Shown here: one piece after another, positions 1 to 40,039 of the stretch
How the letters are laid out: each line of letters begins with the position of its first letter
Numbering within the stretch: the stretch's first letter is position 1
IMG/VR virus record: IMGVR_UViG_3300045988_148545
Source of the DNA: a virus
Reading direction: 5' to 3' (one strand)
Length of the DNA stretch: 40,039 bases
Position numbers and translations under genes: made by a program
The notes under the pieces: generated by a model
Database searches by the model: none
The model's input: only the letters and a program-made list of their open reading frames with translations
What the model was told of the DNA's origin: nothing

Positions 1-99
1 ATGAAAGCTAAGTATCTATTATAATAAAGAAGAAACTAAGTATAAAAGGGGGCTAAAATAGTCCCCTTTATGTTAATGATATAGTTAAACTACGAGTTC
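1..99. repeat. Direct terminal repeat, copy 1 (exact duplicate of 39941..40039); overlap signature of a circular/circularly permuted genome
   Basis: Read directly: nt 1-99 are identical to the last 99 nt. Nt 1-24 (MKAKYLL*) are the 3' end of the endolysin ORF that starts at 39305. Confidence 0.97.
45..69. terminator. Hairpin between convergent endolysin (+) and integrase (-); possible bidirectional terminator
   Basis: AAAGGGGGC-N7-GTCCCCTTT forms a 9-bp stem with one G.T pair, flanked by A/T runs. It lies downstream of both stop codons. A duplicate copy sits at 39985..40009. Confidence 0.5.
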
Positions 100-122
100 G
101 TTGGTGCTTCGACTATATCATT
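75..122. other. Candidate attP for the serine integrase (48-bp imperfect inverted repeat)
   Basis: Perfect 11-bp arms AATGATATAGT (75-85) and ACTATATCATT (112-122). Further symmetric matches occur at pairs 88/109, 89/108, 92/105, 93/104 and 95/102. The symmetry centre lies between 98 and 99 (T98 C99, non-palindromic). The site overlaps the integrase stop codon. Confidence 0.45.
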
Positions 123-1704
123 CGCTAGAATCCCCTTTGTTCTTGGGCAGTTTCGGGAATAGCTCTAGCTTAAAATCATCTTGTCTTTGGTCTTTGAAGT
201 GTCCGTTGGCAGTTTTGGTATACACAACCTTATCCAGAATAGACTTCATTAAGTCATTTTTTAATTGAACATCATCAGAAGTTTTATAGATTTCCAAAAT
301 CTTTTTAGCCTTTGGTATAATCTCTTCCTGATGGCTAATTATTTCTCTCTCATTTGCTATTTCTTTATTAAGCTTAACAATTGCTTTCTCTGTAGAAGAA
401 ATGCTTTCAGAAACAGTTTTTTGTCGGTTCAGAAAAGTATCACTATCATATATTCCGTTTTCATAAGCTTCAAATACTTTTGTTAACTGGTTTTTGTATG
501 TTATTAATTGCTTTTGCTGTTCTTCCAAGAGTTTTGCCTTGGATTCCAAAACAGAAGTGTCATACTTGTTTGCTTCTTCCTTTATTTCGTATCCATCAAT
601 CCATTCCTTAATGGCAGTTAACAAAGCATCTTCAACAAGGTAAAAAGCAGAAGACACATTATGACATGTTTTTTCAGAGCATATTAGTGAAGCGGACTGA
701 CCTCTTTTTTGGTAAGGTCTTCTATACATACTTCTTCCACACATACCACATTTTATTACACCGGCAAGTGGATTGGTTATCGTTTTTGAAGGTCTTCTTG
801 GATTTCTGGATAATCTTTCCTGGGCCAAATTAAATGTGTCCTGAGATACAAGAGCAGGATGCTTTCCTTTGTATAGTCCATAGGATTCGTTACGTGTCCA
901 TTTATCGACGATAATTCCGTTTTCAACAACCTTTTTTCGCTTCTTTTTCCCAAAAACAATATATCCTAAATAATGTTCGTTTCTAAGCATGGTAGATATT
1001 GTTGGAATGGTCCAAACACCACCTAAGGGTTTAATTGAATATTCAGAATTTAACTTGTCTGCAATACGAGCTGTCCCTAAAAGTTCATAACTGCCATCTT
1101 CTTTTAGAATTCCCTTTGTATACCATTGAAAAATCAACTTTACAATTTCTGCTTCTCCCGGCTTAGGTTCCAGCCTATAACCTTTGGATTTTTTGTTCTT
1201 TACAATGGAATATCCAAATGGTGGTGTATGATGTATGTAATTACCTTCCTTGCAACTTGCTTCCATTCCAGCATGCAATCTTCTTTTAATAGTCTTATAT
1301 TCTCTTCTTGACATATACAAGCCAAATTCAAAATATTCCTGATCAAATTCATCTGTGGGATTAAATGTTTTCATCGGGGTAATGATTAAGGTATTGGAAT
1401 AAGTAAACGTCTTGGTAACTATTCCCTGATCAGAAGTATCACCACGGGCAAGACGCTCGATTTCCATAACAAGAACACCCTCCCATTTCCCATCAGATAC
1501 ATCATTGAGTAATCTCTGCATTTGAGGTCTTGCAGCAATGCTATCACCGGAAACAACCTCTTCATAGATTTCACCAATTGGCAAATTTTTCTTTTTTGCT
1601 AATTCAATTAATGTATCTCTATGACGTTTTAATGTTTCTCCAAAACCTTGCAGTTCTAACTCTCTATCAGCTCTGGATTTTCTTAAATAAATACAATAAG
1701 CCAT
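118..1704 (-). CDS. int: Large serine recombinase (phage integrase)
   Basis: 528 aa. N-terminal resolvase-type catalytic domain (YLRKSRAD with catalytic Ser, VMEIERLARGD), recombinase domain, Cys zinc ribbon (CGMCGRS...CSEKTCHN) and C-terminal coiled coil. SD AAAGGAG precedes the ATG. Confidence 0.95.
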   Translation of the reverse strand: MAYCIYLRKSRADRELELQGFGETLKRHRDTLIELAKKKNLPIGEIYEEVVSGDSIAARPQMQRLLNDVSDGKWEGVLVMEIERLARGDTSDQGIVTKTFTYSNTLIITPMKTFNPTDEFDQEYFEFGLYMSRREYKTIKRRLHAGMEASCKEGNYIHHTPPFGYSIVKNKKSKGYRLEPKPGEAEIVKLIFQWYTKGILKEDGSYELLGTARIADKLNSEYSIKPLGGVWTIPTISTMLRNEHYLGYIVFGKKKRKKVVENGIIVDKWTRNESYGLYKGKHPALVSQDTFNLAQERLSRNPRRPSKTITNPLAGVIKCGMCGRSMYRRPYQKRGQSASLICSEKTCHNVSSAFYLVEDALLTAIKEWIDGYEIKEEANKYDTSVLESKAKLLEEQQKQLITYKNQLTKVFEAYENGIYDSDTFLNRQKTVSESISSTEKAIVKLNKEIANEREIISHQEEIIPKAKKILEIYKTSDDVQLKNDLMKSILDKVVYTKTANGHFKDQRQDDFKLELFPKLPKNKGDSSE

Positions 1705-1766
1705 AGTATATCACTCCTTTATATTTGATTTTATTAAAAAATGGGTACAAAAATAACACCCAGCCT

Positions 1767-1795
1767 TTGCCAGATGTTCCATTATGTGATACAAT
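1767..1795 (+). promoter_or_regulatory. Sigma-70-like promoter (TTGCCA-17 nt-TACAAT, with TGn extension) pointing away from int
   Basis: -35 TTGCCA at 1767-1772, 17-nt spacer, TGaTACAAT at 1787-1795. No plus-strand ORF follows, only a terminator-like hairpin at 1828-1856. Confidence 0.4.
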
Positions 1796-1824
1796 ATGAC
1801 TTGTCTAGGGTGATATTGTATCAC
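1786..1824. repeat. 12-bp perfect inverted repeat GTGATACAATAT / ATATTGTATCAC with a 15-bp spacer
   Basis: Read directly in the intergenic gap between the SHOCT gene and int. Each arm contains a TGATACAAT extended -10-like element, one per strand. Confidence 0.9.
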
Positions 1825-1827
1825 TTG

Positions 1828-1856
1828 GAGCTGGTCCTTAGTGGCTGGCTCTTTTT
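1828..1856 (+). terminator. Plus-strand intrinsic-terminator-like hairpin
   Basis: GAGCTGGTC/GGCTGGCTC forms 9 pairs, 3 of them G.U, so it folds well only in plus-strand RNA. It is followed by TTTTT. Confidence 0.4.
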
Positions 1857-1866
1857 ATTTAAAATG

Positions 1867-2607
1867 TTATAGTTCGAGTAATTGTTTTTTCTTTAAATCA
1901 AATTCTGCTTGTGTGATGATTCCATCATCTAGTAAATTTTTGAATTTTCTTAGTTCATCAGCTGACGATAATTGTATATCTTTTTCAGAACTATTCGTTG
2001 ATTCAATCATTAAATCAAATTCAGCCATAATATTTTGAGCATTTGCCTGTGCGGTTTTAAAAATAATGCTATTAGATTTAGTGGAAGTAACAGTCAAAAA
2101 ATTTATAAGAATTTTAGGGAAAAATTCATTTTTTGTAACAACATTCAATGCATATTCCTTAATTTCGGTAACAACTTTTTTCTTCCCAGTAAGACCACCA
2201 ACAACAGCACCAACACCGCCAAAAAGAATCCCACCAGCAACAGCTCTACCAACACCACCTTTAGTTATTGATTCACCATCCTGGATTAACTCATAAGAAA
2301 CAACGTCATTAAAATTAAAAACAATATTTGATGTTCCATACATCCACAATTTGTGATTAGCATCAACTGAAAGCATTTTTTTGAAAGTTTTGGTTGGAGT
2401 AAAAATTTCAAGAAGCTCTTTGTTTTTTTCTGATTTAGATATGGCCATTCTAATTTCATCTGTTTTGTAATTTTTCCAAGACATTGTAATGATATATGGA
2501 TAGCATTTGGAAATACAATCTTTACAAATATAACCATCTGCTAAACTTTTCTTTGATTCATTACAATTACATACAGTACAAGTAGTACGTTTACTAAATA
2601 ATCCCAT
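1867..2607 (-). CDS. Zinc-ribbon / glycine-zipper / SHOCT-domain protein (lysogeny-operon accessory gene, function unknown)
   Basis: 246 aa. N-terminal CxxC...CxxC (CTVCNC...CKDCISKC). Central glycine zipper GGVGRAVAGGILFGGVGAVVGGLTG. C-terminal SHOCT-like motif ELRKFKNLLDDGIITQAEFDLKKKQLL. The start lies 12 nt after the immA-like stop. Confidence 0.8.
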   Translation of the reverse strand: MGLFSKRTTCTVCNCNESKKSLADGYICKDCISKCYPYIITMSWKNYKTDEIRMAISKSEKNKELLEIFTPTKTFKKMLSVDANHKLWMYGTSNIVFNFNDVVSYELIQDGESITKGGVGRAVAGGILFGGVGAVVGGLTGKKKVVTEIKEYALNVVTKNEFFPKILINFLTVTSTKSNSIIFKTAQANAQNIMAEFDLMIESTNSSEKDIQLSSADELRKFKNLLDDGIITQAEFDLKKKQLLEL

Positions 2608-2619
2608 AGAAACCTCCTT

Positions 2620-3096
2620 CTAATCATTTATATTTTTAATCACACCAACTGAATTATATCCAAACTCAATGATGTAATTTTTGTGTTTTATGTAGCAACC
2701 ATATTTATGCATATAAGCATTTATGGTGTCTGTCAGAAACTGCTCTGTTACGTTTAAGAATTCAGCAGTCTCATAAAAATTAGTGCAGTGGTTCTCATAA
2801 GCTGCAATAATGCTGTCTAGATTAATCAATTTCTGATACCCCCAAATCCTTGCTCTATGCTCCTGTTGGCGATTGGATGCAGAACTCATAGTTAATATAT
2901 TTCCATTAGAAGTATGATGATGTCCCATTTCTTCTGCCAAAACACAACGTTTCTGTGTAGAGTTTTCCAAACTATCACTTATACCAACAACACCGTCACA
3001 ATACAACCCTTTGATATTTGGGCTGTCAAAAGAATAATCTACAACTTTTATACCATCCTCGCAGGCTTCTGATTCTAATTGTTCTAACTGGTTCAA
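2620..3096 (-). CDS. ImmA/IrrE-family (DUF955-like) metallopeptidase, putative anti-repressor protease
   Basis: 158 aa, directly downstream of the XRE repressor as in ImmR/ImmA pairs. The motif region is LAEEMGHHH, i.e. EEMGH in place of canonical HExxH. Confidence 0.7.
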   Translation of the reverse strand: MNQLEQLESEACEDGIKVVDYSFDSPNIKGLYCDGVVGISDSLENSTQKRCVLAEEMGHHHTSNGNILTMSSASNRQQEHRARIWGYQKLINLDSIIAAYENHCTNFYETAEFLNVTEQFLTDTINAYMHKYGCYIKHKNYIIEFGYNSVGVIKNIND

Positions 3097-3147
3097 GAAA
3101 TCACCTCCCCACTAGAGTATACTTTTTAAGGTGTCCCATAAAAAGGA

Positions 3148-3465
3148 CTACTTTCTTTTATTCTTTACAAATTCAACGAAGTTTTTAATTTCTTCCATTT
3201 CTGCTTCTGAAAATTCCTCACCCTCAAAGTGTGCTGCAAGAGTGTTGACTTCTGGGAAAGGATTTGATGGTTTTCCCATTAAAAAATTCATATCAACGTT
3301 AAAAAAATCAGCAATAGTTTCTAAGGTTTCAAAATCAGGTTCTCTGTTTCCATTTTCGTACATACTAACAGTACTTTTTGAAATATCTAGCTTTTTAGCC
3401 AATTCCTGTTGAGTTAACCCTTCTCTTTTGCGTAAATATTTTAGCATATCAGAAAAATTATTCAT
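3148..3465 (-). CDS. XRE-family HTH repressor (CI/ImmR-like)
   Basis: I chose internal ATG 3465 (MNNFSDMLKYLRKREGLTQQELAKKLDISKSTVSMYENG...) because AGGAGGTC sits 5 nt upstream. The N-terminal extension in the ORF track is hydrophobic and implausible. Confidence 0.88.
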   Translation of the reverse strand: MNNFSDMLKYLRKREGLTQQELAKKLDISKSTVSMYENGNREPDFETLETIADFFNVDMNFLMGKPSNPFPEVNTLAAHFEGEEFSEAEMEEIKNFVEFVKNKRK

Positions 3466-3496
3466 AAGAAGACCTCCTTTTTTATATCTTAATATA

Positions 3497-3524
3497 AGTA
3501 TACACGAAATGTGAAAAAAAACAA
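3497..3524 (-). promoter_or_regulatory. Possible repressor-maintenance promoter (minus strand TTGTTT-16-TATACT)
   Basis: Reverse complement of 3519-3524 is the -35 element and of 3497-3502 is the -10 element. It overlaps a degenerate operator-like site, ATACACGAAATGTGAAA (3500-3516). Confidence 0.35.
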
Positions 3525-3545
3525 CAAAAAAATCACAAAAAGTGG

Positions 3546-3574
3546 TTGACATAGGTACACAAAACGTGTACAAT
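3546..3574 (+). promoter_or_regulatory. Early (lytic) promoter TTGACA-17 nt-TACAAT
   Basis: Consensus -35 at 3546-3551, exact 17-nt spacer, -10 at 3569-3574. It is divergent from the repressor gene. Confidence 0.65.
3555..3571. promoter_or_regulatory. Operator candidate: perfect palindrome GTACAC-N5-GTGTAC inside the early-promoter spacer
   Basis: Read directly. It occupies the spacer between the -35 and -10 elements. Related half-sites (ACAC-N5-GTG/CGT) occur at 3500-3516, 4077-4093 and 4110-4123. Confidence 0.55.
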
Positions 3575-3612
3575 ATAAGAGTAGCAAGGAGATGCAGGAA
3601 AGGAGAAAAGAA

Positions 3613-3753
3613 ATGGAATACGAAGAAATGAATTTAGCAGAATTATTAAAACAAACGACAGAAGAAAATCAAACAAGAAAAATCTTAGCAATCTTGGAAG
3701 AAAGCGAAGATTTGGAGAAAGCAAAAGAAAAAGTAAAAGCCCTACTTAAATAA
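3613..3753 (+). CDS. Small acidic helical protein (46 aa), first ORF of the early transcript
   Basis: Too short for the ORF track. ATG 3613 is preceded by AAAGGAG at a 7-nt spacing. Sequence: MEYEEMNLAELLKQTTEENQTRKILAILEESEDLEKAKEKVKALLK*. Confidence 0.5.
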   Translation: MEYEEMNLAELLKQTTEENQTRKILAILEESEDLEKAKEKVKALLK

Positions 3754-3764
3754 CTAAGTAGGGC
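3739..3764 (+). promoter_or_regulatory. 10-bp perfect stem hairpin (GCCCTACTTA-aataac-TAAGTAGGGC) enclosing the stop codon of the 46-aa ORF
   Basis: Read directly. No U-tract follows. A second GC-rich stem, GGGCGAC...GTCGCCC, lies at 3787-3821. Both are upstream of the cro-like gene. Confidence 0.4.
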
Positions 3765-3875
3765 GGTAAATAACAAAGACACACAAGGGCGACACTTCTT
3801 AACATTCCTGCTAAGTCGCCCAAGTGATTAAATTAATTATAACATATTATTAAAAAAAGTAAAGGAAGTGATAAA

Positions 3876-4076
3876 GTGAATACAAAAGTTATAGGACAAA
3901 GACTAATAGAACTAAGAGGGGAACGTAAAAGAGAAGAAGTTGCAAACGCAATTGGTGTAAGCAAATCAGCTATTGCAATGTATGAAGCAGGTGAAAGAGT
4001 TCCAAGAGATCCTCTTAAATTAAAAATAGCTAATTACTATAACAAAACAGTAGAAGAAATTTTTTTTGCTGAATAA
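3876..4076 (+). CDS. Cro-like XRE-family HTH regulator
   Basis: 66 aa, GTG start after AGGAAG. HTH segment: REEVANAIGVSKSAIAMYEAGERVP. Confidence 0.85.
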   Translation: MNTKVIGQRLIELRGERKREEVANAIGVSKSAIAMYEAGERVPRDPLKLKIANYYNKTVEEIFFAE

Positions 4077-4094
4077 GTACACGATACGTAAAAT
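4066..4094 (+). promoter_or_regulatory. Possible promoter TTGCTG-17 nt-TAAAAT overlapping the first 14-bp repeat
   Basis: -35 at 4066-4071, 17-nt spacer, -10 at 4089-4094. Confidence 0.35.
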
Positions 4095-4123
4095 ATTATG
4101 GAAAGCAAAACACGATACGTAAA
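4079..4123. repeat. Two exact 14-bp direct repeats ACACGATACGTAAA (4079-4092 and 4110-4123)
   Basis: Read directly. The starts are 31 bp apart. Each copy contains the palindrome TACGTA, and the first is preceded by GT, giving GTACACGATACGT, which resembles the 3555 operator. Confidence 0.9.
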
Positions 4124-4141
4124 GAAAAAGAGGAGAAACAA

Positions 4142-4345
4142 ATGGAAGATAAACAGAAAATATGCGATTTATTAGTACCAGTATTACAGGAAACAAGAGA
4201 TTTTCAGGAATTGGAAAGTTTGAAATACAACAAAGACAACGAAACAGTTGTGGCGACTTTCTGGTACAGAGCAGTGAAAACTGCAAATGTTCATATGGAT
4301 TCAGGAACATCAATGATTAGAGATATCATCGAACAGATTCGTTAA
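4142..4345 (+). CDS. Hypothetical early protein (67 aa)
   Basis: ATG preceded by GAGGAG. No recognisable motif. Confidence 0.7.
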   Translation: MEDKQKICDLLVPVLQETRDFQELESLKYNKDNETVVATFWYRAVKTANVHMDSGTSMIRDIIEQIR

Positions 4346-4419
4346 TTTATCTTATAAAACTGTTGACAAACCTCGTGCCTACAGCACAAGGAAAACCTCG
4401 GTAAAAGTCGTATCATTAT

Positions 4420-4434
4420 GATACCAAAACGAAA
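4420..4434. promoter_or_regulatory. 15-bp perfect palindrome GTATCATTATGATAC upstream of the RHH gene (operator candidate)
   Basis: Read directly. It ends 10 nt upstream of the RHH ATG at 4445, just 5' of the AAAGGAG SD. Confidence 0.5.
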
Positions 4435-4444
4435 GGAGTACAGA

Positions 4445-4561
4445 ATGATACAGACAACAATAAGAATACCAGTGGAGTTACACAAGAGGTTAAAGGAGCT
4501 GGCAAAGAAGAAAGGCTTAACAGTCAATGCCTTGATTGTGCAGGCGCTGTGGAAATTATAG
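4445..4561 (+). CDS. Ribbon-helix-helix (Arc/CopG/MetJ-type) DNA-binding protein, 38 aa
   Basis: Too short for the ORF track. MIQTTIRIPVELHKRLKELAKKKGLTVNALIVQALWKL* shows the beta-strand plus two-helix pattern typical of Arc-like proteins. SD AAAGGAG sits 6 nt upstream. Confidence 0.8.
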   Translation: MIQTTIRIPVELHKRLKELAKKKGLTVNALIVQALWKL

Positions 4562-4572
4562 GAGGATATACA

Positions 4573-4728
4573 ATGACATTAAAATTCAAAAAGCACAGTA
4601 ACGGCTGGAGCATTAAGAGAAAAAAAAGAGGACACGCAGACTACCAACCTTTTATTAGATGGTACAAGAACGAGCGGGCATTAAGAATTTGGTATCACAC
4701 ATTTTATACAAGAGATTTTCAGTTTTAG
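4573..4728 (+). CDS. Small basic protein (51 aa), hypothetical
   Basis: ATG 4573 preceded by GGAGGA. MTLKFKKHSNGWSIKRKKRGHADYQPFIRWYKNERALRIWYHTFYTRDFQF*. It starts 11 nt after the RHH stop. Confidence 0.45.
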   Translation: MTLKFKKHSNGWSIKRKKRGHADYQPFIRWYKNERALRIWYHTFYTRDFQF

Positions 4729-4883
4729 GAGAAACCACAATGGAAGATAAAAAGAAATAAAATATGGGCTGTGCTGGAACGTGATTAATAATTGTAATGG
4801 ATTACTTCATCAAAATGTAAGTAGGAATAGGACAAATTCAAATAAACATATCTTAATTAAAAAGAACAAAAGGAGGTTAGGGG

Positions 4884-5051
4884 ATGGTAGTAGAGGAATT
4901 TAATATCGGAAGAACACAAATCATCATTCATGATGATTGCATAGTGTCTAACGAAAAAGCAGAAGAAATTTTAAAGAGATTAGGGAATACTTTCCATAAT
5001 TATAATCTACGCAAAAGAGAAAGGGGTGATTTAATTGGTGGGAGCAATTAA
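4884..5051 (+). CDS. Hypothetical protein (55 aa)
   Basis: ATG preceded by AAAGGAGG. MVVEEFNIGRTQIIIHDDCIVSNEKAEEILKRLGNTFHNYNLRKRERGDLIGGSN*. Confidence 0.6.
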   Translation: MVVEEFNIGRTQIIIHDDCIVSNEKAEEILKRLGNTFHNYNLRKRERGDLIGGSN

Positions 5052-5220
5052 CAGCTTAAGAAACTTAAGGCAGACCTGCATTAAGTATTCAGGAAGTTGT
5101 AAGAGCTGTCCCTTGGGCAGACAGATGAACATTAATAACACTATGTGTCCGCATCTGACTAAGCCAATTAGTTGGACGGATGAAAAGACTACCGAAATGG
5201 TTGGAAAGATTGGAGGATAA
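5035..5220 (+). CDS. Small Cys-rich protein (C-x6-C-x2-C...C-x-H), hypothetical
   Basis: 61 aa, TTG start overlapping the preceding ORF. The cysteine spacing suggests a small metal-binding fold. Confidence 0.5.
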   Translation: MVGAINSLRNLRQTCIKYSGSCKSCPLGRQMNINNTMCPHLTKPISWTDEKTTEMVGKIGG

Positions 5221-5223
5221 AAG

Positions 5224-5412
5224 ATGATTAAGGTAACAGAAACAGAATTACTGCTGGAAGGAAATTTTTTGAGCATATTTTCAGAAACAGCATGCATACT
5301 TAGAAGTGTGCATAAAAAAACGATTGATGTGTTTGGACCAGAGTATGGCGAAATTATATATCAAAAAATAATCGCATCGGCAGATATGGATGAAGAGGAC
5401 ATTGAAAAGTAA
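5224..5412 (+). CDS. Hypothetical protein (62 aa)
   Basis: ORF in the forward gene train, with GGAGGA just upstream of the ATG. Confidence 0.6.
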   Translation: MIKVTETELLLEGNFLSIFSETACILRSVHKKTIDVFGPEYGEIIYQKIIASADMDEEDIEK

Positions 5413-5480
5413 CTTGAGAAGATGAAAACAGAAAGAATAAAAAATCTTAATGATCTGTTTTCAAAGTAAAGGAGCAAAAG

Positions 5481-5789
5481 ATGGAAGCAAACAGACTTGG
5501 AGTGAAAGAAATTAAAAGAAAAAAAGAGCCTGAATATACACCACTACATTCAAGCTCTCACAAAAACAATACACCTAAAGATTACCACATTATGGCTGAA
5601 AAGTACAGAGTACTTAACGGATTCAAGAACGTGGTAATAGGAGTAATAACAGGAGCAGTGATGTTAGTCAATGGCTGGATTGAGGTAGACAGCAAGGCAG
5701 GGCAGTTACTTGTGGCTCTGGGAATGGTGATACTGGTTACATTGATGATGCACTGCACGGACGAAATGTTGGAGGTGCAGAATGACTAA
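5481..5789 (+). CDS. Small membrane protein (two predicted TM helices)
   Basis: 102 aa. Hydrophobic segments VVIGVITGAVMLVNGWI and LLVALGMVILVTLMM. SD AAAGGAG. Confidence 0.65.
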   Translation: MEANRLGVKEIKRKKEPEYTPLHSSSHKNNTPKDYHIMAEKYRVLNGFKNVVIGVITGAVMLVNGWIEVDSKAGQLLVALGMVILVTLMMHCTDEMLEVQND

Positions 5790-6582
5790 CAAGGAATACA
5801 GGGAAGCAGAAGGAATATCAAGGTCAGACTTATTTAAAATATCAAGAAGTCCAAAACATTTTAAATATGAACAGGAGAACCCGGCAGAGCAAAGTAAGGC
5901 ACTATTGTTCGGAATAGCACTACATTCTTATGTCTTGGAACCTGAAAAATTTAAGGAAGAATATGCAATCATTCCAAATTGTGACAAGAGAACCAAGGCA
6001 GGAAAGGAAACATACAGACAGTTTTTGGCAGAAAATGAAGGAAAGTTTTTTGTAGAGCAGGACGACATGGACGCCATAATGCAGATGGCGGACTCAATCA
6101 ATGAAATACCAATTGCAAGAAAACTGCTGGAAGGAAAACATGAGCAGTCCTTTTTTTGGACGGATAAAATGACAGGTGAGAAATGCAAGTGCAGACCGGA
6201 CATAATGACAGAAATAGGTGGAACAACAATCATTGCAGACTTAAAGACCTGCGAAAGTGCAAGAACGGATATGTTCATGAAAAAGGCCGTGGAGTACGGA
6301 TATGACCTTCAGGCATACATGTACTGTGAGGGAGTGAGCAAAAACATTAATAAAAAGTGCTGTTTCGTGTTCATTGCCATTGAAAAAAAGCCACCTTATG
6401 CAGTTAACATTTTACAGGCTGATGAATACATGATGTTAAGGGGGCAGGACCTTTTCAGGGAGTATTTGGGAACATATCATTACTGCAGGGAAAATAACAA
6501 CTGGTATGGATACAACGGAATCAATGGAGACATAAACAGTCTTTCATTGCCGGCTTGGATAAGAAAAGATTACGAGAAATAA
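5782..6582 (+). CDS. PD-(D/E)XK-family exonuclease (RecE/DUF3799-like recombination exonuclease)
   Basis: 266 aa. GxALH motif (FGIALHSYVLEP), then CRPD...IADLKT, then the Y..Q..Y pattern. It lies next to an annealing-protein gene. Confidence 0.82.
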   Translation: MTNKEYREAEGISRSDLFKISRSPKHFKYEQENPAEQSKALLFGIALHSYVLEPEKFKEEYAIIPNCDKRTKAGKETYRQFLAENEGKFFVEQDDMDAIMQMADSINEIPIARKLLEGKHEQSFFWTDKMTGEKCKCRPDIMTEIGGTTIIADLKTCESARTDMFMKKAVEYGYDLQAYMYCEGVSKNINKKCCFVFIAIEKKPPYAVNILQADEYMMLRGQDLFREYLGTYHYCRENNNWYGYNGINGDINSLSLPAWIRKDYEK

Positions 6583-6596
6583 ATTAGGAGGACTAA

Positions 6597-8027
6597 ATGA
6601 ACATAACAAAAATAAAGATTAAGAACCTGTTTGGAATCAGGGAATATGATGCAGACGGAAAATCAATTGAATTAATAGGAAAGAACGGAGTGGGGAAAAG
6701 TTCCGTAATAGATGCAATAAAGTATGCGTTAACAAACAAATCCGACAGGGATTACATAGTAAGATCAGGGGAGGCTGAAGGCGAAATAATCATTGAAACC
6801 GACACCGGTTTAAGCATTGACAGAAAATGCAGGGTAAATCAGGCAGATTATAAATCAATCAAACAGTCAGGGGTCAGTGTTAACAGTCCTGAAACATTAT
6901 TAAGAGAATTATTCACGAACCTGCAGTTAAATCCGGTTGAGTTTTTACAAATGTCAAAACAGCAGCAAAACTCAATAATCTTAGACATGATTGATTTTGA
7001 CTGGGATTTAAACACCATAAGGGAATGGTTCGGAGAAATACCTTCATGGATTGACTACGATCAGAACATACTTAAGGTTTTGTCAGACATTCAGAGTGAA
7101 AAGGGTGAGTATTTTAAATCAAGACAGGACCTTAACAGGGAAATAAGAAACAAGAAAGCATTCATTGAAGATATAGCAAGTACAATTCCGGCAGAATATG
7201 ATGTTGAACGTTGGGAAAGGGCAAATCTTGGAGAAGCCTACAAAACAATCGAAACCATAAAGAGCAAGAACAATCAGATTTCAAGGGCAAGGCTAATCAT
7301 TCAGAATCAGGCAAACACGACAAGGGGAATAGATGCAGAAAGGGAGATAGCCACATCAGCTCTTGAAAAGGAAATTAGTGCAGAGGAAAAAAGAATAAGT
7401 GACACAGTGGCGGACTTAAAACATCAGATAGAACTCTTAATGGAACAGCAAAAAGCACTCTCTTTAAGAAAAGAAGAAAAATTAAGAGTGATAGAAGCAG
7501 AGCATGACAAAAAGATGGCTCAACACATTGCAGACTTAAAGGCATATGAGGAATATGCGAACATGGAGATTACGGACACATCAGAAATGGAAAGAGAAGT
7601 TTCCAGTGTAGAAAAGATGAAGGCTCACATTAACGAATATAGAAGAATGGAAAGACTTGAAGGTGAGGTTAAGCAGTTAATGGCACGTTCAAGTGAGCTT
7701 ACGGCAAAGATTGAGCTTGCAAGAAACCTTCCGGGCAAAATTCTGGAGGAATGTTCAATACCGATAGAAGGTCTTACTGTTGTTGATGGAATTCCATTGA
7801 TAAACAATCTTCCGGTAAGTAATTTGTCTGATGGAGAAAAGCTCAACTTGTGCGTTGATGTCGCAATTCAGAATCCAAACGGATTGCACATCATATTGAT
7901 TGATGGAATTGAGAGACTTGCGTCCGAAATGAGGGAAAAACTGTATAAGAAATGCAAGGAAAAGGGATTACAGTTCATTGCCACAAGAACAACGGATGAT
8001 GAGGATCTGACAGTAATAGAGTTATAG
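6597..8027 (+). CDS. SMC/Rad50/RecN-like AAA ATPase
   Basis: 476 aa. N-terminal Walker A GKNGVGKSS, long central coiled coil, C-terminal signature LSDGEK and Walker B ILIDGIERL. Confidence 0.85.
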   Translation: MNITKIKIKNLFGIREYDADGKSIELIGKNGVGKSSVIDAIKYALTNKSDRDYIVRSGEAEGEIIIETDTGLSIDRKCRVNQADYKSIKQSGVSVNSPETLLRELFTNLQLNPVEFLQMSKQQQNSIILDMIDFDWDLNTIREWFGEIPSWIDYDQNILKVLSDIQSEKGEYFKSRQDLNREIRNKKAFIEDIASTIPAEYDVERWERANLGEAYKTIETIKSKNNQISRARLIIQNQANTTRGIDAEREIATSALEKEISAEEKRISDTVADLKHQIELLMEQQKALSLRKEEKLRVIEAEHDKKMAQHIADLKAYEEYANMEITDTSEMEREVSSVEKMKAHINEYRRMERLEGEVKQLMARSSELTAKIELARNLPGKILEECSIPIEGLTVVDGIPLINNLPVSNLSDGEKLNLCVDVAIQNPNGLHIILIDGIERLASEMREKLYKKCKEKGLQFIATRTTDDEDLTVIEL

Positions 8028-8037
8028 GAGGAATACC

Positions 8038-8877
8038 ATGGAAGAAAGAAATGAGGTTGTGGTGCAGGCTGGAAACAGTCTGCCAACAAGTGACATAAAT
8101 CAGGGAACAGTTGCAATAGAAAGTAGCAGGGCGGTAGCTGAAGCGCAGGGAAAGTTATTGATAGCAAAGAAATTTCCAAGAAATGAAACGGAAGCATTCT
8201 CAAAGGCGATACAGAGTTGTCAAAGAACAGGTCTGGCTTCAAAGGCATTTTATTCATATCCAAGAGGAAAGGAAACAATTACAGGAGTAACAATAAGATT
8301 TGCAGAAGAATTGGCGAGATGTTATGGAAATCTGGATTATGGAATAAAGGAATTGTCAAACAGTAATGGTCAGTCGGAAATGCAGGCATATTGTTGGGAT
8401 TTGGAAACAAACACCATGTCGTTGCAGAATTTTACAAATAAGCACATTCGTGAAAGCAAGTACGGAAACACTGAACTGAAAAGTCAAAGGGACATTTATG
8501 AATTAAATGCAAATATGGGAGCAAGAAGATTGCGCAGCAGAATTCTTGCGATTCTTCCTCCGGATTTGGTGGAAGCCTGCATTCAGGAATGCAAGAAGAC
8601 GCTTGCAGGTGACAACACAATTCCATTCATTGACAAGGTCAACAATATGGTTGTGGCATTCCAAAAGCTGGGAGTGTCAAAGGAACAGTTGGAGAAGAGA
8701 CTAAACCATACGGTTGAATCAATCACGGAACAGGAATTGCTTGAAATGATAGGCATTTTTAACGGAATAAAGAACAAGGAAACAAAAGTATCAGAATGGT
8801 TTGAGCAACCGAGGACGGCAAGTGCCCTGACGGAAGCAATAAACGCAGAAATTAAGGAGGATGCCAAGAATGAATAA
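8038..8877 (+). CDS. Single-strand annealing protein (Bet/Red-beta / RecT superfamily)
   Basis: 279 aa. Blocks resemble Bet-type recombinases as I remember them (IAKKFPRNE, IRFAEELARCYGNL, AYCWDLETN, RDIYE, GARRLRSRIL). Context is exonuclease and SSB genes. Confidence 0.75.
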   Translation: MEERNEVVVQAGNSLPTSDINQGTVAIESSRAVAEAQGKLLIAKKFPRNETEAFSKAIQSCQRTGLASKAFYSYPRGKETITGVTIRFAEELARCYGNLDYGIKELSNSNGQSEMQAYCWDLETNTMSLQNFTNKHIRESKYGNTELKSQRDIYELNANMGARRLRSRILAILPPDLVEACIQECKKTLAGDNTIPFIDKVNNMVVAFQKLGVSKEQLEKRLNHTVESITEQELLEMIGIFNGIKNKETKVSEWFEQPRTASALTEAINAEIKEDAKNE

Positions 8878-9310
8878 GGTTACATTAATAGGGCGTTTAA
8901 CACGGGACCCGGAAGTGAGATTTTCACAGAGTGCCAATGGGCAGATGGTGGTTGCAAAATATAATCTTGCAGTTAACAGAAGATTTAAGACTGATGGACA
9001 ACCTGATGCAGATTTCATAAACTGCACAGCCCTTGGAAAGACAGCAGAATTTGTTGAAAAATACCTGTTCAAGGGAATGAAGATAGCAGTTGTCGGTGAA
9101 TGGAGAACCGGAAGCTATGAAAATAAGGATGGCAATAAGGTGTACACAAACGAATGTCTTGTTCTTGAACACGAATTTGTTGAAAGCAAGGGCAGTGACA
9201 ATTCATCAGAAAAAGGTCAGAAGGCAAAACAGCGGACAGTGCCGACAGGGGACGGATTCATGAATATTCCTGACAATGTGGATGATTCCGGTCTACCATT
9301 CAATTTTTGA
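8870..9310 (+). CDS. ssb: Single-stranded DNA-binding protein
   Basis: MNKVTLIGRLTRDPEVRF... OB-fold pattern, Gly/Ser-rich linker and acidic tip DDSGLPFNF. I chose ATG 8870, 9 nt after AGGAGG. Confidence 0.93.
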   Translation: MNKVTLIGRLTRDPEVRFSQSANGQMVVAKYNLAVNRRFKTDGQPDADFINCTALGKTAEFVEKYLFKGMKIAVVGEWRTGSYENKDGNKVYTNECLVLEHEFVESKGSDNSSEKGQKAKQRTVPTGDGFMNIPDNVDDSGLPFNF

Positions 9311-9756
9311 TGATACAGATAGACACGAGAGAAAAACCACAGGCCATTGCAAACATAAAAGCATTTTTTGATAAGAACAACATTGAATACATTGACAAGA
9401 AGATGGACATAGCAGATTATTGCGTGATTGGAAAGGAAAACCTTGTGATAGACAGAAAGAGAAATCTACAGGAGGTGGCGCAAAATCTGTGCAGTAATGA
9501 CAAAAGCAGATTCTGGAGAGAAGTAAGGCTGGCTTATCAAAATCATGTCAGGATGATTGTTCTTGTAGAGCAAAGCGGAATAAATGACTTAAAGGATGTT
9601 AGAAACTGGCAGTCAAAATATCAGAGATTAAGCGGAGCAAGACTACAGGAAGAAATGTACAGAATAGCAATGGCTTATGGAATTGAATGGAAATTTTGCC
9701 ATAAAAACAGCACTGGAAAGGTAATATGCGAATTATTGGGTGTTGATTATGGATAA
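9310..9756 (+). CDS. ERCC4/XPF-Mus81-like nuclease (putative structure-specific endonuclease/resolvase)
   Basis: 148 aa. DTRE...ADY...IDRK pattern resembles the ERCC4 GDxn-ERKxxxD core. ATG 9310 overlaps the ssb TGA. Confidence 0.55.
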   Translation: MIQIDTREKPQAIANIKAFFDKNNIEYIDKKMDIADYCVIGKENLVIDRKRNLQEVAQNLCSNDKSRFWREVRLAYQNHVRMIVLVEQSGINDLKDVRNWQSKYQRLSGARLQEEMYRIAMAYGIEWKFCHKNSTGKVICELLGVDYG

Positions 9757-10246
9757 GGATGAAATAAAACAATCATGTTCAATGAAGGAAGTGATTGGAA
9801 ATTATGGGTTGGTTCCAAACAGAGCGGGATTTGTCAGGTGTCCATTTCATCAGGGTGACAGATCCCCATCAATGAAAATATACAGGGATTCGTTTTACTG
9901 CTTTGGCTGCGGAGCCGGAGGGGACGTGTTTGATTTTGTTAGCAGAATGGATAACCTTTCATTTAAGGAAGCTTACCTGAATCTTGGCGGTGAGTATCGG
10001 CACGAAAGGAAAAATTTTTCATACATGCGAAAAATTCAACACTCAAGAACGCAGCGAAAAAAGAAAGAGCAGAAACTTACGCTAATAAGGCATAGATTGG
10101 AATATTTATCATTAATGATTGAGTTTTACAAAAAAATAAAACTTGATTCAGAACCCCTGTCGGACCCGTGGTGTCTTGCAGAGAACAAGCTGACAACACT
10201 TTGGGGCGAATATGATTACTTGTTGGAAAGAGGTGGGAAGATTTGA
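9749..10246 (+). CDS. CHC2 zinc-finger protein (DnaG-primase N-terminal domain type)
   Basis: CPFHQGDRSPSMKIY...FYCFGCGAGGDVFDFV is the classic CHC2 primase zinc finger. The start could instead be GTG 9740. Confidence 0.8.
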   Translation: MDKDEIKQSCSMKEVIGNYGLVPNRAGFVRCPFHQGDRSPSMKIYRDSFYCFGCGAGGDVFDFVSRMDNLSFKEAYLNLGGEYRHERKNFSYMRKIQHSRTQRKKKEQKLTLIRHRLEYLSLMIEFYKKIKLDSEPLSDPWCLAENKLTTLWGEYDYLLERGGKI

Positions 10247-12141
10247 ATTTTGAAAAAATGGATAAAAAAGAGCTTTTATCCATACGTACAATTGAAAGCA
10301 TAATGGACGAAGAGGATCTTCTTGCCAGGGAAATAATGATTCAGGAAGCAATGGACAGATCCGAGCAGTTAAAATGCATGACTAAGTTCAAGACACTCAT
10401 GAACGCAGCGAAAAAAGAAGAAAAAAGATTAATGGAATTGGCAAAAAAAGACATTCGCGGAGGTTCAAAGACAAACAATAATGTCATTGATTTTTCAGGA
10501 TGTGAAGAATCTTACGATTGCGGTGCGTGGGTGGCAAACGATAGCGGAGTGAGAACTTACACGGTACAGGGAGAAAGGCTTGCCTGTTATCACCCAATTC
10601 TCCCGGTGGCAAGAATGATAAACATTCAGACAGGAAAGGAAAAGGTTAAGCTTAAGTTTAAAAAGGGCACAATCTGGAAAGACATAGTCGTGGACAAGTC
10701 AATCATAGCCTCCAGCTCAAAAATAGTGGCATTAGCCGATTATGGAGTGTCCGTGACAAGTGAAAATTCAAAGGCATTGGTAAGTTATCTTTCTGATGTT
10801 GAAAATATGAACGTTGAGGAAATAGAAGTGAGAAATTCCACAAGTAAGTTGGGATGGATAAGAGGAGACTTTGTTCCATATGACGTGAATGTCTATTTTG
10901 ATAATGAGTTCAACTTTAAGATGCTTTATGAATCAATAAGAACGGCAGGCAACAGGGAAAAATGGTATGACCTTGTGAAGAAAATCAGGACAAAGGGAAG
11001 ATTGGAGCCAAAGATTTACATTGCTGCAGCATTCGCATCAGTTCTAATAGAGCCATTGAATGCATTGCCGTTCATTGTAAATCTCTGGGGAGACACGGGA
11101 AAGGGCAAGACAGTGGCATTAATGCTGGCAGCATCCATTTATGCCTTCCCCGGTAATAACGAATACGTGACGGATCCAAAATCCACCATAACGGCATTGG
11201 AGACAAGAACAAATTTCCTAAACAATTTTCCCGTGCTGATTGATGACATGTCCCAGATAAAAAACAAGTTTGATGATGACTTTTCAACATTGGTTTATTT
11301 TCTATGTTCAGGAAAGGGAAAGGAGCGTTCAAACGTCAATTTAGGAATCAATGCAACCAATTCCTGGAGAAACGTGTTTCTGACCAATAACGAGCATTCT
11401 CTTGTAACGGAAACAATGCAGGGCGGAGCGGTGAACAGAATCATAGATGTTGAAATGAGCGAAGGCTACATATTCGACAATGGAAATCAGGTGGTTGAAC
11501 TAATCAAGAAGAATTATGGTTTTGCAGGAAAAGAATTCATTGAACTTGTAAAGAACATGGGAACAGATGAAATATCCAAGATACAAAAGGATTTTCAGGA
11601 AAGAATCACGAAAAGGGCAGAACAGCTTGGAGTGGAAAAGGAAGAAAAACAGATTCTTCCAATGTCAATCATTCTGACAGCTGATAAGCTGGCAACAGAA
11701 AACCTGTTTCAAGACGGGCAATACTTGAACTTTGCCGAATGCTTTGAATTATTAAAGGATAAGGATGCAGTGTCGGAAAATCAAAGAGCCTATGAGTACA
11801 TGATTTCAGAAATTGGAATAAACAAGAACAATTTCATCATTCCGGGAACAACCGGAGACGATTACAGACAGATTTGGGGAACAATTGAAAGCGGATATGC
11901 AGTAATTCTTAAAAACATATTTGACAAGATATGCAAGGAAGCAAACTGTTCCAGCAGAACGTTTTTATCGTGGGGCAGAAAAAAGGAACTGGTAAAGGTT
12001 GGAAAAGATGGAAAGAACACAATCACAAAAAGAATAAATGGAATGGTACAAAGGTGTGTTTGGCTTAAATTACCTGACGATGGTAACGAGTTTGTGGACG
12101 TGGAAGATGGGCAGATTCCATTTGATTTTGAACAAAAATAG
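10243..12141 (+). CDS. DUF927-type primase-associated helicase (SF3-like replicative ATPase)
   Basis: 632 aa. Walker A WGDTGKGKT and Walker B VLIDDM. TTG start sits 5 nt after GAGGTGGG. Confidence 0.8.
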   Translation: MNFEKMDKKELLSIRTIESIMDEEDLLAREIMIQEAMDRSEQLKCMTKFKTLMNAAKKEEKRLMELAKKDIRGGSKTNNNVIDFSGCEESYDCGAWVANDSGVRTYTVQGERLACYHPILPVARMINIQTGKEKVKLKFKKGTIWKDIVVDKSIIASSSKIVALADYGVSVTSENSKALVSYLSDVENMNVEEIEVRNSTSKLGWIRGDFVPYDVNVYFDNEFNFKMLYESIRTAGNREKWYDLVKKIRTKGRLEPKIYIAAAFASVLIEPLNALPFIVNLWGDTGKGKTVALMLAASIYAFPGNNEYVTDPKSTITALETRTNFLNNFPVLIDDMSQIKNKFDDDFSTLVYFLCSGKGKERSNVNLGINATNSWRNVFLTNNEHSLVTETMQGGAVNRIIDVEMSEGYIFDNGNQVVELIKKNYGFAGKEFIELVKNMGTDEISKIQKDFQERITKRAEQLGVEKEEKQILPMSIILTADKLATENLFQDGQYLNFAECFELLKDKDAVSENQRAYEYMISEIGINKNNFIIPGTTGDDYRQIWGTIESGYAVILKNIFDKICKEANCSSRTFLSWGRKKELVKVGKDGKNTITKRINGMVQRCVWLKLPDDGNEFVDVEDGQIPFDFEQK

Positions 12142-12146
12142 CAAAG

Positions 12147-12410
12147 GTGTTACGGTTTTATGGTTAAAAAAACCGCTCCAATCCCTTTAATAATGGGATG
12201 TAACACTTGTAACACCTTTTTTTCGATTTTCCATACATTTTTATTTTTACCATAAAAAAATGAAAAAATAAATTTAAGATTTTAGGTTTTTAATATTTTT
12301 TATGATGTAACATTTTTGGGTGTTACAGGTGTTACAACATTTAAAAACCCTATAAATAAAGGAAAAAAGCGAAACACCTTAAAAATTAAAAAGTGTTACC
12401 TTAGTGTTAC
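12147..12410. other. Putative origin of replication: GTGTTAC iterons flanking a ~90-bp AT-rich tract
   Basis: GTGTTAC at 12147, 12320, 12329, 12393 and 12404. The inverted form GTAACAC occurs at 12200 and 12209. Degenerate copies are at 12307, 12371 and 12424. The AT-rich stretch spans 12216-12306. The region is non-coding and follows the helicase gene. Confidence 0.55.
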
Positions 12411-12458
12411 AAACGATAAAAAAGTGATACAGTTGACAATTTAAGCAAAAGGAGACTT

Positions 12459-12698
12459 ATGAGATTAGAAGACTTTAAGACAATATATAACGTAATAACT
12501 GATGTGTGGAGAACTGTGAGCAAGTACAAGGACATGGACATAAAGAACCACGAGGATGCAATATGTATGGACATGGTGAACGGGTTGCAGGCGGTTAGGA
12601 ACAAGTATCAGGATAAACGCTCGGGAAAGCTTGCAGGAGATTTATCCACGGCAATATTACATTACATATTTTTCAAGGAGAACAGGAATGACAAATAA
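12459..12698 (+). CDS. Hypothetical protein (79 aa)
   Basis: ATG preceded by AAAGGAG. No motif recognised. Confidence 0.6.
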   Translation: MRLEDFKTIYNVITDVWRTVSKYKDMDIKNHEDAICMDMVNGLQAVRNKYQDKRSGKLAGDLSTAILHYIFFKENRNDK

Positions 12699-12852
12699 AG
12701 AGATAAAACACAGGCTTGAAGAACTTGACAGGAAGGAATCAAAGATAATGTTTTCGGCTGAAAATACCAGTGCAGACAATCTTGTATTAATGTCAAGAAT
12801 AAAAACGGAAAAGGAATACTTAAGAAAAATCCTAAAGGAGCAGGAGGGATGA
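12688..12852 (+). CDS. Hypothetical coiled-coil protein (54 aa)
   Basis: I chose internal ATG 12688 (MTNKEIKHRLEEL...) because AAGGAG sits upstream. The longer ORF-track start lacks an SD. Confidence 0.5.
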   Translation: MTNKEIKHRLEELDRKESKIMFSAENTSADNLVLMSRIKTEKEYLRKILKEQEG

Positions 12853-12856
12853 TTGG

Positions 12857-13258
12857 ATGGCAAAGTTATCAAGGGAAGAACAGGCTAGAAGAGAAGGAGA
12901 AGCATACGCATACAAACTTGTTAAGGAAAAGGGCATAGAAGCTTTAGAGGAAGATTTGAGAATGAGAAACATATTCAACATCCCCATCAGGGTATCCAGA
13001 AATGATTTGTTCAAGGCTGATGAAAGACTGACACAATTCATTCTGCTGGAATGTTTAGTGACATTAAGAGACTATTTTGGATTTGGAAGAAAAAGAGCAT
13101 TAAGATTCAAGGAATGCTTTGAAAAGAAATGTCAGCTAATAGCAGAAGATTGGACGAGCTGGGCAGACCAAGCATGGATAGTTGCGACAGAGCTGGGGAT
13201 TGAGTTCCCAAAGGAAGTACAGGAAGAATTTGCCAAGAGAAGCGGAGAAACAAAATAG
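12857..13258 (+). CDS. Hypothetical protein (133 aa)
   Basis: ORF in the gene train with a GGAGGGA-type SD. No motif recognised. Confidence 0.7.
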   Translation: MAKLSREEQARREGEAYAYKLVKEKGIEALEEDLRMRNIFNIPIRVSRNDLFKADERLTQFILLECLVTLRDYFGFGRKRALRFKECFEKKCQLIAEDWTSWADQAWIVATELGIEFPKEVQEEFAKRSGETK

Positions 13259-13290
13259 AAAATGTTAAGAAATGTTAAGGAGTGAGAGGA

Positions 13291-13464
13291 ATGTTAAATA
13301 TTGAGAAATATAAGGCAATGCTAATAGGCATACTAGCGATTGGGAATATATGGATTTTAATTAACATATTTGACAGTGATGTATATGCATATATTTTTCT
13401 GGCAGAGTGCTTAATTGCAATTTTTATATTTATCGTTTGGATAGCATATCACGCTATAGGTTGA
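13291..13464 (+). CDS. Small membrane protein (two TM helices)
   Basis: ATG 13291 sits 8 nt after AAGGAG. Hydrophobic segments LIGILAIGNIWILINI and IFLAECLIAIFIFIVWIAY. Confidence 0.55.
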   Translation: MLNIEKYKAMLIGILAIGNIWILINIFDSDVYAYIFLAECLIAIFIFIVWIAYHAIG

Positions 13465-13478
13465 AAGGAGATGGAAAG

Positions 13479-13718
13479 ATGAAGATTGAAGATAACAGAA
13501 GTAATTTAAGAAAATTCGAAGAACTAGTAGTCGGAGATGTATTTGAATTTGAAAGCAATTATTATCTAAAAACGAAAGAAATTAATGATAGAAAGAGCTC
13601 AGCGTCTTATATGACATATAATGCTGTAAATATTAATTCTTCCTGTGCTGGAGAATTATTCTATTTCAAAGATAATCTTGTACATTTATTAGATAATGTA
13701 ACATTAGTGTTGAATTAA
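13479..13718 (+). CDS. Hypothetical protein (79 aa)
   Basis: I chose internal ATG 13479 after AAAGGAG. The upstream part of the ORF-track ORF overlaps the previous gene. Confidence 0.6.
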   Translation: MKIEDNRSNLRKFEELVVGDVFEFESNYYLKTKEINDRKSSASYMTYNAVNINSSCAGELFYFKDNLVHLLDNVTLVLN

Positions 13719-13731
13719 GGAGAAATAAGGA

Positions 13732-13968
13732 ATGAAAGAGCAGAAAGCGATAACACAGGAAGAAGCAATCAAACGTTTAAAAGAAAGCAGATTTACTATT
13801 CAGCCATACAACTATATGAACCAAGCATTAGATATGGCAATCTCAGCCCTTGAAAAGCAGGAAAAAATTTCAAGAACAGTTCTTAAAGGAAAATATTTTT
13901 GTCCAAGATGTAAATGCTTAATGATTCATTCAGGCTACTGTAAAAATTGCGGACAAAATACATATTAG
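13732..13968 (+). CDS. Hypothetical protein with C-terminal zinc ribbon (CPRC...CKNC)
   Basis: 78 aa, SD AAGGAG. Confidence 0.65.
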   Translation: MKEQKAITQEEAIKRLKESRFTIQPYNYMNQALDMAISALEKQEKISRTVLKGKYFCPRCKCLMIHSGYCKNCGQNTY

Positions 13969-13985
13969 ATTGGAGTTATTTATAA

Positions 13986-14258
13986 ATGTTGCACATATTA
14001 ATTCTTGTATTTGTAGGAATAGGGATTGCAACCATATTTATTCATATAGTTAAAATTTTAATTTTTTTGTTTTCTAAAATAAAAAAGCGAATGAAATATG
14101 AACACAAGATTAAATTTCTTTGCAAACATATCTATGAAATTAATTCAATTTATGGAGACGGAGAAGTTAAAGTTACTTGTCGCAGATGTGGTAAGAAAAA
14201 GTTTATACGATTTAGCTCTAAATCTCTTACAGAGTTTCGAATAGGAGGGAAGAAATGA
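13986..14258 (+). CDS. Membrane-anchored small protein with C-terminal CxxC motif
   Basis: 90 aa. N-terminal TM segment ILILVFVGIGIATIFIHIVKILIFLF. CRRCGKK lies near the C terminus. Confidence 0.55.
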   Translation: MLHILILVFVGIGIATIFIHIVKILIFLFSKIKKRMKYEHKIKFLCKHIYEINSIYGDGEVKVTCRRCGKKKFIRFSSKSLTEFRIGGKK

Positions 14259-14560
14259 GATTAATAGATGCAGACAAATTAATTTTACATTTAAATGATT
14301 TTATGCTGCAGCAAAGCCCTATTGATGTGCAAGATATTGAAAGTATAAACGTAAGTGCAGTAATTCAAGATTGCATAAAAGCGATTGAAAATCAACCGAC
14401 AGCATACGATGTGGATAAGGTCATAGAAGAAATAGAAGAATGGACAGCAAGGATAAATGTAATTAATGATAATAGCGGTAAAGTAGGACAAGTTGATGTT
14501 ATAGGCTCAAATAAAGCAATTAAGATTGTGGAAGGTAGTGGAGTAAGTGGCGATAATTAA
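14255..14560 (+). CDS. Hypothetical protein (101 aa)
   Basis: ATGA start/stop overlap with the previous gene, SD GGAGGGA. It begins MRLIDADKL; no motif recognised. Confidence 0.7.
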   Translation: MRLIDADKLILHLNDFMLQQSPIDVQDIESINVSAVIQDCIKAIENQPTAYDVDKVIEEIEEWTARINVINDNSGKVGQVDVIGSNKAIKIVEGSGVSGDN

Positions 14561-14656
14561 CACATTGGCAATAGTCCTGGTAATTGGAGCAGTGTTCGTC
14601 TTGTGGGCGATATGTAAGTTGCAGGATAAGGATTAGAAACAAAGGTACATTGACAA

Positions 14657-14685
14657 TTGAATATTGGTAGTTGGAATGGTATAAT
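14657..14685 (+). promoter_or_regulatory. Strong sigma-70-like promoter TTGAAT-17 nt-TGgTATAAT (extended -10) for the moron gene
   Basis: -35 at 14657-14662, TG at 14677-14678 and consensus TATAAT at 14680-14685. An overlapping TTGACA lies at 14650-14655. Confidence 0.65.
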
Positions 14686-14723
14686 TTAAAAATAAATATT
14701 TAGAAGTTGTAAAGGAGTTATAT

Positions 14724-15089
14724 ATGGAGAATAAAACAAAATTTACAGAGATTGGAAAGTGGAATGATAGACTGGAAATGTTCGGATATGATATTATGTC
14801 ACTTATTTCATTAGGAGAATCAGAAAGAGTTGATGATATAATTTCACATTTTGAAGATGGAGATGTTGTTCGCTACATAATGAACAAATACAAGGAAAAT
14901 ATGATGTTTGTTTATGAAGGATGCACATATAATATAAATGATTGGGAAGAAGTTTTTGAACAATATTCGTATATGACATATGGACATGATGTAAGAAGAA
15001 AAATGGGGCTTATTGATAAAGAAAAAGACGGATTACTCTTATTGTTGTCGATTATTCTGGATGAAGTTTCAAATAGAAAATATAAGTAA
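14724..15089 (+). CDS. Moron-like gene: acidic 121-aa protein of unknown function with its own promoter and terminator
   Basis: ATG preceded by AAAGGAG. Bracketed by the promoter at 14657-14685 and the terminator at 15098-15130. Confidence 0.75.
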   Translation: MENKTKFTEIGKWNDRLEMFGYDIMSLISLGESERVDDIISHFEDGDVVRYIMNKYKENMMFVYEGCTYNINDWEEVFEQYSYMTYGHDVRRKMGLIDKEKDGLLLLLSIILDEVSNRKYK

Positions 15090-15097
15090 ATAACAGA

Positions 15098-15130
15098 CCA
15101 ACTACCAATATTCGGTGGTTGGTTTTTTTT
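15098..15130 (+). terminator. Rho-independent terminator
   Basis: CCAACTACC-aatattc-GGTGGTTGG forms 9 pairs (one G.U) and is followed by T8 (15123-15130). Confidence 0.85.
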
Positions 15131-15583
15131 ATGCAGAAAAATAGAGAAAGGATTGAGAGTTTGGAAGAAATGACAGCAAAGGAATGCTTGAATCAGGTTA
15201 GAAATCTTGAATCTAAGATGAAAATTCTAAAAGAAGAGATAGATGCCCTAAGGGAAATGGTGGTGAGTACTGGAGCAATCCAACAGGGCGAAAGGGTACT
15301 GTCTTCAGGAACGCAGGATAAGATGGCAGAAACAATCTGTAAGATTAATGAAAAGGAATGTGAATGGAATGATTTAATGCGTGAATTTGCTTTAGCCAGA
15401 GCAAACGTAATAATCAACATACAGAAGTTAAACAATCCTGAATATGAGCAGATTTTGTACAAGAGATACTGCCAGAGCAAGAAATGGGAAGAGATAGCAT
15501 TGGAGATGAATTATACATACCAGTGGGTATGCAAATTACACGGCAGAGCTCTATTAGAACTTGATAAAGTATTAAACAATTGA
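15131..15583 (+). CDS. Late-gene transcriptional activator candidate (sigma-70 region-4-like HTH; ArpU/RinA/DUF1492-like)
   Basis: About 150 aa. N-terminal coiled coil and C-terminal HTH KWEEIALEMNYTYQWVCKLHGRALLEL. Positioned just upstream of the terminase genes. The start is uncertain: ATG 15131 has a poor SD. Confidence 0.65.
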   Translation: MQKNRERIESLEEMTAKECLNQVRNLESKMKILKEEIDALREMVVSTGAIQQGERVLSSGTQDKMAETICKINEKECEWNDLMREFALARANVIINIQKLNNPEYEQILYKRYCQSKKWEEIALEMNYTYQWVCKLHGRALLELDKVLNN

Positions 15584-15706
15584 TAGAAGTTTATATTAAT
15601 CAGTGCTAAAATGATAGAGTAAAGGGTAAAACAGAAAAGGGAATTTTTTGTTATCTTTTGTTTATCTGAATGAAACCCTCTAAAAGTATTTATGGTAAAA
15701 CGTCTT

Positions 15707-15732
15707 AAGGCAGTCGAAAGGCTGTCTTTTTT
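15707..15732 (+). terminator. Terminator-like hairpin + T-run
   Basis: AAGGCAG-tcgaaagg-CTGTCTT forms 7 pairs (one G.U). A T-tract follows, extending to 15732. Confidence 0.45.
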
Positions 15733-15752
15733 CGTAGGAAAATAGGAGAAAA

Positions 15753-16094
15753 ATGCAGGATAAAAAAGTAAATATATTAGGATCAGAATACACAATTAAA
15801 TACGATGTTCCAGATGAGCAAATGCCTGAAGGTTCAGACGGCATTATGGATTATTCAATAAAAACAATTAAAATTGCAGAATTGGTACAAGAGAAAGATT
15901 CAGTAAGAGATTTGCAGTTATACATGAAACAGGTAGTTAGACACGAAATAATACATGCGTTTTTATATGAATCAGGATTATGGAGTAACAGTAATTCGTC
16001 AGATTGTTGGGCACTGAACGAAGAAATGGTGGATTGGTTTGCTATTCAATTTCCTAAAATATTTGATGCTTTTAAAGAAGCAGAGTGCTTATAA
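15753..16094 (+). CDS. Small HExxH-motif protein (putative zinc metallopeptidase), function unknown
   Basis: 113 aa. VVRHEIIHAFLYESG contains HEIIH plus a downstream Glu. SD AGGAGA. Confidence 0.7.
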   Translation: MQDKKVNILGSEYTIKYDVPDEQMPEGSDGIMDYSIKTIKIAELVQEKDSVRDLQLYMKQVVRHEIIHAFLYESGLWSNSNSSDCWALNEEMVDWFAIQFPKIFDAFKEAECL

Positions 16095-16124
16095 AATAAA
16101 TTCGGTAAGAAAGGAGCGGTTGCA

Positions 16125-16721
16125 GTGACTGACAGACAAGTTATATTTGCAAATGAATATTTAATTGATCTGAATGGAACAAGGGCGTATAAGGAAGCAT
16201 ATCCACACGTCAAAAATGATAATACAGCAGCAGCGGCAGCCGCTCGTCTTATGAATGTTCCGGAGATTAAGGAATACATAGATGAAAGAATTAAGGACAG
16301 GCTGGAAAGAATTGAGGTTACGCAGGATGATGTGATTCAGGAGCTTGCAGCAGTTGCCTTTGCCAATGGTTCTGAGTATGCCAAGGTTGTGACTAAGCCG
16401 GTGATGATGAAGACACCGGATGGTGATTATGTCCCGGCATTGGATAGTGAAGGAAATCAGATGTATTATCAGGCAGTTGAGATTACTGAAACTGATGAGC
16501 TTTCAAGAAGACAGATTAAGGCTATTTCAGGTATTAAGCAGGGTAAGAATGGAATAGAGCTGACTACCTATGACAAGGTAAAGGCTTTGGAACTGTTGGG
16601 AAGACATTTAGGAATGTTTAAGGATAAGGTTGAGGTGTCAGGAAATGTTAATAATCCTTTTGAGGGATTAAGTACTGAACAACTGCTTAGATTGGCAGGT
16701 GAGGACCTTGAATCTGAATAA
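16125..16721 (+). CDS. terS: Terminase small subunit
   Basis: 198 aa. The N terminus, MTDRQVIFANEYLIDLNGTRAYKEAYPHVKNDNTAAAAAARLMNVPEIKEYI, is typical of Terminase_2-type small subunits. GTG start sits 8 nt after AAGGAG. Confidence 0.88.
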   Translation: MTDRQVIFANEYLIDLNGTRAYKEAYPHVKNDNTAAAAAARLMNVPEIKEYIDERIKDRLERIEVTQDDVIQELAAVAFANGSEYAKVVTKPVMMKTPDGDYVPALDSEGNQMYYQAVEITETDELSRRQIKAISGIKQGKNGIELTTYDKVKALELLGRHLGMFKDKVEVSGNVNNPFEGLSTEQLLRLAGEDLESE

Positions 16722-18105
16722 GAATTTAATAAAGCTTTATGCAAGGGTAGAGCTGGCAAGAAGAAATTTTTGGCAGTACTGCAAATTAAAGGCTCCTGAC
16801 TTCTACAAGGAAGACAGGGGTTTTTTACGTGATTTCTGTAATGAGTTGCAGCAGTTCATAAAATCAGATTATGAAGTAATGGTTGTTAATATGCCACCAA
16901 GACATGGAAAGTCTAGAACTGTTGGCAATTTTGTTGAATGGGTTCTTGGAAATGACCAAACACAGAAGATTATGACAGGCTCATACAATGAAACATTGTC
17001 TACAACGTTTTCAAAGGGCGTGAGAAACACGATTCTTGAAACAAAGGCAGATGAAAACAAGGCTGTTTATTCAGATGTGTTCCCGGGAGTAACCATTAAA
17101 CGTGGTGATGGTGCAATGAATATGTGGTCACTTGAAAATGGCTATAACAATTATTTGGCAACATCCCCAACAGGAACGGCAACAGGTTTTGGTGCAACGT
17201 TAATGATTATTGATGACTTGATTAAGTCAGCACTGGAAGCTAATAATGCAAATATTCTGGATAATCATTGGACCTGGTTTACGGACACAATGATGTCAAG
17301 ACTTGAAGAGGGGGGCAAGATTATTATTGTAATGACAAGATGGCATAGTTTGGATTTGGCTGGCAGGGCATTGGAACACTTTAAGAGCATAGGCGTAAAG
17401 GTAAGGCATATATGCTATAAGGCTGTTAAGGAAGATGGAACAATGCTTTGTCCTGAAATTTTGTCAAAAAGGTCATACGAAAATAAAAAGATGTCAATGG
17501 GAATAGACATTGCAGAAGCGAACTACCAGCAGAATCCTATTGACATAAAGGGAAGAATGTACACTTCATTTAAGACGTATAAGGAAGCACCACAGTTTAA
17601 GCAGATTAGAAATTACACGGATACAGCAGATGAAGGTAAGGATTACCTGTGCAGTATTAATTATGGTGTAACTTTTGACAATGAAGCGTATGTTCTTGAT
17701 TTGATATACACTCAGGAACCAATGGAAGTAACAGAGCCGTTAACTGCCAAGCTGTTATTTGATGGAAATGTTAATGTTGCAAGAATTGAATCAAATAATG
17801 GTGGTAGAGGTTTTGCAAGAAGTGTTAAGCGAATACTTCAGGAGGAGCTTAAAAGCAATAAGACAGTTATTAAATGGTTTACACAGCATAACAACAAGAA
17901 TGCGAGAATTTTTTCAAATTCAGCGTGGGTAATGCAACACATATATTTCCCGGAAGACTGGAAGAACAGATGGCCCGATTATTACAAGGCTATGTCAAGG
18001 TATCAGAGAGAGGGAAAAAATGACCACGATGATGCACAGGACGCAACTACAGGCATTGCAGAGGACTGTGCAAAGAAGTCTGATGGATTATCAGTATTAA
18101 AGTAA
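16699..18105 (+). CDS. terL: Terminase large subunit
   Basis: 468 aa. P-loop-like PPRHGKS, Walker B LMIIDDL, and a C-terminal RNaseH-like nuclease region with acidic residues. It overlaps terS. Confidence 0.9.
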   Translation: MRTLNLNKNLIKLYARVELARRNFWQYCKLKAPDFYKEDRGFLRDFCNELQQFIKSDYEVMVVNMPPRHGKSRTVGNFVEWVLGNDQTQKIMTGSYNETLSTTFSKGVRNTILETKADENKAVYSDVFPGVTIKRGDGAMNMWSLENGYNNYLATSPTGTATGFGATLMIIDDLIKSALEANNANILDNHWTWFTDTMMSRLEEGGKIIIVMTRWHSLDLAGRALEHFKSIGVKVRHICYKAVKEDGTMLCPEILSKRSYENKKMSMGIDIAEANYQQNPIDIKGRMYTSFKTYKEAPQFKQIRNYTDTADEGKDYLCSINYGVTFDNEAYVLDLIYTQEPMEVTEPLTAKLLFDGNVNVARIESNNGGRGFARSVKRILQEELKSNKTVIKWFTQHNNKNARIFSNSAWVMQHIYFPEDWKNRWPDYYKAMSRYQREGKNDHDDAQDATTGIAEDCAKKSDGLSVLK

Positions 18106-18109
18106 AGAG

Positions 18110-19549
18110 GTGAAACAAGTGGATTTAGTTAGAATGAAGGAATTATTAAGTCAGTATATGCCGGGGCATGCAATGTATATGGTTAGATGTGACATTGCTG
18201 ACAGATATTATAAAAATCAGAGTGACATACTTTATGGAGAAGAAAAAAAGGATGAAGAAGGTCATCCACTAAGAAATGCAGATAACAGAATACCACGCAA
18301 CTTTCACGGACTGATGGTTAACCAGAAAGCAGCTTATGCATTTACTACACCGCCTACTTTTGATATTGGTAATTCAAAGGCTAATTCAGAAATATTAAAG
18401 TCATTGGGAGATGAATATAGAAAAGAGTGTATGGAGCTTTGCGTTAATGCAGCCAATGCAGGTGTTGCATGGATTCATTATTGGACCAATGAGTTTAATG
18501 ATTTTGAGTGGGCAGTTATTAATAGCAAACAGATTGTTCCGATATGGAATAAGTCAGCAAAACAGAAACTGATAGGAGCATTAAGAGTATATACTCAGAT
18601 AGATGAAACAGATGGAAAAAATTACACAATTTATGAATATTGGAACAAAGAGGAATGTCAGGTATACAGAAGACTTCAATCAGATTTAAATTATGATAAC
18701 TTAACAGATTATGCAATGTTTGAAAACCCGACAACAGGTGAACTTGTAAATGAGTACAGACACGGAATGGAGGAAATACCTTTCATTCCGTTTTTTAATA
18801 ACAACATTAAGTCTTCTGACCTTGATAACATTAAGCCTTTGATTGATGTGTACGACAAGGTGTTTAGTGGCTTTATTAATGACCTTGAAGATGTTCAGGA
18901 GCTTATATTTGTTCTTTCCGGATATGGTGGAACAGATTTAAATGGATTCTTGCAGGATTTGAAGAAATACAAGGTTATAAAAATGGATTCAGATGAAGGT
19001 GCAGGTGTAAGCACTCTTAACATTGAGATTCCTATTGAAGCAAGAAACAGTGTTCTTGATGCCACAAGAAAGGCTATTTTCGAACAGGGGCAGGGATTTG
19101 ATCCAAGACCAGAGAATTTTGGTAATCAGTCAGGAGAGGCTCTTAAGTTTATGTATTCATTGTTGGAAATGAAAACAGGTTTAATGGAAACAGAGTTTCA
19201 GTTGGGCTTTGCAAAGCTGGTAAGAGCAATCTGCAACTTTAAGAACATTAAGTGTGACAACATTGTTCAGACATGGACAAGAACCTGTATTAAGAATGAG
19301 CAGGAGCAGGCAGCCATATGCAAGGACAGTGTTGGAATCATTAGCCAGAAAACTATACTTAAGAATCATCCGTTTGTTGAGGATGTGGAAGCAGAGCTTA
19401 AACAGATTCAGAAGGAAAATGAAGAAAAGGCACAGAATTCTGACGTATATCAACAGATGTTTGCTAAACAGCCAAATGGAGATGGAAATAATGGTGATGA
19501 TTCGACTAAAGAGGGCGATAACTCAGTAGGTGGAGCAAATGAAGAATAG
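18110..19549 (+). CDS. Portal protein (SPP1 gp6-like)
   Basis: 479 aa, positioned after terL. Pattern NADNRIPRNFHGLMVNQKAAY and an acidic C terminus. GTG 18119 may be the true start because its SD spacing is better. Confidence 0.88.
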   Translation: MKQVDLVRMKELLSQYMPGHAMYMVRCDIADRYYKNQSDILYGEEKKDEEGHPLRNADNRIPRNFHGLMVNQKAAYAFTTPPTFDIGNSKANSEILKSLGDEYRKECMELCVNAANAGVAWIHYWTNEFNDFEWAVINSKQIVPIWNKSAKQKLIGALRVYTQIDETDGKNYTIYEYWNKEECQVYRRLQSDLNYDNLTDYAMFENPTTGELVNEYRHGMEEIPFIPFFNNNIKSSDLDNIKPLIDVYDKVFSGFINDLEDVQELIFVLSGYGGTDLNGFLQDLKKYKVIKMDSDEGAGVSTLNIEIPIEARNSVLDATRKAIFEQGQGFDPRPENFGNQSGEALKFMYSLLEMKTGLMETEFQLGFAKLVRAICNFKNIKCDNIVQTWTRTCIKNEQEQAAICKDSVGIISQKTILKNHPFVEDVEAELKQIQKENEEKAQNSDVYQQMFAKQPNGDGNNGDDSTKEGDNSVGGANEE

Positions 19550-20960
19550 CGAATATTGGACGAAAAGATTTGTTGAAATGGAAGAAGCAACACATCAGAC
19601 TTCCGTAAAGAAGACAATGGATATTCAGGAGCAGTTTGATAAGTCTCAGAAGATAATTGAAGAAAAGATAAATGCCTGGTATCAGAGGTATGCGGATAAC
19701 AATAATATGTCTCTGTTGGAAGCAAGAAAGTCCCTTAATGATAAGGAATTAAAGGAACTTAAGTGGGATGTAGAGGAATACATAAAAAAGGGCAGGGAAA
19801 ACGCTTTTTCAGGTGAATGGGTAAAGGAACTTGAAAATGCATCTGCCAAGGCTCACATAAGCAGGCTTGAAGCGTTGGAGTTACAGTGTAGACAACAGGC
19901 AGAAGTAGCATTTGGTAATTTGAACGACGAAGTAAGCAAACACATAAAAGACGTATATAAGGAAAGTTATTACAGAACAGCTTATGAAATTCAAAAAGGC
20001 GTTGGTGTCGGCTCGAACTTTGCAGCATTAAATGACAGATTAATTGAAAAAGTGGTAAGTAAGCCTTGGTTAGCTGATGGCAAGAATTTCAGTGACAGAA
20101 TATGGGGCAACAAGACACAGCTTATAAATCAGTTACATACAAGTTTAAGCCAGATGTGTATTACAGGTGCAGGACCAGACAAGGCAATAAGCCAGATTGC
20201 AAGCAAAATGAATGTAAGCAAGGCTAATGCCGGAAGACTTGTAATGACTGAATCGGCGTATTTTAGTTCAACAGCTCAAAAGGAATGCTTTAAGGAGTTG
20301 GATGTTGAAAGATATGAGATTGTAGCCACATTGGACGGTCATACATCAGACATCTGCCAGGAAATGGATGGAAAAGTATTCAAGATGAGTGAATATGAAG
20401 AGGGTGTAACAGCTCCGCCATTTCACGTTAACTGTAGAAGTTGTACAGCACCTTATTTTGATGATGAATTTGCAAAAGGTGAGAGAATTGCAAGAGATGA
20501 AGATGGTAATAACTACTATGTTCCTGCAGATATGACCTATCCTGAATGGAAAAAATCATTTGTTGATGGTCAGACAGATGATTTGAAAGAAACTAAGACA
20601 GATGATACAATATCATTAAAGAATAAAATTTCTGAACAGGATAACAGGATTGATGAATTGAAAAATCAATTTAGTGATGCTACAGATGGTTATTCTTATG
20701 ATGAATGGTTTTCTGAATTTTCTTCAATCGAAGAAGGTTATGGTGATGCATCTGATGGTGATGCAACGTTTACCAAACTTAAAAATCTTGATGAAGAAAT
20801 TAGGAATGCTGAAAAGCAACGTTCAGATTTATTACTGCAAAAGGAATCGCGTGGTCAGTTAGACACTGGTTTTCCAGGAAAAGTACCTAATGATAAACTT
20901 GATGAATATAATGCAAAAGCCTTTGAACAAATTAAGGTTGATACAGGATATTCAGAATAA
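19539..20960 (+). CDS. Head morphogenesis protein (Mu F / SPP1 gp7 family)
   Basis: NFSDRIWGN..., TLDGHTSDICQEMDGKVF and PPFHVNCRSCTAPY are MuF-domain hallmarks. ATG 19539 sits 5 nt after AGGTGGA. The ORF ends at TAA 20958-20960, in frame with the next ORF. Confidence 0.9.
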   Translation: MKNSEYWTKRFVEMEEATHQTSVKKTMDIQEQFDKSQKIIEEKINAWYQRYADNNNMSLLEARKSLNDKELKELKWDVEEYIKKGRENAFSGEWVKELENASAKAHISRLEALELQCRQQAEVAFGNLNDEVSKHIKDVYKESYYRTAYEIQKGVGVGSNFAALNDRLIEKVVSKPWLADGKNFSDRIWGNKTQLINQLHTSLSQMCITGAGPDKAISQIASKMNVSKANAGRLVMTESAYFSSTAQKECFKELDVERYEIVATLDGHTSDICQEMDGKVFKMSEYEEGVTAPPFHVNCRSCTAPYFDDEFAKGERIARDEDGNNYYVPADMTYPEWKKSFVDGQTDDLKETKTDDTISLKNKISEQDNRIDELKNQFSDATDGYSYDEWFSEFSSIEEGYGDASDGDATFTKLKNLDEEIRNAEKQRSDLLLQKESRGQLDTGFPGKVPNDKLDEYNAKAFEQIKVDTGYSE

Positions 20961-20984
20961 CAGGCAACAGAATTTCATAGTGCT

Positions 20985-21509
20985 TTGAAAGAATACTTTG
21001 GCGGTGATTATGCTTCAATTCTTGCAGGTGAAGGTTCAACTGCTAAAACTATACGCGACGGACTTGACAGAATGCCGGTATATGATGGTACGGTTTACCG
21101 TGGTTTGTGCTTTTCTGAAAGTTCAGATTATGATATTTCAGAATTTACACGTTTGAAACCGGGTGATAAAATACCATCAAAGGGTATAATATCCAGTTGG
21201 TCAAGTGATAAAAGAGTTGCAGAAGCATTTGGCGCAGCATCTACACAAGCCGTCGAATCCAGTACAGTCATTCTTGAATGTTTAGAAAATAAAACTGGTG
21301 TTGGTGTTCAGCATATTTCAAGTTATGGTAGTAGAGAAGCGGAAGTATTGTGTGGTTCAAAATATGAAGTGCTTGAAATTGTTACAGAAAGCAAGTATGA
21401 CTATGTTTCAAGACGAAAAGATTTATTATATTTCTCGGATGATCTAACCGAATGGGAAGACGAATTAAAAAAACAAGTGGTGTGTGTAATTAAGGTAAAA
21501 GAGGTATAG
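20985..21509 (+). CDS. ADP-ribosyltransferase toxin-like domain protein (R-S-ExE class)
   Basis: Arg in VYRGL, S-x-S in ISSWSS, E-x-E in REAEVL. It is in the same frame as the MuF ORF and open from 20961. TTG start with no SD, so it may be made by readthrough or reinitiation. Confidence 0.78.
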   Translation: MKEYFGGDYASILAGEGSTAKTIRDGLDRMPVYDGTVYRGLCFSESSDYDISEFTRLKPGDKIPSKGIISSWSSDKRVAEAFGAASTQAVESSTVILECLENKTGVGVQHISSYGSREAEVLCGSKYEVLEIVTESKYDYVSRRKDLLYFSDDLTEWEDELKKQVVCVIKVKEV

Positions 21510-21513
21510 GCTT

Positions 21514-21696
21514 ATGTTAGAACATAATAAATACAATGATAGATTAGTTCGTGAACATAGAGAACTTTTAAAAAAGGCAAGAGAAACCGCTGATGAAAAA
21601 GAAAAAGCACGTATTCTTAGATTAGCGGAACAGAAGCACAATGAAATGCTTGTCGCAGAATTTGATGATAAAAATTTCAAAAGATTTAATCAGTAA
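21514..21696 (+). CDS. Small charged helical protein (60 aa); candidate immunity/regulator for the ART domain
   Basis: ATG sits 8 nt after AAAGAGGT and 4 nt after the ART stop. A strong terminator follows. Confidence 0.6.
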   Translation: MLEHNKYNDRLVREHRELLKKARETADEKEKARILRLAEQKHNEMLVAEFDDKNFKRFNQ

Positions 21697-21697
21697 G

Positions 21698-21721
21698 AAG
21701 CACCTGAAAGGGGTGCTTTTT
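21698..21721 (+). terminator. Rho-independent terminator
   Basis: AAGCACCT-gaaag-GGGTGCTT stem with a 3' T-run. Confidence 0.8.
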
Positions 21722-21781
21722 CAGTGTGTTAAAACATCAGACTTGCTGAAAGAACAGCAAAAATAAACTGAAAGGACAAAT

Positions 21782-21973
21782 ATGTACAAAGAAGAAATAC
21801 TGGAGCAGATTACAAGATGCAGGGAAATGCAGAGTAAATGTAGAATTGATGACATTGATACTTTTATTAGACTTAGTAACAGAATAGAAGAACTTTCAAG
21901 TAAAATTAGCAATGCTGGAAGTCAATCAGTTGTCCCAGTGCAATATTCTGAAAAAAGACCTGAAATGTTTTGA
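21782..21973 (+). CDS. Hypothetical protein (63 aa) in a terminator-bounded mini-cassette
   Basis: ATG preceded by AAAGGA. Lies between the terminators at 21698-21721 and 21993-22021. Confidence 0.5.
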   Translation: MYKEEILEQITRCREMQSKCRIDDIDTFIRLSNRIEELSSKISNAGSQSVVPVQYSEKRPEMF

Positions 21974-21992
21974 AAATTTAATAACGTTAATC

Positions 21993-22021
21993 AGAGAGCT
22001 TAGAAATAGGCTCTCTTTTTA
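21993..22021 (+). terminator. Rho-independent terminator
   Basis: AGAGAGC-ttagaaatag-GCTCTCT followed by TTTTT. Confidence 0.8.
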
Positions 22022-22130
22022 TATGCCTTTTTCTGCAGGCACTAAAGAACAGAAATACCTTGCCGAAGGTATATCGGTAGAATCCAATCACCAGTAGAAC
22101 TGGAATAAAACATCTATGGAGGTAGTAAAA

Positions 22131-22730
22131 ATGGAATGGTTAAAGGAATTGCTTGAAAAAGCACAGATTACAGATGGAAAGCTTAATGTTGATGAAGTAA
22201 TGGAAGCTGCAAAGAAAGAGTTTCCTAAGCACGCTGTACCAAAGAACGTGTTTAATGATAAATGCGAGGAATTGAAGACAGCTAATGCAACAATCACAAC
22301 ATTAAAGAAGGAAAATGGAGACAATGAGGAACTCCAGAATAAGATTAAGGATTATGAAGCAGAAATCGGAAATCTTAAGACTGCTGCGATTAATGCAACA
22401 AAGCAGTATGCATTAAAGGAACAGCTTACAAAGTCGGGAGTATTGGATCCTGATTATCTTATCTATAAGGCTGGTGGAATTGATAAGTTTACATTTGACA
22501 AGGACAACAATCCTATTGATGTTGACGAATCAATTAAGGCTTACAGGGAAGATAAGACTATGGCACATCTGTTTAAGCAGAAAGCAGGATATGAACCTAG
22601 CAAGGGTGGAAGTCCTACAAAGAATCCTTTTGCCAAGGAAACATTTAACTTAACAGAGCAGGGCAAGCTGCTTAAGGAGAATCCGGCACAGGCCAAGGAA
22701 ATGGCAGCAGCAGCCGGAATTACAATTTAA
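22131..22730 (+). CDS. Capsid scaffolding protein (phage GP20-like)
   Basis: MEWLKELLEKAQITDGKLNVDEV... helical and charged, positioned immediately upstream of the major capsid gene. ATG 22131 sits 8 nt after GGAGGT. Confidence 0.82.
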   Translation: MEWLKELLEKAQITDGKLNVDEVMEAAKKEFPKHAVPKNVFNDKCEELKTANATITTLKKENGDNEELQNKIKDYEAEIGNLKTAAINATKQYALKEQLTKSGVLDPDYLIYKAGGIDKFTFDKDNNPIDVDESIKAYREDKTMAHLFKQKAGYEPSKGGSPTKNPFAKETFNLTEQGKLLKENPAQAKEMAAAAGITI

Positions 22731-22760
22731 TGAAAAATTTAGGAAAGGTAGGTATTAGAA

Positions 22761-23771
22761 ATGCCAGGAACAACATTACAGGACGTAATTGTACCGGAGT
22801 TATTTACTCCATACGTATTAAACAGAACAATGGAATTATCAGCATTATTTAATAGTGGAATTGTTACAAACAATGCTGAATTTGATGCTTTGGCTTCTCA
22901 GGCATCACCATTAGTAACTATGCCATTCTTCGAGGATTTAACAGGAGAATCAGAGCAGGTAATTGAAGGAGCAGACCTTGAAGATAACAAAATTACTTCA
23001 AACAAGGATGTGGCAGCAGTATTAAGAAGAGCAAAAATGTGGAGCGCAACAGATTTATCAGCAGCACTTTCAGGAGCAGATCCAATGAAAGCAATCGGTG
23101 ATTTGGTGGCACAGTTCTGGGCAAGAGACATGCAGAAAGAACTTATTGCAATTCTTAATGGTGTGTTTGGAACAATTCCGGAAGTTAAGGAGCCACAGAA
23201 GGCAGCAGAAACAAGACTTGCATCTAATCTTTTAGATATTTCAGGTAATTCAGGAAATGCAGCTAATTGGAGTGGTTCAGCATTTATTGATGCAGAACAG
23301 AAATTAGGAGATGCTAAAGCACAGCTTACAGGTATTTGTATGCATTCAGCAACAGAAGCATACCTTAAGAAACAGAATCTTATCGAAACAGTACAGCCAT
23401 CAAATGATGTGGCATTTGGTACATATCAGGGTAAGAGAGTAATTATTGATGATGGATGTCCTTATGATTCAAAAACTAAGGCATATACAACATATCTTTT
23501 TGGTAATGGAGCAGTTGCATTAGGTAACGGAAATCCTGAAGGATTTGTTCCAACTGAAACTGATAGAGCAAAGAGAAAGGGTTCAGGTGTTGATTACCTT
23601 ATTAACAGAAGAACAACAATTCTTCATCCTAGAGGAATTGCCTTTACTAACGCAAATGTGGCAAAGACAGAAGGCCCTTCAAGAGTAGAACTTGCAGACC
23701 CATCTAACTGGAATCCTGTTTATGAGCCTAAGCAGATTAGAATTGTTGCATTTAAGCATAAATTAGGATAA
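22761..23771 (+). CDS. Major capsid protein
   Basis: 336 aa. Called from position after the scaffold gene, size and sequence pattern (MPGTTLQDVIVPELFTPYV...). Confidence 0.85.
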   Translation: MPGTTLQDVIVPELFTPYVLNRTMELSALFNSGIVTNNAEFDALASQASPLVTMPFFEDLTGESEQVIEGADLEDNKITSNKDVAAVLRRAKMWSATDLSAALSGADPMKAIGDLVAQFWARDMQKELIAILNGVFGTIPEVKEPQKAAETRLASNLLDISGNSGNAANWSGSAFIDAEQKLGDAKAQLTGICMHSATEAYLKKQNLIETVQPSNDVAFGTYQGKRVIIDDGCPYDSKTKAYTTYLFGNGAVALGNGNPEGFVPTETDRAKRKGSGVDYLINRRTTILHPRGIAFTNANVAKTEGPSRVELADPSNWNPVYEPKQIRIVAFKHKLG

Positions 23772-23785
23772 GGAGGGCATTATCT

Positions 23786-24691
23786 ATGGCAGTAAAAACA
23801 GTACAGGTTGTAATTAACGGACAAACCCATACTCTGACATATAATGCCACAACTAAGAAGTATGAGGCTACAATAACAGCTCCGTCAACATCATCATACA
23901 ATCAGAATGGACATTATTATAATGTTAAGGTTAAGGCTACTGATGAAGCTGGAAACAGTGTGACAAAGGATGCAACGGACACAACACTTGGTTCAAGCTT
24001 ACAGCTTAAGGTTAAGGAAAAGGTTGCACCTGTTATTTCAATAACAGCACCTTCATCTTCTGCTAAGTTGACTAATAACAAGCCTGTTATTAACTGGACT
24101 GTTACAGATGCAGATTCAGGTGTTAATCCATCAACAATTAAGCTTATTATTGATAGCCAGACTATTACAACAGGAATTACTAAGACACAGTCAGGAAAGA
24201 ATTATACATGTAGTTATACACCAACTACAGCTTTGTCAGATGAAACTCACACAATTAAGGTATCCGCAAGTGATTATGATGGTAATGTTGCAACTCAGAA
24301 GAGTGTAACATTTACTGTTGACACTGTTCCACCTGAATTGTCAGTATCAGCACCGGTTGACAATCTTGTTACAAATCAGTCATCTCTTGTTGTTAAGGGT
24401 ACTACTAATGATGTTACAAGCTCACCGGTAACTCTTACTATTAAGCTTAATGGTGGATCTGAACAGACTGTTGAAGTTGGAAGTGATGGAAGCTTTACAA
24501 AGACACTTACATTAGTGACAGGAGAAAACACCATTGTCATTACGGCAAAGGATGGAGCAGGAAAGACATCTACAGTTACAAAGAAGGTTGTACTTGACCA
24601 GACTGCACCGGTTATTCAGTCAGTTACTATTTTACCAAATCCGGTTAATGCCGGCGCAACATATACAATTTCTGTGGAGGTTACAGACTAA
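23786..24691 (+). CDS. Ig-like (Big) repeat protein, possible capsid decoration/adhesion protein
   Basis: 301 aa. Three or four beta-rich, Thr/Ser/Val-rich modules, each with a D-x-A/D-G-N/K motif (TDEAGNS, SDYDGNV, KDGAGKT). SD AAGGAGGG. Confidence 0.75.
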   Translation: MAVKTVQVVINGQTHTLTYNATTKKYEATITAPSTSSYNQNGHYYNVKVKATDEAGNSVTKDATDTTLGSSLQLKVKEKVAPVISITAPSSSAKLTNNKPVINWTVTDADSGVNPSTIKLIIDSQTITTGITKTQSGKNYTCSYTPTTALSDETHTIKVSASDYDGNVATQKSVTFTVDTVPPELSVSAPVDNLVTNQSSLVVKGTTNDVTSSPVTLTIKLNGGSEQTVEVGSDGSFTKTLTLVTGENTIVITAKDGAGKTSTVTKKVVLDQTAPVIQSVTILPNPVNAGATYTISVEVTD

Positions 24692-25060
24692 ATGGTAGTA
24701 AGGCTTATTGGTAAAGTGGAAGGTCAGGATGTTATCTTTACGAGAGTAAGGGGAGACATTTGGACCGCCGAGGTACCGGCACAAAAGAATGGAAGGTATG
24801 TAATGGAACTTACTGCATTTGATGAAGCCGGAAACATAGCATATTGTACTGATGTTTTGTTTTCTTATGATGCAACGGCAATGAAATTTACCATTGAGCC
24901 ATTACCATACCAATGTACATACATTAATGATGATTATGAAATTGGTTTTGTAACGTCAGAATATGACATTGAAAAGGAAAATGATAATTATTTTTCTGAA
25001 TTGTCAGAAAGCAGTTTTTGTATAGAACTATTAAGAAGAGGTGATGCGTGTGAACATTAA
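24692..25060 (+). CDS. Ig-like-domain protein (122 aa), paralogous module to the preceding gene
   Basis: Carries the same FDEAGN motif. TAAATG stop/start junction with the previous gene. Confidence 0.6.
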   Translation: MVVRLIGKVEGQDVIFTRVRGDIWTAEVPAQKNGRYVMELTAFDEAGNIAYCTDVLFSYDATAMKFTIEPLPYQCTYINDDYEIGFVTSEYDIEKENDNYFSELSESSFCIELLRRGDACEH

Positions 25061-25316
25061 CTTTATTTTAGGTGAGGATAAATATTTAAAATTTCTTGTT
25101 AAGTCTACAAAAAACGAGGAATTTGAAATATCAAGGGCAACATATAAGCTCTATAAGGACAGGGAACTTGAAACAGAAGGAAACTGCACCATAAATGAGC
25201 ATTGCATTACGGTGAAGTTGAATCCTTTAAGCAAGTCAATGCGATATTGTTTGGAGATTACATATTATATTGCTGATGAAATCCTGAAAAAGAGAGTACA
25301 AATTGAGGTGGTTTGA
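25044..25316 (+). CDS. Hypothetical head-associated protein (90 aa)
   Basis: ORF in the structural gene train. Start is ambiguous (GTG 25041, ATG 25044 or GTG 25050). Confidence 0.55.
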   Translation: MRVNINFILGEDKYLKFLVKSTKNEEFEISRATYKLYKDRELETEGNCTINEHCITVKLNPLSKSMRYCLEITYYIADEILKKRVQIEVV

Positions 25317-25495
25317 TGAATAAAAACATCATTATTGATGCAAGGTTAAGTAAGCAGACTGTAAACTGCGGAGAAACATTTTCAATATCCGTCTCAATTA
25401 TTTCGAATGATTATTTATCATTGTATAAACATTCTGAATTAAAATCATACACGCATTCACAGCTAAAGGAAGGAGATGGAGTTATTGGAAGATAA
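25316..25495 (+). CDS. Hypothetical protein (59 aa)
   Basis: ATG 25316 sits 4 nt after GAGGTGG and overlaps the previous stop. Confidence 0.45.
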   Translation: MNKNIIIDARLSKQTVNCGETFSISVSIISNDYLSLYKHSELKSYTHSQLKEGDGVIGR

Positions 25496-25856
25496 GGTCA
25501 TAGAATTGTTGAAGAACATTGGCTATGAATATTCGGAAGATGATTATTCATTATTGATGTTTTGCATTGATAAGGTTGTGTCTGAGTTAAATTCCAGATG
25601 CCATGTTAAGAAACTTCCAAAGGGATTGTTTGAATCAGCCTGTGAAAGAGTGTGCGGTGAATTTTTGTATTTGCTTAAGACAACAGGTAAGCTTGAAGAA
25701 TTTGACTTAGAGCAGGCAGTAAGTTCTGTAAAGGTAGGAGATACTTCTGTTAATTTCAGTGGCACATCTTCTGATGAGGCTTTTAATGTTATGCTGAACA
25801 GATTAAGGTGCAGTGGAGAGGAGCTGATTAAATGCTTTCGAAAAATACAGTTTTAA
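25476..25856 (+). CDS. Head-tail connector/adaptor protein (gp6/gp15-like)
   Basis: 126 aa. Called from position and the N-terminal pattern LLKNIGYEYSEDDYSLLMFCIDKVVSEL, typical of head-tail connector proteins. Confidence 0.65.
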   Translation: MELLEDKVIELLKNIGYEYSEDDYSLLMFCIDKVVSELNSRCHVKKLPKGLFESACERVCGEFLYLLKTTGKLEEFDLEQAVSSVKVGDTSVNFSGTSSDEAFNVMLNRLRCSGEELIKCFRKIQF

Positions 25857-26203
25857 GAACCAGAAAGGCAATAGAAATGTCATATGACTTTAGGGCTGAT
25901 ATTTTTGAAAAGAAAAAGGTTGTTGTTTCTTCTGTGACTAACTTTAAAGAGGTAATGGTGCAGTCAGATGTTTGTTGCAGACTTTCTTACAGCAATATAA
26001 GTTCCAATTCAGAGAATGAGGCTGATTCAGATGTTACTCAGGTCATTAAATTGTTTATGGCACCTGAAATCAATGTTAAGCCGGGTTCTAAAATATTGGT
26101 AAAGGGCGTTGGTGGTGTGGTAGCCTACAAAAGTAGTGGAAGACCTGCGGTTTATCCTACACATCAGGAGATTTTGCTTGATTTGGTGGAGGATAAGGCG
26201 TGA
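25832..26203 (+). CDS. Putative head-closure / head-tail joining protein
   Basis: 123 aa. Called from position between the adaptor and the gp10-like gene. Weak pattern similarity only. Confidence 0.5.
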   Translation: MLSKNTVLRTRKAIEMSYDFRADIFEKKKVVVSSVTNFKEVMVQSDVCCRLSYSNISSNSENEADSDVTQVIKLFMAPEINVKPGSKILVKGVGGVVAYKSSGRPAVYPTHQEILLDLVEDKA

Positions 26204-26661
26204 GTGATTCTAAAATTGATTGTAAGCAGTTGGAGCAGTTAAGGGACAGTCTTGAAGCAATGGCAAGAAATTCTGATGATTTTTTTGAAGCTGCATCAAG
26301 GGAGATTGCTGCAAGACTTCTTGCAAAAGTAATTAAAAGAACTCCGGTAGGTACGTATCCTTCCAATTCAGGAAAAGTAGGTGGAACGCTTAGAAGAGGA
26401 TGGACGGCTGGAACCAATCAGGCTGCAACGTCTTATGCAGATTCTCTTACTGTTCATCATTTCGGTGATACATATGTAATAGAGATTATCAATCCTGTTG
26501 AATATGCATCATATGTTGAGTTTGGCCATAGAACGGCAAACGGGACAGGATGGGTTGAAGGAAAGTATATGCTTACTTTGTCTGAACAAGAGATTAGGCA
26601 GAGTGCCCCGGGTATTCTTGAAGCTAAGTTGAAAAAATGGTTATCAGGAGCAGTTAAATGA
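26200..26661 (+). CDS. HK97 gp10-family tail-completion/neck protein
   Basis: AARLLAKVIKRTPVGTYP...GGTLRRGW...VEYASYVEFGHRT is the HK97-gp10-like pattern. Confidence 0.82.
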   Translation: MSDSKIDCKQLEQLRDSLEAMARNSDDFFEAASREIAARLLAKVIKRTPVGTYPSNSGKVGGTLRRGWTAGTNQAATSYADSLTVHHFGDTYVIEIINPVEYASYVEFGHRTANGTGWVEGKYMLTLSEQEIRQSAPGILEAKLKKWLSGAVK

Positions 26662-27107
26662 TAAGTAAGATGATTGAAGGGATTGTAAGACAGATAAGGC
26701 AGTCCTACGGTGAAGAAAAATATGAGATATATACAGAAGCAGTGAAACAGAGCCTAAAAGAGCCTTGTTTTTCTGTTTTGTGCTTAAATCCTTCCTTAAG
26801 ACGTAAACTTGGACCACGATTTCTAAAGACAGTTCCATTTATTATCAGGTATTGGCCTAAGAGTGATAATTGTCATGGTGAAGGAATGGAAGTGCTGGAA
26901 GAATTACAGTACTTGTTAAAGGATATTGAGGTTGATGGATTTAAGCTTCATTCAGCAGAAATGACAGGTCAGATGGTTGACGGTGTTTTACAGTTTCAGG
27001 TAACTTATGAAACATTTGTTATGGAGAAACAGGAAGACAAGGATAAGTTTGAAAGTTATGAAATAAGAACAGGTGTAGGAGGTTTAACAGATGGAAGCAA
27101 AGAATAA
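26658..27107 (+). CDS. Putative tail terminator/neck protein (XkdJ-position)
   Basis: 149 aa. Called by synteny only. Confidence 0.5.
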   Translation: MISKMIEGIVRQIRQSYGEEKYEIYTEAVKQSLKEPCFSVLCLNPSLRRKLGPRFLKTVPFIIRYWPKSDNCHGEGMEVLEELQYLLKDIEVDGFKLHSAEMTGQMVDGVLQFQVTYETFVMEKQEDKDKFESYEIRTGVGGLTDGSKE

Positions 27108-27264
27108 GGCATCTGTAAAATACGGAAAAAGCGAATTGATGAAGTCAAAAAGGTTTTTACAGGACAGGGATATTTTAAACGCTCTGTTGAATGATGAAGA
27201 TGAATATTCCGTTGAAGAAGCAGATGATATTTTGAAAAAATGGAAGAAAGGAAAGGTAAACTAA
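27091..27264 (+). CDS. Small conserved-position protein (57 aa) immediately upstream of the sheath gene
   Basis: Too short for the ORF track. ATG 27091 after GTAGGAGGT. MEAKNKASVKYGKSELMKSKRFLQDRDILNALLNDEDEYSVEEADDILKKWKKGKVN*. The stop abuts the sheath ATG. Confidence 0.55.
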   Translation: MEAKNKASVKYGKSELMKSKRFLQDRDILNALLNDEDEYSVEEADDILKKWKKGKVN

Positions 27265-28557
27265 ATGGCATTAGGAGGTGGAACATTTACAGCACAGAAT
27301 AAGGTTCTTCCGGGAACTTATGTAAATGTTATTAGTAGAAATTCAATTAAGAACAATACGGAAAGTGGCGTGGTTGCCATGCCAATATGTTTGGACTGGG
27401 GACCTGATGATAAGATTTTTGAAGTGACTGCTGATGAATTTGAAAAGGTTGCATTGGAAGTTTTCGGAAGAAGTCCATATGATGGAAATCTTATTAATGT
27501 TAGGGAAGTGTTTAAACATGCAAGTAAAGGTTTGTTTTTTAAGATTAACAATAATGGAGCAAAGGCAGGTTGTAAGTATGCAGATGCCAAGTGTAAGGGC
27601 TCAAGAGGAAATTCAATAAAGATTGTTATCAAGAAAAACATTGATCAGACAGAAAAGTATGACGTGTCAACCTATATGGATACAACATTAGTTGACATTC
27701 AGACAGTAGCAAATTCAGGTGAATTAAAAGACAATGCATTTATTGAATGGAAGGAATCATTTGAACTTGAAGAAACTGCCGGAACATTCTTAACAGGAGG
27801 TACAGGTGGAATTAATGATAAGCCAACAAATGAGGCTCATATAATGTTTATGCAGTTATTGGAGAATTACGCTTTTAATGTGGTTGTGGTAATGGAAACA
27901 GACACAAAATTACAGGAAGTATACAAGTCCTGGACAATAAGAATGCGTGATGAAATGGGTATTAAGTTTCAGACTGTAATGTATAATTGTGAAGCTGATT
28001 ATGAGGGAATCATTAATGTTATGAACACAAAGGATGTTGTTCCCTGGGTTGCAGGAGCAGAAGCAGCCTGTGGTGTCAATAAGGCTTGTACAAATATGTT
28101 ATATGATGGAGAACTGGAAGAAATTAACTGTCAGTATACTCAGGCAGAACTTGAAAATGCCATAACTTCAGGAAAGTTTGTTATTCATAAGTGCGGTGAT
28201 GAACTTAGGGTTTTAAGAGACATTAATTCCCTTACAACAGTAACAGAGGATAAGGGGAGCATTTTTCAGGAAAATCAGACAATTCGTGTGATTGATTACA
28301 TTGCAGACAATGTGGCATCTGTTTTTAATAAGAAATATATTGGAAAAATTTCTAATGACAATGCAGGTAGAGTATCACTTAAGAATGATGTCAGAAGCAT
28401 TTTTAATTATCTTGTAGATACAAGAGCAATAGAGAAATTTAGTGATGACGATATTGTTGTTGAAAAGGGTGAAGATAAGAAAGCGGTAGTAATTAATACA
28501 AATATTACTATTGTAGGTGTAATGGAAAAACTTTATATGACTACGATCATAGATTAG
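27265..28557 (+). CDS. Contractile tail sheath protein (XkdK-like)
   Basis: 430 aa. The N terminus, GGGTFTAQNKVLPGTYVNV, is typical of PBSX/SPO1-type sheath proteins. The tube gene follows. Confidence 0.92.
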   Translation: MALGGGTFTAQNKVLPGTYVNVISRNSIKNNTESGVVAMPICLDWGPDDKIFEVTADEFEKVALEVFGRSPYDGNLINVREVFKHASKGLFFKINNNGAKAGCKYADAKCKGSRGNSIKIVIKKNIDQTEKYDVSTYMDTTLVDIQTVANSGELKDNAFIEWKESFELEETAGTFLTGGTGGINDKPTNEAHIMFMQLLENYAFNVVVVMETDTKLQEVYKSWTIRMRDEMGIKFQTVMYNCEADYEGIINVMNTKDVVPWVAGAEAACGVNKACTNMLYDGELEEINCQYTQAELENAITSGKFVIHKCGDELRVLRDINSLTTVTEDKGSIFQENQTIRVIDYIADNVASVFNKKYIGKISNDNAGRVSLKNDVRSIFNYLVDTRAIEKFSDDDIVVEKGEDKKAVVINTNITIVGVMEKLYMTTIID

Positions 28558-28574
28558 GAAGGAGGCAGTAAAGA

Positions 28575-29045
28575 ATGAGTGGATTTATGAATACTAATGA
28601 TGCACCATCAAGTAAGTTAGCAACATTATACTGTACTGTTGGAGGCAGAAGATACGCAATGCTTAATGCTAAGAATTTTGAAGCAAAGGCAAATGTTAGT
28701 CTTGCCGATGTACCGATTCTTGGTAAAACCATTAAAGGCAAAAAGCCAAGTGGATTGGAAATTAAAATAAAAATGACTTTGTATAAGTGTACGGAGGCTT
28801 TTGATAGACTTGTGGAAGAATACAAGAATACAGGAATGCTTCCAACTTTTGAAGCCGAGGTTGAATCAAATGATCCGGCAACATCAATGGGAGCATCAGG
28901 GAAAACTTATCATCAGTGTATGATAGAAGGAGATGTTCTTTTATCTTCATTTGATGCGGATGGAGATTTTATTGAACAGGACATTGAGGCATATGCAATG
29001 GACTACAGCAAGGATTCAGAATATAAGGAACCTGCATATATGTAA
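28575..29045 (+). CDS. Tail tube protein (XkdM-like)
   Basis: 156 aa, positioned after the sheath gene. SD GGAAGGAGG. Confidence 0.86.
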   Translation: MSGFMNTNDAPSSKLATLYCTVGGRRYAMLNAKNFEAKANVSLADVPILGKTIKGKKPSGLEIKIKMTLYKCTEAFDRLVEEYKNTGMLPTFEAEVESNDPATSMGASGKTYHQCMIEGDVLLSSFDADGDFIEQDIEAYAMDYSKDSEYKEPAYM

Positions 29046-29053
29046 TAGTAAAG

Positions 29054-29095
29054 TGGATAAGGAGAACTAAAAATCTTCTTATCCATTATTTTTTA
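29054..29095 (+). terminator. Terminator/attenuator hairpin after the tube gene
   Basis: TGGATAAGGA-N12-TTCTTATCCA forms 10 pairs (one G.U) and is followed by TTATTTTTT. Confidence 0.65.
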
Positions 29096-29114
29096 GAAAG
29101 AGAAGGTAAGGAAT

Positions 29115-29549
29115 ATGGCAACTAATTTAAGTGCTTTTTTAAAGAAAAATAAGAAATATAAGGATGACGTGGCATATAAGGTAACCGCTTCATTATGTGA
29201 CGAAAATGGAACTCCATTGGATTGGAAGATTAAGGCAGTTTCAACTGAGGAATATGAAAGAATTAGAGAAAAGTGTACAACAGAGGTTCAGGTTACAGGA
29301 AAGCCGGGTGTTTACAGACAAAAATTTAATTCTTCATTGTTTATTGTAAAGCTGATGTGTGCATCTGTTGCAGAACCTGATTTATACAATAAGGAATTAC
29401 AGGATTCTTATGGTGTAATGAATCCGGAAGACTTAATTAAGCAGATGATTGATAATCCGGGAGAATATAATGAGTTTGCTGAATTTATTCAGAAGTTTAA
29501 CGGATTTGACGAAACATTACAGGATAAAGTTAACGAAGCAAAAAACTAA
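29115..29549 (+). CDS. Tail assembly chaperone (XkdN-like), zero-frame product
   Basis: 144 aa, positioned between the tube and tape-measure genes. It ends ...NEAKN*. Confidence 0.85.
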   Translation: MATNLSAFLKKNKKYKDDVAYKVTASLCDENGTPLDWKIKAVSTEEYERIREKCTTEVQVTGKPGVYRQKFNSSLFIVKLMCASVAEPDLYNKELQDSYGVMNPEDLIKQMIDNPGEYNEFAEFIQKFNGFDETLQDKVNEAKN

Positions 29550-29725
29550 TAGATGAAGGTGATCCTGATTCAATGTATGCATATTACTGTCTACATAAAT
29601 TTCATTGGACACCTTCATTTTTTATGAGTTTGGATAAAAATGAGAGAGCTTTTGTGATTGCTTCCATTAATGCAAGAGTTGAGCAGGAAGAGGAAGAAAG
29701 CAAGAAAGTTGGAAAGGTAAGGTAA
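29115..29725 (+). CDS. Tail assembly chaperone, -1 frameshift fusion product (G/GT-type)
   Basis: After the slip the sequence reads ...NEAKK-LIDEGDPDSMYAYYCLHKFHWTPSFFMSLDKNERAFVIASINARVEQEEEESKKVGKVR*. The extension has no start codon or SD of its own and ends 4 nt before the tape-measure ATG. Confidence 0.6.
29540..29546 (+). promoter_or_regulatory. -1 programmed frameshift slippery heptamer A_AAA_AAC
   Basis: Canonical X_XXY_YYZ heptamer, ending one nt before the zero-frame stop codon (TAA 29547-29549). The -1 frame is open from 29534 to TAA 29723-29725. Confidence 0.6.
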
Positions 29726-29729
29726 AGAG

Positions 29730-31841
29730 ATGGCATCAATAATGACTTCATTTCAGTTAACAGACAGAATGACGGCACCGCTTATGAACATAACTAATGC
29801 TGTCTCAACTGTAATTAATGAATGTGAAAGAGCCCAAGGCGTGTCAGGAAACATGTTTAATACTTCTAAATTAGCTTCTGCCAGAACAAATTTAGGATTG
29901 GCAGATGCAGAGATTAAGCAGATAGCAAGTGACACGTCAAGAGCTTCAATAAGTCAAGAAACATACAATGGTAAAGTAAGAGAGGGGACAAATTCAGCAA
30001 AAGGATTATTTTCCACAGTTAAAGGTTTGGTAGCTTCTCTTGGTGGAATATTTCTTATAAGACAGGGAGCCAGCTTTATAGGTGAATGTAATGAAAAGGT
30101 ATCTCAATTACATCAGGCAGAGACAAAACTTACTGAAGTAATGGGTGCAATGCAGGGAGCAGGAACATCACAGGTTAATATGATGAAAAATCTTGCTTCA
30201 GAGATAAGTGGTTATGGTGTTGTTGGAAAGACAGCTTTAATAAATGGAGCGCAACAGGCATCAACATATTTTCATCAGACAGATGCAGTTAAAACTTTGT
30301 TACCTAAGATGGCTGACTTAGCGGTTCAGATGCATGGTGTTAATGTTACTAATGAGGATATGGTTAATATCGGTAATATGACAGGTAAGGTTATGACTGG
30401 TCAGGTTGGAGCATTAAGACGTGCAGGCATTTCATTTACGGATTATCAGGAAAAGGTAATGAAAAATGGAACTGAGATGGAAAAGGCTAATATGTTGGCT
30501 CAGGTAATAGAGCAGAATGTAGGAAAGATGAATGAAACAATGGCTAAAACCCCTGAGGGAGTAATGGCAAGAAATAAAAGGGATTTTGATGCGGTTAAAA
30601 CAACTATAGGTCAACAGGTACAGCCGGCGATTGTTAGTATGTTTAATGCAATACATAACAATCTGCCAACCATACAGCTTTTAGCAACCGGGTTTGGAAA
30701 TGCTACAGTCTTAGTAATGGGAGCAATAACAGGAATTATTAACATTGGAACGCAAATGATTAATTTCTTTAAATATAATTGGACATTAATTGAACCTATT
30801 ATATGGGGAATAGTTGCAGCATTAATTGTTTATAATGCAACAATGGGAATAGACTGGCTTACAACATTAAAAGATATAGGTGCAAAGGCATTACATGTGG
30901 TATCTAGTGCAGCATGTACAGCGGCTATTATAGCAATGACATTTGCACAGGATGGATTAAATGCCGCATTGTCATTATGTCCGTTAACAGGGATTATTAT
31001 TGCTATTATTGCGGTAATAGCAGCTATTTATCTGGTTGTGGCAGCAATTAACAAGGTGCAGAATAAAACCCGTTCTGCTACAGGTGTGATTTTTGGTGTA
31101 GTGGCATCAGCAGGAGCAGCAATCATAAATGTAGGAATAGGAACGATTAATGCAATAATTCAGGCTGTATGGAGTATTTTTGTTCAGCCTTTTATTGGCA
31201 TAATTGAATGGATTTTAAATGTTACAAATGGTGGATTTGATTCTTTTGGTGGTGCAGTTGCAAATCTGATAGGTCAGATTATATCATGGTTTTTAAGTCT
31301 TGGAAAAGTTGTTACCAAGATTATAGATGCCATATTTGGAACAGATTGGACCAGTGGATTAACTTCTTTACAAGATACAGTTACTTCTTGGGGTAAAAAT
31401 GAAAATTCAATTACATTAAATAAAGAAGCTCCAAGCATTGATTACAGAATTAATTATGGTGATGCTTATGGAAAAGGATATGATCTGGGAAAAGGTGTTG
31501 AAAATAAGGTTAAGAATACTTTTGGTAATCTTTTTAAGAAAGGTGAAACAAAGGATAAAGACTATAGCTATGGAACAGATGCCATTACAAATAACACGGC
31601 TGAAACAGCAGCAAACACTGCAAAAACATCGGATTCATTGGATATTACAAATCAGCAACTTAAGTATATAAAGGATTATGCAGAACAGAGAGCAATTAAC
31701 AGATTTACAACAGCAAAAATCAGTGTAGATATGTCAAATGTTATTAATGGTTCTTCAAAAGCTGATATGGAAGGAATAGTTACTCATTTAAAGACAAGAT
31801 TGGAAGAAGAAATGTCAGCAGTAGCGGAAGGGGTGCATTAG
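29730..31841 (+). CDS. Tail tape measure protein
   Basis: 703 aa, helical, with a long Gly/Ala/Ile-rich hydrophobic central block. Canonical position. Confidence 0.92.
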   Translation: MASIMTSFQLTDRMTAPLMNITNAVSTVINECERAQGVSGNMFNTSKLASARTNLGLADAEIKQIASDTSRASISQETYNGKVREGTNSAKGLFSTVKGLVASLGGIFLIRQGASFIGECNEKVSQLHQAETKLTEVMGAMQGAGTSQVNMMKNLASEISGYGVVGKTALINGAQQASTYFHQTDAVKTLLPKMADLAVQMHGVNVTNEDMVNIGNMTGKVMTGQVGALRRAGISFTDYQEKVMKNGTEMEKANMLAQVIEQNVGKMNETMAKTPEGVMARNKRDFDAVKTTIGQQVQPAIVSMFNAIHNNLPTIQLLATGFGNATVLVMGAITGIINIGTQMINFFKYNWTLIEPIIWGIVAALIVYNATMGIDWLTTLKDIGAKALHVVSSAACTAAIIAMTFAQDGLNAALSLCPLTGIIIAIIAVIAAIYLVVAAINKVQNKTRSATGVIFGVVASAGAAIINVGIGTINAIIQAVWSIFVQPFIGIIEWILNVTNGGFDSFGGAVANLIGQIISWFLSLGKVVTKIIDAIFGTDWTSGLTSLQDTVTSWGKNENSITLNKEAPSIDYRINYGDAYGKGYDLGKGVENKVKNTFGNLFKKGETKDKDYSYGTDAITNNTAETAANTAKTSDSLDITNQQLKYIKDYAEQRAINRFTTAKISVDMSNVINGSSKADMEGIVTHLKTRLEEEMSAVAEGVH

Positions 31842-31842
31842 A

Positions 31843-32481
31843 ATGTATAGATTGATTATTGATGGGCAGTATGTACCCATTCCACCTGAAAAAATAAGCA
31901 TAAAGGTTGATGGTGATAACAAGACAATGACATTGATTAATTTAGGAGAAGTTAACATGCTAAGAAATCCCAAACTTACAGAGATTTCATTTGACTTGTT
32001 ATTACCTAATCAATATTATCCATTTGCTTTTTATTCAGATGGAAAATACAAGGGTGCCGATGAGTACATTAAGAAGTATAAGGAACTTTTATCTTCCAAG
32101 AAGGCATTTAAACTGGAGATTTATAGATATGCTCCAAATAATAAAAAAATATTCAATACTATTCTTAAAGTGTCGCTGGAAAGACTTACAATAACAGATT
32201 CTGTCAGTGACGGTTTTGACAGCAGGGTGTCGTTGGAATTTAAGGAATACAGAAAATATGGTGCTGTAAAGGTTAAGAAAATACCAAATACGTATACCAT
32301 TAAATCCAATAAGGAAACTCTTACATTGATAGCGAAAAAGTGGTTAAAGGATAGTTCCAAGGGTTCTGCCATTTACAAGAAGAACAAGAAGGTTATTGAA
32401 AAGGCTGCAAAGAAGCACAAGAGAAAAAGCAGTTCCAAAGGAAAATATCTGTACAAGGGAACTGTTTTGAAGAAACCATAA
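31843..32481 (+). CDS. XkdP-like tail protein with degenerate C-terminal LysM-like, highly basic region
   Basis: N-terminal pattern IDGQYVPIPPEKISIKVDGDNKTMTLINLGEVNMLRNPKLTEISFDLLLP. C-terminal YTIKSNKETLTLIAKKW...YKGTVLKKP resembles LysM. Confidence 0.72.
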   Translation: MYRLIIDGQYVPIPPEKISIKVDGDNKTMTLINLGEVNMLRNPKLTEISFDLLLPNQYYPFAFYSDGKYKGADEYIKKYKELLSSKKAFKLEIYRYAPNNKKIFNTILKVSLERLTITDSVSDGFDSRVSLEFKEYRKYGAVKVKKIPNTYTIKSNKETLTLIAKKWLKDSSKGSAIYKKNKKVIEKAAKKHKRKSSSKGKYLYKGTVLKKP

Positions 32482-32491
32482 GGAGGAAAGG

Positions 32492-34051
32492 ATGGCAGAC
32501 ATAATTGATATTGCATCAAAGGAAGTTGGTTATAAAGCATATGGCGGTAACAAGACCAAGTATAGTGCCTGGTATGGAATGAATGGTGCTGCATGGTGCC
32601 ATATGTTTGCCTCCTGGTGTGCATATAAGGCAGGTGTATCAACAAGCATTGCTCCCAAGACAGCATCAACAGACACAGGAATGCAATGGTTTAAAAACAA
32701 AGGAAGATTCAAGTATAAGGGTTCATACACACCTAAAAGAAATGATTTCATTTATTTTAAATCAGATGGTGCATCTCACGTGGGAATTGTTGAGTATGTA
32801 TCAGGAAGTACTGTGCATACCATTGAGGGTAACACTTCTGACGCTGTTATGAGAAGATTATATCCGTTAAGTTACCATACAATAACAGGATATGGGGTAA
32901 TCAGTGATTACATTACTTCATCAGGTAAGACATCAAAGGGAAAGAAAAGCGGAAAGAATACCGGTAAAAGCAGTGGAAAACAGGAAATATCATATTTAAG
33001 GGAAATTCTTAAAAAGAATGAATCAAAAAAGAAAAAGTCAACCAGAAAGGTGGAGTATAAAGCTGTTTCAGTAAAGAACAGTGAGAAGCTTGTTGTTAAT
33101 GTTCTGATTAAACACGGCAAGAAAAGGTACAAACATCAGGTTCAGGAAGGATTAAAAACAACCTTTGAGAGAAAAAATGCACCGGGTAAGGTTACTTTTA
33201 CAACGTTTGTTGACAGCGATTCAAAGAAGAGAATTTCAAATGGTGATTCTGTGGCAATAGTGGTTAATGGCAAAAATTTCTTTTATGGTTTTGTATTTTC
33301 CATTTCACCTAAAACAGATAAGACTTTGGATGTTACTGTGTATGATCAGCTTAGGTATTTTAAAAATAAGGATACTTATATTTCAAAAAAGAGAACTTCC
33401 ACGGTTTTAATTAAGAAAATTGCCAAGGATTTTAAACTGAATTGTGGTAAGCTGGCGAATACAAAGTATCCTGTGTCAAGAATTGATGATAATGCAACAT
33501 TGTTTGACATTGTACAGAACAGCTTGGATGAAACATTAATGGCAAGGGGAAAGATTTATACCTTGTATGATGAATTTGGAAAGTTAAGGTTAAGGGAACC
33601 TTGGAAGGTTAACAGGTTAATAACTTCAACCACGGCAGAATCTTATGATTATAAGGAAACAATAGATGACAATGTTTATAATCAGGTCAAATTAGCATAT
33701 GACAACACCAAGAAAGGTGTTCAGGAGATTTATATGGCAAAAAACAGTAAGTACATTAATAAATGGGGTGTGCTTCAGTATTTTGACAAAATCGACAGTC
33801 GCAAGGGTGCAAAGTTAAAGGTTAAGGCATTGTTGAAGATTTATTGTAAAACAGGCAAGACAATTAAGATTAATAATTGTTTTGGTGACATTAACGTAAG
33901 AGCCGGCTGTTTGGTTCTTGTTAAGTTGACAATTTATGGTGAAACAATTTCAAATTATATGTTAGTTGATAAGGTTACTCATACATTTAATAATGGGCAA
34001 CATCTTATGGATTTGGAATTATCTGGAGGTGATTACGATAGCAGCTACTAG
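32492..34051 (+). CDS. Tail-associated lysin: N-terminal CHAP peptidase fused to XkdQ-like baseplate hub domain
   Basis: CHAP hallmarks: Cys in GAAWCHMFASW, His in SHVGIVEYV, then IEGNTSD. A Lys/Ser/Gly-rich linker follows, then about 350 aa in the XkdQ position. Confidence 0.82.
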   Translation: MADIIDIASKEVGYKAYGGNKTKYSAWYGMNGAAWCHMFASWCAYKAGVSTSIAPKTASTDTGMQWFKNKGRFKYKGSYTPKRNDFIYFKSDGASHVGIVEYVSGSTVHTIEGNTSDAVMRRLYPLSYHTITGYGVISDYITSSGKTSKGKKSGKNTGKSSGKQEISYLREILKKNESKKKKSTRKVEYKAVSVKNSEKLVVNVLIKHGKKRYKHQVQEGLKTTFERKNAPGKVTFTTFVDSDSKKRISNGDSVAIVVNGKNFFYGFVFSISPKTDKTLDVTVYDQLRYFKNKDTYISKKRTSTVLIKKIAKDFKLNCGKLANTKYPVSRIDDNATLFDIVQNSLDETLMARGKIYTLYDEFGKLRLREPWKVNRLITSTTAESYDYKETIDDNVYNQVKLAYDNTKKGVQEIYMAKNSKYINKWGVLQYFDKIDSRKGAKLKVKALLKIYCKTGKTIKINNCFGDINVRAGCLVLVKLTIYGETISNYMLVDKVTHTFNNGQHLMDLELSGGDYDSSY

Positions 34052-34301
34052 TTTGACACAGTTAATTAAGAAAATAGCAGAGGATGCAAGAAAAGCGGCG
34101 AAGCCCTGTACCATTGTAATTGGTACGGTTTTAAAGGCAGATTTGCCTAAAATAAAGGTTAATCAAAAGCTCATCTTAACGGATGAGTTTTTGTATTTTA
34201 CGGAAACTGCATCAAAGAGCAAATTGAAAAAGGGCGACAAGGTTGTGATGATACGTGCAGATGGCGGTCAAAAGTATCTTGTTGTGGATAGGATGGTGTA
34301 A
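34029..34301 (+). CDS. XkdR-like small baseplate protein (DUF2577-like)
   Basis: Called by position and size. Start uncertain: I chose GTG 34029, and the ORF-track start at 33966 lies deep inside the previous gene. Confidence 0.62.
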   Translation: MITIAATSLTQLIKKIAEDARKAAKPCTIVIGTVLKADLPKIKVNQKLILTDEFLYFTETASKSKLKKGDKVVMIRADGGQKYLVVDRMV

Positions 34302-34303
34302 GT

Positions 34304-34723
34304 ATGTTACCTGAAGAATTGGAAGAACTGGAAGATTTTAATGTGGAAGAGGATGAAGTACAGGAGCTTCCCAATAATACATATATGTTGGATTTTGAGA
34401 ATAAAAGGATTTTGAGAAAATCTGATGAAGAGGATGAAATCCTAAGGCAGGCAATAATAAAGATTCTGTTGACTGAATTTGATTATTACAGCATTTATGA
34501 AAATTATGGATTGGAGAAAGCTGATTTATTGGGAGAAAACATTGCAGAGGTAAAGGAAGTAATTGGAGGCAGAATTGAGGAAGCCATTTTAAGGGATGAA
34601 CGTTTTAATTCTGTTGAGATAGAGAGTATTTCAAATTACAAAAATGAATTGATGGTTTCTCTGACAGTTACAACTTCTGATGATGAAGAGATTGAAGTGG
34701 AAGGAGTGAGCATTGATGTTTGA
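34304..34723 (+). CDS. XkdS-like baseplate protein (DUF2634/gp25-like position)
   Basis: 139 aa, acidic N terminus. Synteny with PBSX-type baseplate modules. Confidence 0.7.
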   Translation: MLPEELEELEDFNVEEDEVQELPNNTYMLDFENKRILRKSDEEDEILRQAIIKILLTEFDYYSIYENYGLEKADLLGENIAEVKEVIGGRIEEAILRDERFNSVEIESISNYKNELMVSLTVTTSDDEEIEVEGVSIDV

Positions 34724-35780
34724 GGAGATGACCTTTGAGAACATTTTAAGTCAGATGCTTGAAAATGTGCAGGGGGATGTTGATAAAAGAGAAGGTTCAA
34801 TTATTTATGATGCGTTGGCACCTGTGGCAATGGAAAGTGCACAGATGTATGCAGACATGGACATTCTTTTGCAGGAATGTTTTGCAGACAGTGCATCTTA
34901 TTATTATTTGATTAAGCGTGCAGCAGAGAGGGGAATATTTGTAAAGGAAGGTATTCCGGCTGTGGTAAAAGTGAAATGTATTCCTTCTGATGTGAACATT
35001 CCAGAGGCAACAGAGTTTAGCATAGGTGAAATGACATATTCAATTACAGAAAACTTAGGAGATGGATTCTATAGTATGACATGTTCTGAATCAGGAGAAA
35101 ACGGAAACAACATAAATGATGATGTGATTCCAATTGAATATGTTGAGGACTTAGAAGAAATCGAGGCTGTTGAAGTGATTGTGTATGGCACGGAAGATGA
35201 GGATGAAGAATCTTTGAGAGAAAGATATTTTGAATCATTTACAGAAGCAGCCTTTGGAGGAAATAAGGCAGATTATAAGGAAAAAGCTAAAGACATTGAA
35301 AAGGTAGGTGCCTGCAAGGTTTATCCTGTTTGGAATGGTGGAGGAACTGTAAAGCTGGCAATTCTTGATTCTCAATATAATGAAGCTTCTTCTGAAATCA
35401 TAAATGAAGTACAGAATACGTTTGATCCAACGAAAGATGGAACAGGTGTGGGAATTGCACCAATAGGTCACATTGTAACTGTTTCAACACCAGAAGTTAA
35501 AAGAATAAATGTGGATGTTCAGATTGAATACATAGAAGATTATACCTGGGATGACATCAAGGAAACTTTTACAGAAAATTTGGCAGAGTATTTAAAAAAT
35601 GTCATAAAAAATGAATGGGAAGCAAAGGACACAATGACGGTAAGAAGCGGACAAATAGAATCAATGCTTCTTGACATGGAAGGTGTTGACAATGTTTTAA
35701 GTGTAAAAATTGATGGAAAGACAGGTAATTGCATTATTGATTGTGATTATATTCCAAAGGTTGGTGAGATAAGTGGATAG
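34716..35780 (+). CDS. Baseplate J-like protein (XkdT-like)
   Basis: About 354 aa. N terminus FENILSQMLENVQGDVDKREGSIIYDALAPVA is typical of Baseplate_J proteins. ATG 34716 sits 9 nt after AAGGAG. Confidence 0.88.
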   Translation: MFEEMTFENILSQMLENVQGDVDKREGSIIYDALAPVAMESAQMYADMDILLQECFADSASYYYLIKRAAERGIFVKEGIPAVVKVKCIPSDVNIPEATEFSIGEMTYSITENLGDGFYSMTCSESGENGNNINDDVIPIEYVEDLEEIEAVEVIVYGTEDEDEESLRERYFESFTEAAFGGNKADYKEKAKDIEKVGACKVYPVWNGGGTVKLAILDSQYNEASSEIINEVQNTFDPTKDGTGVGIAPIGHIVTVSTPEVKRINVDVQIEYIEDYTWDDIKETFTENLAEYLKNVIKNEWEAKDTMTVRSGQIESMLLDMEGVDNVLSVKIDGKTGNCIIDCDYIPKVGEISG

Positions 35781-36348
35781 AAAGTTGATTGAGTATCTGC
35801 CTGAATGGTTAAGAGAGTTTAGAGAGATAAAGGAATTAACAGACATTGAGCAATCACAGACTGAAGATTTGTGGGAAGCACTTGAAAAAATGTGGAACAA
35901 TAATTTCATTGAAAGTTTGGATGAGCAAGGTTGTGAACACTGGGAGAGGATGCTTGGAATATCCAATAAGGATACGTACACGTTGGAAGAAAGACGATTG
36001 AAGATATTGGGAATTGTTACAGAACAACGACCTTTTACTGTAATATCCTTGGAAAAGACTTTGGCGGTAATATGCGGTAATGATGAAAGCAAAGGGCCTA
36101 ATTACTCAGTAAAGTTGGATGCAAATAATTATGTGTTAACAGTCAGGGTTGCCTTAACATCAAAGAATGTGCTTTCTGATGTGGCTAAATTGTTGGACAG
36201 GGTTGTTCCAAGCAATCTGTTAATTGATTTGTCTTTGCTTTATAACAAGAATAATCAGTTATCAAAATTTACACACGAGGAATTAAAGAAGTATACACAC
36301 ATTCAATTAAGAGAAGAAGTGTTTGAAGAAGGAAGGAGCACAAGATGA
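35773..36348 (+). CDS. XkdU-like tail protein (DUF2313-like)
   Basis: YLPEWLREFREIKELTDIEQSQTEDLWEALEKMWNNNFIESLDEQGCEHWERMLGI pattern. GTG start overlaps the previous gene. Confidence 0.78.
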   Translation: MDRKLIEYLPEWLREFREIKELTDIEQSQTEDLWEALEKMWNNNFIESLDEQGCEHWERMLGISNKDTYTLEERRLKILGIVTEQRPFTVISLEKTLAVICGNDESKGPNYSVKLDANNYVLTVRVALTSKNVLSDVAKLLDRVVPSNLLIDLSLLYNKNNQLSKFTHEELKKYTHIQLREEVFEEGRSTR

Positions 36349-37268
36349 TTAATAAAACAAAGTATTTGCAGTTAAAGAAACCGGATGGAGATGAGTTTTA
36401 TGATATTGATGTTTTTAATGAAAATGCAGACATCATAGATGATGAATTGAAAAAGAATAATGAGGAGCTTGCCAAGAAGCTTTCAAAGGATGGAAATAGT
36501 GACAGTAATATTGTTGCTTTTCAGACAGCAGCAAAAAGAGAAAATATTTTGTCAGGAGAAACACATAAGGTTATTTTTGGAAAAATAAAGAAATTCTTTA
36601 CAGACTTAAAGACGGTGGCTTTTACAGGTTCATACAATGACTTAACAGATTTACCTAGTTATGTGAAATCACAAACCATAACATCAGCAGTAGATTGGAA
36701 TACATTAACAGAAAATGGAGTGTATCACATAAAGACAACAGAAGGAACAAACAGACCTGTTACTAACTGGGGAATGCTTTATGTTGAAGGGGAAACATCA
36801 ACTAAGTTTCAGATATTTATTCCCGATGTAAAGAACAATGTGATTTATAAGCGTTATGAAAATGCCGGCTGGAAGGATTGGCAAGAGTTAACCCTTATTG
36901 AAACATCCGGAGAAGTATATGATACAGGCTGGAAATCGGTTGAATGTGGGAATGGTATATCTGCATGGTCCACTACTGATGCACCTAAAATCAGAAGAGT
37001 TGGCAAAACTGTGGAATTGGTGGGAATCATAACAAATTCAACTGTTTTTTCTGCACACGATAATATTTTTAAGAATATTCCTACAGATATGAGACCTTCA
37101 CGTAACGTATGGTCAATTCAGGAAGGACATTTGGGAACAACTAACAGATGGATGATGACAATCAATCCGGGAGGTACAGTAAGTTTCGATTATTATGGAG
37201 CAAGTGTTCCTATAGCAATTGACACTGGAGCATGCATACCGGTTCATGCAGTATGGATGGTGGATTAA
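36345..37268 (+). CDS. Tail fibre / receptor-binding protein
   Basis: 307 aa. The N terminus (KYLQLKKPDGDEFYDIDVFNENADIIDDEL, AFTGSYNDLTDLPS) is typical of fibre N-terminal anchors. The C-terminal domain is globular and unique. Confidence 0.72.
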   Translation: MINKTKYLQLKKPDGDEFYDIDVFNENADIIDDELKKNNEELAKKLSKDGNSDSNIVAFQTAAKRENILSGETHKVIFGKIKKFFTDLKTVAFTGSYNDLTDLPSYVKSQTITSAVDWNTLTENGVYHIKTTEGTNRPVTNWGMLYVEGETSTKFQIFIPDVKNNVIYKRYENAGWKDWQELTLIETSGEVYDTGWKSVECGNGISAWSTTDAPKIRRVGKTVELVGIITNSTVFSAHDNIFKNIPTDMRPSRNVWSIQEGHLGTTNRWMMTINPGGTVSFDYYGASVPIAIDTGACIPVHAVWMVD

Positions 37269-37279
37269 AGGAGAAAAAG

Positions 37280-38695
37280 ATGAACATAAACATAGAGATA
37301 AAAGGACAACAGGCGCATATTGTTAACCAGCAGTCTTTAATATCAGGAACTTCCAATTTGGAAGAAATTAAGTTTGATTTTTCTTCTGAATGGAACGGAT
37401 ATACAAAAACAGCCGTAATATATGTAGATGATTATAGTATAAGTGATTCGGTAAAAATGCTTGTTGAAAAGGATGTTGTATCAGCAGAAAAATTACCTGA
37501 TTGGCTTTTTAGGGAAGAATGTGAGCTTTACATTGGAGTTTTTGGTGACAATTCAGAAGGTAGAAGAATTACTTCAACAATTGTATGTCAGAAAGTAAAG
37601 AAAGGCGTTCCGGTAGATGTTGTAAATGAGATTACACCGGATATTTACAATCAGATAATCAAAATAATGTGTGATACAAAGGCATTGGTAAAAGAGGCTG
37701 ATGAAAAGATAGAAGTTAATAAAGGCTATCTTGAACAGGCAGAGCAGAAGGCAAATGACGCAGCAGATTATGCAGATAGAGCTGGGAATTATTTAGAAGA
37801 GGTGGTAGGTCAAAAGACAGATGTTGAAAAGTTAATAGCAGACATAGATGTAAAAGTTAATGAAAGTACAACAAACATAGCTAACATAACAGAAGCAAAA
37901 ATGAACGACATTAGCTCTTTAACAGAAGCAAAAAGCAATGACATAGCAACACTTACAACTGCAAAGATGGAAGACATAGCTAATGTTACGAATGCAAAGC
38001 TTGGAGATATTAACAACACAGCACGGGCACAGATTGAAGCTATAAACAGTTCTGCGGTTGCCGCAGGAGAATCGCAGACAAAAGGAATTAATACAGTAGC
38101 ATCAAGTCAGATTAATAAGATTACAGATGTAACAAATCAACAGTTGGAGAATATAAATACCGCAGCTACAAATCAGATAGGAACGATTGAGGGTAAAACA
38201 TATACACAGATTAAGAATATTAATGACACAGCTACAAGTCAGATTAGTGCCATTAATAACACAGCTTTAAGTCAGATTGATGCCATTAATAACACAACTA
38301 CAAATCAAATTAAAAATATGACTGTAAAATATTCTGATATGTGTAGAACTCTTGGAATAGAACACGAAGGAATAATGCTTGCAAAAACAAGTTACAATGA
38401 AAGTAGCATACCTCACGACATATACTCTATAGACGTTAGTAAATTTAAATACATTGAATTTGGTAAACTTGTAAGGGGTATTTATGAAGATACTCTTCCA
38501 GCATTTCATATAGGTATCTATTTAACAAATCTAAAAGATGAACCAGCACTAGAAAACGTAACCACTGGAAAGCGTTATGATGTATCATTACTTAATGATT
38601 TACAGTTTTATGTATCTTATCAGGGTAGTGGCGGATATGAAGTTACAGTAAACTATAAACTTTATAACAAATTAGAAGAAACAACGGAAGAATAA
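37280..38695 (+). CDS. Second tail fibre protein with hendecad-repeat shaft
   Basis: I chose ATG 37280 after AAAGGAGAAAAAG. 471 aa, with a central run of 13 tandem ~11-residue repeats. Confidence 0.78.
   Translation: MNINIEIKGQQAHIVNQQSLISGTSNLEEIKFDFSSEWNGYTKTAVIYVDDYSISDSVKMLVEKDVVSAEKLPDWLFREECELYIGVFGDNSEGRRITSTIVCQKVKKGVPVDVVNEITPDIYNQIIKIMCDTKALVKEADEKIEVNKGYLEQAEQKANDAADYADRAGNYLEEVVGQKTDVEKLIADIDVKVNESTTNIANITEAKMNDISSLTEAKSNDIATLTTAKMEDIANVTNAKLGDINNTARAQIEAINSSAVAAGESQTKGINTVASSQINKITDVTNQQLENINTAATNQIGTIEGKTYTQIKNINDTATSQISAINNTALSQIDAINNTTTNQIKNMTVKYSDMCRTLGIEHEGIMLAKTSYNESSIPHDIYSIDVSKFKYIEFGKLVRGIYEDTLPAFHIGIYLTNLKDEPALENVTTGKRYDVSLLNDLQFYVSYQGSGGYEVTVNYKLYNKLEETTEE
37871..38317 (+). 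repeat. Tandem 33-bp (11-codon) coding repeats, 13 units (one expanded to 17 codons)
   Basis: Units: TNIANITEAKM / NDISSLTEAKS / NDIATLTTAKM / EDIANVTNAKL / GDINNTARAQI / EAINSS..(17) / INTVASSQINK / ITDVTNQQLEN / INTAATNQIGT / IEGKTYTQIKN / INDTATSQISA / INNTALSQIDA / INNTTTNQIKN. Confidence 0.85.
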
Positions 38696-38723
38696 GGAAG
38701 GAAAAAAATATGATTGTTAGAGC

Positions 38724-38745
38724 AGGACCGCAAGGTCTTTTTTTA
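38724..38745 (+). terminator. Terminator-like hairpin between fibre genes and lysis cassette
   Basis: AGGACC-gcaa-GGTCTT (GNRA-type loop) with a 3' T-run of 7. Confidence 0.55.
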
Positions 38746-38779
38746 TACCCAAAAACAGAGAAAGTCGAGGAAAAAACAT

Positions 38780-39103
38780 ATGACACTTTATCAGATTTTA
38801 TCCTTGTGTGGGATTCCTTCATTAATTGGTGCAATTTTTGTTAGTGCAGTTAATTATGCAAAGTCAAAAAATTCATCATATAAATTAATTAAGGACGGAG
38901 TTATTGCAATTTTGCATAACAAGATATACACGCTGGGAAAACAGTACATAGCTCAGGAGCATATATCAGTTGAGGCTTTGGATGATTTTGAACATTTATA
39001 CAAGGCATATCACGCACTGGGCGGAAATGGAACAGGAACAGAGATTTATAAGAGAGTAAAGGAACTGCCAATGAAGCAGGGAAAGGAGCAAACAAATGAG
39101 TGA
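38780..39103 (+). CDS. N-terminally membrane-anchored protein of the lysis cassette (function unknown)
   Basis: I chose ATG 38780, 8 nt after GAGGA. TM segment ILSLCGIPSLIGAIFVSAV. It overlaps the holin start by 8 nt. Confidence 0.58.
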   Translation: MTLYQILSLCGIPSLIGAIFVSAVNYAKSKNSSYKLIKDGVIAILHNKIYTLGKQYIAQEHISVEALDDFEHLYKAYHALGGNGTGTEIYKRVKELPMKQGKEQTNE

Positions 39104-39305
39104 CAAGACAAAGAGATGGATTAAGGCAGCAGGTGTCAGAGCTGTAAAAACAATGGCACAGACAGCAGTATCATTAATTACTGTTGGAAATTTAATCACA
39201 GAGCTTGATTGGGTTTCAATAATTGGAATTTCTGCAACAGCAGGAGTGGTTAGTATATTAACAAGTGTTGCAGGATTGCCGGAAGTGGAAAGTGAGGAAG
39301 AATAA
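39096..39305 (+). CDS. Holin (two-TM class)
   Basis: 69 aa. RWIKAAGVRAVKTMAQTAVSLITVG...LDWVSIIGISATAGVVSILTSVAGLPE with a charged C-terminal tail. It lies immediately upstream of the endolysin. Confidence 0.8.
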   Translation: MSDKTKRWIKAAGVRAVKTMAQTAVSLITVGNLITELDWVSIIGISATAGVVSILTSVAGLPEVESEEE

Positions 39306-39964
39306 TGAAGAAAGAACACGATATTAGAATTGACAGAACCAAGTTACATCCTTGGCTTAATTACAAGTTAACTTTACTTTTAAAGCAGTGTGCAAAGAAA
39401 GGGATATACCTTATTATTACGCAGGGATTTAGAAGCAAGGCAGAGCAGGACGCTTTGTATGCTCAGGGCAGAACAAAGAAAGGAAACATTGTAACCAATG
39501 CAAAGGGAAGCGATTATTCTAGTCAGCATCAGTGGGGCATTGCTTTTGACATTGCTTTGAAGTATGATGTAGACGGAGACGGAAGAATCACTGATGACAC
39601 ATATAACAACAAAGGCATAAAAAAAGTTGCTAAAATTGCCAAATCTAAGAAAGTAGGTCTTGCCTGGGGTGGTGACTGGGTTAGCCCTGTAGATACTCCA
39701 CATTTTTATCTTGAAAAGTGGGGAGATACTCCGGCTAAGTTGAAAAGAACTTACGGAACGTTTGAAAAGTTCAAAAAGACTTGGACTAAGGAAGTTTTTG
39801 GAACAAAAAAAGGACTAAACATTTGGAACAAAACAAGAACAAAAATCCTGAAGAAAAAGCTTCCGAATAAAACAAAGGTCAATGTAATGTATGTTAAAAA
39901 AGGATATGCAAAAGTTGAGTATAATGGTGTAGTTGGATATATGAAAGCTAAGTATCTATTATAA
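39305..39964 (+). CDS. Endolysin: peptidase M15 (VanY/L-Ala-D-Glu peptidase-like) catalytic domain + C-terminal SH3-like wall-binding domain
   Basis: ITQGFRSKAEQDALYAQGRT, SQHQWGIAFDI and GGDWVSPVDTPHF are M15 zinc-peptidase motifs. The C-terminal segment KVNVMYVKKGYAKVEYNGVVGYMKAKYL is SH3-like. The last 24 nt lie in the terminal repeat. Confidence 0.9.
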   Translation: MKKEHDIRIDRTKLHPWLNYKLTLLLKQCAKKGIYLIITQGFRSKAEQDALYAQGRTKKGNIVTNAKGSDYSSQHQWGIAFDIALKYDVDGDGRITDDTYNNKGIKKVAKIAKSKKVGLAWGGDWVSPVDTPHFYLEKWGDTPAKLKRTYGTFEKFKKTWTKEVFGTKKGLNIWNKTRTKILKKKLPNKTKVNVMYVKKGYAKVEYNGVVGYMKAKYLL

Positions 39965-40039
39965 TAAAGAAGAAACTAAGTATAAAAGGGGGCTAAAATA
40001 GTCCCCTTTATGTTAATGATATAGTTAAACTACGAGTTC
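39941..40039. repeat. Direct terminal repeat, copy 2 (identical to 1..99)
   Basis: Read directly. Confidence 0.97.

Follow-up and report, generated by a model that had tools for sequence, protein, structure and literature searches.

The window analysed here, a stretch of viral DNA of 40,039 nucleotides, begins and ends with the same 99 nucleotides and carries near its start an integrase gene whose stop codon lies within an inverted repeat. This raises the question of whether the repeat is the attachment site of the phage and, if so, which host gene it enters and between which base pairs the strands are exchanged. The integrase gene (118–1704, minus strand) is the sole long open reading frame at the site and encodes a large serine integrase of 528 aa, with matches above cut-offs to the Pfam families Resolvase (PF00239), Recombinase (PF07508), and Zn_ribbon_recom (PF13408). 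The nearest solved structure is that of SPbeta SprA/YokA (phmmer, E = 1e-44, residues 6–498), and the structure of the LI integrase gave no match to the window integrase at E 1e-5 or better. The repeat is formed by two perfect inverted arms of 11 nt, AATGATATAGT (75–85) and ACTATATCATT (112–122), which are separated by a spacer of 26 nt; five additional symmetric pairs between the arms bring the symmetry to 16 of 24 pairs around an axis between T98 and C99. The integrase TGA (118–120) falls within the right arm. Positions 1–99 are identical to positions 39941–40039, and these 99 nt represent the longest terminal direct repeat of the window. The arms, the five inner pairs, the axis, the overlap with the stop codon and the terminal duplication had all been described in the original prediction and were confirmed. 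The prediction had also placed the centre of the repeat exactly on the overlap boundary; the duplication does end at position 99, but the boundary between 99 and 100 lies one base further right than the dyad axis.

On its own, the repeat at 75–122 is not beyond genome-wide chance and is notable only through its position beside the integrase gene. First-order Markov simulation of a 40-kb sequence gave an expectation of 0.8 for perfect inverted repeats of 11 nt whose arms are at most 40 nt apart, compared to three matches at two places observed in the window. Symmetry in 16 or more of 24 pairs was reached by 1.6 windows of 48 nt in the simulation versus 2 observed. The arm pair is not diagnostic either: the two 11-mers with a gap of 24–28 nt matched metagenome contigs ten times, all of them unrelated and in other contexts. 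As the repeat is statistically unremarkable, the case for an attP must rest on external evidence.

The exact integrase protein was looked up in a public assembly index, yielding 82 blocks, and the contigs that were read proved to be of two kinds. One of them (L019) runs past the integrase stop codon just as the circularised window does and represents the attP form. Three others with an identical integrase (L017, L018, and L020) continue beyond the stop codon into a 129-aa fragment of a manganese catalase, followed by the host genes for pyruvate formate-lyase and its activase. The opposite end was reached by an exact look-up of the endolysin (VanY/Peptidase_M15_4; 39305–39964, plus strand), the final phage gene before attP. 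In the three contigs obtained (L021, L022, and L023), a 68-aa fragment of a manganese catalase, encoded on the opposite strand, comes next after the lysin gene, and beyond it lie cotJB, cotJA and a gene for a phosphofructokinase. Based on their locus coordinates, L017 and L021 are parts of one 87.7-kb scaffold with the order cotJA-cotJB-cotJC (N-terminal part), a prophage of approximately 41.3 kb, and cotJC (C-terminal part). The interrupted gene is cotJC, which is located downstream of cotJA and cotJB (PF11007, PF12652, PF05067) and is split after codon 66. Hybrid junctions between phage and host DNA, the check named beforehand for an attP, were thus found in integrated contigs carrying either the identical integrase or the identical endolysin.

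In the following, the integrase-side junction (B-O-P′) is designated attL and the lysin-side junction (P-O-B′) attR. The lysin-side junction and the window are identical over bases 1–99, the last of which is C99, and separate at position 100, where the junction passes from ...ACGAGTTC into the host continuation TTCCACCGC (T100 onwards). The integrase-side junction corresponds to the window from A95 on and diverges at position 94; this other hybrid form consists of ...GATGCCCA joined to AGTTCGTTGG. The same homology breaks, 94/95 and 99/100, were present in six junction loci and were found again in a further contig (L039). Both junctions lie inside the 48-bp site (75–122), and the sequence common to attP, attB and the two junctions is a 5-bp core, AGTTC (95–99), the right edge of which coincides with the end of the terminal duplication. 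Joining the host flanks through this core in silico generated an uninterrupted 199-aa manganese-catalase/CotJC open reading frame, in which the insertion point is located at the codons GAA GAA CTT (Glu-Glu-Leu). Uninterrupted alleles also exist in the public assemblies. One of them (P0001, on L024) is 98% identical and reads ...GCCCAAGTTCTTCCACCGCAATATCG... / ...GCCCAAGTTCTTCCACCGC...; the intact attB contains AAGTTCTTCC, and the attB segment of 40–50 bp is CCATTTCGAGATGCCCAAGTTCTTCCACCGCAATATCGTTGATT. The B arm of a second uninterrupted allele (P0002, on L025–L027) is identical except for one SNP. The attP form, the attB form and both junction forms coexist in public assemblies, and together they define the site, the 5-bp core and the target gene. 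These findings support that the 48-bp repeat overlapping the integrase stop codon is the genuine attachment site, through which the 40-kb phage enters the spore-coat gene cotJC.

All contigs with an intact cotJC (L024–L027) are shorter than 2 kb, though the two protein clusters count 82 and 795 members. This may reflect fragmentation of the assembly graph in samples that mix lysogens and nonlysogens. The closest named CotJC homologues derive from Eubacterium species (~81% identity), and a 72%-identical integrase was found in a Lachnospiraceae MAG. Judging from these relatives of CotJC and of the integrase, the host is probably a Lachnospiraceae/Eubacterium-like bacterium of the gut.

The attP site was complete and internal in four other viral contigs (L029–L032) as well as in L019, with invariant arms and core. 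Variation was restricted to a few inner positions: the window carries C at position 106, whereas all five related IMG/VR contigs carry G, the commoner allele, which adds a 17th symmetric pair (17/24), and A88G and G104A were observed in L029 and L032, respectively. The integrated copies also vary. The prophage on the L017/L021 scaffold (scaffold_193 of ERZ28636127) comprises ~41.3 kb compared to 39.94 kb of unique sequence in the window, a tail-fibre-like gene encodes either 480 or 458 aa, and L020 contains an additional HicB-like open reading frame; on account of these differences in size and gene content, the phage population includes indel variants. Among GenBank phages, a DNA search with positions 1–2000 of the window returned only two short, unrelated matches, and the best integrase at the protein level is 46.5% identical. 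By these comparisons, no characterised GenBank phage appears to share this integration system.

For the exact point of exchange, the original prediction had proposed the dinucleotide T98-C99. The junction core 95–99 contains this dinucleotide, but the junctions alone allow four. The half-sites can be compared with those of the LI integrase, in which a 9-bp motif bound by the zinc-ribbon domain (ZD) occupies positions 16–24 of the attP half-sites and positions 11–19 of the attB half-sites (Rutherford et al., PMC3783163). Counting from 98/99, both half-site P on the lysin side (75–98) and half-site P′ on the integrase side (99–122) carry TATATCATT at 16–24, within the outer arms at positions 14–24 that presumably represent the ZD binding motifs. 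The B′ half-site carries AATATCGTT at 11–19, which is identical to the P′ motif in seven of nine positions and is the best of 26 offsets (background 0.37% per position). In the B half-site, the shifted motif matches in only 4/9 positions, which is not convincing. The assignment of the domain to this motif is putative, and the 5-bp inward shift is half reproduced, being seen in the B′ half-site alone.

Relatives of the integrase offer a further view of the register. Integrases with 72–76% identity (P0123, P0124, P0128, and that of L001) are all integrated in cotJC; AATGATATAGT spans the stop codon in these genes although the adjoining coding sequence differs, and cotJC is joined exactly 13 nt beyond the 11-mer in every one of them. 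Two contigs with the same integrase protein (L035 and L037) differ in 1 of 1590 nt within int and in 3 of 500 nt on the host side. The first of these host-side differences falls on the base equivalent to position 97 of the window and goes together with a host SNP further downstream; the same pair of bases at these two positions is found in L038, whose phage is a different one. This haplotype pattern would assign 97 to the host side and 100 to the phage side of the exchange, leaving 98 and 99, an indirect argument that draws on few SNPs in related phages rather than in the window phage itself. Based on the arm symmetry, the B′ motif, the 13-nt spacing in the relatives and the host haplotype at base 97, T98-C99 (TC on the plus strand and GA when read in the direction of int and cotJC) is probably the crossover dinucleotide, provided that the site is attP.

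An exchange at A95-G96, G96-T97 or T97-T98 within the same attP is unlikely in comparison. It would agree with the junction sequences, which delimit only 95–99, all four dinucleotides are nonpalindromic, and the B half-site supplies no independent register. Each of these alternatives is at odds, however, with the symmetry of the attP arms about 98/99, with a ZD-like motif in B′ that falls on 11–19 only when counted from 98/99, with the constant distance of 13 nt that separates the 11-mer from one and the same position of cotJC in the relatives, and with the 97-equivalent base that tracks the host haplotype. Another reading takes 75–122 as part of the integrase transcript, where it would form an RNA hairpin or act as a terminator at the 3′ end; the att function would then be confined to the short core, and the arms would be incidental. 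Minus-strand RNA of 70–127 does fold with −13.6 kcal/mol (z −3.5), but no T-tract follows and the terminator scan did not flag the site. Besides, the arms are ~40 kb apart in the prophage and can therefore not form a hairpin on the int mRNA of a lysogen, the integrase-side arm is kept in relatives with differing flanking sequence, and serine integrases require half-sites of ~24 bp (PMC3783163). We consider this reading highly improbable, and as a terminator the element was rejected on account of the scan, the missing T-tract and the separation of the arms by the whole prophage in lysogens.

The third point to be weighed is the end of the contig. An overlap of 99 nt is to be expected when a circular path is assembled by a de Bruijn assembler set to k = 99, and its length has no biological meaning. 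The contig end might thus be an arbitrary choice of the assembler, in which case its match with the att core would be due to chance and uninformative on a mixture of integrated and free forms; a circular path simply yields such an overlap of k-mers, and the breaks of four of the five related viral contigs are found at other places, both of which would fit this explanation. However, only ~2 of 39,940 start points bring a 99-mer into line with an edge of the core, L028 (38,381 nt), an independent contig, shares its starting base with the window, and public assemblies commonly contain integrated as well as free forms. An arbitrary end appears improbable for these reasons. The duplicated 99-mer is the last one common to the attP path and the P-O-B′ path, that is, a node with two exits, and its first copy (1–99) ends on the last base that attP shares with this junction. 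The view is well supported that the duplication arose as the assembler's overlap of k-mers on a circular path, which would begin at the node at which the two paths, one through attP and the other through the prophage junction, separate. A branch of this kind agrees with the original prediction, which had explained the contig end by a sample containing both integrated and free or circular forms. Strictly, such a branch marks the edge of the shared core and not the point of cleavage. As a lesson for the method, the end of the k-mer overlap of a "circular" contig can mark the boundary of an att core.

Taken as a whole, the comparisons argue for 75–122 being the attP of a temperate phage that integrates by its own large serine integrase (118–1704, minus strand) with attB in cotJC, a reading to which we assign a probability of about 0.93. 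According to the mechanism that we propose, an integrase dimer would bind the two 24-bp half-sites of attP, with the zinc-ribbon domains recognising the outer AATGATATAGT arms, and a second dimer would bind attB within cotJC at the codons for Glu-Glu-Leu. The synapsed tetramer would then cut all four strands at the central T98-C99, rotate and religate. The resulting prophage leaves cotJC as an N-terminal stub of 68 aa and a C-terminal remainder, and excision would restore the intact gene of 199 aa. The int reading frame itself stays intact after integration because its stop codon lies in P′.

Some relatives are inserted in the opposite orientation. Prophages with integrases 72% identical to that of the window (L001, 7560–7620; L033 and L034, 4080–4140) are integrated at the same Glu-Glu-Leu codons of cotJC, but the integrase-proximal arm of the L001/L033 type is joined to the N-terminal half of the gene. 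The orientation of the central dinucleotide relative to the arms is a known determinant of polarity in serine integrase systems. Since these relatives combine the opposite orientation with the same geometry of an 11-mer, 13 nt and 24-bp half-sites, the central dinucleotide of the L001/L033 type should be inverted relative to the arms; this inversion, as well as the core and the crossover of this type, is a prediction from the junction geometry. Exact scans of viral contigs and metagenome contigs with the P′ arm recovered no attP of the L001/L033 type.

In comparison with known systems, the sites described here form a canonical attP/attB pair of a large serine integrase, and the phage adds a well-documented case to a mechanism already known rather than a new type of system. 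Attachment sites (attP) of such integrases span about 40–50 bp with imperfect dyad symmetry around a nonpalindromic central dinucleotide, a pattern that the 48-bp site follows, and the enzymes by themselves catalyse attP × attB recombination in one direction, with a central cut staggered by 2 nt. The Listeria phage A118, which encodes the LI integrase, targets a gene other than cotJC. The architecture of its attP resembles that of the window, with 24-bp half-sites, a 9-bp outer ZD motif and a 2-bp central crossover (PMC3783163). In its attB the ZD motif is located 5 bp nearer to the centre (PMC3783163), an arrangement that B′ of the window phage follows, whereas B has no clear motif.

With respect to the target, several prophages and phage-derived elements with a serine recombinase are known to interrupt late sporulation genes, which become whole again once the element is excised, namely, skin, SPbeta in spsM, vfbin, vrin, gin, and yin (PMC4191935, PMC5499854, PMC5595907, PMC10747680). 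Like the window phage, SPbeta of Bacillus subtilis has its large serine integrase (SprA) at the prophage end, and it is a functional phage inside a late sporulation (spore envelope) gene that is rebuilt by precise excision (PMC4191935, PMC5499854). SprA is the closest solved structure to the window integrase but a distant one, as the E value of 1e-44 (phmmer) indicates; the targets (spsM versus cotJC) and the hosts (Bacillus subtilis versus gut Clostridia) differ as well. The elements skin in sigK, vfbin in spoVFB, vrin in spoVR, gin in gerE, and yin in yabG likewise split mother-cell sporulation genes by means of a serine recombinase. In elements of the skin and SPbeta type, excision is set off in the mother cell during sporulation by an RDF under the control of sigma-E or sigma-K. 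In contrast to degenerate intervening elements, the window element looks like a complete 40-kb phage, the circular attP form of which was recovered repeatedly. In Clostridioides difficile, also a clostridial host, prophage phi027 is found beside cotG, a manganese catalase gene of the CotJC family (PMC12122855, PMC11222575); phi027 is described as adjacent to cotG, whereas the window phage lies inside cotJC. As a recurrent target of intervening elements, cotJC has already been listed (Abe et al. 2013, as cited in bioRxiv 10.1101/2021.11.22.469490), and defined att sites for a cotJC-targeting integrase were not found in the literature searched.

To judge from the assemblies, cotJC of nonmodel Clostridia would be occupied by an active phage and not by degenerate elements alone; the association of prophages with sporulation genes thereby reaches further than Bacillus and C. 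difficile. The phage is uncultured yet widespread in public metagenome and sequencing-run assemblies. The integrase, the 48-bp attP, attB, both junctions and the 5-bp core make up a recombination set defined at the sequence level, and this set is a candidate orthogonal integration tool. A more far-reaching idea is that the phage, as a fully functional one, and its relatives act as sporulation-linked genetic switches in Lachnospiraceae/Eubacterium-like bacteria of the gut, where they would leave cotJC in the mother cell so that the spore-coat catalase is regained, and that the clade at the same time has naturally inverted its central dinucleotide, with sister phages entering the same Glu-Glu-Leu codons in either orientation. 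This combined proposal is tentative and, in our view, rather doubtful.

Several additional features surround the att locus. Beyond the C-terminal cotJC fragment, an AAA-type NTPase of the nSTAND3/DUF815 type is encoded in L017 (6407–7777), L018, L035 and L038, and in L035 and L038 (6401–6593) a gene of the ScmC family sits between this NTPase and cotJC. These genes look like defence-type genes beside an integration hotspot. On the phage side, a G+C-rich hairpin (AAAGGGGGCTA...TAGTCCCCTTT, 45–69) is located between the endolysin stop codon and attP. Its plus-strand RNA folds with −15.8 kcal/mol (z −4.0), it stays on the phage side of the lysin-side junction, and it is likely the terminator of the lysis operon. 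Runs of A/T border this hairpin on both sides, and it could terminate transcription from either direction.

A further inverted element is located at 1786–1824, between a SHOCT-domain gene and the integrase start, where a 15-nt sequence occurs in two inverted copies (GTGATACAATATGAC and GTGATATTGTATCAC). The original prediction had named this repeat as a place where prophage junctions might lie instead. Junctions at this position were absent, and as the region is contiguous and internal in all prophage copies, it was rejected as an alternative att site. The element folds into a strongly stable structure (−14.2 kcal/mol, z −5.3) and may represent an operator or another regulatory element for int. 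A promoter-like site on the plus strand (1767–1795) overlaps it, and terminator-like hairpins are present on its flanks.

Follow-up and report, generated by a model that had tools for sequence, protein, structure and literature searches.

A zinc-ribbon, PH_gly_zipper and SHOCT protein encoded behind the repressor and immA genes of a PBSX-like prophage: a candidate superinfection-exclusion factor of the inner membrane face

Orf2 and Orf3 of phage TP901-1 constitute SieF7/2AB, a system of lactococcal P335 phages (Ruiz-Cruz et al. 2020, PMC7693887). When the two genes are cloned together, both the EOP and the plaque size of two skunaviruses are lowered, and resistance to P087 and WRP3 is complete (PMC7693887). 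In TP901-1 the genes are arranged in the order cI, metalloprotease gene (orf3), gene for a 'PH domain-containing protein' (orf2) and serine integrase gene, and the orf2 product combines a bPH_3 domain (PF14470) with a SHOCT domain, having neither a zinc ribbon nor a glycine zipper. Superinfection-exclusion proteins of the Sie2009/Ltp type, which are prophage-expressed and membrane-associated and stop infection at DNA entry, are likewise encoded between repressor and integrase (PMC7693887). SNIPE is a membrane-bound defence nuclease that cuts injected phage DNA, and among its homologues there are N-terminal regions with a DUF4428 or PH domain in place of the TM anchor (bioRxiv 10.1101/2025.11.03.685801).

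The gene described here lies in the window, by which we mean the whole stretch of DNA that was analysed (40,039 nucleotides; IMG/VR record IMGVR_UViG_3300045988_148545). The window represents an entire prophage of a temperate, PBSX-like myovirus, with genes for terminase, portal, major head, sheath, tube, XkdN-like, tape measure and endolysin proteins, and a megablast search of its positions 1-12000 against GenBank phages gave no match. As in TP901-1, the genes run from an XRE repressor through an M78 metalloprotease and the gene of interest to a serine recombinase (Table 1). The repressor is matched by Pfam HTH_3 (E 3.8e-20) and by the repressor families phrog_8 and phrog_3, the ImmA-like protein by Pfam Peptidase_M78 (31.2 bits, cut-off 22) and phrog_87 (E 8.6e-35), and the recombinase, which consists of Resolvase, Recombinase and Zn_ribbon_recom domains, by phrog_95 (E 3.3e-102). 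In its translation, the ImmA-like protein reads EEMGHHH in place of HExxH, and its BLAST match to TP901-1 Orf3, located around the metal motif, is weak (E 0.002).

The earlier note on this DNA had placed an open reading frame of 246 aa 12 nt past the immA stop, in the interval between immA and int and on the strand of the repressor, and the ORF listing and the sequence bear this placement out. The immA-like gene ends in TAG (2620-2622), and the spacer of 12 nt (2608-2619; AAGGAGGTTTCT on the coding strand) contains a strong ribosome-binding site. Judging from strand and spacing, the gene is probably co-transcribed with the repressor. Of the two terminator-like hairpins downstream, the one closing the conserved block folds well only as plus-strand RNA (-13.3 kcal/mol, z -3.06, against -6.5 kcal/mol and z -1.26 for the minus strand), and the one on the operon strand before int folds at -13.2 kcal/mol (z -2.06). 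The GC content of the gene is 29.7%, compared with 36.0% for the window. We read it as a prophage accessory gene ('moron') that would form the third cistron of the repressor-immA operon and be made in the lysogen.

Table 1. Positions in the window of the gene, its neighbours and the elements of its product, with the basis of each assignment
Feature	Position	Strand	Basis
Gene of interest, 246 aa, ATG start	1867..2607	-	ORF listing; PH_gly_zipper + zinc ribbon + SHOCT
ImmA-like M78 metalloprotease gene, with non-canonical EEMGHHH motif	2620..3096	-	Peptidase_M78; phrog_87
ImmR-like repressor gene (XRE/HTH_3) that heads the lysogeny operon	3148..3465	-	Pfam, PHROGs
Large serine recombinase (prophage integrase), downstream of the gene of interest	118..1704	-	Pfam, phrog_95
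AAGGAGG ribosome-binding site, 5 nt ahead of the start codon of the gene of interest	2613..2619	-	read from sequence
Terminator-like hairpin with T-run, final element of the conserved block	1827..1862	+	scan, fold
Terminator-like hairpin, operon strand, between the gene of interest and int	1755..1778	-	scan; consensus match only
Mosaic block: repressor C-terminus, immA, gene of interest and 42 nt	1825..3265	-	blastn against L004-L007
N-terminal four-Cys zinc ribbon, DUF4428-type, residues 10-53	2449..2580	-	DUF4428 E 0.0077
Central beta-rich domain with long C-terminal helix (PH_gly_zipper), residues about 70-210	1978..2400	-	AlphaFold2
Glycine-zipper loop, residues 117-141, between K116 and K142-K144	2185..2259	-	translation GGVGRAVAGGILFGGVGAVVGGLTG
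C-terminal SHOCT domain, residues 217-244 of 246	1876..1959	-	Pfam, translation

The gene is part of a mosaic block that reaches into the repressor gene but includes its C-terminal part only (from 3265). The block is 98-99.7% identical in four other prophages (blastn, loci L004-L007), whose flanking sequences are about 90% identical or unrelated, and downstream of it these four loci have a tyrosine integrase or an IS element, not a serine recombinase. Since the block is kept in prophages with other integrases, the gene travels with the immunity genes and not with int.

The product is identical to WP_118037402.1, a 'SHOCT domain-containing protein' of Eubacterium ventriosum that was seen on no fewer than 1,000 contigs and recurs in 2,282 sample blocks of an index of public assemblies. 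It is matched over its full length by phrog_888 (E 3.8e-60; residues 1-246 on positions 1-271 of the 271 in the profile), which is annotated as function unknown, and its assignment to PF27000 (PH_gly_zipper), which was beyond the reach of the earlier note, comes from the precomputed hit for the identical protein (P0001, and in the gene tables), for which PF09851 (SHOCT) is given as well. A word-indexed search returned 180 homologues, IMG/VR holds 396 relatives, and the profile of the central domain gathers about 6,275 clusters at 50% identity, among them stand-alone domains and multi-ribbon forms. Given the phrog_888 match, the 180 homologues and the number of these clusters, we are dealing with a real gene and not a chance open reading frame. 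Members of 158 aa in the cluster of the protein were considered as truncated copies and turned out to be ImmA sequences. The family is already catalogued, in Pfam, PHROGs and NCBI names, but uncharacterised; no characterised PH_gly_zipper protein was found in the literature, and the statement of the earlier note that this exact domain combination had no characterised function still holds there.

Three elements had been read from the translation before: an N-terminal four-cysteine ribbon, a GxxxG-rich glycine zipper and a C-terminal SHOCT oligomerisation motif. In the ribbon, which has its core CTVCNC...CKDC at 2515-2580, the cysteines C10, C13, C28 and C31 are invariant in an alignment of 54 homologues. 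The protein itself scores 16.5 bits against DUF4428 (PF14471; E 0.0077), under the cut-off of 27.8 bits, but 53 of the 54 aligned members of the family match this model (best E 4.8e-10). The SHOCT domain is confirmed by Pfam (PF09851; 34.7 bits against a cut-off of 27, E 1.4e-8), but the oligomerisation role attached to it is not, as such a role was proposed and, in the only experiment on it, found unsupported in the paper that defined the domain (PMC3581485). In a later comparative study, SHOCT-like domains are instead predicted to anchor proteins at the inner leaflet (PMC11237479).

The GxxxG-rich segment is likewise present, and nowhere is the protein more strongly conserved. A run of small residues at i, i+4 extends over six turns (G118, A122, G126, G130, A134, G138) and is accompanied by a second set (G117/G125/G133/G137/G141), and the hydropathy of the protein reaches its maximum here (Kyte-Doolittle peak 1.77 over 19 residues). 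The (G,A,S)xxxGxxxG pattern of transmembrane glycine zippers is thus found in a hydrophobic stretch, which is a likeness at the level of the motif, with insertion being predicted. Across the 54 homologues, the invariant residues comprise the four cysteines, K177, nine G/A/V positions within the zipper and several residues in SHOCT.

What does not stand is the idea of the zipper as a free-standing segment. An AlphaFold2 model built with the alignment (mean pLDDT 83.8) runs from a small ribbon through a helix (49-68) and strands (73 to 118) to further strands (152-169), a long helix (181-209) and the SHOCT helical hairpin, and a domain-only model agrees with it. Residues 121-143 are unstructured in the model (pLDDT below 50), and both sides of this loop have pLDDT above 90. 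As modelled, the zipper would be a loop inserted in the beta-rich domain. Because both of its flanks lie in one confidently folded domain, it could not span the bilayer as an ordinary TM helix, and the topology rules such a helix out despite suitable hydropathy and a suitable small-residue face. It is reasonable to infer from the model that the zipper would form a re-entrant hairpin or an oligomer-dependent structure. The order of secondary structures (strands 73-169, then helix 181-209) is compatible with a PH fold, in which a sandwich of seven strands is capped by a C-terminal helix. In searches for such a fold, Foldseek with the whole and the domain-only models returned no match below E 0.5 in the PDB, and none of the bPH Pfam models matched any of the 54 family members. 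A Foldseek search of BFVD returned unnamed SHOCT phage proteins only, and a profile search of PDB sequences weak generic zinc-ribbon matches only. The NCBIfam scan of the protein gave no match, Pfam and NCBIfam scans revealed no enzymatic domain, and neither translation nor hydropathy reveals an N-terminal hydrophobic segment.

The likeness to TP901-1 Orf2 is found toward the ends of the protein. The SHOCT domains of the two are homologous (hhalign 97%, E 3.5e-11), and the profiles of both families align at 99.8% probability (E 1.3e-29) via their zinc-ribbon and SHOCT ends. The relatives of orf2 include proteins made up of DUF4428, bPH_3 and SHOCT, and N-termini among these relatives (MGFFDLKATCSVCN..., MGFF/MGLF) hardly differ from the N-termini of PH_gly_zipper proteins. 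Like Orf2, the protein has no signal peptide and no classical TM helix. In contrast, its PH_gly_zipper core has no profile similarity to bPH_3 (hhalign probability 0.25%), and homology of the central domains, considered as a possibility, was not detected by profile comparison. Thus the analogy to TP901-1 rests on terminal modules and gene order, the central domains being without detectable similarity; SHOCT and zinc ribbon are promiscuous modules of wide occurrence. In a Lactococcus lactis prophage, the slot of orf2 is occupied by a PH_gly_zipper version that follows an HExxH protein, and a Clostridium perfringens siphovirus has a bPH_3 version directly upstream of the tape measure gene. With both contexts seen in each, the PH_gly_zipper and bPH_3 variants share two niches, one by int and one by the tape measure gene.

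The neighbours of homologues were surveyed at 60 de-replicated viral loci. The downstream neighbour is an integrase at 13 of these, representing 9 integrase lineages, and a tape measure protein at 22. The latter count appears to be an excess but shrinks to about 3 lineages on clustering, a single phage lineage supplying 20 of the 22. Upstream, the neighbours include an anti-repressor (8 loci), ImmA (6) and XRE proteins (about 5). Copies beside the tape measure gene occur in CDMH1, phiCDKH02, THSA-485A and gut myoviruses, and terminator-like hairpins are found 3' of the tail-module copies. One homologue follows holin-amidase (lysis) genes, one lies beside a cI/cro region and one sits among non-phage genes, some relatives being in non-phage or unclear contexts. 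XRE repressors, integrases and ImmA predominate around the homologues in 23 bacterial genomes. The homologues behave as mobile phage accessory genes. They occupy unrelated positions in phage genomes, and in this sense the earlier note was right to call the gene dispensable for integration and immunity. Its question of whether homologues gather next to int and repressor genes or in defence islands receives a divided answer: the association with int and the repressor was found (13 of 60 loci, 9 lineages), whereas the neighbours in the 23 genomes gave no consistent defence-island signal, with scattered hits that are mostly HTH proteins, and the defence-island hypothesis was dropped. None of the families in PADLOC-DB v2 matches the protein at E up to 1.

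By analogy to TP901-1, we lean, with reserve and somewhat short of even confidence, toward the gene product being a superinfection-exclusion protein on the cytoplasmic face of the lysogen membrane. The protein would remain in the cytoplasm, lying against the cell membrane from inside, with its four-Cys zinc ribbon as an N-terminal adaptor. The PH-type beta domain would present the 25-residue, lysine-collared zipper loop, which could dip into the inner leaflet, and the SHOCT helical hairpin may supply a second contact, with the membrane or with a partner. Infection by other phages would then be hindered at a membrane step, the likeliest target being genome entry. It is also possible that the protein acts jointly with the ImmA-like metalloprotease, as in the TP901-1 Orf2/Orf3 (SieF7/2AB) pair; however, at the 60 loci most homologues have no adjacent ImmA gene, so that a two-component mechanism cannot be general. 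The exclusion or abortive-infection role that had been proposed for the gene gains most from the gene order and modules in common with the resistance-giving orf2/orf3 of TP901-1, and gains nothing from PADLOC, the central domain or defence islands; none of these observations sets exclusion apart from abortive infection.

The membrane side is suggested by family members that carry N-terminal TM (hydrophobic) segments, which number 19 of 254. In most of them a pair of helices precedes a K/R-rich stretch, in some these lie ahead of the zinc ribbon, and in P0176, P0259 and P0201 the TM segments adjoin the ribbon. If the positive-inside rule is applied to an even number of helices, the ribbon and the PH_gly_zipper domain would come to lie in the cytoplasm, tethered to the membrane, and from these sequences we infer that the family probably resides on the cytoplasmic membrane face. 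TM hairpin and zinc ribbon appear to be interchangeable N-terminal modules. The zipper loop, at the hydrophobic peak of the protein, may insert into the membrane.

It is unlikely, in our view, that the protein is instead an abortive-infection pore, in which the zippers would oligomerise upon infection into a depolarising channel, perhaps once the ImmA-like protease encoded directly upstream has processed or released the protein. The small-residue run at i, i+4 is perfect and nearly invariant over six turns, the segment is hydrophobic and long enough to span a bilayer, and its disorder in the monomer model is what would be expected of a structure that needs an oligomer or a membrane; glycine zippers, according to Kim et al. 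2005, are said to be typical of channel-forming helices. However, the zipper is flanked by strands of one fold, and spanning would require unfolding or a hairpin, a constitutive pore former made from the repressor operon would be risky, and the zipper-less TP901-1 orf2 family, with the same terminal modules, still confers resistance. A part in the phage's own life cycle, be it tape-measure-dependent delivery, tail assembly, lysis timing or a membrane signal to the ImmA/repressor switch, strikes us as improbable too, even though PH_gly_zipper and bPH_3 versions alike are found repeatedly by the tape measure gene, in siphoviruses as well as myoviruses, one copy comes after holin-amidase genes, and in the window the gene is inherited as one unit with immA and the C-terminal part of the repressor. 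No homologue is present in the tail module of this prophage, where the sheath, tube, XkdN-like and tape measure genes follow each other directly, and the gene is therefore not a required tail component. In addition, the positions of homologues vary widely, the hairpins after the tail-module copies make these look like independent inserts, and the tape-measure-adjacent loci are, but for two of 22, one phage lineage.

A benefit to the lysogen under envelope stress, by which the protein would stabilise or patch the membrane from inside in the manner of PspA, against membrane-active compounds and not phages, seems very unlikely. The N-terminus MG[LIFM]F, conserved in 111 of the 254 family members, is reminiscent of the start of the membrane-binding helix of PspA/Vipp1. 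Moreover, SHOCT-like domains co-occur with PSP components and are predicted to be membrane-localising (PMC11237479), and the commonest fusion partners of SHOCT are band-7/SPFH proteins (PMC3581485). Yet no PSP, band-7 or stress-regulator genes stand beside the homologues at the 60 viral loci and in the 23 genomes, the homologues associate with phage modules, and the phenotype of the closest tested relative is an anti-phage one (PMC7693887). In the same study, the sensitivity of lysogens to nisin and lysozyme rose instead of falling (PMC7693887).

Superinfection exclusion from the inner face, our preferred reading, could be extended to the family at large. Ribbon/SHOCT proteins with a bPH_3 or a PH_gly_zipper core might together make up a single, large and so far unrecognised class of superinfection-exclusion proteins that act from the cytoplasmic side and recognise the tape-measure-driven entry complex of the incoming phage. 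We regard this extension as a long shot. It would explain why both variants were repeatedly inserted beside tape measure genes, why the zinc ribbon is common to them and to SNIPE-type injection-site nucleases, and why the zipper, which would plug or distort the entry channel, is the most conserved element. The domain family comprises thousands of clusters across Firmicutes prophages under the database label of function unknown, and TP901-1 orf2/3 is its only tested relative, so that the link through gene order and modules makes a 'DUF' experimentally approachable. If our preferred reading is right, a common class of inner-face exclusion proteins would join the few membrane-level anti-phage mechanisms in Gram-positive gut bacteria and help to explain limits of phage host range, both in the gut microbiome and in systems of dairy and clostridial phages.

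Like Sie2009 of Tuc2009 and Ltp of TP-J34, the latter a surface lipoprotein, the protein described here is encoded between repressor and integrase; unlike these, it has no signal peptide and no lipobox, and it carries a zinc ribbon of cytoplasmic type. Sie2009 has an external domain and is anchored by an N-terminal TM segment, whereas our protein is without a TM anchor, and homology to Sie2009 was rejected by profile comparison (hhalign probability 0.2%). With the zippers of Kim et al. 2005, C19orf12-like proteins and Gly-zipper lipoproteins it shares a (G/A)xxx(G/A) face over about 24 residues, and in 45 of the 54 members there is weak Pfam similarity to the C19orf12 zipper region. Unlike in C19orf12-like proteins and Gly-zipper lipoproteins, however, the zipper is predicted to be a loop in a soluble-type beta domain of a probably cytoplasmic phage protein, and the likeness is one of motif and not of homology. 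The comparison with SNIPE is of yet another kind. The protein has neither the DUF4041 nor the GIY-YIG nuclease of SNIPE, and what the two have in common is the adaptor logic alone: as among SNIPE homologues, a TM hairpin and a zinc ribbon are swapped for one another in the PH_gly_zipper family.

The conserved block that carries the zinc ribbon, PH_gly_zipper and SHOCT gene (1825-3265, 98-99.7% identical among the prophages that share it) has its left breakpoint at 3265, within the repressor gene. Because the break lies inside this gene, the prophages carrying the block have the repressor C-terminus and immA in common, while the HTH part and the integrase type differ. In one of them, a related Eubacterium ventriosum prophage with a tyrosine integrase (L005/L006), the prophage is inserted directly beside the tuf-fusA-rpsG-rpsL genes (region 12045-16727). 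The final element within the block is a hairpin followed by a T-run, which forms a good fold only as plus-strand RNA (-13.3 kcal/mol, z -3.06, against -6.5 for the minus strand). Given this strand preference, the hairpin is predicted to be a stop that would halt transcripts heading against the lysogeny operon.

Features located in the window
Feature	Position	Strand	Basis
Variant M78 motif AEEMGHHH	ImmA-like gene, 2620-3096, residues 54-61	-	
MG[LIFM]F N-terminus	2590-2607, residues 1-6	-	
Terminator-like hairpin and T-run	1827-1862	+	Fold computation

The MG[LIFM]F N-terminus of the target protein is found in 111 of the 254 family members collected, and is retained even in stand-alone domains that have no zinc ribbon (P0154, P0226); presumably it resembles the opening residues of PspA and Vipp1. 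At residue 109 (2281-2283), which falls in the ELxEDG motif immediately ahead of the zipper, the target protein has Q, whereas E is present in 98% of the 54 aligned homologues. Among the sequences that share the target protein's 90% cluster are some of 158-162 aa. These are not truncated copies of the target, since their sequences are those of ImmA, and their presence is a clustering artefact.

Elsewhere, both the PH_gly_zipper version and the version with bPH_3, the central domain of TP901-1 orf2 and its relatives, recurrently lie no more than one or two genes from a tape measure gene (L001, L002, L003, L088, L093, L096 and L186), in phages that comprise myoviruses and one siphovirus. In two different phages a DUF4352 gene directly adjoins the homologue (L002, 3336-3863; L093, 4808-5419). 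A further SHOCT protein of 192 aa, the Lactococcus lactis 'prophage pi2 protein 02' (P0321), has a hydrophobic segment, LVALGVFAFAA, followed by KKKK, and may represent a third variant on the same plan as the PH_gly_zipper and bPH_3 SHOCT proteins.

The ImmA-like protein departs from the M78 protease pattern, in that its variant motif occupies the position of HExxH with the first His replaced by Glu. In TP901-1, by contrast, the orf3 product has LHELGH, which fits the HExxH of M78 proteases.

Follow-up and report, generated by a model that had tools for sequence, protein, structure and literature searches.

In classical attenuators (the trp and pyr leaders, T-boxes and riboswitch platforms), an intrinsic terminator and a more stable antiterminator helix that uses the 5' arm of the terminator are competing alternatives that exclude each other, and which of them forms is settled during transcription. 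The antiterminator strand is tens of nucleotides away at most, and the choice depends on a ligand, tRNA, protein or ribosome. To our knowledge, known antiterminators adjoin their terminators. In a second group of systems, namely λ N/nut (including the fate of pI versus pL transcripts at tI/sib), HK022 put and Tn916 canT, an RNA acting in cis and found only in the transcripts of particular promoters lets these pass terminators at which others stop. In Tn916 an insulating terminator, T1, shields element genes from unwanted transcription (PMC11658703). In all of these systems RNA polymerase is modified, acts processively and passes heterologous terminators.

The fold-back inhibition of Davis, Simons and Kleckner (1985) reportedly protects the IS10 and IS50 transposases from external promoters. 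Read-in transcripts carry an extra upstream segment, missing from the transcript of the element itself, that pairs downstream, so that the RNA remembers its promoter of origin; the pairing is short-range, hides the ribosome-binding site and silences these transcripts. Pairing over longer distances occurs in rRNA operons, where the two strands of a processing stem lie 1.5-3 kb apart, pair in the nascent transcript and bracket a functional unit, and such pairing is therefore feasible in vivo. The rRNA stems are RNase III substrates, are aided by the Nus/boxA antitermination complex and do not compete with a terminator.

Morons are promoter-gene-terminator units in phage genomes (PMC3594210). A moron with a constitutive promoter and a strong terminator of its own inside a phage operon poses a puzzle: the terminator should cut off the genes behind it, and the promoter should activate lethal lytic genes in a lysogen. 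The moron concept includes no device that would relieve the polarity of the moron terminator on the host operon. Here we describe a locus that, judging from sequence comparisons, is probably a plug-in slot for accessory genes in which the terminator sorts transcripts by their start site through pairing with an upstream element (UE). A literature search found no published description of such a device.

The cargo unit and its surroundings

The DNA analysed (hereafter the window) is a 40,039-nt stretch of a temperate phage of Lachnospiraceae, and its relevant features are collected in Table 1. Positions 13000-17000 had no megablast match among GenBank phages, and a tRNA scan found no tRNA. Genes for a repressor, an ImmA-like protein and a serine integrase lie on the minus strand to the left of a candidate early lytic promoter, the presumed origin of UE-carrying transcripts. 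Between this promoter and position 15095 we found no strong plus-strand terminator, the first being the one at 15098. In comparison with two phages that have an empty site (L019 and L036), the insertion has its left edge at the ORF of the 29-aa peptide; both phages keep this ORF, directly abutting the activator gene, and lack the whole unit, UE and terminator included.

Table 1. Features of the cargo slot and its context in the window (UE, upstream element)
Feature	Position	Strand	Description
Candidate early lytic promoter	3546..3574	+	TTGACA-17-TACAAT, 11/12 match; divergent from repressor gene
Last early-operon ORF before the slot	14547..14636	+	Hydrophobic 29-aa peptide
Conserved block GTACATTGACAATT	14645..14658	+	Just 5' of UE; contains TTGACA 14650-14655; kept in protein-recruited loci
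Predicted cargo promoter	14657..14685	+	-35 TTGAAT 14657-14662, 17-nt spacer, extended -10 TGgTATAAT 14677-14685
UE, putative antiterminator strand GAATATTGGTAGTTGG	14659..14674	+	Exact reverse complement of 15098-15113
Cargo gene	14724..15089	+	121 aa, acidic, pI 4.76; one of >100 alternative cargos at the slot
Terminator 5' arm CCAACTACC + loop AATATTC	15098..15106 + 15107..15113	+	Proposed UE target
Terminator 3' arm GGTGGTTGG + U8 tract	15114..15122 + 15123..15130	+	One G·U with 5' arm
Putative late activator, sigma-region-4-like (LtrA-like)	15161..15583	+	phrog_36 match
Second intrinsic terminator	15707..15735	+	Between activator gene and packaging/late operon

The cargo gene has a Shine-Dalgarno sequence (AAGGAG) 6 nt upstream. 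Searches of its product against Pfam, PHROG, NCBIfam, PADLOC and PDB sequences returned nothing usable, in agreement with an initial annotation made from the sequence alone, which had described an acidic 121-aa protein without recognisable motif. The gene is present in only four contigs, and the activators behind it are 99% and 59% identical. The same annotation had assigned the gene a near-consensus promoter and a strong intrinsic terminator with a T8 tract. As a statement about the sequence the former is correct: the predicted promoter is, by consensus match only, the sole plus-strand candidate here with 10/12 positions plus an extended -10. A better alternative -35 hexamer (TTGACA) lies just 5' of TTGAAT. 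Transcription is predicted to start at ~14692, on the 3' side of the UE and ~17 nt past it. Folding confirmed the terminator (-16.8 kcal/mol, z = -5.3), which forms a 12-pair stem followed by U8. The locus thus has what defines a moron, namely its own predicted promoter, its own intrinsic terminator, and presence or absence among close relatives between conserved neighbours.

The gene behind the terminator is assumed, by analogy, to encode an Ltr-type late activator. Such activators of Gram-positive phages are small proteins whose C-terminus resembles sigma region 4 and whose genes immediately precede the gene for the terminase small subunit (PMC3753634). The product in the window matches phrog_36 ('transcriptional regulator') at 1.7e-17, and it matches Sigma70_r4 at 0.009 (below the Pfam cut-off) and the sigma-70 family at 0.0011 (also below cut-off); terS lies 540 nt downstream of the gene. 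The initial annotation placed a late activator gene downstream of the terminator, but the ATG at 15131 that it took as the start has no Shine-Dalgarno sequence and is disfavoured. The gene probably starts at the TTG at 15161, which follows a Shine-Dalgarno sequence (GAAAGGA, 15146-15152) and lines up with the GTG at which the gene starts in cassette-less relatives. With either start codon the gap between terminator and activator gene is too short for a promoter, and the activator is reachable only by transcripts that pass the terminator.

A 16-nt inverted repeat links promoter and terminator

The UE lies within the predicted cargo promoter, between -35 and -10, and its perfect 16-nt complementarity to the terminator's 5' arm and loop, first seen in the initial annotation, was reproduced at a spacing of 424 nt. 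It is the one perfect 16-nt inverted repeat with a spacing of up to 500 nt in the window, where shuffled sequences gave a mean of 0.03, so a chance match is indeed very unlikely, as had been argued. At 88% identity the repeat can be followed over 24 nt. The RNA strands form 19 pairs (14656-14674 with 15098-15116), of which those of 14656-14658 involve the first three nucleotides of the terminator 3' arm. The window holds no third copy of the UE at up to three mismatches and no other copy of the conserved block just 5' of it, the phage switch region included. The plus-strand terminators at 15707 and 18762 have upstream complements of only 10/16, which is the background level.

The conserved block, 30 nt overall, is largely single-stranded in predictions and contains the small palindromes CAATTG and AATATT. 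An Rfam search near 14560-14720 at permissive E values (up to 5) gave sub-threshold noise only. As to a sensor of the attenuator kind (a ligand pocket, tRNA, protein site or leader peptide), we found no Rfam family and no anti-antiterminator at the locus, and the UE is ~50% unpaired in the predicted nascent RNA; a factor acting in trans is conceivable. An origin of the UE as a directly repeated copy of the terminator 3' arm (an att core or a duplication) was rejected because the UE departs from the 3' arm exactly at the positions where the 3' arm uses G·U.

The slot in related phages

Related loci were recruited with three independent anchors: the downstream protein, a DNA pattern on the UE side and a DNA pattern on the terminator side, the last of which leaves both UE and 5' arm free. 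With homology of the downstream protein as the sole recruiter, all 58 terminator-bearing loci have a UE, matching at 13-16 of 16 positions. At the 124 unique slots recruited by the UE-side pattern, the best complement within 4 kb averaged 14.15/16, compared with 10.65 for shuffled 16-mers, and was called automatically on a hairpin with a T-run in 110 cases (null, 28/620). The terminator-side pattern gave 49 combinations, 43 of them with at least 13/16 matches and 18 perfect. Altogether the UE/terminator pair is kept in well over a hundred related phage contigs, and prophages of Faecalicatena contorta JCM 6483 and Lachnospira intestinalis CLA-AA-H89B belong to the family. Two loci that appeared to have a terminator without a UE (L299 and L369) were script artefacts at locus ends, and a class of genome matches from contig-end copies of GTTACATGAAAAATAATGAAAAAGA plus a pattern match was discarded as an unrelated repeat.

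In these relatives the UE and the terminator bracket a hypervariable slot with 129 distinct cargos in more than 100 protein clusters, among them nucleases, HEPN proteins, antirepressors and membrane proteins. UE and complement are 204 to 3448 nt apart, with a translated gene between them, and the variable DNA starts right after the UE and stops right before the 5' arm. The slots lie inside runs of co-directional ORFs, and 125 of the 129 cargos are oriented with the operon. Phages with two slots in tandem carry different alleles in the two. The module is gained and lost as a unit and brackets freely exchanged cargo: the comparison of cassette presence and absence suggested by the initial annotation yielded both the two phages that lack the unit and the 129 alternative cargos in the same frame. 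Among family terminators with a UE, a co-directional ORF follows within 300 nt behind 95 and not behind 4; for family terminators without a UE, the corresponding numbers are 0 and 3.

Of 106 distinct UE contexts, 88 have a predicted promoter of the same kind, with the start 9-25 nt on the 3' side of the UE. Since the predicted cargo promoters start 3' of the UE, only transcripts derived from further upstream would carry it, which is what the initial annotation had proposed for this one locus. It had also cast the device as a guard of the late activator. In other phage lineages the same module precedes many unrelated co-directional genes, and the proposed device generalises to an intra-operon moron insulator.

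Covariation of the UE and the terminator

Two independent DNA-anchored scans found at least 10 alleles of the UE/terminator pair with compensatory changes. Across alleles 93-94% of UE:terminator cells are paired and both sides have changed at 8 of the 16 pairs, although the sequences are related and cell counts do not equal independent events. The covariation score is 0.371, compared with 0.170 in shuffled data (0/500), and sliding the register lowers pairing to 18-50%. The terminator stem itself is 99.6% paired, with covariation at 7 of its 9 pairs. The initial annotation had suggested looking for covariation of the two 16-mers in related phages, and had named as evidence against its reading the finding of terminators retained with no complementary or covarying element; the compensated alleles and the 58 loci recruited by protein show the opposite.

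The UE tracks the 5' arm and not the 3' arm, which often pairs by G·U. G/A variation in the 5' arm is met by C/U in the UE (CG 31, UA 27, UG 1) while the 3' arm is a constant U, and there are 97 arm cells in which a G·U of the 3' arm contrasts with a Watson-Crick pair of the UE. The pairing spans the 5' arm, the whole loop, which would otherwise have no function, and three nucleotides of the 3' arm. In the extension pairs (columns 10-12 with 58-60), 176 of 177 cells are paired (58, 59 and 59 of 59 sequences), with UG, CG and UA seen and CA never seen at column 11. The UE and the terminator segment complement each other and evolve together, as a plus-strand pairing that excludes the terminator hairpin.

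The pairing is imperfect in places. About half of the sequences have no pair at the last position of the helix, and several close relatives have, in the half of the UE that pairs with the loop, changes that are not compensated (GAATACTGG, GAATAGAGG) or single arm mismatches (GGTAGGTGG, GATAGTTGG), such that relatives with these variants keep just 7-12 contiguous pairs. We downgraded wobble strand asymmetry from a proof of plus-strand RNA to weak support. The G·U excess in the UE-anchored sample is partly an artefact of a search pattern that forced GG, and the less biased terminator-anchored sample shows a weak excess in the core (14 G·U versus 11 A·C).

Predicted energetics and proposed mechanism

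The initial annotation had held that the 16-bp duplex is stronger than the terminator stem. Calculated energies bear this out, with means of -26.1 kcal/mol for the duplex and -16.2 kcal/mol for the hairpin and the duplex stronger in 99 of 99 combinations. Non-cognate duplexes average -17.7 kcal/mol (GGCTGATAA is an example of a non-cognate UE allele). The co-folding comparison that had been suggested gave a divided result. The transcript started at the cargo promoter is predicted to fold the terminator at 0.999, as expected. With 350-750 nt of additional 5' context, however, the equilibrium ensemble of the full UE-carrying transcript also favours the terminator (0.82-0.99). Therefore, thermodynamics alone gives no readthrough, and the mechanism would have to work kinetically.

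As long as the 3' arm has yet to be synthesised, pairing of the UE with the 5' arm is predicted at 0.99. The two strands are 0.2-3.4 kb apart, however, and would have to meet within the synthesis of the ~16 nt that separates emergence of the 5' arm from that of the 3' arm, which counts against the pairing. If long-range pairing nevertheless beats the adjacent hairpin, this would imply a new way of holding upstream RNA near the polymerase exit channel.

The comparative sequence data support the initial reading of the UE as an antiterminator specific to the promoter of origin. Transcripts from the cargo promoter, starting ~17 nt past the UE, would fold the 9-12 bp hairpin and stop at the U8 tract. 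Because they would stop there, the cargo could be expressed, for example in a lysogen, without run-on into the lytic gene behind it (here the putative late activator). Transcripts from the early promoter would carry the UE, which would capture the 5' arm and the loop as they emerge and form 16-19 bp with them. The resulting helix would also cover the first three nucleotides of the 3' arm and leave that arm no toehold, so that the hairpin would come too late and RNA polymerase would continue. We infer that the pairing lowers termination and acts kinetically, and that its purpose may be to insulate the cargo promoter without making the cargo terminator polar on the operon.

Alternative explanations

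The duplex might be real and yet serve RNA processing or stability, as an RNase III site that excises the cargo mRNA or splits upstream from downstream messages. The covariation would fit any pairing of plus-strand RNA, and a helix of 16-19 bp is close to the size of an RNase III substrate and, like rRNA processing stems, flanks a complete gene. We nevertheless consider this explanation unlikely. In every allele the helix has precisely the terminator 5' arm plus loop as its 3' strand, whereas processing could use neighbouring sequence, and a transcript that has both strands and continues downstream has already escaped the terminator. Furthermore, terminators that lack a UE occur only where nothing co-directional follows, which antitermination predicts and processing does not. 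The two roles are also not mutually exclusive.

It is quite improbable that the segments are DNA-level inverted repeats, either the ends of a mobile cassette or sites of a recombinase that exchanges or inverts the cargo, whose match is kept because one protein recognises both. Inverted repeats of 16-24 nt at cargo boundaries with the variable DNA exactly between them, the extreme diversity of cargos, the occurrence of the same cargo beside diverged flanks, a mostly Watson-Crick UE:5'-arm match, and left and right ends that covary by allele, as transposon ends do, would all suit such an element. However, mobile cassettes with terminal inverted repeats and integron-like elements have in common with the slot only the end repeats: no transposase, integrase or recombinase lies in or beside the slots, whose cargos are small unrelated genes, and comparison with the empty site reveals no target-site duplication and an inserted unit larger than the repeat-bounded segment. 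The slot does not occur in either orientation but is always operon-oriented, with no inverted cargo or inversion junction among the relatives. Whole allele classes keep a UE:5'-arm G·U, which is a mismatch in DNA, and all four pairing-compatible dinucleotides are found opposite one 5'-arm sequence. Because neighbouring genes differ completely between lineages, there is also no co-varying DNA-binding protein available.

A position between -35 and -10 is classic for an operator, and the small palindromes of the conserved block might likewise suggest that a regulator binds both the UE and its inverted copy at the terminator, possibly with DNA looping, to control the promoter or elongation. This seems very improbable to us, given that each of the at least 10 alleles would call for a regulator specificity of its own whereas no neighbouring regulator is conserved across lineages, that there is no further copy at the phage switch region or elsewhere in the window, and that the second copy coincides base for base with the hairpin arm and loop and follows the changes of the arm. 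Finally, although the palindromic loop sequence AATATT means that anything resembling the 3' half automatically complements the 5' half, chance or a functionless scar of cassette insertion (the alternative offered in the initial annotation) is hardly credible in view of the shuffled expectation and of a pair kept over 129 distinct cargos and at least 10 compensated alleles, and the scar is rejected because it would neither covary nor track changes of the 5' arm that the 3' arm does not share.

Comparison with known systems

The preferred reading of the slot, in which the UE acts on the terminator as RNA, can be extended to a more general one that we offer tentatively. Phages of gut Firmicutes may use a portable RNA key, located just upstream of the moron start, that acts through direct co-transcriptional pairing, needs no dedicated protein and opens no terminator but its own, kilobases further downstream. 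The transcript would thereby remember its promoter, orthogonal alleles would be stackable, and an essential lytic operon could take up any accessory gene without suffering polarity or leakage. If this is true, it answers the moron puzzle and extends attenuation from local leaders to the kilobase range, with transcript origin as the sole input. The frame is also a rich accessory-gene hotspot in Lachnospiraceae phages that can be used for finding new cargo, and its natural orthogonal key/terminator pairs would be a parts list of promoter-selective terminators for synthetic biology.

With morons the locus shares a single accessory gene with its own promoter and terminator, presence or absence between related phages, and cargo types typical of morons, such as nucleases, antirepressors and membrane proteins. 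It differs in that the frame of UE and terminator persists while the cargos swap. Fold-back inhibition in IS10 and IS50 relies, like the proposed device, on a memory of the promoter of origin, but the pairing proposed here is long-range, hides a terminator arm instead of a ribosome-binding site and favours read-in transcripts.

The proposed device follows the same logic as λ N/nut, put and canT, but the UE, unlike their RNAs, has a single terminator as its complement, with which it covaries. This specificity and the different alleles of tandem slots suggest direct base pairing and no dedicated protein. A processive antitermination RNA (put, EAR or canT) is disfavoured by the gap between cognate and non-cognate duplex energies and by the lack of a complement at the 15707 terminator, and the structured RNA domain near the promoter that characterises such RNAs has no Rfam match near 14560-14720. 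With classical attenuators the locus shares the exclusive helix that uses the 5' arm, with covariation, but not the strand immediately upstream. Its strand is 0.2-3.4 kb away on the upstream side, beyond a translated gene that can be exchanged, and the choice is apparently set just by whether a transcript starts upstream or downstream of that strand.

Genomic setting of the slot

The window comes from a temperate siphovirus-type phage; in it, an accessory gene (the cargo) sits between an upstream element (UE) and a terminator, a frame that we call the slot. The moron, its terminator and the 16-mer are all as the initial annotation had described them. The integrase, peptidase and repressor genes at the left end are on the − strand. 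Early genes on the + strand run unbroken from the divergent promoter to position 14636, and no strong + strand terminator was found between these two points. The slot terminator is predicted to fold with −16.8 kcal/mol (z = −5.3).

Features of the window around the slot
Feature	Position	Strand	Description
Serine integrase, ImmA-like peptidase, HTH repressor	left end of window		
Divergent promoter	3546-3574		near-consensus; predicted
Hydrophobic peptide gene	14547-14636		before slot
Cargo promoter	14657-14685	+	TTGAAT-17-TGgTATAAT, consensus match
UE	14659-14674	+	GAATATTGGTAGTTGG, exact reverse complement of 15098-15113
Cargo gene	14724-15089	+	121 aa, acidic, pI 4.76, good Shine-Dalgarno
Slot terminator	15098-15130	+	CCAACTACC / AATATTC / GGTGGTTGG, then U8
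Second strong terminator	15707-15735		3' of regulator gene
HExxH protein gene	15753-16094		113 aa, phrog_1233; first gene of late/packaging operon
Terminase subunits, portal	downstream of HExxH protein gene		

The 16-mer has no third copy in the window. Its inverted repeat reaches 24 nt, imperfectly, beyond the 16-nt core, and as RNA it forms 19 pairs, entering the 3' arm of the hairpin by 3 nt. The window holds one perfect 16-nt inverted repeat within 500 nt versus a mean of 0.03 in shuffled sequence, which bears out the earlier judgement that the match is improbable by chance.

The gene 3' of the terminator encodes a small, sigma-region-4-like regulator (phrog_36 match, weak Sigma70_r4 and sigma-70 matches) resembling the LtrA class of late activators (PMC3753634). 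The start first assigned to it, ATG 15131, abuts the U-tract and lacks a Shine-Dalgarno sequence; the start is probably TTG 15161 instead, which follows the Shine-Dalgarno GAAAGGA at a distance of 8 nt and corresponds in alignments to the GTG start of empty-site relatives. Whichever start is used, the U-tract and the gene are too close together for a promoter between them, so the regulator must be transcribed through the terminator. In lineages with allele CCACTAGCC, a homologue of the HExxH protein is encoded directly behind the slot terminator.

A gene for a hydrophobic, basic/acidic-tailed peptide of 29-41 aa is conserved beside the slot (~2916-3003 in the related loci L019/L036, ~2873-2996 in L066, ~2179-2304 in L060). 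In the window and L060 this gene precedes the slot, and in L066 and the L044/L045 group it follows the terminator; slot position thus shifts relative to this gene.

Co-occurrence of the UE and the terminator

Recruitment by the downstream protein alone yielded 68 IMG/VR loci encoding a regulator homologue, 58 of which have a terminator before the gene plus enough upstream DNA. The complementary upstream element sought in these terminator-bearing relatives was present in all 58, in keeping with the initial annotation. Complementarity to the 5' arm plus loop reaches 13-16 of 16 positions at the best upstream site (~11 in shuffled controls), which lies in a shared conserved context (GTACATTGAnAAnTnAATA...). 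The intervening DNA is unrelated between loci, and the UE lies 266-1598 nt from the 5' arm; the window cargo gene was found in just four contigs, beside regulators 99% and 59% identical. In two phages (L019 and L036) the site is empty: the 29-aa peptide gene, the last of the early operon, runs directly into the regulator gene, and promoter block, UE and terminator are all absent. Together, the invariable co-occurrence and the empty sites lacking both elements indicate that UE and terminator are gained and lost together, framing a freely exchanged slot.

A UE-side scan of viral contigs with pattern ACATTGANAANTNAATATTGG, which leaves the arm free, returned at least 119 stretches. The same pattern run on bacteria (one genome per species) matched prophages, mostly in Lachnospiraceae and other Clostridia (isolates include Faecalicatena contorta JCM 6483 and Lachnospira intestinalis), along with roughly 17 chance matches, as expected, and one unrelated repeat. 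A third scan, anchored on the terminator loop, 3' arm and T-run with UE and 5' arm both free, returned at least 120 stretches. Among the matches listed, the best 16-mer complement within 4 kb downstream of 124 unique UE-anchored slots averages 14.15 versus 10.65 for shuffled queries. An automatic call places this complement on the 5' arm of a hairpin with a T-run in 110 of the 124 (null 28/620), and inspection by eye adds about nine more. The terminator-anchored matches listed have an upstream complement of at least 13/16 in 43 of 49 distinct combinations (18 perfect), two of the apparent failures being script artefacts.

The unrelated multi-copy repeat, GTTACATGAAAAATAATGAAAAAGA-ACATTGA..AAATATTGGTAAAAATCCGATAATCGCCCTTGAA, matches the pattern by chance at many contig ends of a few uncultured Clostridia MAGs (CAWVDV, CALXFF, CALXAD, CALXJZ; loci L192-L289, e.g. 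L254 38-120, L249, L283) and probably marks the terminus of a repetitive mobile element at which assemblies break. A G+C-rich element variant, GGGCGCTGAC (L132 11881 and L185 920), has a partly complementary hairpin ~440 nt downstream (GCAGCGCC...GGCGGCGC) without a U-tract and may be a diverged or decayed family member.

The slots hold at least 129 distinct cargos of 188-3432 nt in more than 100 protein clusters, including NYN and HEPN nucleases, antirepressor-type proteins (Rha/ANT/Bro/KilAC), a HicB-like antitoxin, proteins with zinc ribbons and numerous small membrane proteins. Moron and defence hotspots usually hold genes of these kinds. G+C around the window slot (14000-15000) drops to 0.30, against 0.35-0.40 in adjoining early and structural genes, which is consistent with horizontally exchanged cargo. 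Four slots of only 230-450 nt (L110, L120, L158 with allele GGTTAGTGG, and L235) have no + strand ORF of at least 30 aa; their cargo may encode a very short peptide or be a non-coding RNA.

Promoter geometry and operon position

A sigma-70-type promoter with its −35 in the conserved block is predicted in 88 of 106 distinct UE contexts, placing the cargo start 9-25 nt downstream of the UE; allele 5 has a strong predicted promoter ~50 nt downstream. With starts at these predicted positions, RNAs from the cargo promoter would never contain the UE. Among the matches listed, the main ORF follows the operon direction in 125 of 129 cargos; the cargo stop codon lies a median of 11 nt before the 5' arm.

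Only 5 of the 95 terminator-anchored alleles among the matches listed stand in front of a window-type regulator. Most precede many unrelated co-directional genes, within same-strand ORF runs, so the slot appears to be a general intra-operon insulator and not specifically a late-activator gate. The gate proposed initially would apply at the window but not as a specific role, since other lineages have unrelated genes behind the slot.

Among family terminators with enough flanking DNA, a co-directional ORF follows within 300 nt at 95 of those with a UE and is missing at 4; none of the three at which no UE could be recognised (L319; L326, where it is truncated; L363, where it is decayed) has one (~2e-4 at face value, uncorrected for relatedness).

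Where a phage has two slots in tandem (L091 6838 and 8971; L139 1454 and 2746; L143; L156; L163; L004/L060 contigs), their arm alleles always differ: GGCTGATAA with CTATCAGCC comes first, then GGTAGTTGG with CCAACTACC. This points to orthogonality, or to repeats kept different so that they do not recombine.

Covariation of the UE with the 5' arm

The covariation between the two 16-mers foreseen in the initial annotation was found: UE arm and 5' arm occur in at least ten matched versions across relatives.

Matched versions (alleles) of the UE arm and the terminator 5' arm
UE arm	5' arm	Occurrence
GGTAGTTGG	CCAACTACC	window
GACGGTTGG or GGCGGTTGG	CCAACCGTC	
GATGGTTGG or GGTGGTTGG	CCAACCATC	
GGCTAGTGR	CCACTAGCC	
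GGCTGATAA	CTATCAGCC	
GGTTAGTGG	CCACTAACC	
GGTTAGTGT	ACACTAATC	
GGCCAGTAA	CTACTGGCC	
GGTGATTGG	CCAATCATC	
GGCAGTTGG	CCGGCTGTC	

In alignment A1 (59 distinct UE-plus-terminator pairs), the 16 UE:target pairs are 93.1% paired, a percentage inflated by picking partner sites as best complements and controlled with shuffled queries and a slid register. Sliding the register by 1-3 columns lowers pairing to 18-50%, and the covariation score of 0.371 (0.170 shuffled) was reached in 0 of 500 shuffles. Both sides change at eight pairs (114 cells; cell counts here and below overstate independent events because the sequences are related). The terminator stem is 99.6% paired, with covariation at 7 of 9 pairs.

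The key discriminator in these alignments is that the UE tracks the 5' arm and does not copy the 3' arm. One position has G or A in the 5' arm with a corresponding C or U in the UE (CG 31, UA 27, UG 1), and always U in the 3' arm; the next has A in the UE opposite 5'-arm U, and G in the 3' arm. In 97 arm cells the UE makes a Watson-Crick pair and the 3' arm a G·U pair; in 29 it is the other way round. The excess of G·U over A·C mismatches in the UE-anchored set is partly produced by the search pattern. Opposite 5'-arm 'GU', all four pairing-compatible UE dinucleotides occur (AC 9, GC 7, AU 2, GU 1), and C opposite A was never seen there. Pairing spans the loop, conserved though roleless in the hairpin, and extends three pairs into the 3' arm (176 of 177 cells; one pair is UG 26, CG 18, UA 15, CA 0). 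All this is in line with a + strand RNA helix under selection to outcompete the hairpin; a DNA-level repeat would not readily produce it. The full 16-19 bp helix is not strictly required, since uncompensated changes in the half that pairs with the loop are tolerated in several relatives. In L041 (~1387-1430) the terminator loop carries a 7-nt tandem duplication (AATATTCGGTTATTCGG) and the upstream complement is intact.

A helix between UE and 5' arm serving RNA processing or stability could coexist with antitermination; we consider this role unlikely. It does not account for the terminator arm being the target every time, or for the absence of the UE at operon ends alone. DNA-level origins (cassette ends, recombination sites or paired operators) fail: no associated enzyme or regulator was found at the slots, slot orientation is fixed, no target duplication was seen, allele classes contain G·U and neighbours differ completely between lineages. 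Scar and chance are both excluded as sources of the match.

Energetics and proposed mechanism

Cognate duplexes are predicted to average −26.1 kcal/mol, versus −16.2 for the hairpin and −17.7 for non-cognate duplexes, and the duplex is stronger in all 99 combinations. Co-folding of 14640-15135, a short RNA of the early type, gave the long-range helix as minimum-energy structure, and RNA from 14692, the predicted cargo-promoter transcript, folded the terminator, as initially proposed. With longer 5' context, predicted UE:target pairing probability is 0.99 when the 3' arm is not yet made; with the whole terminator present, the equilibrium ensemble favours the hairpin (0.82-0.99). The UE is predicted to be about half unpaired in nascent RNA. 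With more 5' context, the choice between UE and terminator would be kinetic and not thermodynamic.

The promoter-of-origin antiterminator of the initial annotation is the best explanation, and a probable one. Transcript origin would set whether the 5' arm is pre-empted by the UE, whose helix would need to assemble in the brief time before the 3' arm appears and afterwards withstand displacement; covering the loop and first 3'-arm bases might help by removing the toehold.

Comparison with known systems

In IS10, fold-back protects the transposase against read-in transcripts, and the slot device mirrors this with the sign reversed. Competition between antiterminator and terminator is common to attenuators and the slot device, but the latter lacks the adjacency that defines attenuators, and no sensor is apparent in it. 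Its logic is like that of promoter-specific antitermination, as in lambda (N/nut, also the tI/sib case), HK022 (put) and Tn916, with its T1 insulator and the cis RNA canT (PMC11658703); it differs from the lambda, HK022 and Tn916 systems in relying on terminator-specific base pairing and not on polymerase modification. Searches of the full-text literature turned up no published account of a device like this, nor does Rfam contain a matching family.

Follow-up and report, generated by a model that had tools for sequence, protein, structure and literature searches.

The question raised by this locus is whether a single stop codon, lying in frame between a phage head protein and a toxin domain, is a device that controls toxin production or simply damage to a gene. 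The window, i.e. the whole 40039 bp stretch of viral DNA analysed here, is probably a temperate contractile-tailed phage or prophage, with Eubacterium ventriosum or a related Lachnospiraceae as host. A serine recombinase (118-1704, - strand), an ImmA/IrrE peptidase and an HTH_3 repressor are temperate markers, and a tail sheath gene is present. The features of interest lie directly downstream of an SPP1-type portal gene and are as follows.

19539-20960, + strand: truncated MuF/SPP1-gp7 minor head protein ORF, 473 aa from ATG 19539
20958-20960, + strand: TAA nonsense codon, codon 474; GAA (Glu) in the closest relatives, a single G to T difference
20961-21509, + strand: severed 3' part of the gene, R-S-ExE ADP-ribosyltransferase (ART) domain, 182 codons, 549 nt
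21514-21696, + strand: 60 aa basic ORF (pI 9.1) with helix-favouring residues and its own Shine-Dalgarno (SD) sequence, GAGGT, upstream
approximately 21694-21722, + strand: hairpin resembling an intrinsic terminator (stem AAGCACC/GGUGCUU, then a U-run) at the end of the MuF-ART-small ORF unit

A first-pass annotation had ended a MuF/SPP1-gp7-type ORF at TAA 20958-20960, and both a check of the ORF and the database matches agree with this. The ORF, for which GTG 19530 is an alternative start, matches Pfam Phage_Mu_F (PF04233, E=5.6e-14, residues 198-301) and PHROG 115, 'minor head protein' (E=1e-133). It corresponds to residues 1-474 of a 657 aa MuF-ART protein found in relatives, and one full-length relative, P0019, matches TIGR01641. 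Natural short variants such as P0029 (362 aa) show that the C-terminal extension of MuF is dispensable.

The part downstream of the stop was said to carry the R-S-ExE triad of ADP-ribosylating toxins, and this was borne out. VYRGL (R47), ISSWSS (S79/S82) and REAEVL (E126/E128) line up with the catalytic R, S-x-S and E-x-E of the Vis toxin (4xzj), with S-W-S in place of S-T-S. Among the 12 homologues compared, S79, S82, E126 and E128 never vary and R47 hardly does. As searches of Pfam, NCBIfam and PADLOC returned no significant family, the ART identity is taken from a profile search of the PDB and from the fold, which are the searches of 20961-21509 that had been recommended. The profile matched Vis (E=1.3e-12) and Tre1 (6dre, E=4.9e-7). 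An AF2 model of the ART part (pLDDT 85, pTM 0.80) gave 29 Foldseek matches in the PDB at E<=1e-3, every one an ART, including Vis (7e-7), SpvB, VIP2, C2-I, VahC, Tre1, ExoS/T, CDTa and C3larvin. With the Pfam model ADPrib_exo_Tox, the window ART falls below threshold, a distant ART homologue matches weakly (E=0.0046) and a portal-ART protein, P0114, matches clearly (1.3e-12). Sequence profile and predicted fold thus support the downstream part being an R-S-E ADP-ribosyltransferase, with predicted NAD+-dependent activity; for ExE enzymes of this kind, Arg is the expected target of ADP-ribosylation. By Megablast the region had no match among 50,697 GenBank phages, and tblastn with the ART found three distant matches only. 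The ART family comprises 1841 representative clusters, and it usually forms the C-terminal part of a MuF1, MuF2 or portal protein. This subfamily is missed by Pfam and NCBIfam, and its carriers are annotated only as 'minor capsid protein'.

The ORF reading confirmed that codons 20961-20984 (QATEFHSA) and the ORF called from TTG 20985 share the MuF frame, so that one stop codon is all that interrupts it. The adjacency in one frame is explained by the two halves being parts of one gene, which is continuous in relatives. Clustering at 90 % identity puts the 473 aa and 174 aa products of the window together in a cluster of 290 members, represented by a continuous 657 aa protein. The seven full-length members of this cluster (P0017, P0018 (WP_347994710.1), P0019, P0022, P0025, P0027 and P0028; 644-657 aa) are all continuous and all have Glu474. 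The full readthrough product of the window differs from them at 6-32 aa, with 0-1 aa differences downstream of E474. In about 25 loci from IMG/VR and GTDB, one ORF of 546-670 aa holds both MuF and ART, and the earlier view of the two as one MuF polymorphic toxin therefore holds.

Whether related phages keep the stop or replace it with a sense codon had been posed as a check, and they replace it. The aligned codon is a sense codon (E, K, G or A) in 33 of the 36 loci, and TAA is confined to the window and a near-identical contig that counts as two loci. Strain L012, which is 96-98 % identical in nucleotide sequence and comes from a different sample, has GAA, as has the 89 % relative L001; the G/T difference at the stop is the sole mismatch between the window and L012 in 1054 nt. 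Conservation of the stop, as expected of a recoding site, is thus not seen among the relatives. The stop falls in a conserved motif, N-x-KA...I...DTGYS-x-x-x-A..F...L.EYFGGDY, that even standalone ARTs have, at 32-38 % identity. The P0001 model places the site between two helices, in the first turn of the second (local pLDDT 67-86). Hence, the stop does not mark a domain boundary but interrupts a conserved helical segment of the ART module that is present in every standalone homologue. On either side of the TAA the sequence is the same as in the GAA alleles, which argues that no dedicated recoding signal has evolved, and the junction matches no Rfam element. An alternative genetic code or a suppressor tRNA was ruled out, as the window holds no tRNA gene and no second split gene, and TAA, TAG and TGA all end ordinary ORFs.

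The gene is therefore a plain defective version of a phage toxin gene of known type, which relatives encode as a 657-residue fusion of head protein and toxin. The stop is probably a recent one-base nonsense allele, with the short MuF still functional and the toxin silenced. The product of the intact head-module gene, 657 aa in all, would begin with a portal-associated head protein of MuF/gp7 type, continue through a helical linker and end in an R-S-ExE ART, and by analogy with gp7, the EFV toxin and T4 Alt the fusion would be packaged in the virion and injected. In the window lineage, one G to T substitution would have converted Glu474 (GAA) to TAA, so that translation ends after a 473 aa MuF that should keep the entire head-morphogenesis part. 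The 549 nt coding for the ART, left with neither a ribosome-binding site nor an ATG, would be essentially untranslated and the ART part silent, while the 60 aa ORF, keeping its own SD, would still be expressed. The mutation would be very recent, which accounts for the downstream coding sequence being intact, with no further change.

Other explanations were weighed against this one. The first-pass annotation had proposed that readthrough of the TAA, or termination and reinitiation, sets the ratio of plain MuF to MuF-ART. As a programmed or selected leaky stop, it would allow a few MuF-ART copies to be packaged and injected. The two parts are indeed in frame with a single stop between them, the downstream coding sequence is intact, and the base after the stop is C, the weakest context for UAA termination in Escherichia coli. 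However, the stop is missing from all of the relatives examined, including the 96-98 % identical strain, the neighbouring sequence is the same as in GAA alleles, and recent mutation is enough to account for the intact downstream sequence. UAA is also the least leaky bacterial stop, and its background readthrough in bacteria, about 1e-3 or less, would place a toxin in well under one in a hundred virions. With only one to two copies of gp7 per capsid (PMC5576092), background readthrough would load almost no virions. With a sense codon in nearly all loci and GAA in the closest strains, the proposal is not supported, and we consider selected readthrough very unlikely. Equally improbable is a broader version in which the TAA allele is alive: weak UAA-C readthrough or reinitiation would yield rare MuF-ART, a dose-attenuated toxin kept by selection, and the 60 aa basic protein would be a new family of ART-neutralizing immunity proteins, kept in prophage remnants against ART injected by superinfecting relatives.

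A sequencing or assembly error, with GAA as the true codon and an intact 656 aa MuF-ART fusion, would also explain a single-base difference from close relatives. The coverage of the ENA contig is only about 7.9x according to the contig name, and all TAA contigs may come from one Human Microbiome Project (HMP) sample. Against this, the TAA is found in at least two assemblies, the 40039 bp JGI/IMG window and the 26729 bp SPAdes-type ENA contigs (SAMN00037000), with 2 differences in 18199 positions (18.2 kb), and consensus substitution errors are rare in short-read assemblies. An error is therefore unlikely. The recent nonsense allele remains the preferred reading, and it may trace to one biological sample, HMP SAMN00037000, so that its circulation may not extend beyond that sample.

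The third alternative is a separate toxin gene, in which translation reinitiates at TTG 20985, 25 nt after the TAA, to give a free cytoplasmic ART of 174 aa that is neutralized by the 60 aa protein. The TTG is close to the stop, and standalone ART genes of the same family do exist (L003, L008 and L035-L049). However, the full-length standalone homologues (221-315 aa) have their own ATG and a longer N-terminus, start at least 45 aa upstream of the position equivalent to the stop, and all include the NxKA...DTGYS helix, which the 174 aa product lacks. The TTG start is a mechanical call of the ORF caller. In a simple scan, neither TTG 20985 nor the first in-frame ATG, 21072, is preceded by an AGGAGG-like motif, in agreement with the earlier remark that the ART part has neither ATG nor SD of its own, unlike most genes in the window; most other long + strand ORFs have an SD match of 4-7 nt. 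Thus, neither an own start with SD nor the complete N-terminal helical segment of a standalone ART is found here. As a genuine call, the 174 aa ORF is confined to the TAA lineage. Two apparent further examples were rejected. A 174 aa ORF found in L012 by exact look-up is an artefact of an upstream scaffold gap (N-run), and P0005 (174 aa, from L010) was called from a Met inside a longer open frame on a short contig. We therefore regard a separate gene as extremely improbable. The related claim that Jamet et al. (2017) describe toxin domains that are 'encoded separately' was not supported, as the word 'separate' is absent from that paper, though standalone homologues do exist.

The 60 aa ORF begins 4 nt past the TAG stop of the ART part, and its coordinates and the GAGGT sequence agree with what had been noted. 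Its conservation directly downstream of the ART was seen in at least 18 related loci, where the homologue either follows the ART stop at a spacing of 2-5 nt or overlaps with it, by about 30 nt at most. These loci include orphan cassettes outside the head module. The exact 60 aa sequence is found on at least 1000 contigs, including E. ventriosum, and the identical ORF is on bacterial contigs of up to 2.1 Mb. A word-indexed homologue search found near-identical sequences only, and the wider spread comes from an HMM applied to ORFs downstream of ART genes. Pfam, NCBIfam and PADLOC returned no significant family for this ORF. Since it moves with the ART, orphan cassettes included, the 60 aa protein is a plausible candidate immunity or antidote protein, and its extreme prevalence, together with its movement alongside the ART to prophage remnants and orphan cassettes, makes it a testable candidate family. 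The cassettes, which are truncated at the 5' end and consist of a MuF C-terminus, ART and small ORF (L001, L002, L004-L006, L010 and L040), sit outside the head module or in prophage remnants. They resemble the orphan toxin-immunity cassettes of CDI/Rhs type (Zhang et al. 2012, PMC3482391), and this is a feature of the related loci, not of the window.

The closest known systems are the MuF polymorphic toxins of temperate Firmicutes phages (Jamet et al. 2017, BMC Biol 15:75, PMC5576092), which have the same N-terminal MuF domain beside the portal, the same variable C-terminal toxin domain and a small ORF (<150 aa) directly downstream; ART domains make up 14 % of 191 MuF toxins. The C-termini likewise vary among close phages, as they do here between P0029 (362 aa) and the 657 aa MuF-ART. 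The window has the MuF domain by the portal, the temperate phage and the small downstream ORF. A toxin on the same polypeptide is found in the relatives (546-670 aa ORFs) and not in the window, where a lineage-specific nonsense codon cuts the toxin domain from MuF. As the fusion is intact in relatives, the window copy is a truncated, disrupted allele of a member of this family. A further difference is that the window ART subfamily and the 60 aa ORF match no Pfam or NCBIfam model.

The EFV toxin of an Enterococcus faecalis V583 prophage (Q838U8) likewise joins a minor-head (MuF) domain to a C-terminal ExE ART. In yeast EFV is toxic, an effect that comes from the ExE glutamates, and phage infection has been proposed as its conduit (Fieldhouse et al. 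2010, PMC3000352). Compared by description, EFV is C2-like and 487 aa long, whereas the protein here, 657 aa when intact, most resembles Vis and has a longer helical linker. T4 Alt, an ART that travels in the phage head and enters the host along with the DNA (cited in PMC3000352 and PMC5576092), is a parallel in concept only, as it belongs to a virulent phage and is not fused to MuF. Vis from Vibrio splendidus (4xzj) and Tre1, a Serratia T6SS effector (6dre/6drh), are the best profile and fold matches and have the R / S-x-S / E-x-E arrangement in common with the window ART, at an identity of only 12-20 %. However, Vis is a secreted standalone toxin and Tre1 a PAAR-linked T6SS effector, whereas the carrier here is a phage head protein. 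Tri1, the immunity protein of Tre1, is a large protein of the ADP-ribosylhydrolase type, whereas the ORF next to the window ART encodes only 60 aa.

The main value of the analysis is a correction: the supposed recoding device is a MuF-ART gene, widespread in gut phages, that carries a nonsense change of one base. The natural TAA and GAA alleles, found in nearly isogenic phages, provide a ready pair for probing the benefit of a head-delivered ART to a temperate phage.

The unit had also been described as closed by a terminator at 21698-21721. This hairpin was not listed by a consensus terminator scan but is supported by folding, with an MFE of -15.3 kcal/mol (z = -3.1 against 200 shuffles) and UUUUU following the stem.

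The ORF for the SPP1-gp7-type minor head protein (MuF) lies directly 3′ of the terminase and SPP1-type portal genes of the window, and the protein matches PF04233 in Pfam (E=5.6e-14) and PHROG 115 (E=1e-133). Downstream of its TAA, the same frame continues through the codons QATEFHSA and an ORF that a mechanical caller begins at TTG 20985, ending at the TAG at 21507-21509. In a simple scan, neither TTG 20985 nor the first in-frame ATG (21072) was preceded by an AGGAGG-like sequence; a 4-7-nt Shine-Dalgarno (SD) match is present for most long ORFs of the window. The first-pass annotation had described the MuF ORF, the TAA, the same-frame continuation, the missing SD, the 60-aa ORF and the hairpin accurately.

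Features of the window (coordinates, strand where recorded, description)
118-1704, minus strand, serine recombinase (integrase)
within 1-3600, after the recombinase, minus strand, SHOCT protein, ImmA/IrrE peptidase and HTH repressor
19530 (GTG) or 19539 (ATG) to TAA 20958-20960, plus strand, MuF/SPP1-gp7 minor head protein ORF (PF04233, PHROG 115)
21514-21696, plus strand, 60-aa ORF, starting 4 nt past the TAG and preceded by GAGGT
about 21694-21722, plus strand, terminator-like hairpin and U-run (-15.3 kcal/mol, z = -3.1)
21782-21973, 63-aa ORF with SD, between the terminator and the scaffold gene, also called in the related loci L011, L012 and L050
23786-24691, 301-aa Ig-like protein (Big_7, Big_13, Glucodextran_B), directly after the major capsid gene
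24692-25060, 122-aa Big_3_4 protein, next after the 301-aa protein
39305-39964, M15 endolysin, at the right end

Pfam gave no match for the 182-aa translation downstream of the TAA. However, comparison of sequences and of the predicted fold identifies it as an ADP-ribosyltransferase (ART), and the ART assignment of the first-pass annotation was borne out. A single-sequence PDB search matched the Vis toxin (4xzj, E=3.4e-4), with the YRG, S-x-S and EAEV motifs aligned, and a profile of 12 homologues (A3) matched Vis at E=1.3e-12 and the T6SS ART effector Tre1 (6dre) at 4.9e-7. The AlphaFold2 (AF2) model of this part (pLDDT 85, pTM 0.80) gave 29 Foldseek matches in PDB at E<=1e-3, all of them ARTs, including Vis, SpvB, VIP2, C2-I, VahC, Tre1, ExoS/T, CDTa and C3larvin. 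In the family alignment, S79, S82, E126 and E128 (numbered within the ART part) are invariant and R47 is nearly so. The ART part is acidic (pI 4.8).

An exhaustive profile search found 1841 50 %-identity clusters of this ART family at E<=1e-3, 78 of them at E<=1e-30. Ten long members were scanned for carrier domains, and the ART was found C-terminal to MuF1 (PF04233; P0054, P0055 and P0057), MuF2 (PF06152; P0056 and P0063) and portal proteins (PF06381; P0080 and P0114). The family is therefore characteristically joined to portal-associated head proteins, and has several different head-internal carriers. P0057 (838 aa) is a MuF-ART fusion with an intein, and the two Phage_portal_3 portal-ART fusions are 873 aa (P0080) and 1424 aa (P0114) long.

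Judged by the related sequences, the stop codon is derived and lineage-specific. L012 (96-98 % identity to the window; a scaffold from another sample) has GAA at this position, and the G/T difference is the sole mismatch in the 1054 nt from 20707 to 21760. GAA is also found in L001, an 89 % identical relative. The 473-aa and 174-aa products fall in one 90 %-identity cluster (n=290) represented by a continuous 657-aa protein, and seven full-length cluster members (P0017, P0018, P0019, P0022, P0025, P0027 and P0028) all read GYSE-E-QATEF. These differ from the conceptual readthrough product of the window by 6-32 residues overall and by 0-1 downstream of the stop. P0018 is WP_347994710.1, 'minor capsid protein [uncultured Eubacterium sp.]', and P0019 is found on 14 contigs. 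More widely, about 25 IMG/VR and GTDB loci have MuF and ART in one open frame of 546-670 aa (ART identity 36-77 %). The aligned codon is a sense codon in 33 of 36 loci (E 9, A 9, G 8, K 7), and TAA is confined to the window itself, L011 and L050. The stop is thus not conserved in related phages; the first-pass annotation had itself suggested this check, and the outcome counts against its readthrough model. At MuF residues about 312-315 (20470-20480), the window has DDEFAKGERIARD where cluster relatives have DDEFTKDEQRIARD, a 1-codon deletion and two substitutions; because of this deletion the conceptual fusion is 656 aa, not 657 aa.

Nor does the stop lie at a module boundary, as indicated by both the alignment and the model. 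The segment N-x-KA...I...DTGYS-x-(stop position)-x-A..F...L.EYFGGDY is kept in every homologue, including standalone ARTs at 32-38 % identity. In the AF2 model of the related protein P0001 (mean pLDDT 75; 67-86 across residues 71-110), the stop-equivalent residue 96 falls between two helices, H73-91 and H95-110, at the first turn of the latter. The full-length standalone homologues are 221-315 aa long and all start at least 45 residues upstream of the stop-equivalent position, and a product begun at TTG 20985 would therefore be without a conserved part of the module. Both this and the absence of an SD speak against an independent gene, and we regard independent translation of the 174-aa ORF as extremely improbable. 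Similar 174-aa calls in two other loci were rejected as artefacts; in L012 a run of Ns (scaffold gap) lies upstream, and in L010 the open frame extends upstream of the called Met.

The first-pass annotation had also suggested that a leaky TAA, through readthrough or reinitiation, may set the ratio of MuF to MuF-ART. Around the stop, the window and the GAA alleles share the same nucleotides; no element that promotes readthrough has therefore evolved. The window contains no tRNA genes, no Rfam match and no other split genes. TAA, TAG and TGA each end ordinary ORFs in the window. In bacteria, UAA is read through at a background rate of about 1e-3 or less, and at that level a fusion molecule would be found in fewer than about one virion per several hundred. 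A capsid contains only 1-2 copies of gp7 (PMC5576092). With the stop not conserved in relatives, a readthrough device is very improbable. We also consider an assembly or sequencing error at the stop codon unlikely. L011 and L050 both stand for one 26,729-bp contig of HMP sample SAMN00037000; between L011 and the window, 2 of 18,199 positions differ. The exact 473-aa product was found on 4 contigs only, of which the longest is the 40,039-bp JGI/IMG contig.

We would describe the locus as a disrupted allele of a MuF-ART that is new and lacks Pfam annotation. The type of system is already known: Jamet et al. 2017 (PMC5576092) described ART-bearing MuF polymorphic toxins, and for one MuF-ART, the EFV toxin, toxicity has been shown by experiment (Fieldhouse et al. 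2010, PMC3000352). In MuF polymorphic toxins the toxin domain is by definition part of the same polypeptide, whereas in the window it is not, only because of the nonsense codon. By analogy with gp7, the EFV toxin and T4 Alt (PMC3000352, PMC5576092), the 657-aa MuF-ART of the intact allele would enter the head at the portal in a few copies and be ejected along with the DNA, and a host target would be ADP-ribosylated, with arginine the target residue predicted from the ExE motif. The 60-aa protein would protect the producing or lysogenic cell. P0029, a MuF variant in the same 90 % cluster, is short (362 aa); the C-terminal extension is therefore dispensable for head function, and the truncated 473-aa MuF should still support head morphogenesis. 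It is likely that the change from GAA to TAA has removed the ART from the packaged protein and left it untranslated, giving a toxin-null and probably viable phage in which the small ORF is still expressed. What retains value is an uncharacterised ART subfamily, its 60-aa companion and a natural TAA/GAA allele pair.

The 60-aa protein is basic (pI 9.1), is rich in helix-favouring residues by composition, and has no family match in Pfam, NCBIfam or PADLOC. In at least 18 loci, a homologue (30-61 % identical) lies directly 3′ of the ART stop, with a gap of 2-5 nt or an overlap of up to about 30 nt. Small-ORF identity drops along with ART identity, from 58-61 % (ART 77 %) to 37-44 % (ART 55 %) and 30 % (ART 46 %). 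Such a pattern, which extends to copies away from head genes and to a different partner ORF in the distant ARTs (see below), is what one expects of the toxin/immunity pairs of polymorphic toxins and suggests an immunity role. At least 1000 contigs carry exactly this 60-aa sequence, among them Eubacterium ventriosum WP_215715884.1, which suggests this species as host.

The pair is also found away from head genes in L001, L004 and L006, and L002, L010 and L040 contain truncated cassettes. L004:5500-6542 is an orphan cassette of MuF C-terminus, ART and 59-aa ORF after tail genes and a HicAB module, and L006:2774-3645 is a like cassette after HicB genes; both lie outside the head module. The MuF-C-terminus/ART frame is frameshifted in both, in L004 between the MuF remnant and the ART. 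These two resemble the orphan toxin-immunity modules of CDI/Rhs loci. The same pair is in L005:114-1060, on a short contig with no HicAB context. L001:5500-7000 (ERZ13688985 opera_contig_111627, 204.7 kb, bacterial) is a prophage remnant beside lysis genes, reduced to the C-terminal half of MuF, the ART and the 60-aa ORF, and the 5′-truncated P0020 and P0023 (447 and 434 aa) are on 12 and 3 contigs of up to 199 kb. The small ORF may be the reason why such a remnant has been kept, by giving immunity against relatives that carry the ART. In L002:2517-4880 (Logan ERR12330640_17451), a 450-aa ORF with no Pfam match on record occupies the place of the large-terminase gene after the small-terminase gene. 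A 278-aa MuF-C-terminus/ART ORF comes directly next and overlaps it, and then comes the 60-aa ORF. Portal, MuF N-terminus and capsid genes are absent, and the arrangement is either a deletion derivative or a misassembly.

Downstream of each of the distant standalone ARTs (L035-L037 and L043-L049; 32-38 % identical, 220-300 aa) lies a different conserved ORF, about 115 aa long, which overlaps the ART gene by ATGA and has no Pfam family (e.g. L044:3836-4875, ...DPDFLYDGDY...ITFLLRQMR.EY.PY.C...). It is a possible second immunity family of this ART clade. In L008:95-2600 and L009, a standalone 247-aa ART lies among small ORFs that include a PF15644 Gln_amidase gene, for a polymorphic-toxin glutamine deamidase domain, suggesting a multi-toxin cassette region.

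Beyond the repressor region, the window carries replication genes, then TerS/TerL, portal, MuF, scaffold and capsid genes and a contractile tail (sheath, tube). Overall it has the appearance of a complete 40-kb temperate myophage or prophage, whose host is probably E. ventriosum. This temperate gene set agrees with MuF toxins being restricted to temperate phages (PMC5576092). The strong hairpin, which a consensus terminator scan did not flag, lies within the late structural operon, with the MuF-ART-small ORF unit on one side and the scaffold and capsid genes on the other, and implies that the head genes downstream depend on antitermination or have a promoter of their own. For the 63-aa ORF beyond it, Pfam, PHROGs and PADLOC gave no family match. 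The 301-aa and 122-aa Ig-like proteins are probably capsid decoration proteins.
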